Positions 1-64,000 of a stretch of 64,000 nucleotides of DNA are shown in pieces. The translations under genes and the position numbers were made by a program. The first letter of the stretch is position 1; each line of letters opens with the position of its first letter. The notes below the pieces were generated by a model that saw only the letters and a list, made by a program, of their open reading frames with translations, ran no database searches and was not told the DNA's origin. Source of the stretch: Octopus vulgaris (taxonomy: Eukaryota); contig OX597821.1 in the NCBI GenBank assembly GCA_951406725.2, forward strand, positions 56,730,001-56,794,000, given 5' to 3'.

Positions 1-3000
1 CACCCTCTTTGATCTCTGGCGACACCCTCTTTGATCTCTGTTGGCACCCTATTTGGTCTCTGTCGGCACCCTCTTTGATCTCTGTCGGCACCTCCTTTCA
101 TCTACGTCGGTACCCTCTTTGATCTCTGTCGACACCGTCTTTGATCTCTGTCGGCACCCTCTTTGAACTCTGTCGGAACCCTCTTTGAACTCTGTCGGAA
201 CCCTCTTTGATCTCGGTCGGCACCTTCTTTGATCTATGTCGGTACCCTCTTTGATCTCTGTCGGCACCCTCTTTGATCTATGTCGGCACCCTCTTTGATC
301 TCTGTCGGCACCCTCTTTGATCTCTATCGGCACCTTCTTTGATCTATGTCGGTACCCTCTTTGATCTCTGTCGGCACCGTCTTTGATCTCTGTCGGTACC
401 CTCTTTGATCTCTGTCGACACCCTCTTTGATCTCTGTCGGCACCCTCTTTTATCTCTGTCGGCACCCTCTTTGATCTCTGTCGGCACCTTCTTTGATCTC
501 TGTCGGCAACCTCTTTGATCTCTGTCGACACACTCTTTGATCTATGTCGGCACCCTCTTTGATCTCTGTCGACACCCTCTTTGATCTCTGTCGGCACCCT
601 CTTTGATCTCTGTCGGCCACCTCTTTGATCTCTGTCGGCACCCTCTTTGATCTCTGGCGACACCCTCTTTGATCTCTGTCGGCACCCTCTTTGATCTCTG
701 TCGACACCTTTGATCTCTGTCGGCACCCTCTTTGATCTCTGTCGGCACCCTCTTTGATCTCTGTCGGCACCCTCTTTGATCTCTGTCGGCACTCTTCTTT
801 GATCTCTGTCGGCACCCTCTTTGATCTCTGTCGGCACCTTCTTTGATCTCTGTCGGCACCCTCTTTTATCTCTGTCGGCAACCTCTTTGATCTCTGTCGG
901 CACCCTCTTTGATCTATGTCGGCACCCTCTTTGATCTCTGTCGGCACCCTCTTTGATCTCTGTCGGCACCCTCTTTGATCTCTGTCGGCAATCTTCTTTG
1001 ATCTCTGTCGGCACCCTCTTTGATCTCTGTCGGCAACCTCTTTGATCTCTGTCGGTTCCCTCTTTGATCTCTGTCGGCACCCTATTTGATCTCTGGCGAC
1101 ACCCTCTTTGATCTCTGTTGGCACCCTATTTGGTCTCTGTCGGCACCCTCTTTGATCTCTGCCGGCACCTTCTTTGATCTACGTCGGTACCCTCTTTGAT
1201 CTCTGTCGGCACCGTCTTTGATCTCTGTCGGCACCCTCTTTGATCTCTGTCGACACCCTCTTTGATCTCGGTCGGCACCTTCTTTGATCTATGTCGGTAC
1301 CCTCTTTGATCTCTATCGGCACCCTCTTTGATCTATGTCGGCACCCTCTTTGATCTCTGTCGGCACCTCCTTTGATCTACGTCGGTACCCTCTTTGATCT
1401 CTGTCGGCACCATCTTTGATCTCTGTCGGCACCCTCTTTTATCTCTGTCGGCAACCTCTTTGATCTCTGTCGACACCCTCTTTGATCTATGTCGGCACCC
1501 ATCTTTGATCTCTGTCGGCACCTTTGATCTATGTCGGCACCCTCTTTGATCTCTGTCGGCACCTTCTTTGATCTATGTCGGTACCCTCTTTGATCTCTGT
1601 CGGCACCCTCTTTGATCTATGTCGGCACCCATCTTTGATCTCTGTCGACACCCTCTTTGATCTCTGTCGGCACCTTCTTTGATATATGTCGGCACCCTCT
1701 TTGATCTCTGTCGGCACCCTCTTTGATCTCTGTCGGTACCCTCTTTGATCTCTGTCGACACCCTCTTTGATCTCTGTCGGCACCCTCTTTTATCTCTGTC
1801 GGCACCCTCTTTGATCTCTGTCGGCACCTTCTTTGATCTCTGTCAGCACCCTCTTTGATCTCTGTCGGCACCTTTGATCTATGTCGACACCCTCTTTGAT
1901 CTCTGTCGGTACCCTCTTTGATCTCTGTCGACACCCTCTTTGATCTCTGTCGGCACCCTCTTTTATCTCTGTCGGCAACCTCTTTGATCTCTGTCGACAC
2001 CCTCTTTGATCTATGTCGGCACCCTCTTTGATCTCTGTCGGCACCTTTTGATCTATGTCGGTACCCTCTTTGATCTCTGTCGGCACCCTCTTTGATCTCT
2101 GTCGGCACCCTCTTTGATCTCTGTCGGCACCCTCTTTGATCTCTGTCGGCACCCTCTTTGATCTCTGTCGGCACCTTCTTTGATCTCTGTCGGCACCCTC
2201 TTTTATCTCTGTCGGCAACCTCTTTGATCTCTGTCGACACCCTCTTTGATCTATGTCGGCACCCTCTTTGATCTCTGTCGGCACCATCTTTGATCTCTGT
2301 CGGCACCCTCTTTGATCTCTGTCGGCAACCTCTTTGATCTCTGTCGGCACCCTCTTTGATCTCTGTCGGCAACCTCTTTGATCTCTGTCGGTTCCCTCTT
2401 TGATCTCTGTCGGCACCCTATTTGATCTCTGGCGACACCCTCTTTGATCTCTGTTGGCACCCTATTTGGTCTCTGTCGGCACCCTCTTTGATCTCTGCCG
2501 GCACCTTCTTTGATCTACGTCGGTACCCTCTTTGATCTCTGTCGGCACCGTCTTTGATCTCTGTCGGCACCCTCTTTGATCTCTGTCGACACCCTCTTTG
2601 ATCTCGGTCGGCACCTTCTTTGATCTATGTCGGTACCCTCTTTGATCTCTATCGGCACCCTCTTTGATCTATGTCGGCACCCTCTTTGATCTCTGTCGGC
2701 ACCTCCTTTGATCTACGTCGGTACCCTCTTTGATCTCTGTCGACACCATCTTTGATCTCTGTCGGCACCCTCTTTTATCTCTGTCGGCAACCTCTTTGAT
2801 CTCTGTCGACACCCTCTTTGATCTATGTCGGCACCCTCTTTGATCTCTGTCGGCACCTTTGATCTATGTCGGTACCCTCTTTGATCTCTGTCGGCACCCT
2901 CTTTGATCTCTGTCGGCACCCTCTTTGATCTCTGTCGGCACCCTCTTTGATCTCTGTCGGCACCTTCTTTGATCTCTGTCGGCACCCTCTTTTATCTCTG

Positions 3001-4560
3001 TCGGCAACCTCTTTGATCTCTGTCGACACCCTCTTTGATCTATGTCGGCACCCTCTTTGATCTCTGTCGGCACCATCTTTGATCTCTGTCGGCACCCTCT
3101 TTGATCTCTGTCGGCAACCTCTTTGATCTCTGTCGGCACCCTCTTTGATCTCTGTCGGCAACCTCTTTGATCTCTGTCGGTTCCCTCTTTGATCTCTGTC
3201 GGCACCCTATTTGATCTCTGGCGACACCCTCTTTGATCTCTGTTGGCACCCTATTTGGTCTCTGTCGGCACCCTCTTTGATCTCTGCCGGCACCTTCTTT
3301 GATCTACGTCGGTACCCTCTTTGATCTCTGTCGGCACCGTCTTTGATCTCTGTCGGCACCCTCTTTGATCTCTGTCGACACCCTCTTTGATCTCGGTCGG
3401 CACCTTCTTTGATCTATGTCGGCACCCTCTTTGATCTCTGTCGGCACCCTCTTTGATCTATGTCGGCACCCTCTTTGATCTCTGTCGGCACCTCCTTTGA
3501 TCTACGTCGGTACCCTCTTTGATCTCTGTCGACACCATCTTTGATCTCTGTCGGCACCGTCTTTGATCTCTGTCGGCACCCTCTTTGATCTCTGTCGACA
3601 CCTTCTTTGATCTATGTCGGTACCCTCTTTGATCTCTGTCGACACCCTCTTTGATCTCTGTCGGCACCCTCTTTTATCTCTGTCGGCACCCTCTTTTATC
3701 TCTGTCGGCAACCTCTTTGATCTCTGTCGACACCCTCTTTGATCTATGTCGGCACCCTCTTTGATCTATGGCGGCACCCTCTTTGATCTATGTCGGCACC
3801 CTCTTTGATCTCTGGCGACACCCTCTTTGATCTATATCGGCACCATCTTTGATCTCTGTCGGCATCCTCTTTGATCTCTGGCGACACCCTCTTTGATCTC
3901 TGTTGGCACCCTATTTGGTCTCTGTCGGCACCCTCTTTGATCTCTGTCGGCACCTTCTTTGATCTATGTCGGTACCCTCTTTGATCTCTGTCGGCACGTC
4001 TTTGATCTCTGTCGGCACCCTCTTTTATATCTGTCGGTACCCTCTTTGATCTCTGTCGACACCCACTTTGATCTCTGTCGGCACCCTCTTTGATCTCTGT
4101 CGGCAACCTCTGCCATCTCTGTCGGTTCCCTCTTTGATCTCTGTCGGCACCCTATTTGATCTCTGTCGGCACGCTCTTTGATCTATGTCGGCACCCTCTT
4201 TGATCTCTGTCGGCACCCTCTTTGATCTGTGTCGGTACCCTCTTTGATCTATTTCGCCACAGTCTTTGATCTATGTCGTTATCCTTTTTGATCTCTATCG
4301 ACAGCCTCTTTGATGTCTGTCGGCACCCTCTTTGATCTCTGTCAGCACCCTCTTTGATCTATGTCTACATCCACTTTGATCTCTGTCGGCACCCTCTTTG
4401 ATCTCTGTCGACAACATCTTTGATCTATTTCGACACCTTCTTTGATCTCTTTCGGCACCCTCTTTGATCTCTGTCGGCATCCTCTTTGATCTCTCTCGGC
4501 ACCCTCTTTGATCTCTGTCGACACCCTCTTTGATCTCTGTCGGCACCCTCTTTGATCTCT
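1..4560. repeat. 22-bp tandem satellite, consensus CACCCTCTTTGATCTCTGTCGG; continues beyond the left edge
   Basis: About 200 directly visible monomers with point variants and occasional 19-21-bp or 23-bp units. Confidence 0.98.
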
Positions 4561-5727
4561 ATGGGCATTCTAGACATTCCTGACATTCCTGACTTTTTAA
4601 CCGGTTCGATCAGGCTTGATCCAGTTTGAACCGGTTTGATCTGGTTTGAACCGGCTTGATCCGGTTTGATCCGGTTTAAACCGGTTTGATCTGGTTTTAA
4701 CCGATCTCTGTCGGCACCGTCTTTGAACTCTGACATTCCTCACATTCCAAACATTCCTGAAATTCCAGACATTCTTGACATTCCTGACATTCCAAACATT
4801 CCTGACATTCCAAACATTCCTGACATTCTAGACATTCCAGACATTCCAGACATTCCTGTCATTCCAGACATTCCAGACATTCCTGATATTTGAACTGGTT
4901 TGATCCGGCTTGATCCAGTTTGAACCGGTTTGATCCGGTTTCAACAAGTTTGATGCAGTGTGATCCGGTTTGCGACGATTTGTCGGCACCGTCTTTGATC
5001 TCTGTCGACACCGTCTTTGATCTCTGTCGGCACATTCTTTGATCTCTGTCGGCTCCGTATTTGATCTCTGTCGGCACACTATTTGATCTCAGTCGGCACC
5101 GTCTTTGATCTTTGTCGGCACACTCTTTGATTTCTGTCGGCACCGTCTTTGATCTTTGTCGGCACCGTCTTTGGTCTTTGTCGGCACCGTCTTTGGTCTT
5201 TGTCGGCACACTCTTTGATCTCTGGCGGCACCGTCTTTGATCTCTGACATTCCTCACTTTCCAGACATTCCTGACATTCCAGACATTCCTGACATTCCAG
5301 TCATTCCTGACATTCCAGACATTCCAGACATTCCAGACATTCCTGACATTCCTGACATTCCAGACATTCCAGACATTCCTGGCATTCCTGACATTCCTGA
5401 CATTTGAAACGATTTGATCAGGCTTGATCCAGTTTGAACCGGTTTGATTCGGTTGTAACCGGTTTGAACCGGTTTGTCGGCACCGTCTTTGATCTTTGCC
5501 GGCACACTCTTTGATCTCTGTCGGCATACTCTTTGATCTCTGTCGGGACCGTCTTTGATCTTTGTCGGCACACTCTTTGATCTCTGTCGATACCGTCTTT
5601 GATCTTTGTCGACACACTCTTTGATCTCTGTCGGAATATTCTTTGATCTCTGTCGGCACCGTCTTTGATCTCTGACATTCCTGACATTCCAGACATTCCT
5701 GACATTCCAGACATTCCTGACATTCCG
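4561..5727. repeat. Satellite transition zone with alternating blocks of 9-bp (GACATTCCW), 10-bp (CCGGTTTGAW) and variant 22-bp (CACCGTCTTTGATCTYTGTCGG) repeats
   Basis: Blocks visible directly, e.g. 9-mer at 4730-4885, 5245-5402 and 5672-5727; 10-mer at 4598-4703, 4890-4970 and 5405-5475. Confidence 0.93.
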
Positions 5728-7504
5728 GAAATTGAATATATAATATATAAGTACCACAGAATTTGAATCAAACTGTTTTGATCCATACATATATACACAC
5801 ACACACATACATACATACACACATACTAAAATTACATCGTTGGAGCAGTAATTTATTCATGTATTTTTTGATATGTAATTTATCTTTAAGCTATCCTGCC
5901 ATTAACCTGCCATTAACCTGGCAGGATCGCTATCCTGCCTATCCTGCCATTAACCCCTTTCTTATAAATTAGTTGAAGAATCTGGGGTGTAGTAATTGGG
6001 CTAGTATTGGAACTTTTAACTTATTGCTCTCTATCTTATGATCTCCGAAATTTAAGAATCTTGTGTTAACTGGGCTCTTATTATTTACTCTGACTCTGCC
6101 ACCACCTCAATGCAAAGACTATCAATATCAGAATCATCTTCACAACCACCACTGAGACATCCTAACATAATCAATGCCACTACTACTATCACGCTGTTTA
6201 AAATTTTCACAAAATAGCTGTCTACCTCACAGTAACACTATGCAGATAATAATTTCAGATCAAAACAGACAATACGATTGGTTAAAATTCGCAGATTTAA
6301 ACTACGTTTAAACTTATAAAATACATTTTTCTCAAAAAAACTAGTTGAAATTAATGTTCTCTTTTGACACATTCTACTAGTATACGAAGTTTCAAATTAT
6401 TTAGTTAACTAGAAAAATCTGGCCTTCTTTTAGAAAAGATCCAGGATATTTTTTAATCATGCAATATTCATTAAATGTTTACAAGCCCAAATTGGTTTAG
6501 GTATTGCTTCCGAATGTACTCCCTTATACATTTAGTATACCTCTAATTCAATTACCCCGTATATTCGATATCATATTTTACGATATCTTATACTTATCCA
6601 CCCTTAAGGAAGAAAATAGTTCTTGTTATTGCTTTAAAATATACTATGTGCTTCTTCATTATAGAATGTATTTCATCATGACCTTCTTAACAATATGATT
6701 AAGATAAGTCTTAATAGTTTTTTCTAATATATTAAAGTATCCCATTATTAGGTTTTAAGTTTAAGCTCTATCCTTATTCTACATATTGATTTAAATTTTC
6801 TCAGTTTAATATAATAAATTTGCTAAGTTATATATTACTACCTCCCGTATTCTTCAATTCTAATTTCCATATCTAAAGTTTAAATTACTTATCTCTTTTG
6901 GTTTTTCATTATATCCCCCTTTATTTGATAATCTAAATAAGTATTGGCCGATCCTTCTTTCTTCCAAGTACCACTCCGTCCCCACCAGTCATTCCCTTAC
7001 TTCTCTGCGACATACCCTTTTATGTAGAAAAAGCTAGATATATGGTTCCAGTACATTGATGGTCTAGTAGATGCTCTGACATTGATTGATTTATCACCAT
7101 CAACTAGAATTCAGTTGACAACTCCCAATGAAATTAATTGTATATGGTTGAAATTTACATGGTACATAAAATCTTCTAAATATAAGTAACTACGTCACCA
7201 CTCCTTTTATCTTGACCGCCACTCTTCCCTCTGCTACTCTCTAAATTATAGTAGGATTAACTAGATATACATTAGTATCTAAACTCATTCTGCCACAGAT
7301 ATAACAAAAGGAAACAACCTAAATATTTTGGTTTCCATTATTGATGTAAATTTGTTTTTAAAAATGGTCTATATTCTATATTTGCGGTCTATGTGGTTAT
7401 CTGGTGAGAGAGGCTTTTTCAAATTGATCTAATATTTTCATTAATCAACTAACTGGAGCCGCTTGAAACGGCCGTAACGAAGTGACACCTGTAGCTCTTT
7501 GTTA

Positions 7505-7654
<150 letters not shown>

Positions 7655-7799
7655 CAGTCAAATATAAATATTGTAAAGAATGATGTATCAGTTGTTGTAA
7701 TACCACGCACTCGTTTCCTTGATTTAAACTATAGTTATGGTTTTAAAAGGAATATGATAAAAAATTTAATTTTTTTTTCTAAAAAAGAAAAGTCAGTTA

Positions 7800-9300
7800 T
7801 CTTGAATGACTTCCTTTTTTTCATTTCGAATAAAATTCTCCTCAACACAGCAACTTGTTTCGCCTCTTCTCCATTTCCTGTAAGAAATTTTTTTCTAGCT
7901 GTTCAAGATGATAAACTGCATCGGAAAAACCAAATTTTTTCGCTTTCCTTTGATTTTCCGATTCATCAAAAATTTCGGACTCGTCATTAATAACAAGGTT
8001 CTCTATGAAAATTTCATCTTGTAGACTATTGTCAACATAGACAGGTAGATTTAAATTATCATAGTATGCTGCTTCTTTTTCATCAATTTTGCTTGAATTT
8101 TTCCTAACACCCATGTTTAGGGCTGGCATTTCAGTACTTCTATTTGTTCCTTCACAATTTTTGAAGGTATGATTAAAACAATATTTTGTATCGACCGAAA
8201 CGGAATTCCATGCCTTAATTATAAGGAGATGGGCATTGAATCACTTGAATTTCTTAATCTGATTAATGAAATTAATATCTTCCTCGTGTATCATACTTAA
8301 TTCCTTAAGAAAATTTTTCTGTAAGAGGCTTTAAAAGAATGAATACCTTGATCAATAGGCTGTATTTTTGATGTGCAATTCGCCAGCAAATGATGTAGTT
8401 CTATATTGCTCAAATTGATATCGATGTAATGAACGGTGGCATTATCGAGCAAAAGAAGTATTTTCCTATTACCAGTAACCATTTTTTCATTACGATTTTC
8501 AACCAATCTCTAAGAATAAACCCAGTCATCCAAGATTTCAACTATGAGTATATTCGTGTCCCAAATTTTCCATGTTAATACTCTTAAAACCTTGCGGAGA
8601 TTTGAATTTACCGGTTATAAGAGGCATTATTTTCCCACCAGTTTTATTCACACAAAAAAGTATTGTAATGTGATCTTTTGAAAATATTTCCGAGGCTCTT
8701 TCTCTGTTGACAACCAGTATATTTGTGGGAGGACATTGATATAAGATACCTATTTAATCGCAATTAGAAATATCTCGAGGAGAGTAATTTTTTGGATTTT
8801 TCAAAAAAATCAAATAAGTTCTTTATTACAACGGGATTTACTAGTTCTTCTCCGGAAATTGTCCTTGATTTTATGCCGAAATTTTCTTTAAATCGTGTAA
8901 TCCACATTTTGTTAAGCTTTAAAATCTTTGATTTGAAGACGATCTGCAATTTTAAGAGCTATAATCTTCATCATATCATTGGTTACTGTGTGAGATTTTG
9001 ATCTATTTTTCTGATTCCACTCTTAAAGTAGATCGTAGATATCTTTTATAACATTCGGTTTTACTAAATTCTTCTTTCCTTGGTGATCTTCTTATTTTTT
9101 TTGCACGTATTTGGATTTGTTCTTTAGAATACTATTAATAACTCCTATTGGCATTTTGAATTTCTTCTTCAGTTCCTTTTGTGTCGCCAACGGGTTCTTT
9201 ATCTTGTGATTCAACACTTCCAATTTTTGTGAACTTGTGTTTTTCTCTTGCTCTTTTTGCTGTTTACTTTGGCACACATGGCTTTGGTTTATACAAAATT
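7800..9300 (-). mobile_element. Degenerate Tigger/pogo-family DNA transposon (frameshifted transposase)
   Basis: Collinear minus-strand fragments: HTH-like 9092-9277 (QKLEVL..ATQKEL..INSILKNK), CENP-B-type HTH 8764-8949 (WITRFKENFGI), DDE_1 motif 8297-8506 (RKILLLLDNATVH..LANCTSKIQPIDQGI..SFKASYRK), acidic C-terminus 7842-8129. Confidence 0.85.
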
Positions 9301-9869
9301 ATATTCAAATTTAGAGAAAATTCTGATTTTTTTTTCAGTGCAATGCCTCGATTTTATAGCAAAATGCCAGTATTTAATATTTAATCCATTTTAAACAAAA
9401 AAAAAAGCACAATGTACTCTTTCTATCAAACTCTTTATCTTTACAAATACTTTATCTGCTATTTTTAGGATTACATCTCAAAAACTTATTTTTTCTCGTG
9501 CGTTTGGTAACAGCTAAATTGAATGATGGGTTTTCAAATAGTCGTGACTGGCTGTTTTTACGCAAATTTTGTAAAAATCGATCGTGGATAGTTAAAACAT
9601 CTTAATCACATTTTTAAAAACAAATTATAGTCTAGCGTGCTCGTTCCTTAACGAATGAGTATTCGTTAATTCGAGAGGATACGTTTTATACGGCATGACA
9701 TGGTTCTTTTAGATATACCACTTGGAAGTTCTGCAATGAAGGATGCTAATGAGGAGAGCAAACCCAACACTAGATTCTCTCCGCTGAACCTCTAAAAGAT
9801 AGTATATCCATAAGTAGGTTCATTTATTTAACCCTCACCAGAGAGAGGAGTTTCAGAGAGCGCAACTAT

Positions 9870-10910
9870 ATTGTTTGTTGTTAACACAACGTTTCGGCTG
9901 ATATACCCTTCAGGTGTGTCAGGGAAATTTCGAACCTGAGTTCTCATTCCTAAGGTATTCATTGATGTTGTTGTTGTTATTATTATTATTGTTGTTCAGG
10001 TCACTGCTTGGAATCGAACTCGGAATCCTGGGGGTTAGTATCCCGCGCTCTTAACCACAACGCCATATACCCTTAGGCAATAATGGAGTGAATTTTAGGC
10101 CTTATAAATCTAATATTTTTCTATCCTTTCTTAATACCGGTTCCCATATGCTGCTCATATCTACACTCGGTCTGCTTAGGAGGTCGTTGTGTCCTAGCAT
10201 ATGTGCTGCTTCTTTTAGTTTACGTATTTCCCAGTGGTGTTCTCTGTATATTATTTTAACTTCATCCCACAGGGGAAGGTGGTCTCCATTTTTCCATACA
10301 TGATCAGCTATATCCGATTTATCAATATCTACTCGTGTCACAGCTTTGCGATGTTCGTCTACCCTTATTTTGAGGGGGCGGTATTTTGAGGGGCCTTTGT
10401 ATAACCTACCACAGCTGCATGGGATGGAGTGCACGCAGTCTTTGGTCATATTCTCTTCTGTTGGTGGTTTTACTCGAAGGAGATATTTGCGAAGTGTTGT
10501 ATACTTGAATACTGTCCTGATGTCATATGGGCTGCATATCTTTTGTATCTTTTCGGAGAGGCCTTTCACATAGGGTAGACTGTGGAGTTTATCAGCTTCA
10601 TCCTTTCTCTTCTTCATAATTGGAGTGGATAGTATACATTTGGAGTAGTTGTTGCTTAACAGATCGTTATTGAGCTTGGTCATTTCTTCGTGGTGTGTAT
10701 CACGATCGCTACTTATATTCTTTGCATGATATTTTAGGCACTGAGCAATCCCTCTCTTTACACTGTATGGATGGTGGGAATTGAAGTTGAGGTATCGTCC
10801 AGTAAAGGTCGACTTGCGGTTATCGGATGTCCTGAATCCATACTTGGTACGTGTTATTAATACGCCCAGGAATGCCAGCTGATTGTATTTTTCCTTTTCC
10901 ATTGTGAACT
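9870..10910 (-). mobile_element. Penelope-like element, 5'-truncated: RT thumb plus GIY-YIG endonuclease ORF (10102-10902), followed by a pseudo-LTR-like 3' region
   Basis: Motifs MEKE..L.FL.V.I, RK.TFTGRYLNFNSHHP..VKRGI, LPYVKGLSEKI, IPCSCGRLY.G...RPL..RV.EH and RKLKEA are typical of PLE RT-thumb/GIY-YIG domains. Confidence 0.9.
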
Positions 10911-13094
10911 GTGCGCAAATTGATAATTATATACAAGATATATAAATATACTTATATATACTAAGGTACTATATAATCACCTGCTTCGCTAAAAATAGAA
11001 GTCAAAATGCTTCTAAGCCATAGGAGAATCACTAAATTAATACAGGCATGATAGAAAAAAATCAAGTGCACAGTTACTACAGTAGTTATTTTTAGAAATA
11101 ATATCGTTCTTTTATATATAATACCTGTATAATATATATCATAATGATATTTATTCTCCGATTTGAAGCGACAATTTTTTAAAAATATAAACAAATGACC
11201 GAAAAATGATGAGCTAAACTCAGGCAGAATCGAACTCACAAATCGTCACTGTTGTGGCTCCTTGCGAATCTGATTGGCCTGCTCACCCATCAATTTCAGT
11301 TAAATTTAGTTAATATATACTTAAACTGTCATAAATATTTATATATATATATATATATCAAGGATCGAGTAGACAGAACGGAACAAGGAGAAAAAGTTAG
11401 GCGAAAGTAGAGTAAACGGGAAATTAGACGAAAACTTAACGGACGGGGAATATAGACAAAGACACGATACACAGAATATTCGCAGCTGAGTTTATATATT
11501 TACTTACATATACATAGAGAGAGAAGGATGGCTACAAAAAGACAAACAGACAGAAAGAAAAAGAGAGAAAGAAAAGAGAGAGAGAGAGAGAGAGAAAGAA
11601 AAACAGACGGACAACCAGAATGTAATCATGAGTTTTAAAAGATCGCTATATTGTAGGTTTTTATCTGCAGCTATAATTGGACTGTTATTACCCCCATTCT
11701 TTGTATATTCTTGTAACTAAGTTTGATTTTTACTATTGCTACCATTTTTATTTTTTATAACGCAATGTTATGTGTCTCCTAATCTATGTTAGTAGGAAGT
11801 AACTACGTTTGAATTTGAATATGTATTTTCTCTGATGTAAAATCAACATATATATATATTAGAAGAGCAAATCAGTAACAATAATAGCAATTTTAGAAGC
11901 AATAAGACATTCTTCAAGAGTTAAATTCAGTTAATTAAACTAATTACCAGTGCTAAAAGATACTCGTTGAATGGCAAAATTTAAATTCTCATGTTAAATA
12001 TATGTTGCTTGACTTACTAACGTAATTAATGAAAGAGAATTTTCGTGAAAGCTGATCATGTAACCACTATGGTTATTCATAACAAGTTTATTTACATTCC
12101 CGTGAACGAGTTAGATAAACCAATTCAATACATATAACAATCAAAATGGCGATTTTTGGAAGTTGCGAAAGAAATGGTTTACATGATTCAAATTTTGTTC
12201 TTTTAAAATTTTGAGTTCGAAATCCGACCAAGTATTTCATCTTCCTTTGTGTCGTTCCGTGAATGATAAAATTTATCCTCATAGTTTACTGGAATTAACT
12301 TTGTCGTTGTTACAAGCAAAGCTATAGTGAAATCACAATGCTGTTTCTATCACTTCATAGTGAAACAAATACACTTATTAATGTTTCTAAATTTTGCGAG
12401 AATTGCTTCACTGTCATTAAGTCCTTTTTTCCTTGAAACATAAGGTCACCTATCCATCTTAAAGTATACTATCATATAACGAATAAATAGAGAAAATAGA
12501 AAAAATGTCATGATTAAAAAAAATATGAATTCAAATTCTTAAAAGTAGTTTTAACAGTGTGTCACTTAACTAGAAATGTTCAATACACATCGTTTATAAA
12601 TAAAACTAAGGACATGGAATGATATATTCTTGAATGAGGTTGCGTAGTTGCTTCGCTATATGTAAAGTCATAACTAGAAACCAAGTAACATTTAAACCGA
12701 CCATTTTCCATTCGTTAAAAAAAAATTTGTTAATTTCTATTCGGTTGAAAATTAAGGAAAAACTTGAAATATTAAACAAACGTGAAGAAAGAAAGGTAAG
12801 ATTTTTAAAAAGTATGTCTGTTGAAATATCCATTTATACAAAGCAACAATATATTTGCAGAAAGGGGATATAGATGAATGATTCGGTTTAGACATTCAAC
12901 GCGTCATTTTGTGAAGAATACAATAGTAATCGATCAAATTTGAAATATCAAAGAAAAATTATACAAAATTACAGTTGTAAAGCGTAGTAAGCGTGAGAAG
13001 TAAGATAACTTTAGTCAATCGAAAACTATTTTTGAGCAACAGTTAACAAAAGCTATCTCAAAATAATAAGAATAAAATTGTTTCTGATTCTTGT

Positions 13095-13690
13095 GGGGGA
13101 AAAGTTAGTCGATTACCAGTACTTCACTGATTTGCTACCTGATCCACTTCAGCACTTGACTAGCAATTAAAGTTGATATCTGCGGAATTTGAACTCAGGA
13201 CACGCAATAAATAAATAAATAAATAAAAACTCGTAGGTGTACTGCAAGACGCTGCTAATCCACCGCCATGTTTATAGGAAAATGTTTCTAATTCAGGCAA
13301 AATGCCAATAGAATTTTGAGAGGAAAGGATAATCAATTATATCGACCCTTGATTTTAATTAATCTTATTGGCCCCAAATGGAAGAAAGGCAAGTTGGCCG
13401 CGTCAGAATTTGAACTCATAATGTAGAGAACCGAAACAAATACAGTAAAGTATTTTCTCCGATGCTCTAATGATTCTTCCAATCTGCAATAATACCAATA
13501 ACAACAATAATATTATGGATTCTGCTTTAGGCGTAAGACTACCAATTTTGAGGGGAGTGATTAATCGAGTACTTGAGTACTTCGTTTTATAGATACCGAA
13601 AGGATGAAAGGGAAATGGAGTTAATCTCTGCGAGATTTGAACCCTGAATGTAAAGGATCGGAACAAGCCATTTTCCCCGACACTCAAACG
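13095..13690 (-). mobile_element. Cluster of three decayed copies of the main tRNA-derived SINE family
   Basis: Repeated remnants of GGATGAAAGGCAAAGT..GGAATTTGAACTC at about 13185, 13380-13420 and 13600-13645. Confidence 0.6.
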
Positions 13691-13902
13691 ATTCAGCATG
13701 TCTGATCTTTGACAAAATACTTACTTTTTTCTTCATTTTGTAAATTTTAACTTCAGTAGTTTAAATGTGTTAAAACTATGAGGATCCAAAGGTGGAGCGC
13801 TTTCAAAACCGTTTGAGCTGCGGACAAAATGCCTAGTGGTGTAACTTCTAAGTTCGAATTCTGCCGAAGTCAACTTTCCCTATCATCGCATCAGGGTCGA
13901 CA

Positions 13903-14290
13903 GTGGAGGCGCAATGGCCCAGTGGTTAGGGTAGCGGACTCGCGGTCATAGGATCGCGGTTTCGATTCCAAGACCGGGCGTTGTGAGTGTTTATTGAGCG
14001 AAAACACCTAAAAGCTCCACGAGGCTCCGGCAGCGGATGGTGGTGATCCCTGCTGTACTCTTTCACCACAACTTTCTCTCACTCTTACTTCCTGTTTCTG
14101 TTGTACCTGTATTTCAAAGGGCCGGCCTTGTCACTCTCTGTGTCACGCTGAATATCCCCGAGAACTACGCTAAAGGTACACGTGTCTGTGGAGTGTTCAG
14201 CCACTTACACGTTAATTTCACGAGCAGGCTGTTCCGTTGATTCGGATCAACCGGAACCCTCATCGTCGTAACCGACGGAGTGCTTCCCAA
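13903..14290 (+). mobile_element. Young tRNA-derived SINE inserted into an older SINE, with a 13-bp TSD
   Basis: A-box TGGCCCAGTGG and B-box-like GGTTTCGATTCC; TSD ATCAGGGTCGACA at 13890-13902 and 14291-14303. Confidence 0.9.
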
Positions 14291-15239
14291 ATCAGGGTCG
14301 ACAAAATAAGTACCAGACGAACACTAGTGTGACTGAGATGGACACACCAAAGACACTTGTTTGTTATTATAGAAACATAGAGAATCAAGGACAATTATCT
14401 TTTCAGTCGCCCACTCTTATGCTCTCAACACCTCTGTGCTCGTTTCCATAGCCTCATTAATATCGTTAATCTCTGCATGATTCATGTAAATAGTTACGCC
14501 ATGTTTTCCAAGTAGAAATGTATTCGCTTATTTAGTGTAATGTGTTGCTAATAGTAATATTTTTCTGATTGAATACTATCAACTCTCAATAAAACACTAA
14601 TTTCTCTAAATTAAAAATTGAATAGTTGAGAATTAAACATTCATTAAGTCTCTTGATAACCACAAACGTCACATTTTGTGTTTATCATTTAAGAATTATA
14701 GATTCATTAAGGAATCGAACAAACAAACAGTCGAATTATCTTTTAATATTTTAATAATTATATTTAGATGTTTGATAATGAGTGTTTATATATAGAGCGG
14801 TATTTCGGTAAAAACAATAAACAGAAAAATGTATGCGCGTGTATGTGTGTGCGCGAGCGCGTGTGTGTAACGCTGCGTGCGAATATGTTTTTGGCGAGCA
14901 CGTGGTAGATTTTTTTGCCCAAATATTTGGTTTGAAAAATCCAGACATATCGGTTTGACTGTATGATAAAGGAATTTGTTTCGTAGTCACGAGAATTCTA
15001 GGTTCATATTCCACTGCACAGCGCATCGAATAAACTCAGGACTTCTGAATGACATTCGATAAATAGAAATATGTTTACGTCCAGTAAATTAGTAATTCGA
15101 CAAAATATGAATAAAATAAAGAACGGGATCGAGAGGGGGAAGAAGAGGAAGATGAAGGGGGGGAGGGGAGAGGAGGAAGAAGTAGAGGGGGGAGGTGGTG
15201 GTTGTGGTGGTGGTGGAGGAGGAGGTGGTGGATGAAAAA

Positions 15240-15332
15240 GAGGAGGAGAAGGAAGAAGAAGAAGAAGAAGAAGAAGAAGAAGAAGAAGAAGAAGAAGAAG
15301 AAGAAGAAGAAGAAGAAGAAGAGGAGGAGGAG
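15240..15332. repeat. (AAG)n/(AGG)n microsatellite
   Basis: Direct inspection. Confidence 0.95.
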
Positions 15333-15521
15333 GTCTAGGTTGTTGGATGTAGCTGAAAAAGTCACTGCATTAGTTAATGCACTAAATACTTGGTTCTCGT
15401 AGTGGTGATGACTAACTAAGGGTGCTGGACAATTATTAAAACCAGTTCAAGGAAAACAAAAATTATATAACTGTATTAGAGAATATCAGTATAAACGCAT
15501 ATATACTTTGGTTATTCCATC

Positions 15522-16937
15522 ATACTTGAACTGAAATCATACAGTATTTTCTTAAAATGAAAGTAGCATCACGATTAATCTCTGTTTATTAATTGTCAAT
15601 ATAAATGTTAGTTGCTTAGTTGATTTTGAATCATGATTTTACATCGTGCAGAAAGTGGGGATGAGAGAGTAAAAAGGAGATACGAAGAGAGTTAACATGA
15701 TAAGTGCAGAATGAGTGCACATATAAGGCTTAGTGGCAAGCAATAAGTCAAAGAACGCTGCACACTCAAAGTGAAACAAAAGCAATTACAGAGACGGAAA
15801 GTAAAAAGGAGGAGGAGGGGGAAACAGCAAAAAAATTGGGAAGTCTAATGGATGAAACAAGGAAAAAAGTAAAAGAAATGTACATGCAATATGTATAATT
15901 TGACTATAACCAAATTACCCATGTGGAAAAAGTGGTCTTCCAGAGTTATGATATGAGGGTAACACTCCAGTCAGTTTATATTATAGCTTATCTGTTTCGA
16001 TATATCGACATATAAACTATAGTCTATTATTTCCGATATTTATGATGCTGCTAATATTTAATTTTACCATATTCCTATGTGGCTTCCGCTTTCTATGATT
16101 CGTCGTAGTTTTAACCATCACCATAACAACAAACAACAATTCACTCGCCAAACCTAATACTATTCACCGTACCCGTGGGATTAACACATGCATACCTACT
16201 TACATATATACATACATACGTAGATACACACACACACGCACACATCACATCACATATAAATGTATCTCTATATCTCAAAAGATTTTCTATAGAATTAAGA
16301 GACAGAACTGTAAGTTACAACGTTTCATATACGAATACGTCTATGTAAACAATGCATATTTAAAGAGTTATTGCTCTATCATCTGTACTACATCGAATCC
16401 GTCAACTGTCCATGAACTAACTGTGTTAGCCACTAAGTTTAGCGGTGTAACACAGTTGGGTGAGACCAATTTACATATTAAGCACTTCCTGGCAACTGGC
16501 AATTGTATATTAATTGCTAGCAAAGACGTTGTTTTTTGTTTTTCAGTGCTGGCTCTGAACTACATCGAAAGTCTATAGCCATACACTTAAGAGTGAGAAT
16601 ATCGCACTGCTAACACAAAAGTAAGACGCAATATTGACATATATACTAGTAATATACTTTGTAGTATATTATGGTTGCAAATTGAAATATTGTATTCTTG
16701 TTAGCATTTGATATCATGATAGATCGTTAACCACTACACACACTTTTTCTCTCCTTGTTCTTTTCTCTCCTTTTTTTCTCTCCTTTTTTCTCTCTCCTTG
16801 TTTTTTCTGTGTCCCTTTCTGTAGAAGAGCGTAGGCTCGAAACGTAAAATACTTTTTCTATTCCTGAGCGCTATACTAATACATCTGTTTATTTTGTACA
16901 CCATCTGTCTTCGTCTTTTGTTTTTTTCGTAAACTCT

Positions 16938-16981
<44 letters not shown>

Positions 16982-17570
16982 AAATAAGCAACTGGATATC
17001 AAGAAGTGATGCAGTACAACCGTTTCAAGTGGCTCCATTTCGTTGATCAATGCAATCAGTGCATCAATTTAAATGCAGTGCTATCATTAGCTGCACAAAT
17101 AAAAAGAATTTTAACCAGTTCGACATAGTAATAGAATTTTTTTCAAATACTTTAACAGAGCAAGAAGATGGAAGAAATTCATGTTGTCGCTATTGTAGCT
17201 AACAATAGACTACACTTCCAAGAATGGCATGAAGCCCACTGGAGTCTTAGCTTGAAAAGGATTGTGATTCATTTCTAATTCATTTCTCTTTTTATCGACA
17301 GCTAAATCTAAGATTGGAGGACTGCGTCTGTTCAGAATGAAGGGCAAGAGTGAGTTGACAGCTCATGGCTAGGTATAGTCATAAATATTGTCATATGTAT
17401 CCCTTTTCTAAACAGACACAGTCCTCTAATCTTAGATTTAGTAGTCGATAAAAAGTAAATTAGAAATGAACTACAATCCCTTACAAGCTATGACTGCAGT
17501 GGGCTTCATGCAATTCTTAGAAGTGTAGTCTATTGTTAGCTACAATAGCGACAACATGAATTTCTTCCAT

Positions 17571-17619
<49 letters not shown>

Positions 17620-19552
17620 CATTGTGTTAGCAGTGCGATATTCTCACTCTTGAGTGTATGTCTATAGACTTTCGATGGAGTTCAGAGCCAGCACTGAAAA
17701 ACAAAACACCGCGTCTTTGCTAGCAATTAATATACAATTGCCAGCTGTCAGGAAGTGCTTGATATGTAAATTGGTCTATCCAACCGTGTTACACCGCTAA
17801 ACTTACTGGCTAACACAGTTAGTTGATGGATAGTTGACGGATTCGATGTGGTACATATGAAAGAGCAGTAACTCTTTAAATATGTATTGTTTACATAGAC
17901 GTATTCGTATATGAAACGTTGTAACTTACAGTTCTGTCTCTGAATTCTATAGAAAATCTATAGAAATACAGAGATACATTTATATGTGATGTCTGTGTGT
18001 GTGTATGTACGTATGTATGTATATATGAATGTATGTATGTATGTACGTACGTACGTATGTATGTATTATGTATGTATGTAAGTATATATGAAGGTACTTA
18101 TGTATGTGTTAATCCCACGGGTCCGGTAAATAGCATTAGATTTGGCGAGTGAACTGTTGTTTGTTATTATTGTAATGTTTAAAACAACTACGAATGGTAC
18201 GTATGAGAGAGGGTGAGAGAAAGGTAGAGGGGAGAGTTGGAGGGGGAGATGGAACAAGTTGTAACAATTTGTAGCTGAGGTAGTAAAGAGAAAAGAAAAA
18301 CAAAATGGATCGTGTTGAATCGATACAGGGGTGTATCGTGCGCTGGTGTGCGCATGTATACACATACCCATACTTACATACATACACTAATAGGCATATT
18401 TGTCTGTTGTGGTATAGATAAGGTATTCAATATAGATAAGGTATTCATCAATGGAGAAGGCAGTGGTGGTTTTTGTACTTAGTAAGGTACTGACGTTGAA
18501 CAATTTATTTTTGTACACTGAAAACTTGAAAACCAAAAGCCATATGATATAGCGCATGCGCCTCAGTACAAGTGATTGTTTTTACTACCACCAATACTTC
18601 ATGAACACCAACAACAAGTAAACAACAACTATCACAAACAACAACTGAACATCACCATTACCATTCATACATTTACAACTATCATATCAACTTGTTTACT
18701 TTTTACTCTATATCATCTCCACCTAGTCTCCGTTCAGTTACTTCCCTTTGTGTAACGCAAAAGGTAGGCGAAGGTAGGCGATATGACCAAATAATCTTTT
18801 TAATACATAGATTATATTAGATATTATAATTACTAATTTTAGCCACAAAAAATAAGTGGGCCCACTGACGTCAGTCAGTTGTTTTGCTTCTCTCTCGAAT
18901 TGCCTAACAGCATTTCACACTGAAATTTTAGCTGTTAATCCCCACATAATTGCATTTATACAATTAGCGTAGAAAGCGGAAGTCAAATAGGAATATGGTA
19001 AAATTAAATATTAGCAGCGTCATAAATATCGGAAATAATAGACTGTAGTTTATATGTCGATATATCGAAACAGATAAGCTATATTATAAACTGACTGGAG
19101 TGTTACCCTCATATCATAACTCAGGTAGAACACTTTTTTCAATATGGGTAATTTGGTTATAGTCAAATTATACATATCGTATGTACCTTTCTTTTATTTT
19201 TTTCCTTGTTTCATCCATTAAACTTTGGCCATACCCAATTTTTCTGCTGTTCCTCCCCTCCTCCTCATTTTCGCTTTCCGTCTCTGTAATTCTTTTTGTC
19301 TCACTGTGAATGTGCAACGTTCTTTCACTTATTGCTTGCCACTAAGCCTTATATGTGCACTCATTCTGCACTCATCATGTTAACTGATTTCGTATCTCCT
19401 TTTTACTCTCTCTCTCTTCCCCACTTTCTGAACGACGTAAAATCATGATTCAAAATCAACTAAGCAACTAACATTTATATTGACTATTATTAAACATAGA
19501 TTAACCGTGATATTATGTTCCTTTTAAGAAATATTGTTTGATTTCAGTTCAA

Positions 19553-19556
<4 letters not shown>
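15522..19556. repeat. Large imperfect inverted repeat (foldback); arms of about 1.1 kb
   Basis: 15522-16094 is the reverse complement of 18970-19556; about 16098-16618 is the reverse complement of 17622-18195. Confidence 0.9.
17165..17573. mobile_element. MITE-like element with ~175-bp terminal inverted repeats
   Basis: AAGATGGAAGAAATTCATGTTGTCGCTATTGTAGCTAACAATAGACTACACTTC at 17165 is mirrored exactly, ending at 17573. Confidence 0.85.
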
Positions 19557-19589
<33 letters not shown>

Positions 19590-20107
19590 CACACACATAC
19601 ATATACACTAACAATGTACCCCGGCGTTGACCAGGTGTTTATGACCTATAGCAACATTGTATTATTTATTCCTTTTTTATGGGCAGAATCGGCACACGAG
19701 GAGTGTGAAGCAGACAACTCTTCTCTATAAATATGCTTTTCAGTCATTTTCTAATGCAACGTCTACCAAATCCAGGCACAACTCTGTGGTTAGCCTAGGA
19801 CTATAGTAGAAAACACTTGCCTAAGCTAACATGCAGAGAAATTGAACGTGAAACCGTGTGGTTGGGAAGCAAACCTTTGAACTACACAGTCATTCTTGCA
19901 CCTAATATGTGTTTGTGTGTGATTACATTTGTTGTTAAATTGAGACATAGTGCCCCACTATGTCTCAAAGTTAGTAGTTCATCAAGCAGAGTTCAATAAA
20001 ATAAACGCCAGGCTGAAACAAGTATTGACGTCAATATGATCAATTAAATTTTTGAAGGTGATACCTCATCATGGCGACGGTCGAAAGACTAAACCCAGTA
20101 AAATAAT

Positions 20108-20319
20108 CCTTTCAAGTGTAGGCTCAATGCCTGGATTTTGTAGGGAGGGGGAAGACGATCATATCGACCCAGTACTCAACTGGTACTTGATTTATCGACC
20201 CCGAAAGGATGACAGGCAAATTCGACCTCGGCGGAATTTGAACTCAGAAGTAGCGACAGATGAAATACCCTTAAATATTTCGCCCGGTGTGCTAACGATT
20301 CTGCCTGCTCGCCGCCTTC
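20108..20319 (-). mobile_element. tRNA-derived SINE, full length, tail type 1 (..GAAAGGATTAT)
   Basis: Head GGCGGCGAGCAGGCAGAATCGTTAGC, B-box GAGTTCAAATTCC, core CATCCTTTCGGGGTCGATAAAT; TSD AAACCCAGTAAAATAAT at 20091-20107 and 20320-20336. Confidence 0.9.
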
Positions 20320-21361
20320 AAACCCAGTAAAATAATGTTTAAAGATTTAATAGCTTCAAATCTAAAGTAATGGATTACTAGCCACTAGAAACTGAGTTAA
20401 AAACTTCGTGTGAAACTTCCACTGTATACAATAACACTATATGTACATCTCAATGTTAGCTAACACTTTACATAGCCTTACCTGCCTTTTAGGTCTTCTG
20501 GATACCAAAACCTCTCATATATGTTCATGTATGTATGTTCAGCTGGCAGTCGTAAATTCTATTTGGTACCGTCCTGTGTAAAATCGTAAGTTCTTTTCCA
20601 ATTCAGATTGGTTTGATTCCAGTAAGATATTCAGATCACCATTTGTAAGACAAAGATGCTGAAGAAACTTCAAACTGTGTTGGACTGTATATACAGAACC
20701 TTTTTTCTACTGACTGTTCTAATTTCAAAGCATGCCAAGAGCGACATGGTATTTCTGTTTGCATGCAAATTAACTACAGTATTGATTATAGTGAACAACG
20801 TTAGTGTTGACAGACATTCGAACTGACCGGGTGATACAATCTTTTTACATCACAAATACTGACAATCAACCGTGATTTTCTACAGTCTCACCGACATATT
20901 GCAACGTAGCAAACGGCTAATACGCATTGCCATGGACAGTTCAAGGTATGTAGCAAATTTAACGGATCATTTATTCATTGGAAAAACAAAACATTGCCTT
21001 CTCGACAGGGCAATTACAAAAAAGCTTAGTAAAGACTAGCAGTAAAACCCGTCGTTGATAGGGTAATTACTTCTACTGTTTATCGGGAGCCACATTGAAC
21101 CTGTATCTTTGCATTTTTAGAAGGGAAAACTATGTAATAATTGAAGTAGAAGATCAATAACATACATGGATTTGTGTTTGTTTATGATATGACAATAATA
21201 AGTGAGTTGTATGTGTTTATCTAGCATTTCGTTGATGTTCGGTTTCAGATGCATGTCGAGATTTTTTTCTGATCTGCAAGTTTTGCGCGTGTCTTATCGT
21301 CGTTTTCTGATGCACGTCGTGCGTTTGGTGTTCGTTTTGTGACGGTCTTTTTTATGAGACA

Positions 21362-21873
21362 CTAGCAGTATTGCCCGGCGTTGCTCGGGTTTGTAAGGGA
21401 AATAACTATATAAGCATTTTTAGAGAGTTACTTCCTTTATAGATGCCAATTCGGGCTTTCTTAGCCATTTCTGTTTTGGTGTCTTCAAGCCATGAAGTCG
21501 TTGTTCTAAAAGAACGCTGGTCTCCTTGGCAACGCTTTACGACGTTGATTTCCTTACACTCCCTTCCCCACAGCTTCACGAGGGAGGGAAGAAGGGGAGA
21601 AGCAAACAGGTGCAGGTGTGACCATGGACGCCAACTCCGCCGCCATCGACACACGAAAAATTATGCATTAAAATGGAATAAAAAATGATGTTAAATTATT
21701 TTTTAAATCGTAGACTCATCGTAGACGCGCGCTAATACTCAGACGGGCGCGATATGAATCACGACTATAAGATACCCGATTTTGGTTAAACTGCTCCGCA
21801 AAATGTGGGAGTAGTTAGGAATCTAAATCGAAGGGGACAGACACTCACACAACTACAGTTTTATATAGAGAGA
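21362..21873 (-). mobile_element. Non-autonomous Helitron
   Basis: On the minus strand it begins A|TCTCTCTATATAAAA and ends with a GC hairpin (CCCGAGCAACGCCGGG) followed by CTAG|T; inserted at AT with no TSD. Confidence 0.8.
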
Positions 21874-22269
21874 TTTTTTGATCATAAATATCAGTAAGTA
21901 ATAGTGAAATGAAATTCGGACTCAATGTTGTAGGAAAGCAAGGAAAATAGGTATATCATATAGAAGAATAGTAAGTTGTAGTAAAATGAAAGTACAAGTG
22001 ATGTGTGAATATCAGAAATTAATAGTGAAATGAATTTACAAATGCTGAATGGTGTCAATGTTTTTGCTGAAATTCCGACGATATATTTCAGGAATGCAGA
22101 GCAAGGCGTTGTGTGGCTGCCTTTTTGTTGGTGTGTCGATGATTTTCGTTTTGCTATGAATTTGTGTCTGTGTGCGTATGGCTTCACTGTCAGATTGTCT
22201 CTGGTTATGTGAAAGAAATTTGTCTATTTATATCTGAACGGTATATCTGAAACATGAATGAATAGACAT

Positions 22270-22285
22270 ATGTGTGTGTGTGTGT

Positions 22286-22354
<69 letters not shown>

Positions 22355-22365
22355 TGTGTGTGTGA
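22270..22365. repeat. (TG)n microsatellite
   Basis: Direct inspection. Confidence 0.95.
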
Positions 22366-22543
22366 GTTAGAGCATATATGCTAGAAAATTTGGTTGTTGC
22401 TGAAATAAGAATGAAAAACTTTCTTGCTATGTAACTGATGTGCAAAGAATGAACGGGGGAGACTTCTGACGGAATGTCTCAAGATTTTCGACCCCTCCAT
22501 AGAGAATACGCTGCCAGCTGTGTCCCCAACAATAGTATATACC

Positions 22544-22776
22544 TATTTCTTTACTACCCACAAGGGGCTAAACACAGAGGGGACAAACAAGGACAGACAA
22601 ACGGATCAAGTCGATTACATCGACCCCAGTGCGTAACTGGTACTTAATTTATCGACCCCGAAAGGATGAAAGGCAAAGTCGACCTCGGCGGAATTTGAAC
22701 TCAAGAACGTAACGGCAGACGAAATACGGTTACACATTTCGCCCGGCGTGCTAACGTTTCTGCCAGCTCGCCGCCT
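22544..22776 (-). mobile_element. tRNA-derived SINE, full length, tail type 2 (..AGCCCCTTGTGGGTAGTAAAGAAATA)
   Basis: Same head and core as the 20108 copy; TSD TAGTATATACC at 22533-22543 and 22777-22787. Confidence 0.92.
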
Positions 22777-23185
22777 TAGTATATACCGTTAACGTGTTAC
22801 ATAATCCAGTAGTAATTAAGACTAGCGTCCTGGAGGAAAGCTTAATTTCTGTATATGTGATTTTGACTACTCTCGTCATGAATATGCACAAGGCACATAA
22901 ATCAGAAGAGTCAGTATACACTTAGATACTGTAAGAGAAATATGAATTTAAATAATTCATTCCTTCTATGTGAAGAGACCCTTTAAATTGATCAGGCACA
23001 TCACTGATCATGAAGTTTGTGTCCAAAAATTGCCAATGGGTCAGTTATATTGTTTATATCTATCACGGCTGCCACACAAAATCCCCGATACTTTGTATCA
23101 TTTAATGTGCGTTACTTCTTTTACTTTTTAAAGTTTGCAATCTCACATTTAATATTTATAACTGAACATTTAACCATTTTACTTT

Positions 23186-23272
<87 letters not shown>

Positions 23273-23599
23273 GGTGAGAGAGAGGAAGAGGTAGAAAGAA
23301 AGAGAAAGAGGGAGAGAGAAAATAAAGCGGGCAAGCAGACGTACTGAAAATTCATTGGCACACTCACAAACCAACGACCGAAACATATATTAAAGGAAAT
23401 ATATGAATTATAATTATCAATTAGTTAGCTCAAGTTTCACTAGGAAACACTCTGGATCTTCAGAGTGAGAACTAGGAATGAGATGACTGCCATTCGAAGA
23501 AATTCAACTCGTATGGGAGCGCTATATAAATCAATAAATATTCAATGAAGTACATCATCATGTAATCTGGTACATTTTGTGCATGATAGATACCGAATG

Positions 23600-23758
23600 A
23601 TGTGTGTTCAGTTGTATCAACAGTGCAAAAGTGCGGCTGAATTTAGAAAAGGAACAGAGAGTCTTGAAGATGACCCAAAGTCTGATCATCCTGCAACTGC
23701 CACCACGGTGGCAAAACAAATACAATTAATCGTGTTCACCACAAAGTGATGGATGACA
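23600..23758 (+). mobile_element. Mariner transposase N-terminal (HTH) remnant
   Basis: Translates across indels as STVQK..AEFRKGTESLEDDPKS.HPATATT...INRVHHKVMDD, resembling the mariner F..G..SLED..RSGRP motif. Confidence 0.7.
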
Positions 23759-23839
23759 ACTGACGTCAATGAGATAAAATTATAAAACAGAAATGGATAG
23801 TTTTATTAATGATATACCTTAAAATCCATAAGAATCCTT

Positions 23840-24257
23840 CAAGATTTTGGCTCAATCTAGCAGTTTAGGATAAGTCGAGTACTTAGATCTCAGTGCTCAA
23901 TTGGTACTTATTTTATCGACCCCAATGGTATAAAAAGAATTTTAACTAGGAACGCAAATCTGAAAGAAATGCCGCTAAACATTTTGCCCGAAGTGTTAAC
24001 ATGTCTGCCATCTTGCCGCCTAGGTTTATACACATTTTGGCTTCAAACTTTGGCACACGCCCAGCAATTTCGAGGAATGGGCTAAGTTGCTTAAATCAAC
24101 CCCGGTGTTCAACTGGTACTTATTTTATCTACTACGAAAGGATGGAAGCAAAGTCGACCACGGTGGCATGTGAACATAAAAAAGAACGTAAAAACAGACG
24201 AAATATCACTAAGCATTTTACCCGGCATACTAACGATTCTGTCAGATCACCACCTTA
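23840..24257 (-). mobile_element. Two adjacent decayed copies of the main SINE family
   Basis: Core TGGTACTTATTTTATC at about 23902 and 24114; head remnants at about 24005-24020 and 24225-24257. Confidence 0.7.
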
Positions 24258-24959
24258 GTTTATGCAAATATCAACAAGAAGAATGGAGAGAGCAATTCGT
24301 TTTATTACACAATTCTACAATTGTTTCATCGATATTTTATCAGAATAGCGTTGCTAAAAAATTATTTTATATGTGTGACAATACATTGCATCGGTATTAT
24401 TGTACCACAGAAATATCAACGTATCAGGTTAATTTACAAAATCATATACATTTTATTCTTTACTTGTTTCAGCTTGAGACCAGCGGCCATGCTACGGCAC
24501 AGTCTTTAGTTTTCCTTGTGTGTCTCCACTGTCCTGTTTTTGTTACCAACTTTGACCCTCCGCAAATCCCAATTCTATTTGGTTCGCGGGAGCAACTGCC
24601 TTTCGAAGTTTCATATTGTCGTTCAATGCTCGAAATGAGGAGCAGATGGAGAGCCGACAACTGATGAAGAGTCGTTCTTTATTTTATTTGTTTTGTTTTC
24701 CATTTGTTTCCCTCGTTGTTTGCATATCCAACTTTATGTATTTCATGTTTTCGTTTTTCAAATTGTTTATGCTTTGTGACGTACTGTACCCATATATGCA
24801 TATATAAATACATATATGTGTATGTATGTACATATATGTATGTATATATGCACACAAATATATATATATATACATACATATATATATTTTAATTATTTTA
24901 ATATATGATTGAAAGCCACGCATCCATTTCCAAGTAGGTTTATCTATCTATATTTCTCC

Positions 24960-25038
24960 CCCTCTCTCTCTCTACACACACACACACACATATATATACA
25001 TGTATATATACACACACTACACATACACACACACACAT

Positions 25039-25079
<41 letters not shown>

Positions 25080-25350
25080 CATATATATACATATATATAT
25101 ATATATACATATATATACATATATATATATATATGTATATACATATACATACATACATATATATATATATGTATATACAAATACATACATACATATATAT
25201 ATATATGTATATACATATACATACATACATATATATATATGTATATACATATACATACATACATATATATATATATGTATATACATATACATACATATAT
25301 ATATATATGTATATACATATACATACATATATATATATATGTATATACAT

Positions 25351-25420
<70 letters not shown>
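24960..25420. repeat. Long compound AC/AT microsatellite with an internal ~32-36-bp higher-order unit (TGTATATACATATACATACATAC(AT)n)
   Basis: Direct inspection. Confidence 0.93.
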
Positions 25421-25421
<1 letters not shown>

Positions 25422-25739
25422 AACGAAGACGGTTATACACAATATAAAACCAAAAAAGAAAACTTCAGTCGTAACCGAGTCTACAGTGTACCACCTACAT
25501 CGGTAGAAATTAGAGTTAAAACGCCCTTACAGCCGCATAAGAAACAATAGGCTAGTGATCTCGCTCGGTGCCGGGCGGTTAACTCACATGTCAGTAAGGT
25601 TTTGGTAGGCCCGGGGCTACGGTAGGAGACAGTTCGCCAAGGTGCCAAGTCGTGGAACCAAACCCGAATGCATGTGGTTGCAAAGCAATATTCTTATACA
25701 GGTATGCCTGCGCCTAGAAGCTTGCATGAATGTATAAAT

Positions 25740-25957
<218 letters not shown>

Positions 25958-26877
25958 TGTATGGATGTGTATGTAAGTGCGTCTGTATATACATGCACAC
26001 ACACACACTAACATACACACACACATATACCAATAACTATGACTGTTTTCCCTCTGGGGAAAATGCTTACATATATAGGTGTGTGCGCCTGTGTGTGTGT
26101 GTGTGTGCGTGTGCGTGTGTTCCTGCTTCTGTGTTGCGCGACAAAATATTCGGAATGGGATGGACATACATTTATGCTTGCTTTCTGTTGAACAACGAAT
26201 GCATTTGACATATCAGAAGCTTGAGAAAATCGGAAGAAGATAATCGTTGAGATGATAATTAGTAGTAGACTCTAAGACATTTTAAATTGCAAACCTCATA
26301 GGATCGAAATCAATTTTGAATCATACAAGAAATACGGAAGCCAAATTGATATCTCGTGGGAAGGGACACTAGCAAATATGTAAATTGCATACATTAGTAC
26401 AACATTACACTTGCAAAGGATGCGTACGTGTTTGCTTTGCTGCTGTCTGAATATATATATATAATTGTAATAGTCTCCAGTGAAACAATGAATTTGTCAT
26501 CAATAGACTTCGATGAAAGATTTTGAAAGAGACTTTAGTACCTACGTTATCGTTATTATTTAAGCAATTGTTCAGTTACCGAATGAATATTAACCGGAAA
26601 TTTCATGTATGGAATAGCCTTATGCATATTAAACTCTGCCCGCGACGCAATTAGTATATTAATATACTCCTTCTTCTTTCTTCCTCTCTTTATATATGTG
26701 TATATGTCTAAATGTTTGTGTGCGTGTGTATATGTGTGTTTGTGTAAGTATGAGTGTGTGTGTGCGTGTGTGTGCGTGCGTGTGTGTGTGTGCGTGTGTG
26801 TGTGTGCGTGTGTGTGTGTGTTTGTGTTTGTGTTTGTGTTATTTATTTAAAGGACACAGTACTACTAATAGTTTCAC

Positions 26878-26998
26878 ATGTTGAGAAATATCTCAAACAT
26901 AGGCTTTAGGCACAAACCGCATATCATAACGAACTATAAATATTCGTTTTGATATGTAGTTTGTGCTTGAAGAATATGTTTGAGTTATTTCTCAACAT
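26878..26998. mobile_element. Short palindromic MITE-like element
   Basis: ATGTTGAGAAATATCTCAAACATA..ACGAA is mirrored by TTCGT..TATGTTTGAGTTATTTCTCAACAT. Confidence 0.7.
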
Positions 26999-27104
26999 AT
27001 AAAACGATTAGAAGCACTTAAAGATATGTACTGTGGCCTTTAGATATTTATCTCTCACCAGATAGAGTACTTTATTTGTTGAATTTTCTATCACGGAACG
27101 GTAC

Positions 27105-27147
<43 letters not shown>

Positions 27148-27159
27148 CGTTTTTGCTCC

Positions 27160-27204
<45 letters not shown>

Positions 27205-27992
27205 CATAGCGGTGTACGTACACACTTGTGCTCACCTTATTAGAAGGTATGTACCTAAATTTTGTACGACTCTTATCTTTTAGTCCCCATCTTACTTCCT
27301 TTTTCTTTTTCCCGTTCCCCCTCTCTCTCTCACACACACACACACACATATTTCTTGGCCCTCTCATTCTTTAACTCCCACTATTTCCCACTCGTTTATC
27401 TCCCCTGTACCTTTCCCTTTGTCTCTGATTTTTCTCTATTCAACCCCCCTGTCTCCTACCCATCTCTCCTCCTTCCATGTGACCGGTGTCCGGCCAGCCA
27501 TGATCTTTCTTTCTTGGCCTGACTGCCGACCGTCAACACTTCTTATGTCTATCTCCTATGTTCCTGCATTTAGGCTTTCACTTCATAAACGGCAGCTCAT
27601 GCTGATTCGTTCTCAGTCGAAAGACACCTGTTGTTATTTTCTTATTGTTTGTATTCGTAATTGTGTACCGTGTTCCACATTTTTCGTCTTTTTCTGTACC
27701 ATGTTCTCCGCTGTTTGTCCTTGTCGTACACATTCGCTCGCTTTCTTACAAAGGGGTCTAATGTTCTTAGCTTAGACTTGGGGTGGGAGAGGCAACCAGA
27801 TCGAACCGTCTCAAGTGTAACTGCCCGAAACGGTCGTGATTCCTGAGACTTGAATGAAGACAGAAGGCCACGAATGGCCCGTCTTTCTTTGCCTGTCCTT
27901 GTAATTGTTGTTTCTCTTGTCTGCCTTGTATCCTCTATCTATCCGAATGTTTTATTGTACTCTATTGTGTTTTTGTTCCATTTTTATATGTG

Positions 27993-28049
<57 letters not shown>

Positions 28050-31000
28050 CTCATATAATATCCAAAATATCCTGAGCCGACTTATCACTACTTATACATA
28101 AAGTACCTCCACTTTGAACCTGTGATTTCTCATTGTAGCCAACAATCTCAAGCCAGAATATTGTTGATCCAGCCAGATTGAATTTTCCTTAATACCCTTC
28201 ACAAGAACAATTAGTTTCTATGTGCTTATTCGAACAGCTACAAATAACAACCGAAGTCTTTGACCGGTAGCGGACATTTCATATCCATATCGAATAAACA
28301 TGAAATCATCAATTTTATGTGACAGTTATTGTGGGGAAATCCAGGTAGAAGGATGAGGGTTTGTTAACTGCTCCTAGTGCCTGCCAAAAAGAGTTTCAGT
28401 TAGGATCGGTTGACTAGCCCCGAAAGCTTTGAACTCTCTTCTGCTGGCATAAAAGAAGACGAAGCATCGTTCAGAGAGATATTGTACTCAACGTCATTCG
28501 TCCCCAACGAAACAAGATTGTACAAGCACAGGATTTCCTAATTCAGAAGTATCATCTTGTCAGAGCTTAGTGGAAGGAATGCCCTTACCCAGTCGAGAAG
28601 ACGCTTTATCGCATTATACAAGACTGTAAAAGTTAAGCTTGGTGCAACTGCGCTATTGTAACAACAAAAATATACATGAAATTTACTCTTCTGTGACCTT
28701 TCAGCACATTCACGCCAGCTATGTAGTGAATTTCTAAAGTTTCCTGAACTACGTATCGGCTTTCTATCAAGAAGCAATATCTTGCATGCCACAAACAAAG
28801 AGAAATATGCCACTTCTTACCTTCATAATTAAAATGGGGCGAAGAAGGTTATACGTACATCACCCAGTCGAGATCTCATCTTGCCATATCACCCATTAAA
28901 TTCTTTCACTCAATGTTACGCCTGCGGAACATCCTACTACGGTTCAGCGACAACTTAATAGTCCATGAAATTGGGAAGAACCTCACTCGAGTACTTTTGA
29001 ACTGGGAAATTGCCACCTTAAATAGAGCCCTTGCTGATACAGTCAACATACTATTTGCATCAAGCAAACTTCAAAAGTCTCTGGAGCGGCATCACGAAAT
29101 ACTCTGAAAAATTAGGACCAAGTACGGATGTCTTAGAAAATTCAATTGATCAGCTGCATTTATTTTATGAGAGTTGTTTGCCAAAGGAATTGATAAAGTA
29201 CAGTCGATAATGCCATTTTAAATTACGAACAGTGTTTAAAAGGGTTTTGTGCGGGAAGCTGCGCTTTTCCACGTATGTTCAGCTGTGATGACATGTATTC
29301 CAGGAGAGGAAGAATGGTTTACCCATGCGCTAATGCACTAATGACACAGTATATGGGTTCCTGTTGCAGATAAAAGTTTTCCAAATGCAAGCTCTACTAA
29401 TTGCTAATATACACATACGTGCATGCACAGATATGCATACATACGTACATACATATATACACATATATTGTGACTGAACTACAACATAAGTTGATTATCA
29501 AAATATTATAATTATCCAAATTTCCATAAATATTGCCAGCTAGTATTCAGTACCTAGGAATATCACTTTACTTCTCTAAGATAATACAACTAAATATAAT
29601 CTGACAGCAAGTGTTATCAAAAAGACATCTTACAGTACATTAGCTCGTCAAGTCTGCTCTTTATCTTCTTACGAATCTCATTATCAATAGTCACGAAACA
29701 ATGTTTAGAGAACTGATTACTCGGCATTCAGAAATATTTCTCACTTTTCATTATAAACAATCTGAAGCTCTATATTCAACAGACATTAGAATGGAAATAA
29801 ATGAGCTCGGGGGTACATTTTGTCCGTGTTTACTTTTCCCTTCAAAACTAATAGTGAATGATATAACTGTCTTTACATACGAGTAAACCATAAATACCTT
29901 GAACAAGATAGCGTCAGTTATGGTGAGTCAATTTGGAGGAAAAGGGTAAGAAAGAAATATCTCATGGGAATAAAGAAAAGGTGGTCTTACAACGTTTATC
30001 CTATAACGAACAAATCACCCAAGATACCTCTGGAGGACATTTCCTAATATCTACAAAACTTGGCAAAATGAAATATAAGAACTCAGAAACTGCTCAAAGT
30101 TGCTACAAATTTCATTAAGCAGGAAGATATAGATAGGTAATACTTCTAACGCAAAGAAAACGGTTATAGCCATCAATCTGTATATATATTCTTTGAGGCC
30201 CGATTATAACATGGAAACATCTTTTGTGATGGTTAAGTATACAAGCACTGAATTAAATCATTATTGGGAGAGCTAATAAGGTTGTGGAATACTAGAAAGT
30301 CCTACTTAACACTAAAATAAAATTTAAAAAATAAACCAGTTCACTGAGAAGGTTGTTCATAGATATTTGAATCGAAAAACATACAGGAAATAATCCCTAC
30401 GAAAATTCTGGCAACAATTACAGACAAGTTTATTAGATCTTGTCTTGGTGATTATACCATGAAATCCAAGAGTACACAATTCCCATCGAGTATCTTTTAC
30501 AAAAAAGAGCAGAAAGAATCAGCTGGCAGCAAAATGTAGTCTATGCAAAACCTAAACCATGGACATTAACCAGATGATTACCAACTTGACAGAATGTCTC
30601 TAGATAAAAGTTATAATGCAGTATCCAGAGAAGAATATGAAGTGAGAAAGGACAAAATGTCAGTAAAGAGAAACATATTGAAACAGATAGATTAATAGGG
30701 TTTGAAAGGAACCTAGGGAAAACGAAAAAAAAAAAACCTAACAAATCAACCAGACATCATTGAGATAAGAAAAATACAAAAGAAAGGAAAGATCTATGAA
30801 GAATATGTAGATCCAATATACAAAATTCACTTAGAGTATTGCACCTATTATTATTGGAATGACACAATAAGTACAGAGCCGTCTGGATTGAAATATATCT
30901 CAACTTAGGTTCTTGGAGAAATTGGGTAACCCGATAATTCATAACCGGATATCTGAGACAGAGAAATTTCAAGACGTTGACGTTTAAAGTATGAAAGGTT

Positions 31001-31258
31001 GCGCAAAATAAGATTCATGTTTGTTTTCAAACATATCTATTTTTCTTTACAGCCTTGCCACCGACCAGACGACAGGTCAAAATAACCACCAATAATCATA
31101 TACAAACATGCTCTATATGCAGAAAAGCAATAGTTAGGAATTTCATGTTATGTAACCAGTATATGAAATCAAAAGAACGTGCGTTTATAAGGTTATGATA
31201 AATTACTACCTAAATACTGCCAATACATTTTAATATATACAAACGTACACGCACACAT

Positions 31259-31314
<56 letters not shown>

Positions 31315-31804
31315 ACATACACACATATATGTATGTATATATCGTTGCTATTATGTTAAACCGTCCAAATTTGGCCGAAGCGTTTTTTTCAATATTTATT
31401 TTTACTTGCAATAGCCAATTGTTTTGGTCAAACTATCGTATCTCCAGCTGCTTCTGATGCAATATATCGAAATTTGACAAAGTGTAGTACATAGGTTTTG
31501 TTATGGAATGGTGAAAGTATTTTTTTCGTTTTCTGTAAAAGCAACGTTTTGGATTGAAGACACTTTTGCATAATAGTAACGTTATATACTACGATGAATA
31601 TTGAGTACAGTTAGTAACCGTTATTAAACACAATATCATCGTAAAACCAGTTATCTTATTTACGGTTATGTGGAGTGAAAAATTGAGCCCATCTCATTCA
31701 CAGTATTATCATCCTTTTTCTTCTGATAGCCTAGGTTCCCATTATATCTAAATTTATTATGAATGATATGTTTTTGTGGAGTGGGGATAAGAGCCTTAGA
31801 AAAC

Positions 31805-32965
31805 TCACACTAATCGGCTTTTTTCCTCATAACTTTCAGAAAAATGGGTATTTTCGAATGAAAATTTCGGCAAATACCTTTCAGAATGTATAGTTTGTAT
31901 CGGGATTTAGTATGGAAATGAAAATTGGTGGAGATCTTTGTGGTTTTCATCACTGTTTACAATTTTGTTCTACTTACTTTCAAATTTGGTATATGGATTA
32001 AGCTTTGTATACTAATTATGAAAATTAAATTAATTTTCCATACAAATCCATAATTAAAAAGTTATTAGCCTTTAAAATTTGCAAAATTTAAGCCAATCAA
32101 AAGCGAGTATTTTAGACATCACCGTAGTTAAGCAATTTGTTTCTATAGTAACCATAACAAAGAAGCACCACGTGTTCCATAACTGATTGCGAACAACTCT
32201 GTTTCCATAGTAATCAAAGACGCTGTGCATACGCACAAGGAGTGTAACCACCACTTGCTCTATAATTGTTTGTTTTCATAACAGATGGGACTCACACTCA
32301 ACAAATTGAAAGTACCTGGGCATGATTAACTCTTATCTTTATGAATTTATGTGAAGGTGATACGAGAAAGATCATTTATTTTGTAAAATCCTAGAGTGTA
32401 TTGCAAACCTTCTTTCTTGAATGTTTTTAACTAATAAATCTATTTTAAACAATGTTTTGATTGTTATTTCTAACAACTCCTGTTGGTTTGTTCGTAGCTT
32501 TTAAATATTTAATCTGCTCGCGAATGTTTTTATGTTTTTCCCTGTTTACTGTAACTAGTTTAATGTTTTGACATAACAGTATCCCCACCCTCCTCATTAT
32601 GGAAGAGCCACCGAACGCGCTGTTTTCCAATTTGCTGAAAATTCTGAAAATTATCAAATTTGAACATCTGTAACAATTTTGGAAAATTTTTCTGGAATAA
32701 ATGAATAACAAATTCGGATTCAGCGTCAAAAATTACAACTCTATGATACATAATTTTTTTTTTTTTTAAAGATAATTGTTAAGTGAAGAAACCCACAAAG
32801 ATCCATTGGTGGGATAGCACACATACATATTGACACACAAATATTTATTTCACAACAAATTCCAATTTCATCCGAATCTGCACCATCTGAAGCGTATTTG
32901 TAGAATATTTCATTAAAAAATACTTATTTTTCTGAAAGTTATGAGGGAAGAAATTGATATGAGTA
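31805..32965. mobile_element. Non-autonomous DNA element with long imperfect inverted ends
   Basis: CCTCATAACTTTCAGAAAAA..GTATTTT..AATGAAAAT (about 31825-31866) is mirrored at about 32905-32947 (ATTTTCATT..AAAATAC..TTTTTCTGAAAGTTATGAGG). Confidence 0.6.
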
Positions 32966-33108
32966 CTTACACTGCTGCTAACTCCAAACGGTTACTATAT
33001 ATAATTTCGTATGCATTACTCAAAGTTCATTGTAAACATGCATTCTCTTAAATAATAATCGTAAATACATACATACATACATACATACATACATACATAC
33101 ATACACAA

Positions 33109-33163
<55 letters not shown>

Positions 33164-33329
33164 CTGCGAGAGAGGGAGAGTTAATTTAGCAACAATCAAA
33201 GTTTTATTAGGAAAGCAGACGAATCACAAATCCCTTCAGCGAGGCGGCTCTGTTCGATATATAGGAAAGGCGTGGGTAGAAACTCCATAAGGTGTACTCG
33301 GTGCTAGCAATGAACATTCTATAAGAGGT

Positions 33330-34181
33330 GCAGCAATAGCAGAGGAAGTTTAACAGGGAAAATAGTCTTTGTATGTGGCAGAAGTACAGTTATAATAAAT
33401 TCTAGAAGAGTACGAAAAATAGATTCCATCAAATGCCATCGGGGAATACTTTGAAGTAGTTGATAGCCTTCGCTATCTGGGTGACCAAGTCAGCTGTGGA
33501 GATGGATGCTGGCATGGTTCAGAGAGCTTCTATGTTTGTTGGCACCAAAGGGCCTCTCAGAGTGAAAGTCAAACTGTATGATACCTCTGTGCGAAAAGCC
33601 ATGGTACACGGCAGTGAAACATGGGCTGTGACTGCAGAGGACATGCAAAAGTTTGAAATAATTGAAGCTAGTATGCTTCTCAGGATGTGCTATGTCAGTG
33701 TACATGTACAACAGCCTGTAAGAAACTGGAGAGAAAAATTGGGACTAAAAGGTATTAGATGTGGTGTGCAAGAGAGAAGACTGCGCTGGTCTGGTCATGG
33801 ACGAGGACAGCTGCATAAAGAAGTGCCGATCTCTAACTGTGGAGGAAGTAGACCTAGGAAGACATGGGACGAAGTGGTGAAGCATGATTTTCGAATATAT
33901 GGTCTCAGGTGGCGATGACAGCTGATCGAGACCTTTGACGATTTCTCTCTTTGAGAAGACTCGCCAAGCCAAGTGAAATCGCAGTCGTTAAAGGCTCCTG
34001 AGCCGATGACATGTAAAAGGCACCCATTGCAATCTTGGAGTGGTTTGCGTTAGGAAGGATATCCAGTCGTAAGAGCCATGCCAAATCCGATTCGAACCTG
34101 GTATAGCTCTCCGGCTTACCAATTCCAGTCAAACTGTGTAACCCATGCCAGCATGGAAAACGGACGCTAAATGATGGTGAT

Positions 34182-34182
<1 letters not shown>
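33330..34182 (+). mobile_element. RTE-clade LINE 3' fragment (degenerate RT C-terminus plus 3' UTR)
   Basis: EVVDSLRYLGDQV, LRVKVKLYDTSVRKAMVHGSETWAVT, RRLRW.GH and GSRPRKTWDEVVK.D are RTE motifs; ends in a (TGA)-like tail. Confidence 0.8.
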
Positions 34183-34240
<58 letters not shown>

Positions 34241-35874
34241 GATTACTGCTACCCGCTGATGTTCTCTCCGAGCAAATTCACATCTTTAACACATCATAAA
34301 TTGGCCTTTCTTCTCAACAACGGAAATTAATCCTACTAACATTTGATCCTCCACTCAACCAAGAAGACGGCCACAATGCTGCTTCCTCATTTGGGTTGAT
34401 CTGCTCCAACATATACAAGCATCGCTGGTCGCACACACAGAAGGTCCACTCGAATGATTTACTTAAAAAAAAATCTTTCAAACCACACACTTGTCTCTGA
34501 CTCAGTCGTTTTGTCTCCTCTAAAGATCATTTCTAGCGCCATTCTAATGGCCTCTGTTCCTCTGAGCTGGCTCCTCTCGTATTATCTCCACACAATAACT
34601 CTTGACACAGTCAACTCTCCTTCTCTCAACACTTACTCTGTGTTGTTGAATGTCCCAGATCCCTCTACTAACCACTACACAGTTGTTTCTTACTGTACAC
34701 GTCTTTCTTACTGTCGTCATCTTGCAACAGTTAAAGCGTGACATTAACAGCTTCAATCTCTTCTGTCTTGCAACGGCTCCTCTAGATCAAACAAACAAAA
34801 CCATAGGAATGAGTGTATTTCTTTCATCAATAACAATTCTACTGTGGCTGTATCCTTAACATCATTAACTTCATCAATCATTTACACTCGTTGCACTTCA
34901 ATATCATATATCCAACTTGAACAATTAGATAACACAAGAAATTTCTATTAAACATTCATGATGGCCGCTCCAAATCTCCTACTTTTGTCTCCCCTTCTAC
35001 TGTTATTTCTCTCACTCTTCCCTGTCTGTTTGTCCCTCTCCCTCTCTCTCTCTCTCTCTTTCTTTCTTTCTCTCTCTCCCTTTCTCTGTCTCTCTCTCTC
35101 TTTCATGACGGTTGTGGGGAAACGGGAAAGAAAAGTAAAGAGATATTTTTTAAATAGTAATAATCTGAAGTAATGTTCTTAAGAATAACATACACTGTAA
35201 AAGATATCGAGAATTTATCAACGTTATTTGATATAGTTTCCAGGTATCCCGGTTTCATTTAGCTAGCACTACAACTGCTCTTGGTCTATGTCATTGACGT
35301 TTATTCATTTAATATTATTTTGAAGACTTTGGAAGTAGGGAAACAGCACAATGACAAATAAAGGACGTAGTATTTAATTTCGTTCATGTACTTCTTAAGT
35401 TCAAATTATCCTTAGTCAAAATAATCTACTCTCTCAAACATTATTTTGTGCTATTCCCCTCAATTCACTATAACTTCATGTTACCACAAAAATTCGGTGC
35501 CTGTCTATGTTGTCCAAAATAAATAAATATATTCCTGATTTTGCAATGACAAATAAATGACAAAAATGCAAGACAATAATATCCTTCCACCATCGATTTG
35601 ATTCGATAGTGAATTCAGTTCAAATATCGATAAAACTGTACAAGCGCAGTGAAATGTTTTTAAGGAGAATCGAAACTGGATTGCAGCGTTGAATCGATGA
35701 GTACTTGCTACTTTACTTCAACGATACTCTCCTCATATAATTTAGAAACTTGTGTAGTTTAAAATTATAGAGAGTGTGGATTCCTTGAATCAAGTGAGTT
35801 AACAGCAATTCACACAACAAGAGTGTTATTTGTATCCAGTACTCGTGGCTACAATGTATAAACTCTTAAAAGCC

Positions 35875-36032
35875 TACATTATTTACATTATTTACATTTG
35901 ACGGATATTTGTCCTTATATTGTTTGTTGCTAACACAACGTTTCGGCTGATATACCCTCCAGCCTACATCAGGTGTCTTGGGAAAATTTCGAACCTGCGT
36001 TCTCATTCCTAAGGTATGTTTCGATGTTATTG

Positions 36033-36071
<39 letters not shown>

Positions 36072-36145
36072 TAACTGCCTGGAATCGAACTCGGAATCTT
36101 GGGGTTAGTAGCCCGTACTCTTAACCACTGCGCCATATGCCCACG
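35875..36145 (-). mobile_element. Short repeat with a tRNA-like head, an (AAT)n linker and a hammerhead-like motif; same family as the Penelope 3' region at 9870-10075
   Basis: Head GGCATATGGCGCAGTGGTTAAGAG..GAGTTCGATTCC; aligns with 9870-10075 and, inverted, with 36420-36600. Confidence 0.8.
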
Positions 36146-36197
36146 GGAAGAAGAAGAAGAAGAAGAAGAAGAAGAAGAAGAAGAAGAAGAAGAAGAA

Positions 36198-36362
36198 GGT
36201 CATGTGCCGTTTATCTTGATATAAGATCACTATGTTGCGCACATATGGTTGTGATACATGTGCCTAGTGTACCCTTATCAGACGGGTAGTCATGATGGGT
36301 ATACTGGGCTTTGTATATTTTACCCCAGTGTCACTTTCATGGCATGCACTGCTCTCTCACTC
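36198..36362 (+). mobile_element. 3' fragment of an (AAT)n-tailed retroelement; same family as 41317-41861
   Basis: Near-identical to about 41696-41861; followed by (AAT)n. Confidence 0.8.
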
Positions 36363-36419
<57 letters not shown>

Positions 36420-36429
<10 letters not shown>

Positions 36430-36600
36430 TAGAAAAATACCTTAGGAATGAGAAACCAGGTTCGAAATTTCACCAAGACACTTGAAGAAAGCTGGAGAGT
36501 ATATCAGCCGAAACGTTGTGTTAACAACAAACAAAATGAGGACACATATCTGTCAAATGTAAATAGTGTACGTAATTCCTCATCTCTTAAATATAGAACT
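36420..36600 (+). mobile_element. Second copy (3' part) of the same repeat, in inverted orientation
   Basis: ATACCTTAGGAATGAGAA..GGTTCGAAATTT..ATATCAGCCGAAACGTTGTGTTAACAACAAACAA. Confidence 0.8.
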
Positions 36601-38246
36601 GTATCTTAGAGGCCTACTTATTGTGACAGAAAGTAAATTACAAGTGAATACCGTTGCAAACATCACTGCGACTATATATTTAACTGAAAATTCGTTAGTC
36701 TGTAATGTTCACCGAGATCAACTTGAAGAAGAGATTTTGTCAGTCATTCTCTTAAGGATAGTGAAACCAATATATTGATAAATAATTAAGAATTATGACA
36801 ATGGGGATGATGACGATGACAAGTTTGATGATAATGATGATGATAACGATGATAACGTGGACAATAGCGATCGAAAGTTTGGTGAGAATGATGACTACAA
36901 GAATAAGTACCATGAAGATGTTCATCACGATGAGGAGGGTCACAATAACGATCATGATGATCTTTCAGCTTGGTACATATCAGGAAAGCATTCTGAGAGG
37001 GATGCAGTCGATTGAAATGAGCCAGTACGTGGCTGGTACTTTATTTTAGCGACCTTAAAAGGATGAAAGGAAAGTTGTTCTTGGCGCAATTTGAACTCTG
37101 GACATAAAAGATTGCAACTTAATGTCGCAATGCAGTTCGAGCGCTACCCTGATGTTTCTTCGAATTCAAAAACATAAATATAGAAGAGTTAGCTGTTTTC
37201 TTGCAACTTTCTGTTTTCACTTATTTCGAAGTAAGATTTTACGGTAGAAATGAGTATTAGAATACATGATATGTATGTATGAATAGATAAGAAAGTTCGA
37301 GAATCTGATGAAAATAGTATTTTCACTGGTGATCAAAGTCGGATCGAGAGCTATATGCACTCAGAAAAACTGATCTTGATAATTAAATAGCTTAATATTT
37401 GGACTTAGTTCGAGCACCGTGTTTAACTAAACAGTCAAAATGTCATCATATGGTTGGCTAGAACTCTACTTTTCTGTGTCTGCGCATCACTTGATGTATT
37501 TACTTTTATGTGTGTATGTATTGGCGTTCGTCACGTTTAAAGTGTTGAAATCTGAACGTTTAATGAGTTACATTGTGTCCTTTCAACTAATCTTGACGTT
37601 TTCTATCGTCTGATCTGATGTTGCTTATAAGAAAGGCCACTACATCACTCTGCTTTTGGTATGAATTAGTTGCATATCAAGCTTAACTGGCCATATGCTA
37701 TTAAAAACATTAGATAGAGACAAGATGTTATTTTGGTAAAAACAGTAAATTAGCTTTCGGATAAACACAAATAAAATCTTCTGAGCTACTAAAATTATAA
37801 TTATGTGGTGAGTATTACTTCAGGCATTCTTAATTAGAAACGTCAAACTGATATCGGAATTATATTACTTCACGTTAGATCATGATAAGGATCTTTTGCT
37901 AATGCCAAATAATCAAAACATTGGTAAACTAATACTACTACTATTACTACTACCACTACCACTACCACTACCACTACTACTACTACTACTACTACTATTA
38001 CTACTACTATTACTACTCACCTCGGACAAGCCCATCTGACGACACATCCGTGCCTGTAGAGTTTATCTCGAACCGGCAGCACCACCGGTAGCACTGCCAA
38101 GCCAAGGACATCTGGACTCTAGGACTCAACTGGTACATATTTCATCGACCGCGACAGGAGGAAAGGCAAAGTTGATCTCATTGGAATGTGAACTCAGAAC
38201 GTAAAGACGGAAGAAATGCCGTTAAGCATTTTTTATTATAATAATG

Positions 38247-38301
<55 letters not shown>

Positions 38302-39145
38302 GTATTAAGAGCCAATAGTAATAGCAAGCGATAAGAAGCATTTACTTCAAATACAGAATATACAACACATCAGAAAGTGATAAGTGCAGAATTTGTGGAC
38401 AAAATGGTGAAACTGTATAGCATATTACCAGTTAATGTACGCCACTAGCTCAGAAAGAATATAAGAGACGTCATGAAAATATAGCAAGGATTGTCCATTG
38501 GACACTTTGCAACAAGTATGGACTTGACAGAGCAATAAAGTGGTACGAACATAAACCCGAAGGCATCATCGAAAATGGTAATCCAGAGATCCTATGAGAT
38601 TTTATTATTCAAGCGACCATGAGATAGACAATAGGAAACCAGACATAGTGTTAATTCAGAAAGAAAGCAAACGATGCTGGATCATAGATATAGCATGCCC
38701 AGCTGACAACACGGTATGCAATAAGGAAGAAAGAAGTCGATAGATACAACAAATTAGCTTGAGAGGTTAAGCAGTTGTAGTCGCTGAAAAGGTGGTAGTC
38801 GGCGAGCTGGCAGAATCGTTAGCACGCCGGGCAAAATGCTTTGCCGTATTTCGTCTGTCGTTACGTTCTGAGTTCAAATTCCGCCGAGATTGTGTTTGCC
38901 TTTCATCCTTTCGGGGTCGATAAATTAAGCACCAGTTACGCACTGGAGTAGATATAATCGACTTAATCCCTTTGTCTGTCCTTGTTTGTCCCCTCTATGT
39001 TTAGCTCCTTGTGGGTAATAAAGAAATAGGTATTACCAATAATTGTCAGAGCCCCGGGAACAATGAATAATCTTAAGTACATGGAACAAATAGGGGCTGC
39101 AGTAAGAATGGGGCACTTGTAGAAAACAGGAACTTTAGACTGCAA
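38302..39145 (+). mobile_element. R4/Dong-like non-LTR retrotransposon, C-terminal restriction-like endonuclease fragment, interrupted by a SINE
   Basis: CRICGQNGETV.HITS.C zinc motif, YKRRHENIARIVHW, RKPDIV..K...C.IIDIACP (PD..D endonuclease motif), PIIV; it starts right after an (AAT)n tract. Confidence 0.82.
38800..39030 (+). mobile_element. tRNA-derived SINE, tail type 2 (..CTCCTTGTGGGTAATAAAGAAATAGG)
   Basis: Same family as 22544-22776. Confidence 0.9.
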
Positions 39146-39880
39146 GAACTCAAAAACACCCTAATTGACAGACATTACCCAGCTCAACTCATAGAGGATG
39201 GGATCAGACGTGCAACAGAAATCAACATAGAAACTTTAAGAAAAGTTCAACACAACAACACAACTTCCCCGAAAATACTACCTTACATATCTACATACAA
39301 CCCCAGAAACAAAGAAGCCTTCACCATCATCACCCAGAATTTACCAATACTTCATAAGGACCCCAAATTAAAGGAAATTCTAAACATACACCAAATCATT
39401 AAAAGCTACAAACAACCTAAATCACTTAAAAAGATTCTCACAAAGGCAAAATTGTCTTATGATATTACGGATGCAAAAGTAAAAAAATGTGGTAGATCGA
39501 ACTGTGCAACATGTCCAAACCTGCTAGAAGGATCAGAATTCCTCTTTAAAGAGGACAGAAATTCAAGATCAAATCTAACTTTACTTGTGCCTCTGAAAAC
39601 ATAATTTATGTCATAAAATGCTCGGGCTGCCACCAAGACTACGTGGGATCCACGGGACTATCACTCAGACGTAGATGCACACTGCATCGACAACAGATTG
39701 CATTCCCAGAATACAGAATGATACCTTTTAGTGAGCACATTGAGAAATGCGCAAAGCAACTACTACCACAATTTTTAATCTTTCCATTTTACCAATGTGC
39801 TTTCGGATCATCAACACAAATTAGACTAAACAAGGAAACATTCTTCATTGAAAAGTACAAGCCCAGACTTAACCATCCCA
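39146..39880 (+). mobile_element. Penelope-like element fragment with zinc-finger linker and GIY-YIG domain (Neptune-like architecture)
   Basis: LPYISTYNP, YKQPKSLKKILT, KCGRSNCATCP, FTCASENIIYVIKCSGCHQDYVGST, KETFFIEKYKPRLN; one frameshift near 39550. Confidence 0.85.
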
Positions 39881-40209
39881 ACATACAGATACAGAGAAAT
39901 TCACACCAAGGGAAAGGAAAAAATTTTAAGCGATTATCTCCCTTACACCGGAAGAAATCACTCATTACCTCCCCTTATTTAGAACTCTTTTTGAACATAA
40001 ACATTACGATAACCCTGTTCAACATAAACATAACGTCGCAAGAAATTTGAAAAGCTAAACGCGAAACCGGTCTTTCTTCTAAATTATGTCATTATAAGAG
40101 AAAAAATTTTTTTAATATTCTTCAAAATTTTTTTAATATTCTTCAGACATATTGACGCAAATATATATTTTTTAACATTTAAGCCTTCTGTAGTTTTTTC
40201 ACTTTTTAC

Positions 40210-40265
<56 letters not shown>

Positions 40266-40345
40266 CGTCAGTACTTCATATACCCCAAAATAAAGCACAC
40301 TAAAGCATTAGAACAGTGAAATTTGTATATACATTTTCTTTTTAA

Positions 40346-40486
40346 GGAAGTTAACAGTTATGGCCGGTCATAGAGTGATCATTGGTTTCGCACTTATAAA
40401 GCGCTTGTCGAGTCGCCTATATTACTAAGCGCCTTATACGTGCGAAAGCAATGCCTACTCTATGTCCGGCTATAATTTTATCTTCC
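40346..40486. mobile_element. Palindromic MITE-like element
   Basis: GGAAGTTAACAGTTATGGCCGGTCATAGAGT..TTTCGCAC is mirrored by GTGCGAAA..ACTCTATGTCCGGCTATAATTTTATCTTCC. Confidence 0.75.
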
Positions 40487-40492
40487 TAAGTA

Positions 40493-40528
<36 letters not shown>

Positions 40529-40717
40529 TATATATGTGGGGGGGGTGCGTGTATAACAAGCAAAGTAACTTGTTTTAAATTTTTCTATAAGAGATGCAAG
40601 TAGTAAAAATACTGAAAAGTAACTTTTGCTGCTATTTTAACAAGGCTGCTCCGTACGGAAAAATGGTAGTAACGTAGTTCCGTACGGAACAGCCATGTTG
40701 ACGTGACAAAAAACATT

Positions 40718-40756
<39 letters not shown>

Positions 40757-40939
40757 TAAAGTTTCTGGATCCTACTGTTTTATGAAATATTCCTATCTTG
40801 TCACTAAAAGCACGAAATTGGTAGTAATAAATAGTCAACAACTGATGAGCGAGTTATCTTCTTTTGGTATTTTTCCCTGTACTTTTCTCTCGTGTGCTTA
40901 CGTATTTTTCATTCGTTGGTGATATCCAGTACTTAATGT

Positions 40940-40974
<35 letters not shown>

Positions 40975-41264
40975 ATGATAGTGATGCAGTCCGCTTGATT
41001 CAAGAGGACCACTTGGTATAACCCGAAGAACCCCATAGTTCAAGATCTCCAAGATCACTAAGAGTAAGAGTTCTCTCTAATTCCTATTCTCTGACTCACA
41101 AGCCTACATCTAGAGTGGTAACATCGACTCTTGGCATTTTTCGCAACTTTCACCCACTCTTCAATAAATTCACTCAAGAACAGCATCTCTCTCCCCAATT
41201 TCCCTTACCTTTTCAAGTGAAACTTAAAAAGTAGAAGGTTCCACCATATATAATAATAATACTG

Positions 41265-41316
<52 letters not shown>

Positions 41317-41318
<2 letters not shown>

Positions 41319-41861
41319 GCCCTGATGCAGTACCAGACAGTGGCTCTCATGATTTCTGAGCTTAACTGATTAGAAGTGTTATAATGTACATTGATTTGTC
41401 TCGGGCTACAACAAATATTCTGCTCAACACCACAGATTTGCTTGTTAGTTGTTTGACATCAACCAGTCGACCATGTCCGTTAGTGGCTGATGATATGTGC
41501 ATCTCTGATCACGAGCAAAAGTAGTGGGGAAGCATCATAGCCGTGTGTTAAAAGGAATTCTTAGAGGTTTGGATAATTCACCTTTGGAAACGTGGGTGGT
41601 TCGTTCAACATCCTTAAACAATCCTTATTCAGAGACCTTTTGAGCGGGATGGGTTACTCGACCAGAAGACAATTCTAACTAGGGCCCCACCATCAAGGTC
41701 ATGCACTGTTTATCTTGATATGAGAACACCATGTCGCATACATATGGTTGTGATGCATGTGCCTGGTGTACCCTTATGAGACGGGTAGTCATGATGGGTA
41801 TACTGGGCTTTGTATATTTTACCCCAGTGTCACTTTCATGGCATGCACTGCTTTCTCACTC
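41317..41861 (+). mobile_element. Non-coding retroelement 3' region or SINE embedded in (AAT)n
   Basis: Flanked on both sides by (AAT)n; its 3' 165 bp is repeated at 36198-36362. Confidence 0.7.
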
Positions 41862-42687
41862 AATAATAATAATAATAATAATGATGATGATAATGATGAT
41901 GATGATGATGATGACGACGATGACGATGACGATGATGATGATGATTGCAATCCCTCTGACCAAAATTTTGCCCAAATAGAAGTGGAGAAATTGTCAAAGT
42001 AGAAAGACCTCGAAATTGGAGTATTCAAGACGTGGTGAAGTCTGTTTTCTTCTAATTATCTACACGCAGTCACATATCAACAGATTACATTCTTGCCTAA
42101 GAGTAAGACAATTGGAATCTGTTTAAATTGCATTTTCAGTTGTTAATCATGAAATAAAATTTAGAGGTAATCTAATATAGGATATCGAGGATATGTATGA
42201 AATGCCTGTCTGTGTCATGCGTTATTATTGAAATCGAAAGACAGATTCTTTAGTTATACAGAGACTTTCACTTTTAATCCTCTAATGTTAATCGTGCTAT
42301 CTAATTCGTGAAGTTAAATGACTTGTTATAATACTCATAATAATTTCAGAGTTGACTCTCATGCGTGATGGGATTTTTATCATATATTGAAGCAATAAAC
42401 GTTAATCGTAATATAACTTAATATATGATACTAGTGAAACCATGTAAGGTAAGATTCAAGCATTGACAAAACTAACCGTACATATATCTATTATGGATTA
42501 CTTTTGAAATATTGGATATTGAAATTTATATTGATTTAAAAGTTACTAGTTGTCTGTTGATGGTTATTACTTAGCTCTTGTTTCTCACTGAAATGTAAGA
42601 AATAAATATACTAAGTAAATATACTAAAACCAGTACATGTGTTTGGTATCATTATATTGCTCCAAGCCGGCGAGCTGGCAGAATCGT

Positions 42688-43683
42688 CGCACACTTCCGG
42701 TGTTTTTCTAGGTGTACGTGAGTCATTTTGACGGTATTTTCAAAGTGCTAACATCGTTTATTTTGTTTCAGTGTTTTAAACACTTCGATTAATTGGTTTT
42801 GTGATGCTTTGCAGCGATTTGTTTGTGCTTCCCCTCCTCATAGAAGAGGGTCGGCTTAGTGAAAAAAATGTCTGACATGTCGTCTTCAGAGAGGAATTTT
42901 TGAAAACGGTCAAGAGAATGGACGAAAAATTAAATGAAGAGAAATTTTGTGGATGAGGTAAAGTGCCAGGAAAATGATATTAATATTGGTGAATGTGAAA
43001 ATTACAAACATTTATTAAGTTGGGATGGATTTGACATTAAATTGTCCCCCACCCCCACAAGAGACGCTTAATAATATGAAAGAAAGAAGAATTTTGTACA
43101 AAACATTTTCAATAATTAAAGGAAAAATTGACGTCATGATCATGGGTCAAATTGAAAAAGCGTTAAGACCAATATGGCATGGAATTTTGTACCTTGCGAG
43201 AGGTTCTAAATTCGGGGAAGTGGAGGTGAGATTCAAGGACGCGGCAACAGCGAAAAAGCACACAGTGACTACCATTACGAGTGAGGAAGTGGTGCTTTTG
43301 CCTACTTACCGTAGACAACGTGCAACCACAGTTAGGGTGGAGGGAATTCCGCCAGAGATAGATGTGACCTGGATAGCAGTCGTTGTTCTTCTGGGAAATG
43401 AGGACAACATAGTGGTTCTCCAGGCCACAAAAACGCAAAGTGTTATATGGAAGGGATATATACTGGACATGATTATTCAAGGTTCAACCGAAACCCTAGA
43501 AAATATTACAGAAACAATAATTATGGACGACGTGATAATGAGGGTCAGGATGGAGGGCAGAATCCCTCGGTGCTTTTAATGTGGCCTGAAGGGCGACATC
43601 AGAGCGGACTGCCCTTCACCTACCAAAAAGACAGAGAAGATACGAAAGAGCCCCAGAAAGAGCAAGTGAGTAATAAAAAGATT
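42688..43683 (+). mobile_element. Solo ORF1-only (Gag-like) non-autonomous retroelement with an 8-bp TSD, inserted into a SINE
   Basis: ORF 43025-43579 is homologous to the array ORFs (RGSKFG.VEV.FK, LLPTY, VRVEGIPP, VIMRVRMEGR.PRC); ends GTGAGTAATAAAAAGATT; TSD AGAATCGT at 42680-42687 and 43684-43691. Confidence 0.85.
43025..43612 (+). pseudogene. ORF1-like pseudogene with a stop inside the CCHC knuckle (CF*CGLKGDIRADC)
   Basis: TGCTTTTAATGTGGCCTGAAGGGCGACATCAGAGCGGACTGC. Confidence 0.85.
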
Positions 43684-43888
43684 AGAATCGTTAGTTCGCC
43701 GAGTGAAATGCTTAACGGTATTTCGTGGCTTTACATTCTGAGTTCAAATTTCGCCGAGGTCGTCTTTGCCCTTCATCCTTTCGTTGTCGATAAATTAAGT
43801 ATCAGTTGCGTACTGGAGTCGATCTAAAAGATTGGTCTCCTCCACCAAAATTTCAGGCACTGTGCCTATAGTAGAAAGGATTATTATA
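43684..43888 (+). mobile_element. 3' part of the SINE split by the ORF1 element (5' part at 42669-42687); tail type 1
   Basis: GGCGAGCTGGCAGAATCGT (42669-42687) joins AGAATCGTTAGTTCGCCGAG..GAGTTCAAATTTCGCC..AGTAGAAAGGATTATTAT. Confidence 0.85.
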
Positions 43889-46104
43889 TTGTTCCTCTAT
43901 CGTTCTTATTACTTTTTGGTAGGGGGCGACAAGACTCTCGGACGACCTTATACAATAGAAACTATTTGGGAGAGAAAATGTAAATATGTTGGTACTTATC
44001 TCAGTAAATTTAAATATTTTCAGCCGAGTAGAGTAACTCTCTTGTGGAGCATATTCGCCGAAAGTTTATTGTAATATCATTGTTTTCTTAATGATACTTA
44101 TTTGCTACAATTTTTCAAACCTTCTGGTATAAAATAAAAGTATGTAAGATTATAAGAGAGAAATGATTTATGAGAGGAAACGTTAAAAGTAAATATGTCG
44201 GTACTTTTCTCATTAAACTGAAATATCTTCAGTCGAGTAATGTAATCATCTCGTGGTTTTATTTGCCGACGGTTTATTGTATCGTCATCATCGTGACCAA
44301 GCCTTCAGGCAACAAATTAAACTATACGAGATTATAATGTAGCATTAGCAACGTAGCATTATAATGAGATTATAATGTATCATTAGCGACGTAGCGTTTA
44401 TGATTTGGTTAGATCATGGAATTGAAACTGAGTTGCAGGCACTGATTAAAGGCAATTTATCCTCTACTCTACGCCGACCTTCACTTTCATTAAAAACGAT
44501 CACTTTTCTTGAACGATACCTCTAAATCAAAATATAAAACTTAACGAACCAAGTAAATTATCCAGATACGGTTTCAAATTCATATCTTCCCTTGCACGCC
44601 ACTAATGCTATTTCAAATTAAATGAGTGTCATAAAATACGATTTCATATATTTTGACTAAGAGTACATGGTTGATTAGATTTACTCAGAGTATTATGGGT
44701 CGATAAAAAAGGATGGCGAGCAAATTCGCCCTTGTATTTCCACTTTGAAACTAAAGGAATTATACTAGATTAGCTGTTCTTGATATCATGAAAATTTTTA
44801 AACTTTCGAGAGTATGTGAAATAATTCCCTTTTGGTACAGTGGACCTCGAAGCACATAAAGCTATACATAATAGCGTGTAAATATTTGGTTGAGAAACTC
44901 ATATCTGTAGAAAAAGCCGAAAGATGCCTGTGGGAAATTAAATCACATTTCCTGTAGATATCAAAGGCGTTCTACCATTGGGCCAAATCATTTTAGAAAC
45001 TTTGTTCTTACAAGCGAGAATTATATGTTGTTGACTTCATAATAATTTATAAACTTTCGAGAATCTCGGAGCACATAATGCTATTAAAAATAGCATGTAA
45101 ATATTGGGTTAAAAATCCCTTTTTCCAAAAAAGTCGAAAGCTATTCAAAAGAACAGATTTCTAACATTTACAGGTTATCAGTTATTGCTTTATGTGCCTC
45201 ACGATCCACCATTCAAAAATAGATTAGATGTACTTAATCTTTCTTCACTGTTTCAGTGAAATTTGACTCAATTGTTATTGATTAAAATTGGATAAATTTG
45301 ATGTAAGAATAATACAAGGTCAATTCTTTATATGATGCGTATTTACAATTCCTGACAAGTTTGTTAGGCAATTTAAACGTTGCTAATTGTTCTATTGAAC
45401 ACGTCCTGTCGTATTACAACTTTCAAAATAATTTCAGGTAAAATATTATTACTGTTTGTAAGTTTTCAAACTTTTAAACCAATATCCTCTTTAGGAAATA
45501 TCAGAAAACTTGCCCCACTGGCTTTTCTTGTCCAAATGTATAAGGAGTGGTATACTAAATTCCGAGTGAACTTAGTATACCATTTATTTGAAGAAAGAAG
45601 GATAAAAGCTGGAACCTAGCGGCAACTGTTAGTGGCTCTCAAAGGAAAGAAGATATAATTTTATGTAGTTATGAATTAATTTCCCCAAGTTAATCTAATC
45701 TTTGTTTGCAGTTCAGTGAACAGGAGCGAAAGTATATTCCGTTCCATTAGACCTCGTCACTTTTGTATAGTCTACTCAGATCTGCTTAAATGTTTGACAA
45801 AGATTTTTACAGAGATACAAATAATTTTTGAGTAGAATAATTTGCATACATAAAAAGTAAAATGAGCTAAGTTTACTTTAAAATCGATCTATTTAATACT
45901 CAGATTGTGAAATCGAATACTGAAAGAGAAATCTAACTAGAGATTACAGAGACTACGAGGCGCCAATTTTTTTAATATTTTAATTTCTCATTACCGTTTT
46001 TAGACTCATGTTTTATGATGAAACAAAATCAATGAGATTAGTCGTATTGTGAATTAAATGTGGCCGATTTTATTCAGTGTGTGTCATAGGAATTGATTTT
46101 TTTA

Positions 46105-47283
46105 TGACTATGACTGTAGTTGATGGAGTCCATTCAAGCCCAGCAAAAGTCACCAGCGGTGTTCCCCAGGGGACTGTTTTGGGTCAGCTACTCTTCATAA
46201 TTTACATAAACGACCTTTCCAGTGTCGTACATTACTGCAAAGTGAAAATATTTGCTGATGACACTAAGCTCCAGCAAATCGTCAATGAAGAAGCAGACCG
46301 AACTCAACTCCAGTCTGATCTATATGCCGTGAGTCAATGGGCAGACAGAAACAAAATGCAACTGAATGAGGGAAAATTTGAGCTGATGCATTTTGGAAGA
46401 AATTCCTCACTAAAACAACCATACTCTCTTCCTTCAGGGGAACCGCTCACAGCCTCTAACAATATCAGAGACCTGGGTGTAATTGTTGATGACGATCTCA
46501 GTTGGAGTGCACACATCAACAAGAAGGTCGATATAGCTCGTAGGATGAGTTCCTGGATCTTAAGAACTTTCCGGTCCAGAGAACAAGGTGTCATCATACC
46601 ACTTTTTTCCTCCTTTGTACGGCCACACCTTGAATACTGCTGCCCACTGTGGTCTCCTCACACAAGACAAAACATCTCCAGAATTGAGTCACCCCAGAGG
46701 GCACTCATTAAACGCATTGAAGGCATGGCTGCTCTCGATTATTGGGATCGACTTAAAGCCTTGAAACTTTACTCCCTCCAGCGTCGCCGTGAGCGGTACA
46801 TCATTTGTACGATGTGGAGAATATACCACCAATTTTGCCCAAACGACCTTAACATTAGCTTCAAGGTTCATCCAAGACTGGGACCACGGGCCATACGACC
46901 CCTGCCCAATTCAAGATCACAACATACATGTATACTGCAACATAATTTCTTTTCCTCAACAGGCCCTGCCCTATTTAACATTGTCCCGAGGGAGATCAAA
47001 GAGGAAAAGGACCCCATCAACTTTAAACGGAGTCTGGATAGATTCCTTCAAAGAATACCAGATAAGCCACCCATAATTGGATACAACTCACCCAAAAAGA
47101 ACTCACTACTTGAACAAAACTTGATACAACTCACCCAACAAGAACTCACTACTTGAACCAAACTTGACTTAAACAAAACTTGCCTTAAACAGGATTCGAA
47201 TAATCCTATCAGGTGGTGCTATTAAGTTAGACATGGCCTGGACCAATCTTTGGTCGAAACATATCTAAGTTTATCTAAGTTTA
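46105..47283 (+). mobile_element. 5'-truncated CR1/L2-group LINE with an open ORF2 C-terminus (RT domains 4-7)
   Basis: SGVPQGTVLG.LLF.IYINDL, FADDTKL, RDLGV.VD..LSW..HI, VRPHLEYC..LWSP, LYSL.RRR.R; 3' tail (ATCTAAGTTT)2. Confidence 0.92.
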
Positions 47284-50200
47284 TGAGCTTATATTGTTAT
47301 TTTCCTTTTTGCTGTCTAGAAAAGTAAAGAAAAATGCTTTACGTTACGATTTTCTATCGTATCTATTCCACTTCAGTTTATGCTCAAATATACTTAAGAA
47401 AGATATGGGAAATGGGTCATGTCTCCCGCTTTTTCCAACAAATGTGTGATCCCATACGTATATAAGAAATTTCTTTTGATTTTTATAAACCGTAAATCAA
47501 GGGATTCAATGTCTCTTGATTTAAGTTTAGGTTTGTACATCAAAATTCTGAGTTCAATTTTAGTAAGTGGTTTACATTGTATTGCATTTGTCTTGGATTT
47601 ATGAAATTAACGCCAGTCTTTCACATTATGTCGATTTAAATACAAAAGTTAAATTAATTACTTATGATTACAGAAGAACTGGATATTGATTTCTAGGGAT
47701 AATGGAGCTCTTCCGCACAACTGAAAATCCATTAGATGTTTTGCACTACTCTTTGTTTTGCTCAATTTGATTTCTCGTTCAAATATCGCCTTGACAAGTT
47801 CCATTGTTCATTCTTCCGGCAAAAATAATATTGTAAGTATAACAGCAATATATTTAAACAGGCACACTGAAGGAAGCGACTGCTACTTCTCTTCTCTGAT
47901 AAATATATGAATGTCATTTTCATACAAAATAAATCAGTTATAGCTATGTGGGAAATTGTCTTCCTGAAATAACTTTGTAATTTATTTGACACCTGAATTT
48001 GAATCGACATCAATTATTTGAAATACTGGTAACTATTTTATATATCACAAATAAATGTAATATAATCCTATTCTATAATCTGTATTATACACATTGATTA
48101 AATTGCCTTATTAATGTCAACTTGTAATGATTTAGTGGAGATCGAATTAGATGACGAATTTCATATCAATTACACTTAACACCAAATATGTTTTTTCGGT
48201 TCTTCAAAATATAATCTCCAATTACATTGTTTCTCTTCCGTTCTTTCTAAGAATATAACATAGCGCTGGAAAGCACTGAGGAAGGGTTGTATGATATTTT
48301 CACTTCCTATCTGCTCCTCAGTTTCGATTAAAATCATACGTTATACTCGTTTTTCTATACCTGAGTAGTGATGGTCTCTTTCTAAACTGAGCTTAACAAC
48401 TTTCTTTTGAAGCACAGCACCATATTTCTGAAGCTTATGCAGAAGATTTAATCGTGATTTCATCAAGCCATAAGGGTTTCTCTTCCATTTCTTTAAGCTA
48501 AATAAAGCTTTCGGTGTAGTCTCAAAGCCATAAACTTGACAGTGGGGACTGGATTATATAGATGCAGTTACCAGACTGTTGTTTATATTACCATCTAAAT
48601 AGGATATTTTACCAAGCTCTCTACTTCGAATTCATTAGGTCTGAGCAAAATATTATTTTCCTATTATTTACATATGACATAACCAGAGAAATAACGACAA
48701 CATCCATAACCATTTCGGAGCTTCTGGGCTTGATAGGAAGAAAAGAAGTGACCTTAAGACCGAAGAATTAGCCAGAATATTTGAAACAGGGTGGACTCTG
48801 CTTTACTCGCTTAGAAATGTATTGTTTAATTCCCTCTGATTGAATTCCCACAACTTGCTACACTCAAATTTCACTTACAAGGCTTTGGCTGAACTAAGCT
48901 CATAAAAAATTACATTTATTCAATGCACTGGCTACTGGAGTTGAACTAAAAAATATGTAACTGTAATGTGAACTTCGTAATAATATACACAGCCCTGCAC
49001 TATATGTAAATTAAATCCAGAAGAATTATGTATATTTCACATTATCTTTAATTATTAGTAAGCTAACTATTTTCAGATGGTTTCTACAAAGATTCTGATT
49101 TCTAGTATATTAATTTCCCTGTCTGTAACAAAAATTATTACTAGGAAGAGAATAGGTTTATATATTAATGATTACAAATTGATTTCAATATTGAACATCA
49201 GCTTCATATTTGATAGCATCTAGAATCTTTCGCTATCTCTTTCCTTGATCGCATACTTGGACATGAGTAATGTTTGTAGCCATCATTTTTCGATATGATT
49301 ATAAATTTGATCTGAAGATGTAAACGTACAAAAAACAGTAATTCCCAGAAGTATCTATATTACTATAGACGCTATTTTATAACTATCATGTTTGCCTCCG
49401 CTATATATCAAATATATCAAGGGCACATATCAAATATTTCTTCCGCATGTTTTCAGTTTCTTTTTTTTTTCTCTAAAACTGGAAGCAGATTCTTTGAATA
49501 CATCTAGCAGAGTCGGAATATATCTGGAGCAACTAAAACACCAAATGCTGTTTTCGCCATAGAAAGTACAATAGTCTTTTCAGTGACTCGTTTGTCGTTT
49601 AGTGTGTCTGAAACACCTATCTGTTGTTTGTATTGGAAAAGTTATGCATAGATACATTTTAGAATCATTTATTTATGATACTGTGAATCCAAAATCTAGT
49701 TTCCAATCAGTAACAAGTATTTTGTTCATATTTTTTTTTACCCCCGTAACATAGCGTCAGCGGTTCTGTAAAAGCGACTCATAGAATATGAACCAGGCTT
49801 TAAAAAATAATGAATACTGGGATCGATTTGTTCGGCTAAAAGTTTTTCAATGTGGTGCCCCAGCATGGCCACATTCTAACGACTAAAACAAGATACTGGA
49901 ACCAGCTTTTTATTCAGAAATGATCTTGTTTCGAGAATCTAACGTGCAGCATGCCATCAGCCTATATAGTTCGCTTTCACTATGCTATTCAACTACTATC
50001 AATACTGAATTTCTGATATAGTTTTAAAAAACATACATACATACATACCTCTGAAGATTATTTTGAGAGAGTGACATATGGAAATAAAATAATGTTGAAC
50101 TTTTGATGCCATATAAAGTGACAAAATGATAATGTGAAATCTAATTAACAGCGGCAGAAACAGTAGTAATACCAAAAGGAGCCCGGGCGGCGCGAAATCT

Positions 50201-51869
50201 CGTAATCTCGCAGTTTCGGCGCCCGTAGCAGACTTTACTATGCCAAAGATATAAATATGAATGTTTTTATGCAATGTCCGACCTCTCTAGGTAAATAACG
50301 CAGTATTTACAGTTCTAATACAACATCTACGTTAATTTGGATATCAAAATGAAATCAACTTAGTCAATTTTCTTGCTTTTGTTAGGTCCGACTATAGAAA
50401 ATAATTGTTCAATACGATTACAAACAGACCTCATTTTCTTCTGGCCAGTAATACCACTTCCAAGTATAATACAATATAGTTGTAAAAAGCCAGAGCAACT
50501 GAAACGCATGGAATAAAAAGAAAAACATAGCCACCTAAGTAAGTAATTCGTAATTTTAAACCGCTACAAGTTTGTATTGGGAACACTGATGATATTAAAC
50601 CAGATGTCGTTTCGTGTACAATTCTTTAATCTCTTACAATTTCCAGTAAGTTGGTGTGAAAATTTTGATGAAAAGAATAAATCAATGATAGTTAGTAGTA
50701 TGAATTATGAAGCACTTTAAACTATATATGAAGAGAATGCTGCAAAGAACTGAAGCAAAAACTAAAAGTATGTTGCATTTGTTTATATCTGTGTACACAA
50801 AAATACAATTGGGATAAATCTGTGTTCCATAATGGACATTTAAATTAACTGACAAAATATATTTCTAATACGATTTATAATCAATTTAACTAGTTATACA
50901 GACCAAATTAGACTGTGTATTTTATATCATTTCTACTGTAAAAGTATGTCATCCCCAAGTACATCGTTCAATTTTGCAAGACGAAATTTTCAGTCATTCT
51001 TTGTGACAAATCGATCGTGACCTTGCTGTTACTTTCTTGCGCAATTTATATCGAGCTCTGCTCTTACAAACGTCCGGCCTAGCTTTACTTACAGTTGAAT
51101 GCATGGTTATTACAGTAAAACCTATGTATTTAAATACTTTCGTTTTAAGTTCCCTCAGTATTGAAATACTGTCTCTGCAGTTTCTGTTTTGTTTGCAAAC
51201 TTTGCATTACAACCACTATTGTTCCTACCTGAAAAATATTCATTTTTATACGTTAAATTGTATCTCTTATCAACATCCTATTTGTACAATGAAGTTTTCT
51301 TTAGCCAACTATCATATCTTGTTGATTAAGTTGTATTAATTTCAACAAACATTCATAGGAATTCGATATGCTTCTAGAAACTAATCAAAAGTATGCGATT
51401 ATGCAATAAGCATACATATGCATATACGCAAGAGTGATCAAGCTTTCATTCAAATTAAATTTTCAGATGCATAATTTGCTGCAGCCTGTTGAACAAAAAT
51501 AAACGCGGACAAAAAAATATTTATCTTGAAAACACAAAAACAGAACTCAATAACTAATATCCTTTAATTCTAAAATAGATTTTCGGAGAGACGAAATTGA
51601 ATGAGCTGGTAAAATTTGAAAAGTTATTAGATCTTTTTCTTAGCAAAAAGCAATCTTTTCCTATTTTATATTATACTAGCATTAAAGACCCGTCGTTGCC
51701 GGGTCATAGTGCTAGTGCATGTATATATGTGTGTATATATATATATATGTGTGTGTAGATATTACATGTACATTTATATATATACATCTACACATAAAAT
51801 ACAAAGTTATATCTTGATATCGCTAGTGACAACAATACTCAAAATATATAACAGACTGGAATTGTTAGC

Positions 51870-52170
51870 CCGTCTCTTGTAATTTCGATCAATTGTATCT
51901 TGTCCTCCCTCTTGTATAGAAGTGTGGCTACAATCCAGCCTACCTCTACTTCTGGAGGGGGGACATTTAAAATTTTTTTTTCCGGCACGTCCTACGTCCC
52001 AGATATAAAGGTAAAAATAAAATATTTCCACTTTGCAAGTTCGAGTCGAGTACTCCCTTGCACGCTCCGTTGACTCGAACCTTGCTTCTATTGTGGCAAA
52101 TTTACCGCCTCTGATTAGATAACTTTCATAGTCGCACCAAGATACTTTTCGAATGTGCTTTCCTCCATGT
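51870..52170 (-). pseudogene. Old degenerate ORF1-like fragment of the same family, directly abutting the 3' end of the array
   Basis: Manual translation across frameshifts: IRGGKFATIEARFESTERAREY...FLPLYLGRRT...VPPPEVEVGWIVATLLYKREDKIQLIE, aligning with TRGSKYGTVVVHFK...LLPTYLNRR...VPPNVEAEWIVAAV. Confidence 0.72.
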
Positions 52171-52171
52171 G

Positions 52172-53919
52172 ATTTCTTTATTACCCACTAAGGGGCTACG
52201 AAGAATGGCGGACATAACAAAACATGGGGACATAGAACATTATAATTAAACTTTATGAAAATGAATTGTTAAACGAAAAAAATGATAAAATGAAAGCGAT
52301 ACCAACGGCCCCGTCCGTCAGCATCACTTACCTGTCCTTTGTTTTTCATAGTCACTTGAATGTTCTTTGTCAATACGAATAAATTCCATATCCATTCTTA
52401 CTCCGAAATACTCATCCATATTTTCCACGAATTCATCGCTCATTCTTATATCTTTCACCTCCCAATTCTCCCTTTCACACCTCCCCATAAACTCACCTAT
52501 GTTCTTCTTTTCAATCACAGCATACCTAGTCTCTCCAACATCATACCATTTATACTCTTCCATTAGACTTTTAACTTCTTTCTGTTCAGTCATAGTACAA
52601 ATGTACGGCCTGGGTTCGATTTCAATCTCTTGTGTGTGTGTATTCTTTTTTTGTTTTGTTTTCTTGTTGGGGGGAGCGGGTGGGTTCAATGTCTGCATGG
52701 ATAGGGTGGGACTCAGAGGGTGTGGGTGGTTTTGGGGTAGATTGGAGTTCCATATTTTCTTTTTTTCCACGTATTCTTCTCTTCCTCTTACTTCCAGCTT
52801 CCTTCCATTTCTGTGTATTCTCTTCCTCTGTTTCCTTCTCCTCTGGTTTCTGCTTCTCTCTCTCTGGTTCGGAATCCATTTCTTTCCCTGGGGGAGGGCA
52901 GAAGGCTCTTATGTGACCCCTCAGGCCACACTTGTAACAACGTGGAGCCCTGCCCTCCACCCACACTCTCATGATCACGTCTCCCAGTCTGATGCTTTCC
53001 GTCAGGTCCACCAGTACCTCGGTCTCTGCCTGTACGTTCAGCTCCACCGTTACGCCTCTCCAGCCCTCGGACTTAACCGAGGCATGGAGAATATCCACTT
53101 CGTCCTCGTGGCCGCTGATCACAGCCGCCACAATCCATTCTGCCTCCACGTTTGGTGGCACTCCCTCCACCCTTATTCGTGTAATCCTCCTGTTTAAATA
53201 CGTAGGTAATAGGGTTACCTTTTCTGACTTCACCGCCTTCGCCGCCATCTTCCTCGCTGCAGACTCAGTTTTGAAATGCACAACTACGGTACCGTACTTG
53301 GATCCTCGAGTCAGAAAATTTATTTCCTCCTCAGTTCTTCGCAGGGCCTCCTCTATCCATTCCATGGTTACAACTTCTACCCTCTTCCTTTCGTTTGCGA
53401 ACACCCTGTAAATAATGGTCCTCTTATCATACCATTCCTTTCTCCTGGGTGTCGGTGATAGTTCCACCTCACCGCTTTCCTTTTTCATGTATTTCTGGTA
53501 ACTTGGCAACTTGGCCATGTCTACCCCTTTCTCTTCCGCCTTCTTGGTTACACCGGCATAGGTATAACCCAGCTTCTCTTCCAAATTCCTTGCTGCCATT
53601 TCTAGCTCTTTCTCAGACGTAGGCAGGTCTGATAAAGACTCGAAAATTCCAGCCTTTTCTTCCATCAGCTTCATTGCAATTGCCTGTTCCAGTTCCTCAT
53701 CTGTCGTGGACAAGTCTGTTAGAGACTCATAGTCCATTTCCTTCTGTCTGACAGACCGAGAACGGCCGCCAAAACAGAAAAAGTGTAACGCGCTGAACGA
53801 GCGAAACGCGAAACCGCGTCAACGCCGTTCAGAATTTCCACAACAACAACAACGCTTTTTGTTCTTTTTTACCGAATTTCAGGAGCCGAAAAAAACACGA
53901 CCTTTTTTCTCTACATTGT
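52172..53919 (-). mobile_element. Array unit 1 (subfamily A), ORF1-only element
   Basis: 3' tail begins ATTTCTTTATTACCCAC on +; CpG-rich 5' UTR at 53740-53900. Confidence 0.88.
52324..53737 (-). CDS. ORF1/Gag-like protein (putative RRM-like region, CX2CX4HX4C knuckle CYKCGLRGHIRAFC, charged linker, C-terminal domain); frameshift at about 52640-52675
   Basis: ORF 52622-53737 plus the tail of ORF 52324-52770 together reproduce the continuous C-terminus of ORF 59262-60539. Confidence 0.82.
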
Positions 53920-53945
53920 ATTTCTTTATTACCCACTAAGGGCTG

Positions 53946-55695
53946 ATTTTTTATTACCCACTAAGGGGCTACGAAGAGTGCCGGACATAACAAAACATGG
54001 GGACACAGAACATTATAATTAAATTTTATGAACATGAAGTGTTAAACGAAAAAAATGATAAAATGAAAGCGACACCAACGGCCCCGTCCGTCAGCATCAC
54101 TTACCTGTCCTTTGTTTTTCATAGTCACTTGAATGTTCTTTGCCAATATGAATAAATTCCATATCCATTCTTACTCCGAAATACTCATTCATATTTTCCA
54201 CGAATTCATCGCTCATTCTTATATCTTTCACCTCCCAATTTTCCTTTTCACACCTCCCCATAAACTCACCTATGTTCTTTTTTTCAATCACAGCATACCT
54301 AGTCTCTCCAACATCATACCGTTTATACTCTTCCATTAGACTTTTAACTTCCCTCTGTTCAGTCATAGTACAAATGTACGGCCTGGGTTCGATTTCAATC
54401 TCTTGTGTGTGTGTATTCTTTTTTTTTCTTTTGTTTTCTTGTTGGTGGGGAGCGGGTGGGTTCAATGTCTGCATGGATAGGGTGGGACTCAGAGGGTGTG
54501 GGAGGTTTTGGGGTAGATTGGAGTTCCATATTATTTTCTTTTTTCCACATATTCTTCTCTTCCTCTTACTTCCAGCTTCCTTCCATGTCTGTGTATTCTC
54601 TTCCTCTGTTTCCTTCTCCTCTGGTTTCTGCTTCTCTCTCTCTGGTTCGGGATCCATTTCTTTCCCTGGGGGAGGGCAGAAGGCTCTTATGTGACCCCTC
54701 AGGCCACACTTGTAACAACGTGGAGCCCTGCCCTCCACCCACACTCTCATGATCACTTCTCCCAGTCTGATGCTTTCCGTCAGGTCCACCAGTACCTCGG
54801 TCTCTGCCTGTACGTTCAGCTCCACTGTTACTCCTCTCCAGCCCTCGGACTTAACCGAGGCATGGAGAATATCACTTCGTCCTCGTGGCCGCTGATCACA
54901 GCCGCCACAATCCATTCTGCCTCCACGTTTGGTGGCACTCCCTCCACCCTTATTCGTGTAATCCTCCTGTTTAAATACGTAGGTAACAGTGTTACCTTTT
55001 CCGACTTCACCGCCTTCGCTGCCATCTTCCTCGCTGCAGATTCACTTTTAAAGTGCACAACTACGGTCCCGTACTTGGATCCTCGAGTCAGAAAATTTAT
55101 TTCCTCCTCAGTTCTTCGCAGGGCTTCCTGTATCCATTCCATGGTTACAACTTCTACCCTCTTCCTTTCGTTTGCGAACACCCTGTAAACAATGGTCCTC
55201 TTGTCATACCATTCTTTTCTCCTGGGTGTCGGTGACAGTTCCACCTCACCGCTTTCCTTTTTCATGTATTTCTGGTAACTTGGCAACTTGGCCATGTCGA
55301 CCCCTTTCTCTTCCGCCTTCTTGGTTACACCGGCATAGGTATAACCCAGCTTCTTTCCAATTCCCTTGCTGCCATATCTAGCTCCTTCTCAGACATAGGC
55401 AAGTCTGATAAAGACTCAAAAACTCCAGCCTTTTCCTCCATCAGCTTCACTGCAATTGCCTGTTCCAGTTCCTCATCCGTCGTGGATAAGTCTGTTAGCG
55501 ACTCATAGTCCATTTCCTTCTGTCTGACAGACCGAAAACGGCCGCCAAAACAGAAAAAGTGTAACGCGCTGAACGAGCGAAACGCGAAACCGCGTCAACG
55601 CCGTTCAGAATTTCCACAACAACAACAACGCTTTTTGTTCTTTTTTACCGAATTTCAGGAGCCGAAAAAAACACGACCTTTTTTCTCTACATTGT
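53946..55695 (-). mobile_element. Array unit 2 (subfamily A); ORF 54097-55513 broken by about 3 frameshifts
   Basis: Fragments 55325-55513, 54828-55295 and 54097-54915 are highly similar to unit 1. Confidence 0.88.
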
Positions 55696-57437
55696 ATTTC
55701 TTTATTACCCACTAGGGGCGACACAGAAGTGGACACCAAAAGACATGGGGACATAGAACATTATAATTAGAATTTATGAAAATGAATTGTTAAACGAAAA
55801 AATGATTAAATGAAAGCGATACCAACGGCCCCGTCCGTCAGCATCACTTACCTGTCCTTTGTTTTTCATAGTCACTTGAATGTTCTTTGCCAATACGAAT
55901 AAATTCCATATCCATTCTTACTCCGAAATACTCATCCATATTTTCCACGAATTCATCGCTCATTCTTATATCTTTCACCTCCCAATTCTCCCTTTCACAC
56001 CTCACCATAAACTCACCTATGTTCTTCTTTTCAATCACAGCATACCTAGTCTCACCAACTTCATACCATTTATACTCTTCCATTAGACTTTTAACTTCTT
56101 TCTGTTCAGTCATAGTACAAATGTACGGCCTGATATCGAATTCAATCTCTTGTCTGTGTGTGTATTCTTTTTTTTTTTCTTTTGTTTTTTCTTGTTGGGG
56201 GGGAGCGGGTGGGTTCAATGTCTGCATGGATAGGGTGGGACTCAGAGGGTGTGGGTGGTTTTGGGGTAGATTGGTGTTCCATATTATTTTCTTTTCCACG
56301 CATTCTTCTCTTCCTCTTATTTCCAGCTTCCTTCCATTTCTGTGTATTCTCTTCCTCTTCTACTGTCTCCTTCTCCTCTGGTTTCTGCTTCTCTCTCTGT
56401 GTTTCGGAATCCATTTCTTTCCCTGGGGGAGGGCAGAAGGCTCTTATGTGACCCCTCAGGCCACACTTGTAACAACGTGGAGCCCTGCCCTCCACCCACA
56501 CTCTCATGATCACGTCTCCCAATCTGATGCTTTCCGCCAGGTCCACCAGTACCTCGGTCTCTGCCTGTACGTTCAGCTCCACTGTTACGCCTCTCCAGCC
56601 CTCGGACTTAACCGAGGCATGGAGAATATCCACTTCGTCCTCGTGGCCGCTGATCACAGCCGCCACAATCCATTCTGCCTCCACGTTTGGTGGCACTCCC
56701 TCCACCCTTATTCGTGTAATCCTCCTGTTTAAATACGTAGGTAACAGTGTTACCTTTTCCGACTTCACCGCCTTCGCTGCCATCTTCCTCGCTGCAGACT
56801 CACTTTTAAAGTGCACAACCACGGCCCCGCACTTGGATCCTCGAGTCAGAAAACCTACTTCCTCCTCAGCTCCTCGCAGGGCCTCCTCCATCCATTCCAT
56901 GGATACAACTTCTACCCTCTTCCTTTCGTTTGCGCACACCCTGTAAACAATGGTCCTCTTATCATACCATTCTTTTCTCCTGGGTGTCGGTGATAGTTCC
57001 ACCTCACCGCTTTCCTTTTTCATGTATTTCTGGTAACTTGGCAACTTGGCCATGTCGACCCCTTTCTCTTCCGCCTTCTTGGTTACACCGGCATAGGTAT
57101 AACCCAGCTTCTCTTCCAATTCCCTTGCTGCCGTTTCTAGCTCCTTCTCAGACGTAGGCAAGTCTGATAAAGACTCGAAAACTCCAGCCTTTTCCTCCAT
57201 CAGCTTCATTGCAATTGCCTGTTCCAGTTCCTCATCTGTCGTGGACAAGTCTGTTAAAGACTCATAGTCCATTTCCTTCTGTCTGACAGACCGAAAACGG
57301 CCGCCAAAACAGAAAAAGTGTAACGCGCTGAACGAGCGAAACGCGAAACCGCGTCAACGCCGTTCAGAATTTCCACAACAACAACAACGCTTTTTGTTCT
57401 TTTTTACCGAATTTTACAGAGCGCAAAAAAACGTATG
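55696..57437 (-). mobile_element. Array unit 3 (subfamily A)
   Basis: Same termini as the other units; ORFs 56142-57272 and 55844-56299. Confidence 0.88.
55844..57272 (-). CDS. ORF1/Gag-like CCHC protein, frameshifted near 56165-56205
   Basis: Near-identical to the unit 1 protein. Confidence 0.8.
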
Positions 57438-59109
57438 ATTTTTTATTACCCACAAGGGGCCAACGAAGAGGGGGACATTACAAGACATGGGGACATGGAA
57501 CATCACAATTACATATATATGAGCAAAATGGAATATGAAAATGATATATGAGAGCGATACCGACGGCCCCATCCGCCAGCATCACTTGTCTGTCCTTCTT
57601 CACCCATTTTCAATTAGTATTCCTGTTTCACCTATCACAACATTCGTTTTTCTTTTAGCCCTCTCTATCCATTCATCTTTCATTTCCACTGACTTCCAAC
57701 ACACACCCTCTTCCTCAAACCTTGTCGCCAATATACCCGTATCCTCACTATCCACAGCCGTGTAGCTCCAATCTTCGTGTTCGTACCACTTGGTTAACAC
57801 CAGTTTTTTAACGTTTTGTATGTCTTTCCCTTGTATAACACATAAAAAATGGGTCTTGGGACTTTCTTTGCTCTGTGTGTCTGTTTTTGTTTTTCTTGTA
57901 GGCGGGGAGTGGGTGGAATCACTGTTTGCAGGGGAAGGATGGGACTCCAAGGGTATGGGTGGTGTCGGGGTGGGTTGGGGTTTCGCACAGTTTTTCTTTT
58001 TCTTTCTCTTTCTCTTTGTTCCCACTTCTTTCCACTCTTGTTGCATCTCCTCTTCTTCTGTCGTTTCCTTCTCTGTTTGTTTCTGTTTATTTTCTTCCTC
58101 TCCTGAGGCTTCCTCAACGCTTTCCTTTTCTTTTTCCTTTGGTGGGGGAGGGCAGTAGGCTCTTATGTGACCCCTTTGGCCACACTTGTAGCACCTGGGC
58201 ACCCTACCCTCCACCCACACTCTCATAATAATATTTCCAGTTTTTATGCTGTCCGTAATCCTCTCTATAACATCCGCCTCCGCTTGAATGTTCATAACTA
58301 GTGTGGCACCTCTCACGCCTTCATACTTCATAATGGCGTGGAGGATGTCCACTTTATCTTCATTTCCTTTTATAACCGCAGCCGTTATTAATTCGCCCTC
58401 TAGGTGTGGAGGTATTCCCTCCACCCTAATTCTAGTTGTCCGCCTATTCAGATACGAGGGTAACAAGTAAATCTTTTCTGTACTCACCACCTTGGCTGCT
58501 ACATTCCTGGCTGCTTTTTCGCTTTTAAATTGCACCGTTATCGTTCCGTATTGTAATCCTTTTGTCATGTACACAATTTCCTCTCCTGTCTGCTTGAGAG
58601 CCTCTTCAATTGCTTCCATGTTGATTACTTCCATCTTTCTACCTCCATTCATAAATACTTTATATTTAATGGTTCTACGATGGAACCAGTCTCCGCGCCC
58701 TACTGGATGCAGCAGCTCGACTTCACCGTTCTCGTCCTCCTTCACAAACTCCTGGAGGCCCGCCAACTTAGCCAAGTCTATCTCTCTTTCCGTTTACTTC
58801 TTCGTTACACATGCGTAGGTGCCTTCCATCTTTTTCACCGCCAACTCCTCCTCAGATGTCGATACTTCCGTCGAAATTTCAGAGTAAATTCTCCCTTCCA
58901 TCTCCTCCGCTTGATGGAGGCGGCTCATAGTCGCCTCCGGCCGAGAAACGGCCTCCCGAACCGAAAAAGTGTAACGCGCAGAACCAGTGAGACGCGAAAC
59001 CGCATCAACTACGTTCAAAATTTTACAACAACAACCATTCACTTTTTGTTCTTTTTTCTTTTTACCGAATTCCACAGAGAGCAAAAAACACGGAGCCGAA
59101 AAAACGCAT
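57438..59109 (-). mobile_element. Array unit 4 (subfamily B)
   Basis: Same terminal motifs; 5' UTR recognisably related to A; divergent ORF. Confidence 0.88.
57600..58928 (-). CDS. ORF1/Gag-like CCHC protein B (CYKCGQRGHIRAYC); in-frame TAA at 58794-58796 separates the N-terminus (MSRL..TYACVTKK) from the 391-aa remainder
   Basis: ORF 58794-59171 is in frame with ORF 57600-58775; homologous to A (TYAGVTKK, LLP.YLNRR, IMRVWVEGR.PRC). Confidence 0.8.
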
Positions 59110-60862
59110 ATTTCTTTATTACCCACTAAGGGGCTACGAAGAATGGCGGACATAACAAAACATGGGGACATAGAACATTATAATTAAACTATATGAACAT
59201 GAAGTGTTAAACGAAAAAAATGATAAAATGAAAGCGATACCAACGGCCCCGTCCGTCAGCATCACTTACCTGTCCTTTGTTTTTCATAGTCACTTGAATG
59301 TTCTTTGCCAATACGAATAAATTCCATATCCATTCTTACTCCGAAATACTCATTCATATTTTCCACGAATTCATCGCTCATTCTTATATCTTTCACCTCC
59401 CAATTCTCCCTTTCACACCTCCCCATAAACTCACCTATGTTCTTTTTTTCAATCACAGCATACCTAGTCTCTCCAACATCATACCGTTTATACTCTTCCA
59501 TTAGACTTTTAACTTCCCTCTGTTCAGTCATAGTACAAATGTACGGCCTGGGTTCGATTTCAATCTCTTGTGTGTGTGTATTCTTTTTTTTCTTTTGTTT
59601 TCTTGTTGGGGGGGAGCGGGTGGGTTCAATGTCTGCATGGATAGGGTGGGACTCAGAGGGCGTGGGTGGTTTTGGGGTGGATTGGAGTTCCATATTATTT
59701 TCTTTTCCATGTATTCTTCTCTTCCTCTTACTTCCAGCTTCCTTCCATTTCTGTGTATTCTCTTCCTCTGTTTCCTTCTCCTCTGGTTTCTGCTTCTCTC
59801 TCTCTGGTTCGGGATCCATTTCTTTCCCTGGGGGAGGGCAGAAGGCTCTTATGTGACCCCTCAGGCCACACTTGTAACAACGTGGAGCCCTGCCCTCCAC
59901 CCTCACTCTCATGATCACTTCTCCCAGTCTGATGCTTTCCGTCAGGTCCACCAGTACCTCGGTCTCTGCCTGTACGTTCAGCTCCACTGTTACGCCTCTC
60001 CAGCCCTCGGACTTAACCGAGGCATGGAGAATATCCACTTCGTCCTCGTGGCCGCTGATCACAGCCGCCACAATCCATTCTGCCTCCACGTTTGGTGGCA
60101 CTCCCTCCACCCTTATTCGTGTAATCCTCCTGTTTAAATACGTAGGTAACAGCGTTACCTTTTCCGACTTCACCGCCTTCGCTGCCATCTTCCTCGCTGC
60201 AAATTCACTTTTAAAGTGCACAACTACGGTCCCGTACTTGGATCCTCGAGTCAGAAAATTTATTTCCTCCTCAGTTCTTCGCAGGGCTTCCTCTATCCAT
60301 TCCATGGATACAACTTCTACCCTCTTCCTTTCGTTTGCGCACACCCTGTAAACAATGGTCCTCTTATCATACCATTCTTTTCTCCTGGGTGTCGGTGATA
60401 GTTCCACCTCACCGCTTTCCTTTTCCATGTATTTCTGGTAACTTGGCAACTTGGCCATGTCGACCCCTTTCTCTTCCGCCTTCTTGGTTACACCGGCATA
60501 GGTATAACTCAGCTTGTCTTCCAATTTCCTTGCTGCCATTTCTAGCCCTTCTCAGACGTAGGCAAGTCTGATAAAGACTCGAAAACTCCAGCCTTTTCCT
60601 CCATCAGCTTCACTGCAATTGCCTGTTCCAGTTCCTCATCCGTCGTGGACAAGTCTGTTAGAGACTCATAGTCCATTTCCTTCTGTCTGACAGACCGAAA
60701 ACGGCCGCCAAAACAGAAAAAGTGTAACGCGCTGAACGAGCGAAACGCGAAACCGCGTCAACGCCGTTCAGAATTTCCACAACAACAACAACGCTTTTTG
60801 TTCTTTTTTACCGAATTTTCAGGAGCCGAAAAAAAAAAAAACACGGTGCCGAAAAAAACGCG
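59110..60862 (-). mobile_element. Array unit 5 (subfamily A)
   Basis: Same termini; the 5' motif is present twice. Confidence 0.88.
59262..60676 (-). CDS. ORF1/Gag-like CCHC protein A; 425 aa open through the C-terminus, with a 1-bp deletion near 60546 detaching the MDYESL N-terminus
   Basis: ORF 59262-60539; the upstream ATGGACTATGAG matches units 1-3. Confidence 0.82.
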
Positions 60863-62657
60863 ATTTTTTTATTACCCACAAGGGGCCACGAAGAGGGGGA
60901 CATGACAACACGGGACATGGGGTACATAAAGTAAAAATAAAATATGAAGTAAAAGATGAATTTATATGTAATGAGATGGAACGGCTTACGAACCCCCAAC
61001 TCGCAGTTCCGTTTAAAATACAATTATACATTTCATATATTCCAGTTCAAAATGCAATTTTACAGTTACATATATTCCAGTTCACAGTACAATAATTTTA
61101 CAATTTTACATGTTAACATTACATATATTCCTGTTCAAAAACACAACTTTACATCAAATAATTTTACAAGTAACAATTCTAATTCTTTTACATTAGACAC
61201 TCGTCCGTCATATAATCCAATAGGTCCGTTTGATCTATTACATCTGGTAATTTATCATACCGTACATAATGCATTATATGCATAGCATGATATATCTTTT
61301 TTAATTTTGTGTATGTCTCCTTGTCTATAATGACGCCTTTTACATCTTCACCATACAGTTTTGGGTTCACCTTCACCCTGACCAACCCTTTCTTACCTAC
61401 AAGTCTCTTTTCCACTTCTGTATTCTTGATATACATCACAACTGCCTTCAAGTTTTTTCCTGTAGGCCTTCTTCCATATTTACACGATTCCAATTGTTCG
61501 TTCACTCTTGTCTCCCATTCTTGTTCAAACTCTGTCCTTGGTCGCTCTCTCACCTTTTCTTTTACTTCCTGTTCTTTTTTCTCTTCTCTCTCTTCTGCTA
61601 TCTTGCTTTTGATTTTTTTCTTTTTTATATCTTTCGGTGGTGATTCCACCCTTGATCTCTTCTTGTCTTCTGTTTTTTCCTCTTCTGCACTTGCTCGTTC
61701 TTCCTCATTTAACTGCTCCTCCATTTGTGTTTCCTCCGCTTTCGCTTCCTCCACACACGCTTCTTTACACTCCTCTATCACAACCTCTGGTGCTTTTGTT
61801 TTTTCTCGCGGGCACACATCCTTCATGTGGCCCCTCGATTTACAGTTATAGCAAATTGGGGGTCTTCCCTCTACCACAACTCGGAGCCGTGTTTCGTCAG
61901 GGTAGACCAACTCCTCCGGGATGTTGTACAGGTCTCGCACGGTTATGTGTGCCAGAACCTGCACCGTATATCCCCACCACTTCACCTCTGCTGACTTCTC
62001 CACCTTCAGTACCTCCACATCATCCTTGCAGTTAAACAGCACTGCTGCCAGCAACCTTTCCATATTAAATTCGGGTGAGATTCTATTGATTCTCATCCTC
62101 ACTGCTCTCCTTCCGCAGTAACTTGGTAGCAAAGTCCACTTATCCGATTTAAAAATTCTTGTAGCGTTCTTTTTTGCCTCCTCTTCTGTTTTAAAATACA
62201 CCACTACCGTGGCATACTTCCTTCCTCTTTTAAAAAATGCTGGTTCACCCTCAATTTCCTTCAGACACCTTTCCACTTCTTCCATTTCCGCTACTTCAAT
62301 CTTCTTCGACTCCACGCACCACGTCCTGTACGTTATAGTACGCTTCTCTGCACTGCTTTCCTCCTCCTCGGACGGTGTGACTATCACACAGTCACCCTCC
62401 TCTTTAAACTGTCGAAATACTTCTGTAAAGTCTTCTGTTCGACCATCACCTCCTCCATTTCCAGTTCACCGGCAACCAGGCCTCTGCCTGCCGCTCGCGC
62501 GTAAGTCTGCTCTTGCATTTTCAAGAAAAATTATTCCACGTCCTCCAACGAACTCGAACTCACAACCTCTTTACTCGAAATAAACACACCAGAATAAACA
62601 CACCAGAATAACTCCAACTAACTAACTCAAAAAAAACACGGGAGCCGAAAAAACGCG
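60863..62657 (-). mobile_element. Array unit 6 (subfamily C)
   Basis: Same 3' tail and 5' motif; different UTR bodies and a strongly diverged ORF. Confidence 0.88.
61188..62518 (-). CDS. ORF1/Gag-like CCHC protein C (CYNCKSRGHMKDVC); probable ATG at 62518 with a -1 frame break at 62402-62408
   Basis: 399-aa ORF 61188-62387 shares KRG.KYATVVV.FK, LLPSY.GRR and RVVVEGRPP.C; the upstream frame MQEQTYARAA..LQKY matches A-type TYAG..YQKY. Confidence 0.78.
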
Positions 62658-64000
62658 ATTTTTTTTATTACCCACAAGGGGCCACGAAGAGGGGGACATT
62701 ACAAGACGGGACATGGGGTACATAAAGTAAAAATAAAATATGAAGTAAAAGATGAATTTATATGTAATGAGATGGAACGGCTTACGAACCCCCAACTCGC
62801 AGTTCCGTTTAAAATACAATTATACATTTCATATATTCCAGTTCAAAATGCAATTTTACAGTTACATATATTCCAGTTCACAGTACAATAATTTTACAAT
62901 TTTACATGTTAACATTACATATATTCCTGTTCAAAAACACAACTTTACATCAAATAATTTTACAAGTAACAATTCTAATTCTTTTACATTAGACACTCGT
63001 CCGTCATATAATCCAATAGGTCCGTTTGATCTATTACATCTGGTAATTTATCATACCGTACATAATGCATTATATGCATAGCATGATATATCTTTTTTAA
63101 TTTTGTGTATGTCTCCTTGTCTATAATGACGCCTTTTACATCTTCACCATACAGTTTTGGGTTCACCTTCACCCTGACCAACCCTTTCTTACCTACAAGT
63201 CTCTTTTCCACTTCTGTATTCTTGATATACATCACAACTGCCTTCAAGTTTTTTCCTGTAGGCCTTCTTCCATATTTACACGATTCCAATTGTTCGTTCA
63301 CTCTTGTCTCCCATTCTTGTTCAAACTCTGTCCTTGGTCGCTCTCTCACCTTTTCTTTTACTTCCTGTTCTTTTTTCTCTTCTCTCTCTTCTGCTATCTT
63401 GCTTTTGATTTTTTTCTTTTTTATATCTTTCGGTGGTGATTCCACCCTTGATCTCTTCTTGTCTTCTGTTTTTTCCTCTTCTGCACTTGCTCGTTCTTCC
63501 TCATTTAACTGCTCCTCCATTTGTGTTTCCTCCGCTTTCGCTTCCTCCACACACGCTTCTTTACACTCCTCTATCACAACCTCTGGTGCTTTTGTTTTTT
63601 CTCGCGGGCACACATCCTTCATGTGGCCCCTCGATTTACAGTTATAGCAAATTGGGGGTCTTCCCTCTACCACAACTCGGAGCCGTGTTTCGTCAGGGTA
63701 GACCAACTCCTCCGGGATGTTGTACAGGTCTCGCACGGTTATGTGTGCCAGAACCTGCACCGTATATCCCCACCACTTCACCTCTGCTGACTTCTCCACC
63801 TTCAGTACCTCCACATCATCCTTGCAGTTAAACAGCACTGCTGCCAGCAACCTTTCCATATTAAATTCGGGTGAGATTCTATTGATTCTCATCCTCACTG
63901 CTCTCCTTCCGCAGTAACTTGGTAGCAAAGTCCACTTATCCGATTTAAAAATTCTTGTAGCGTTCTTTTTTGCCTCCTCTTCTGTTTTAAAATACACCAC
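62658..64000 (-). mobile_element. Array unit 7 (subfamily C), cut by the window edge; essentially identical to unit 6
   Basis: ORF 62984-64000 translates identically to the matching part of 61188-62387 (offset 1796 bp). Confidence 0.9.

What the first reader, a model, noticed from the sequence alone, without database searches (positions are those of the whole stretch)
52172..62720. Conserved cassette-like junction motif between otherwise divergent units
Seen: every junction (about 53920/53946, 55696, 57438, 59110, 60863, 62658) reads on minus as ..TGTCCC/ACCCCATGT..TGTCC..CTTCGT.GCCCCTT(A)GTGGGTAATAAA(G)AAAT. This is followed, directly or after a short tag, by a 5' motif like CG(C/T)GTTTTTTCGGC(T/A)CC, which is degenerate in unit 3. 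The tail contains a small stem-loop (CCC-loop-GGG) and AATAAA. Inference: the 3' motif is the RT-recognition and polyadenylation signal. The 5' motif may be both the start of the internal promoter and the preferred integration target, which would explain the stacking.
Basis: partly seen in the sequence, partly recalled or inferred. Interest (0 to 1): 0.75.

Follow-up and report, generated by a model that had tools for sequence, protein, structure and literature searches.

The report
ORF1-only retroelement stack in Helitron
The repeated junction is where gag-only (ORF1-only) retrotransposon copies abut head to tail, and the whole stack sits at one fixed site inside a small Helitron transposon, where it was likely built by repeated site-specific insertion using the enzyme of a related L1/Tx1-like LINE, a likely parallel to the gag-only elements of fly telomeres.

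Summary
Eight copies of the tail motif lie on the minus strand, and each internal one is followed by the next unit's 5' end.

- **The units.** They are about 1.75 kb and encode only an ORF1/gag-like CCHC protein. Three deeply diverged lineages are present.
- **The tail.** It is also the 3' tail of an abundant SINE (24,652 exact hits) and, in a variant form, of a 5.2-kb LINE with about 50 copies that encodes endonuclease and reverse transcriptase.
- **The arrays.** Genome-wide, the 5' motif occurs 61 times at 33 loci. 35 of those 61 follow a tail, and 32 loci hold units.
- **The site.** In 30 of 30 arrays whose start I could see, the array begins at the same base of a 1.1-kb non-autonomous Helitron, about 25 nt past its TATA box. 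At least 344 empty copies of that Helitron exist.
- **Insertion.** Solitary LINEs at this site carry a 12-bp target duplication (3 of 3).
- **Age.** LINEs and units are 97.6–99.8% alike between loci. Their host Helitron halves are only 93–96.5% alike, so the insertions are independent and recent.

The target is the Helitron site, not the 5' motif. The stacking mechanism is inferred: no RNA data could be obtained. This is a new variant of target-specific LINEs of the Tx1 type, convergent with fly HeT-A.

The parts
51676..52171 (-). 3' half ('Q1') of the host non-autonomous Helitron. It begins ACATGGAGGAAAGCAC at the insertion site and ends with the hairpin GACCCGGCAACGACGGGTC, then TTTAATG, then CTAG, followed by host T.
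   Evidence: BLAST to an empty Helitron copy gave 91.8% over 510 nt. The 3' end motif is at window 51692-51676.
52172..53919 (-). Unit 7 (lineage A, group g1). It is an ORF1-only element with its tail at 52188-52172 and a 20-nt Helitron-derived tag ACAATGTAGAGAAAAAAGGT at its 5' end. The ORF is broken (371 aa plus 124 aa).
53920..53945 (-). Extremely 5'-truncated extra copy consisting of the tail only (about 24-26 nt).
53946..55695 (-). Unit 6 (lineage A), with the same 20-nt tag at its 5' end. The ORF is broken.
55696..57437 (-). Unit 5 (lineage A, older sub-type, 95% to unit 3). Its 5' end is the degenerate ACGTTTTTTTGCGCTC. The ORF is broken (376 aa).
57438..59109 (-). Unit 4 (lineage B, group g3). 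The ORF is broken (350 aa).
59110..60862 (-). Unit 3 (lineage A). It has a 425-aa ORF with an in-frame stop upstream; intact copies elsewhere have 472 aa.
60863..62657 (-). Unit 2 (lineage C, group g2). The ORF is frameshifted (365 aa; intact copies have 443 aa).
62658..64000 (-). Unit 1 (lineage C), 99.7% identical to unit 2. It runs about 450 nt past the window end. The Helitron 5' half ('P', with its TATA box) follows at about 458-977 nt beyond the window.

Best explanation
The junction motif is the 3' tail of one ORF1-only (gag-only) non-LTR retrotransposon unit abutting the 5' end of the next. The stack occupies one fixed site of a non-autonomous Helitron, and it was most likely built by repeated site-specific target-primed reverse transcription carried out in trans by the ORF2 protein of a low-copy L1/Tx1-like LINE that uses the same site.

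**Shown**
- Units of 1.67-1.8 kb encode only an ORF1 homologue with one CCHC knuckle.
- They share their termini with a 5.2-kb LINE that has ORF1 plus an ORF2 of APE endonuclease, reverse transcriptase and zf-RVT domains.
- Arrays always start after ...GTAGAGAAAAAAGGT of the Helitron and end before ACATGGAGGAAAGCACC of the same Helitron.
- The empty site reads ...GTAGAGAAAAAAG(AAG)ATTTGAAC^ACATGGAGGAAA^GCACC.
- Solitary LINEs duplicate the 12 bp ACATGGAGGAAA.
- The inserts are much younger than the Helitron copies that hold them.

**Inferred**
- The tail is the reverse-transcriptase recognition end, and the units depend on the LINE's ORF2.
- The site is not destroyed by an insertion, so it is hit again and stacks grow. 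Growth is probably at the Helitron-5' (promoter) side.
- The Helitron TATA box, about 30 nt upstream of the unit start, would supply the promoter.
- The Helitron-derived 'tags' at internal junctions would be either sandwiched target duplications or 5' leaders of transcripts that began in the Helitron.
- Local unequal crossing-over adds runs of near-identical units.
For: **Units and LINE**
- No window unit has an RT or EN frame, and Pfam finds only weak zf-CCHC.
- The unit A ORF is 35% identical to the LINE ORF1 over 236 aa, E = 4e-47. Unit A versus unit C is 40% over 159 aa.
- The LINE ORF2 matches Exo_endo_phos, RVT_1 and zf-RVT. Its best solved relative is human L1 ORF2p at 5e-65, against R2 at 1.6e-25.
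- The tail is shared with a SINE that has 24,652 exact hits.

**Arrays and site**
- The 5' motif has 61 hits at 33 loci, and 35 of the 61 follow a tail.
- I fetched all 32 other loci. 32 of the 33 loci hold units, and 28 of those 32 hold two or more, up to 12-14.
- 30 of 30 array starts inside fetched DNA abut the same flank.

**The flank is a Helitron**
- The 5' TC is preceded by A in 20 of 22 ends found.
- The 3' end has a hairpin followed by CTAG (27 of 28 ends found; one reads CTAC), and host T follows in 28 of 28.
- P motif: 907 hits. Q1 motif: 538 hits. Contiguous empty copies: 344.

**LINE site specificity**
- Of 30 LINE 3' ends examined out of 50 hits, 21 are followed by the Helitron 3' half (1 more partly), 6 by another LINE and 2 by other sequence.
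- 3 of 3 solitary LINEs fetched show the 12-bp duplication.

**Age contrast between loci**
- LINE 3'UTR 99.3% and ORF2 99.8%, against the adjacent Helitron at 93.1%.
- Unit 3'UTRs 97.6-99.5%, against Helitron halves at 94.0-96.5% at the same loci.
- The Helitron tree is star-like with filled and empty copies interleaved: 9 label changes, against a shuffled mean of 9.0.

**TPRT hallmarks inside arrays:** 5'-truncated units and a tail-only copy.

**Order of elements**
- The LINE is always next to the Helitron 3' half.
- 0 of 30 LINE tails are followed by a unit, while 22 of 35 LINE 5' ends follow a unit tail.
- Group g4 lies downstream of g1, g2 and g3 in 13 of 13 arrays that hold it.

**Precedent:** Tx1-clade LINEs target DNA transposons, and tandem insertions sandwiching a TSD are described (PMC4494074, passages read).
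Against: - No transcript data were available, so promoter, RNA ends and dependence on the LINE's ORF2 are untested.
- Most unit-unit junctions (83 of 172 tails by a regex classification) are direct, with no sandwiched duplication, unlike the LINE's 12-bp TSD.
- Solitary units replace 8-11 nt of the target rather than duplicating it.
- The Helitron-to-first-unit junction is nearly identical in 30 loci. That is unusually uniform for independent TPRT events and needs an added assumption, such as joining through a Helitron-derived leader. Junction-proximal variants co-vary with the lineage of the first unit.
- Identity within a locus exceeds identity between loci (g1: 98.2 vs 97.3%), and one array repeats the same 30-nt filler five times. 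Local duplication therefore also builds arrays.
- The AU test did not formally reject one clade of filled Helitrons (p = 0.07).
- The direction of growth is unresolved. Private substitutions rise from 0.08% to 0.30% along arrays, but not significantly (rho = 0.11, p = 0.23).
- The SINE with the same tail is dispersed, so the tail alone does not give site specificity.
- Loci were found through exact motifs, which favours young copies.
Confidence: 0.72

Rival explanations
1. Concatemers are made in one event. Reverse transcriptase starts at the Helitron nick on one RNA, then jumps end to end from the 5' end of that template to the 3' tail of another unit RNA. A whole stack would then be laid down in a single insertion.
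For: - Most internal junctions are precise tail-to-full-length-5'-end joins with 0-4 extra bases and no sandwiched target duplication (83 direct of 172 tails).
- Private substitution rates are low and nearly flat along arrays.
- End-to-end template jumping by the R2 reverse transcriptase is known; this is recalled, not read here.
Against: - The lineage order is strict. The LINE is always at the Helitron-3' side, and g4 is always downstream of g1, g2 and g3 (13 of 13). A random RNA pool would not give that.
- About 19 junctions carry Helitron-derived tags, and about 10 units are 5'-truncated in the middle of arrays.
- Arrays at different loci differ in length and composition.
Confidence: 0.15
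2. Helitron-borne cargo. One or a few LINE or unit insertions into a Helitron copy were then spread by Helitron rolling-circle transposition, and arrays diversified afterwards by unequal crossing-over and gene conversion.
For: - Every array lies inside the Helitron with near-identical junctions on both sides.
- Identity within a locus exceeds identity between loci.
- Filled copies are enriched for one Helitron variant about 150 nt upstream (17 of 30 filled against 1-2 of 12 empty).
- The AU test does not formally reject monophyly of filled copies (p = 0.07).
Against: - Helitron halves next to the inserts are 4-7% diverged between loci. The inserts are 0.2-2.4% diverged, even in non-coding 3'UTRs.
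- Filled and empty Helitron copies interleave on a star tree whose terminal branches have a median of 0.024.
- Three solitary LINEs have clean 12-bp TSDs in otherwise ordinary Helitron copies.
Confidence: 0.07
3. The 5' motif CGYGTTTTTTCGGCWCC is both an internal promoter and the sequence recognised for integration, so new copies land on the heads of old ones.
For: - 35 of 61 5' motifs are preceded by a tail.
- If arrays grow at the promoter side, new units do land immediately upstream of an existing 5' motif.
Against: - Empty target sites (at least 344) and solitary LINE or unit insertions contain no 5' motif before insertion.
- All 30 visible array starts abut the Helitron, not another head.
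- Tags show that the breakpoints lie in Helitron sequence 0-80 nt upstream of the motif.
- 5'-truncated units lacking the motif still have units stacked upstream of them.
Confidence: 0.06
4. A tandem host gene family (a domesticated gag-like gene cluster) rather than mobile elements.
For: - A share of copies keep full-length ORFs: g1 19 of 85, g2 6 of 18, g3 8 of 15, g4 6 of 13.
- Each unit has AATAAA.
Against: - There are 32 separate loci, each inside a separate Helitron copy, with mixed lineages, 5'-truncated copies and a tail shared with a SINE and a LINE.
- All seven units in this window are broken.
Confidence: 0.02

Closest known systems
Tx1-clade (L1 superfamily) target-specific LINEs, such as Tx1 of Xenopus inserted into the non-autonomous piggyBac Tx1D, and SINEU-3 stacked in Mariner-N4_AMi (PMC4494074, passages read)
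   Same: - An APE-type LINE of L1-like build that inserts at one sequence inside a non-autonomous DNA transposon.
- Tandem copies arise by re-use of the site and can sandwich the target duplication.
- Non-autonomous partners share the LINE's tail.
   Different: - The host element is a Helitron, not a cut-and-paste transposon.
- The partners are several deeply diverged ORF1-only lineages of 1.7 kb rather than SINEs.
- Stacks reach 12-14 units.
- The site lies about 25 nt after a TATA box.
- Placement in the Tx1 clade by phylogeny was not done.
HeT-A / TART / TAHRE telomeric retrotransposons of Drosophila (PMC13534243, abstract and passages read)
   Same: - ORF1-only elements that depend on another element's ORF2.
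- Head-to-tail arrays of mixed families confined to one niche.
- Several ORF1-only lineages.
- 5' ends that can carry a piece of what lies upstream.
   Different: - The array is not telomeric: it lies at 56.7 Mb of a 118.9-Mb contig.
- The ORF2 is L1-like, not of the Jockey clade.
- The elements insert into an internal DNA site with a target duplication, not onto chromosome ends.
- The promoter would come from the Helitron, not from the neighbour's 3' end. This last point is untested.
R1/R2-type rDNA-specific LINEs and their non-autonomous derivatives (PMC3414825, search listing only)
   Same: - A multicopy 'safe' target.
- Precise junctions.
- Likely reliance on transcription from the target.
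   Different: - The endonuclease is APE/L1-like, and the target is a transposon rather than a host gene.
- No ribozyme was found at the 5' end (Rfam).
SINE/LINE pairs with a shared 3' tail ('stringent' recognition; recalled from Okada and colleagues' work, cited within PMC4494074)
   Same: The last 50-60 nt, including GCCCCTTGTGGGTAATAAAGAAAT, are shared between a tRNA-like SINE, the units and, as a variant, the LINE.
   Different: The SINE is dispersed genome-wide (24,652 tails), whereas the LINE and the units are confined to one site. A second, non-specific LINE partner for the SINE is therefore likely, but I did not look for one.

Membership tests
Non-LTR retrotransposon (LINE) of the L1/Tx1 group: the 5.2-kb partner element | ORF2 with an APE-type endonuclease followed by reverse transcriptase | tested here: met
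   Pfam Exo_endo_phos 1.3e-13 and RVT_1 1.2e-30. Full-length match to human L1 ORF2p at 5e-65, against R2 at 1.6e-25.
Non-LTR retrotransposon (LINE) of the L1/Tx1 group: the 5.2-kb partner element | C-terminal zinc-binding motif of L1/Tx1-type ORF2 | tested here: met
   zf-RVT (PF13966) 2.8e-06 and 5.6e-09, both above the cut-off.
Non-LTR retrotransposon (LINE) of the L1/Tx1 group: the 5.2-kb partner element | Target-site duplication flanking the insertion (TPRT) | tested here: met
   The 12-bp ACATGGAGGAAA is present on both sides in 3 of 3 solitary copies.
Tx1 clade specifically | Phylogenetic placement of the reverse transcriptase with Tx1 reference elements | not tested
   No reference Tx1 sequences were available from a tool. 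The homologue search returned unnamed proteins.
Tx1 clade specifically | Sequence-specific insertion into a repeated target | tested here: met
   28 of 30 LINE 3' ends lie at the Helitron site or stacked on another LINE there.
ORF1-only non-autonomous LINE derivative (HeT-A-like way of life): the window units | Encodes an ORF1 homologue and no ORF2 | tested here: met
   Each 1.67-1.8-kb unit is filled by one ORF of 442-472 aa plus UTRs. 35% identity to the LINE ORF1, E = 4e-47.
ORF1-only non-autonomous LINE derivative (HeT-A-like way of life): the window units | Mobilised by another element's reverse transcriptase | not testable with these tools
   Only shared 5' and 3' termini and a shared site are shown.
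Drosophila-type telomeric retrotransposon | Arrays at chromosome ends | tested here: not met
   The window is at 56.73-56.79 Mb of a 118.9-Mb contig, and the array ends about 450 nt beyond the window.
Helitron (non-autonomous): the host element | 5' TC and 3' CTRR termini, inserted between host A and T, without a target duplication | tested here: met
   A|TC in 20 of 22 5' ends found. CTAG at 27 of 28 3' ends found (one reads CTAC), with host T following in 28 of 28. Many copies sit in (TA)n.
Helitron (non-autonomous): the host element | GC-rich hairpin about 10 nt before the 3' end | tested here: met
   GACCCG-GCAACGA-CGGGTC lies 7-8 nt before CTAG in nearly all copies.
Helitron (non-autonomous): the host element | Rep/helicase gene | tested here: not met
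   The empty element is about 1.05-1.2 kb and has no long ORF. It is therefore non-autonomous, and I did not look for its autonomous partner.
SINE/LINE shared-tail system | Homologous 3' ends in the SINE and the LINE-type elements | tested here: met
   Seen directly in sequence and in the tail alignment.
   Only an invariant 3-bp stem, with z = -0.67 against shuffles.

The most novel reading that the evidence does not exclude
This would be a three-layer mobile consortium that works like a eukaryotic cassette array:
- a non-autonomous Helitron supplies a TATA promoter and a harmless, multicopy landing pad;
- an L1/Tx1-like LINE supplies the endonuclease and reverse transcriptase;
- at least six deeply diverged ORF1-only lineages survive only by stacking behind that promoter.

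That would be an independent, non-telomeric re-invention of the HeT-A/TART arrangement. It would imply that any LINE confined to an array-forming niche tends to spawn gag-only parasites.
Probability: 0.3. Interest if true: 0.8.

Novelty: new variant of a known kind. Interest (0 to 1): 0.62.

Why it matters
- **A second example of ORF1-only lineages.** In flies, repeated loss of ORF2 is seen only among telomere-specialised, array-forming elements (PMC13534243, passages read). This locus shows the same outcome, several ORF1-only lineages in mixed head-to-tail arrays, in an unrelated LINE group, at an internal site, in what is probably a cephalopod genome. The question 'why do niche-confined LINEs shed ORF2?' becomes testable outside Drosophila.
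- **A new kind of target.** It adds a Helitron to the short list of transposons used as dedicated targets by LINEs.
- **A compact recognition site.** The defined site is GAAC^ACATGGAGGAAA^GCACC. It lies next to a TATA box, so insertion may bring its own means of expression.
- **A practical consequence.** These arrays are likely to be mis-annotated as tandem genes or unknown repeats.

Tried and rejected
- **Telomere-type terminal arrays.** Rejected. The array is mid-contig and ends about 450 nt beyond the window.
- **Known RNA families or ribozymes at unit ends.** The Rfam E-value scan of 51000-64000 gave only sub-threshold hits on simple repeats.
- **Tail hairpin covariation.** None found.
- **Domain naming of the unit protein.**
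  - Pfam gave only weak zf-CCHC below the cut-off.
  - The PDB sequence search gave nothing under E = 0.2.
  - The protein atlas gave CCHC and ZCCHC3-like clusters, as leads only.
- **Clade naming of the LINE from public protein names.** 119 homologues, almost all unnamed.
- **Direction of array growth from private substitutions.** A weak, non-significant trend.
- **Text search for the tail and SINE strings in papers.** Three chance hits in unrelated papers.
- **Prior art.**
  - A search for LINEs targeting Helitrons listed nothing on this among the 15 shown of 43 papers.
  - The octopus repeat paper lists L1-Tx1 and Helitron families but, in the passages read, no site specificity.
  - One search for ORF1-only terms was uninformative; a second led to the Drosophila paper.
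- **Earlier findings of this scan.** None on record for this genome.

Full report
**1. What is in the window**

Read on the minus strand, window 52172-64000 holds seven head-to-tail units of 1.67-1.80 kb, plus one tail-only fragment.

- Each unit ends with ...TGTCC..CTTCGT.GCCCCT(T)(A)GTGGGTAATAAA(G)AAAT.
- The next unit begins, directly or after 20 nt, with CG(C/T)GTTTTTT(T)CGGC(T/A)CC or a degenerate form of it.
- GGGTAATAAA occurs eight times on this strand (62673, 60877, 59124, 57451, 55710, 53959, 53934, 52186). The only other copy in the 64 kb is an ordinary SINE at 38800-39029.
- The units fall into three lineages, in the order C, C, A, B, A, A, A from 5' to 3'.
- Each unit is filled by a single ORF with one CCHC knuckle and no endonuclease or reverse transcriptase. 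All seven ORFs here are broken.
- The array continues about 450 nt past the window end and then stops.
- The window lies at 56.73-56.79 Mb of a 118.9-Mb contig in a 2.8-Gb genome. The array is therefore not telomeric.

**2. The tail is a shared retrotransposition end**

- GTGGGTAATAAARAAAT has 24,652 exact hits in the genome, against 6 for the reversed control.
- Reading several of them shows that most are the 3' end of a tRNA-like SINE. The last 50-60 nt of that SINE are homologous to the unit tail.
I did not test the organism.
- The proposed hairpin is only an invariant 3-bp CCC/GGG pairing, with no covariation and z = -0.67.

**3. Arrays are the rule**

- The 5' motif has 61 exact hits (control 1) at 33 loci.
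- 35 of the 61 lie within 40 nt downstream of a tail (control 0).
- I fetched 20-30 kb around all 32 other loci. 32 of the 33 loci hold units; one is a lone motif.
- 28 of the 32 loci with units hold two or more, up to 12 in the fetched DNA and at least 14 at one locus.
- Clustering of 152 segmented units gives six multi-copy groups plus singletons: g1 = A (85), g2 = C (18), g3 = B (15), g4 (13), g5 (6), g6 (4).
- Arrays mix these groups.
- A lineage-A 3'UTR motif has 175 hits genome-wide. Most of the 100 listed recur at about 1.7-kb spacing.
- Some copies are intact: g1 19 of 85 with 471-472 aa, g2 6 of 18, g3 8 of 15, g4 6 of 13.

**4. Every array sits at one site of a Helitron**

- The DNA upstream of the first unit is the same in 30 of 30 arrays whose start lay in fetched DNA. 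The other two ran off the fetched stretch.
- After the last element, the DNA downstream is a second conserved flank.
- The two flanks are contiguous elsewhere. The upstream motif has 907 hits, the downstream motif 538, and 344 places hold both about 100 nt apart.
- Twelve such empty copies define an element of about 1.05-1.2 kb with 145-bp subrepeats near its 5' end.
- The element has the Helitron hallmarks:
  - 5' TC preceded by A in 20 of 22 ends found;
  - a GACCCG...CGGGTC hairpin 7-8 nt before the 3' end;
  - a terminal CTAG in 27 of 28 ends found (one reads CTAC), with host T following in 28 of 28;
  - frequent location in (TA)n, and no target duplication.
- It is a non-autonomous Helitron.
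- In the window, its 3' half is 52171-51676. Its 5' half lies 458-977 nt beyond the window end.
- The empty site reads ...TCTATAAAGTATACAATGTAGAGAAAAAAG(AAG)ATTTGAAC^ACATGGAGGAAA^GCACCTTCG.
- Filled sites read ...GTAGAGAAAAAAGGT|CGYG...units...tail|(C/A)ACATGGAGGAAAGCACC.
- The TATAAAG box lies about 30 nt upstream of the unit start.

**5. The autonomous partner**

- In at least nine fetched arrays, the element next to the Helitron 3' half is a 5.2-kb LINE.
- Its ORF1 is 35% identical to unit A's ORF over 236 aa, E = 4e-47.
- Its ORF2 has Exo_endo_phos, RVT_1 and zf-RVT domains.
- Its best solved relatives are human L1 ORF2p at 5e-65 over the whole length; R2 proteins score 1.6e-25 or worse.
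- A motif of its 3'UTR has only 50 hits. Of the 30 I examined:
  - 21 are followed by the Helitron 3' half (one more partly);
  - 6 are followed by another LINE of this kind;
  - 2 are followed by other DNA.
- Three solitary LINEs, fetched whole, all read ...GATTTGAAC ACATGGAGGAAA [LINE] ACATGGAGGAAA GCACC. That is a 12-bp target-site duplication at the same position.
- This is the behaviour described for Tx1-clade LINEs. Tx1 inserts into the piggyBac derivative Tx1D, and SINEU-3 stacks in a mariner derivative with the TSD sandwiched (PMC4494074, passages read).
- I did not place the reverse transcriptase on a tree, so membership of the Tx1 clade is open.

**6. Insertion into old Helitrons, not spread with them**

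| Compared between loci | Identity (median) |
|---|---|
| LINE non-coding 3'UTR | 99.3% |
| LINE ORF2 | 99.8% |
| 300 nt of Helitron immediately downstream of the same LINEs | 93.1% |
| Unit 3'UTR, g1 | 97.6% |
| Unit 3'UTR, g2 | 99.05% |
| Unit 3'UTR, g3 | 98.6% |
| Unit 3'UTR, g4 | 99.5% |
| Helitron 5' half, same loci as the units | 96.0-96.5% |
| Helitron 3' half, same loci as the units | 94.0-95.4% |

- Filled and empty Helitron copies are equally distant from one another.
- They interleave on a star-like tree. The filled/empty label needs 9 changes, against a shuffled mean of 9.0, and the median end branch is 0.024.
- Forcing the filled copies into one clade costs 25 log-likelihood units, but the AU test gives p = 0.07, so monophyly is not formally rejected.
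- Exact-motif ascertainment favours young inserts. Even so, the contrast holds for flanking DNA of the same loci.

**7. How the stacks form (inferred)**

Signs of separate retrotransposition events inside arrays:
- 5'-truncated units;
- a tail-only copy (in this window);
- 0-4 extra bases at junctions.

The order of elements is strict:
- the LINE is always next to the Helitron 3' half;
- 0 of 30 LINE tails are followed by a unit, while 22 of 35 listed LINE 5' ends follow a unit tail;
- g4 lies downstream of g1, g2 and g3 in 13 of 13 arrays that hold it.

This fits stepwise growth from one end, most simply the promoter (Helitron 5') side. Private substitutions rise from 0.08% in first units to 0.30% in last units, but the trend is not significant (rho = 0.11, p = 0.23).

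- Their variants match the lineage of the unit they precede rather than the local Helitron end.
- The last 10-25 nt of the Helitron before a first unit also co-vary with that unit's lineage.
- Two readings fit. They may be sandwiched target duplications made when a later unit entered upstream. Or they may be 5' leaders of transcripts that began in the Helitron, which would also explain the uniform upstream junction through homology-guided joining.

Two further processes clearly or possibly contribute:
- **Local duplication.** Identity within a locus exceeds identity between loci, and one array repeats the same 30-nt filler five times. In this window, the two C units are 99.7% alike, and two A units share the same tag.
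- **End-to-end template jumping.** It remains a live alternative for the 83 direct junctions.

**8. What was not found**

- No ribozyme or other Rfam family at unit ends.
- No transcript data.
- No named relatives that fix the clade.
- No paper among those listed or read that describes a LINE targeting a Helitron, or ORF1-only stacks outside Drosophila.

**9. Comparison and verdict**

- The system works like a Tx1-type target-specific LINE with non-autonomous partners.
- In way of life it resembles the HeT-A/TART elements of fly telomeres. There, ORF1-only lineages arise repeatedly and only among array-forming, niche-confined elements (PMC13534243, passages read).
- It differs in LINE group, in having an internal DNA target with a target duplication, in using a Helitron as host, and in the likely use of the host element's TATA box.
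- I rate it a new variant of a known kind, of moderate to high interest to transposon biologists.
It is wrong about what the target is.

Noticed in passing
window 1-5733: A 4.6-kb satellite of a 22-bp unit (CACCCTCTTTGATCTCTGTCGG, 208 copies, 88% matches), followed by interleaved arrays with periods of 9, 10, 18, 20, 22 and 30 bp. GC is 51%, against about 35% in the rest of the window.
   Followed up: no
L003 (G000:C1:4607001-4611000), also C1:3630978-3631360 and C1:6955763-6955962: Tandem arrays with a 183-184-bp period, made of 5'-truncated 3' halves of the SINE. All copies are cut at the same base and each ends with the shared tail.
   Followed up: partly
Helitron 5' half, about 75 nt upstream of the insertion site (e.g. 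L001:528): The Helitron itself holds a tail-like string, GATGGATAATAAAAAAT. Five loci have internal junctions in which a unit tail joins the Helitron-derived leader at or a few bases inside this string. This could mark an ancient tail, or a recombination or template-switch hot spot.
   Followed up: no
G000:C3:34859746/34865005, C4:143171192/143176457, C5:89655667/89660925, C12:75762022/75767280, C19:53165/58423: LINE-LINE head-to-tail pairs at 5.26-kb spacing, with ACATGGAGGAAA sandwiched between the copies.
   Followed up: partly
window 52622-52700, 54480-54560, 56142-56230 (minus strand): In several units the ORF breaks fall in A-rich homopolymer runs of the lysine-rich linker. They could be real decay or homopolymer errors of the assembly.
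   Followed up: no
L056 (G000:C13:24747501-24757500), about 5000-8600: A different LINE with endonuclease and reverse transcriptase, and without the shared tail, lies just upstream of one Helitron. It recurs in the flanks of 8-11 other loci. It may be the partner of other repeats here.
   Followed up: no
oriented region C1_74.68 (L010-L011), positions 7292-9967: One array holds an inverted partial lineage-A unit between two direct partial ones, which is a local rearrangement inside a stack.
   Followed up: no
several arrays, e.g. G000:C4:26052169-26052215, C4:70048091-70048145, C1_142.9 at 10799: Lineage-C tails vary in the length of the A run after AATAAA (7 to about 29 A) before the next unit starts. 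This could reflect polyadenylated templates or slippage.
   Followed up: no
empty Helitron copies L073-L084: The Helitron carries one to three 145-bp tandem subrepeats near its 5' end, so its 5' half varies between about 450 and 680 nt.
   Followed up: no
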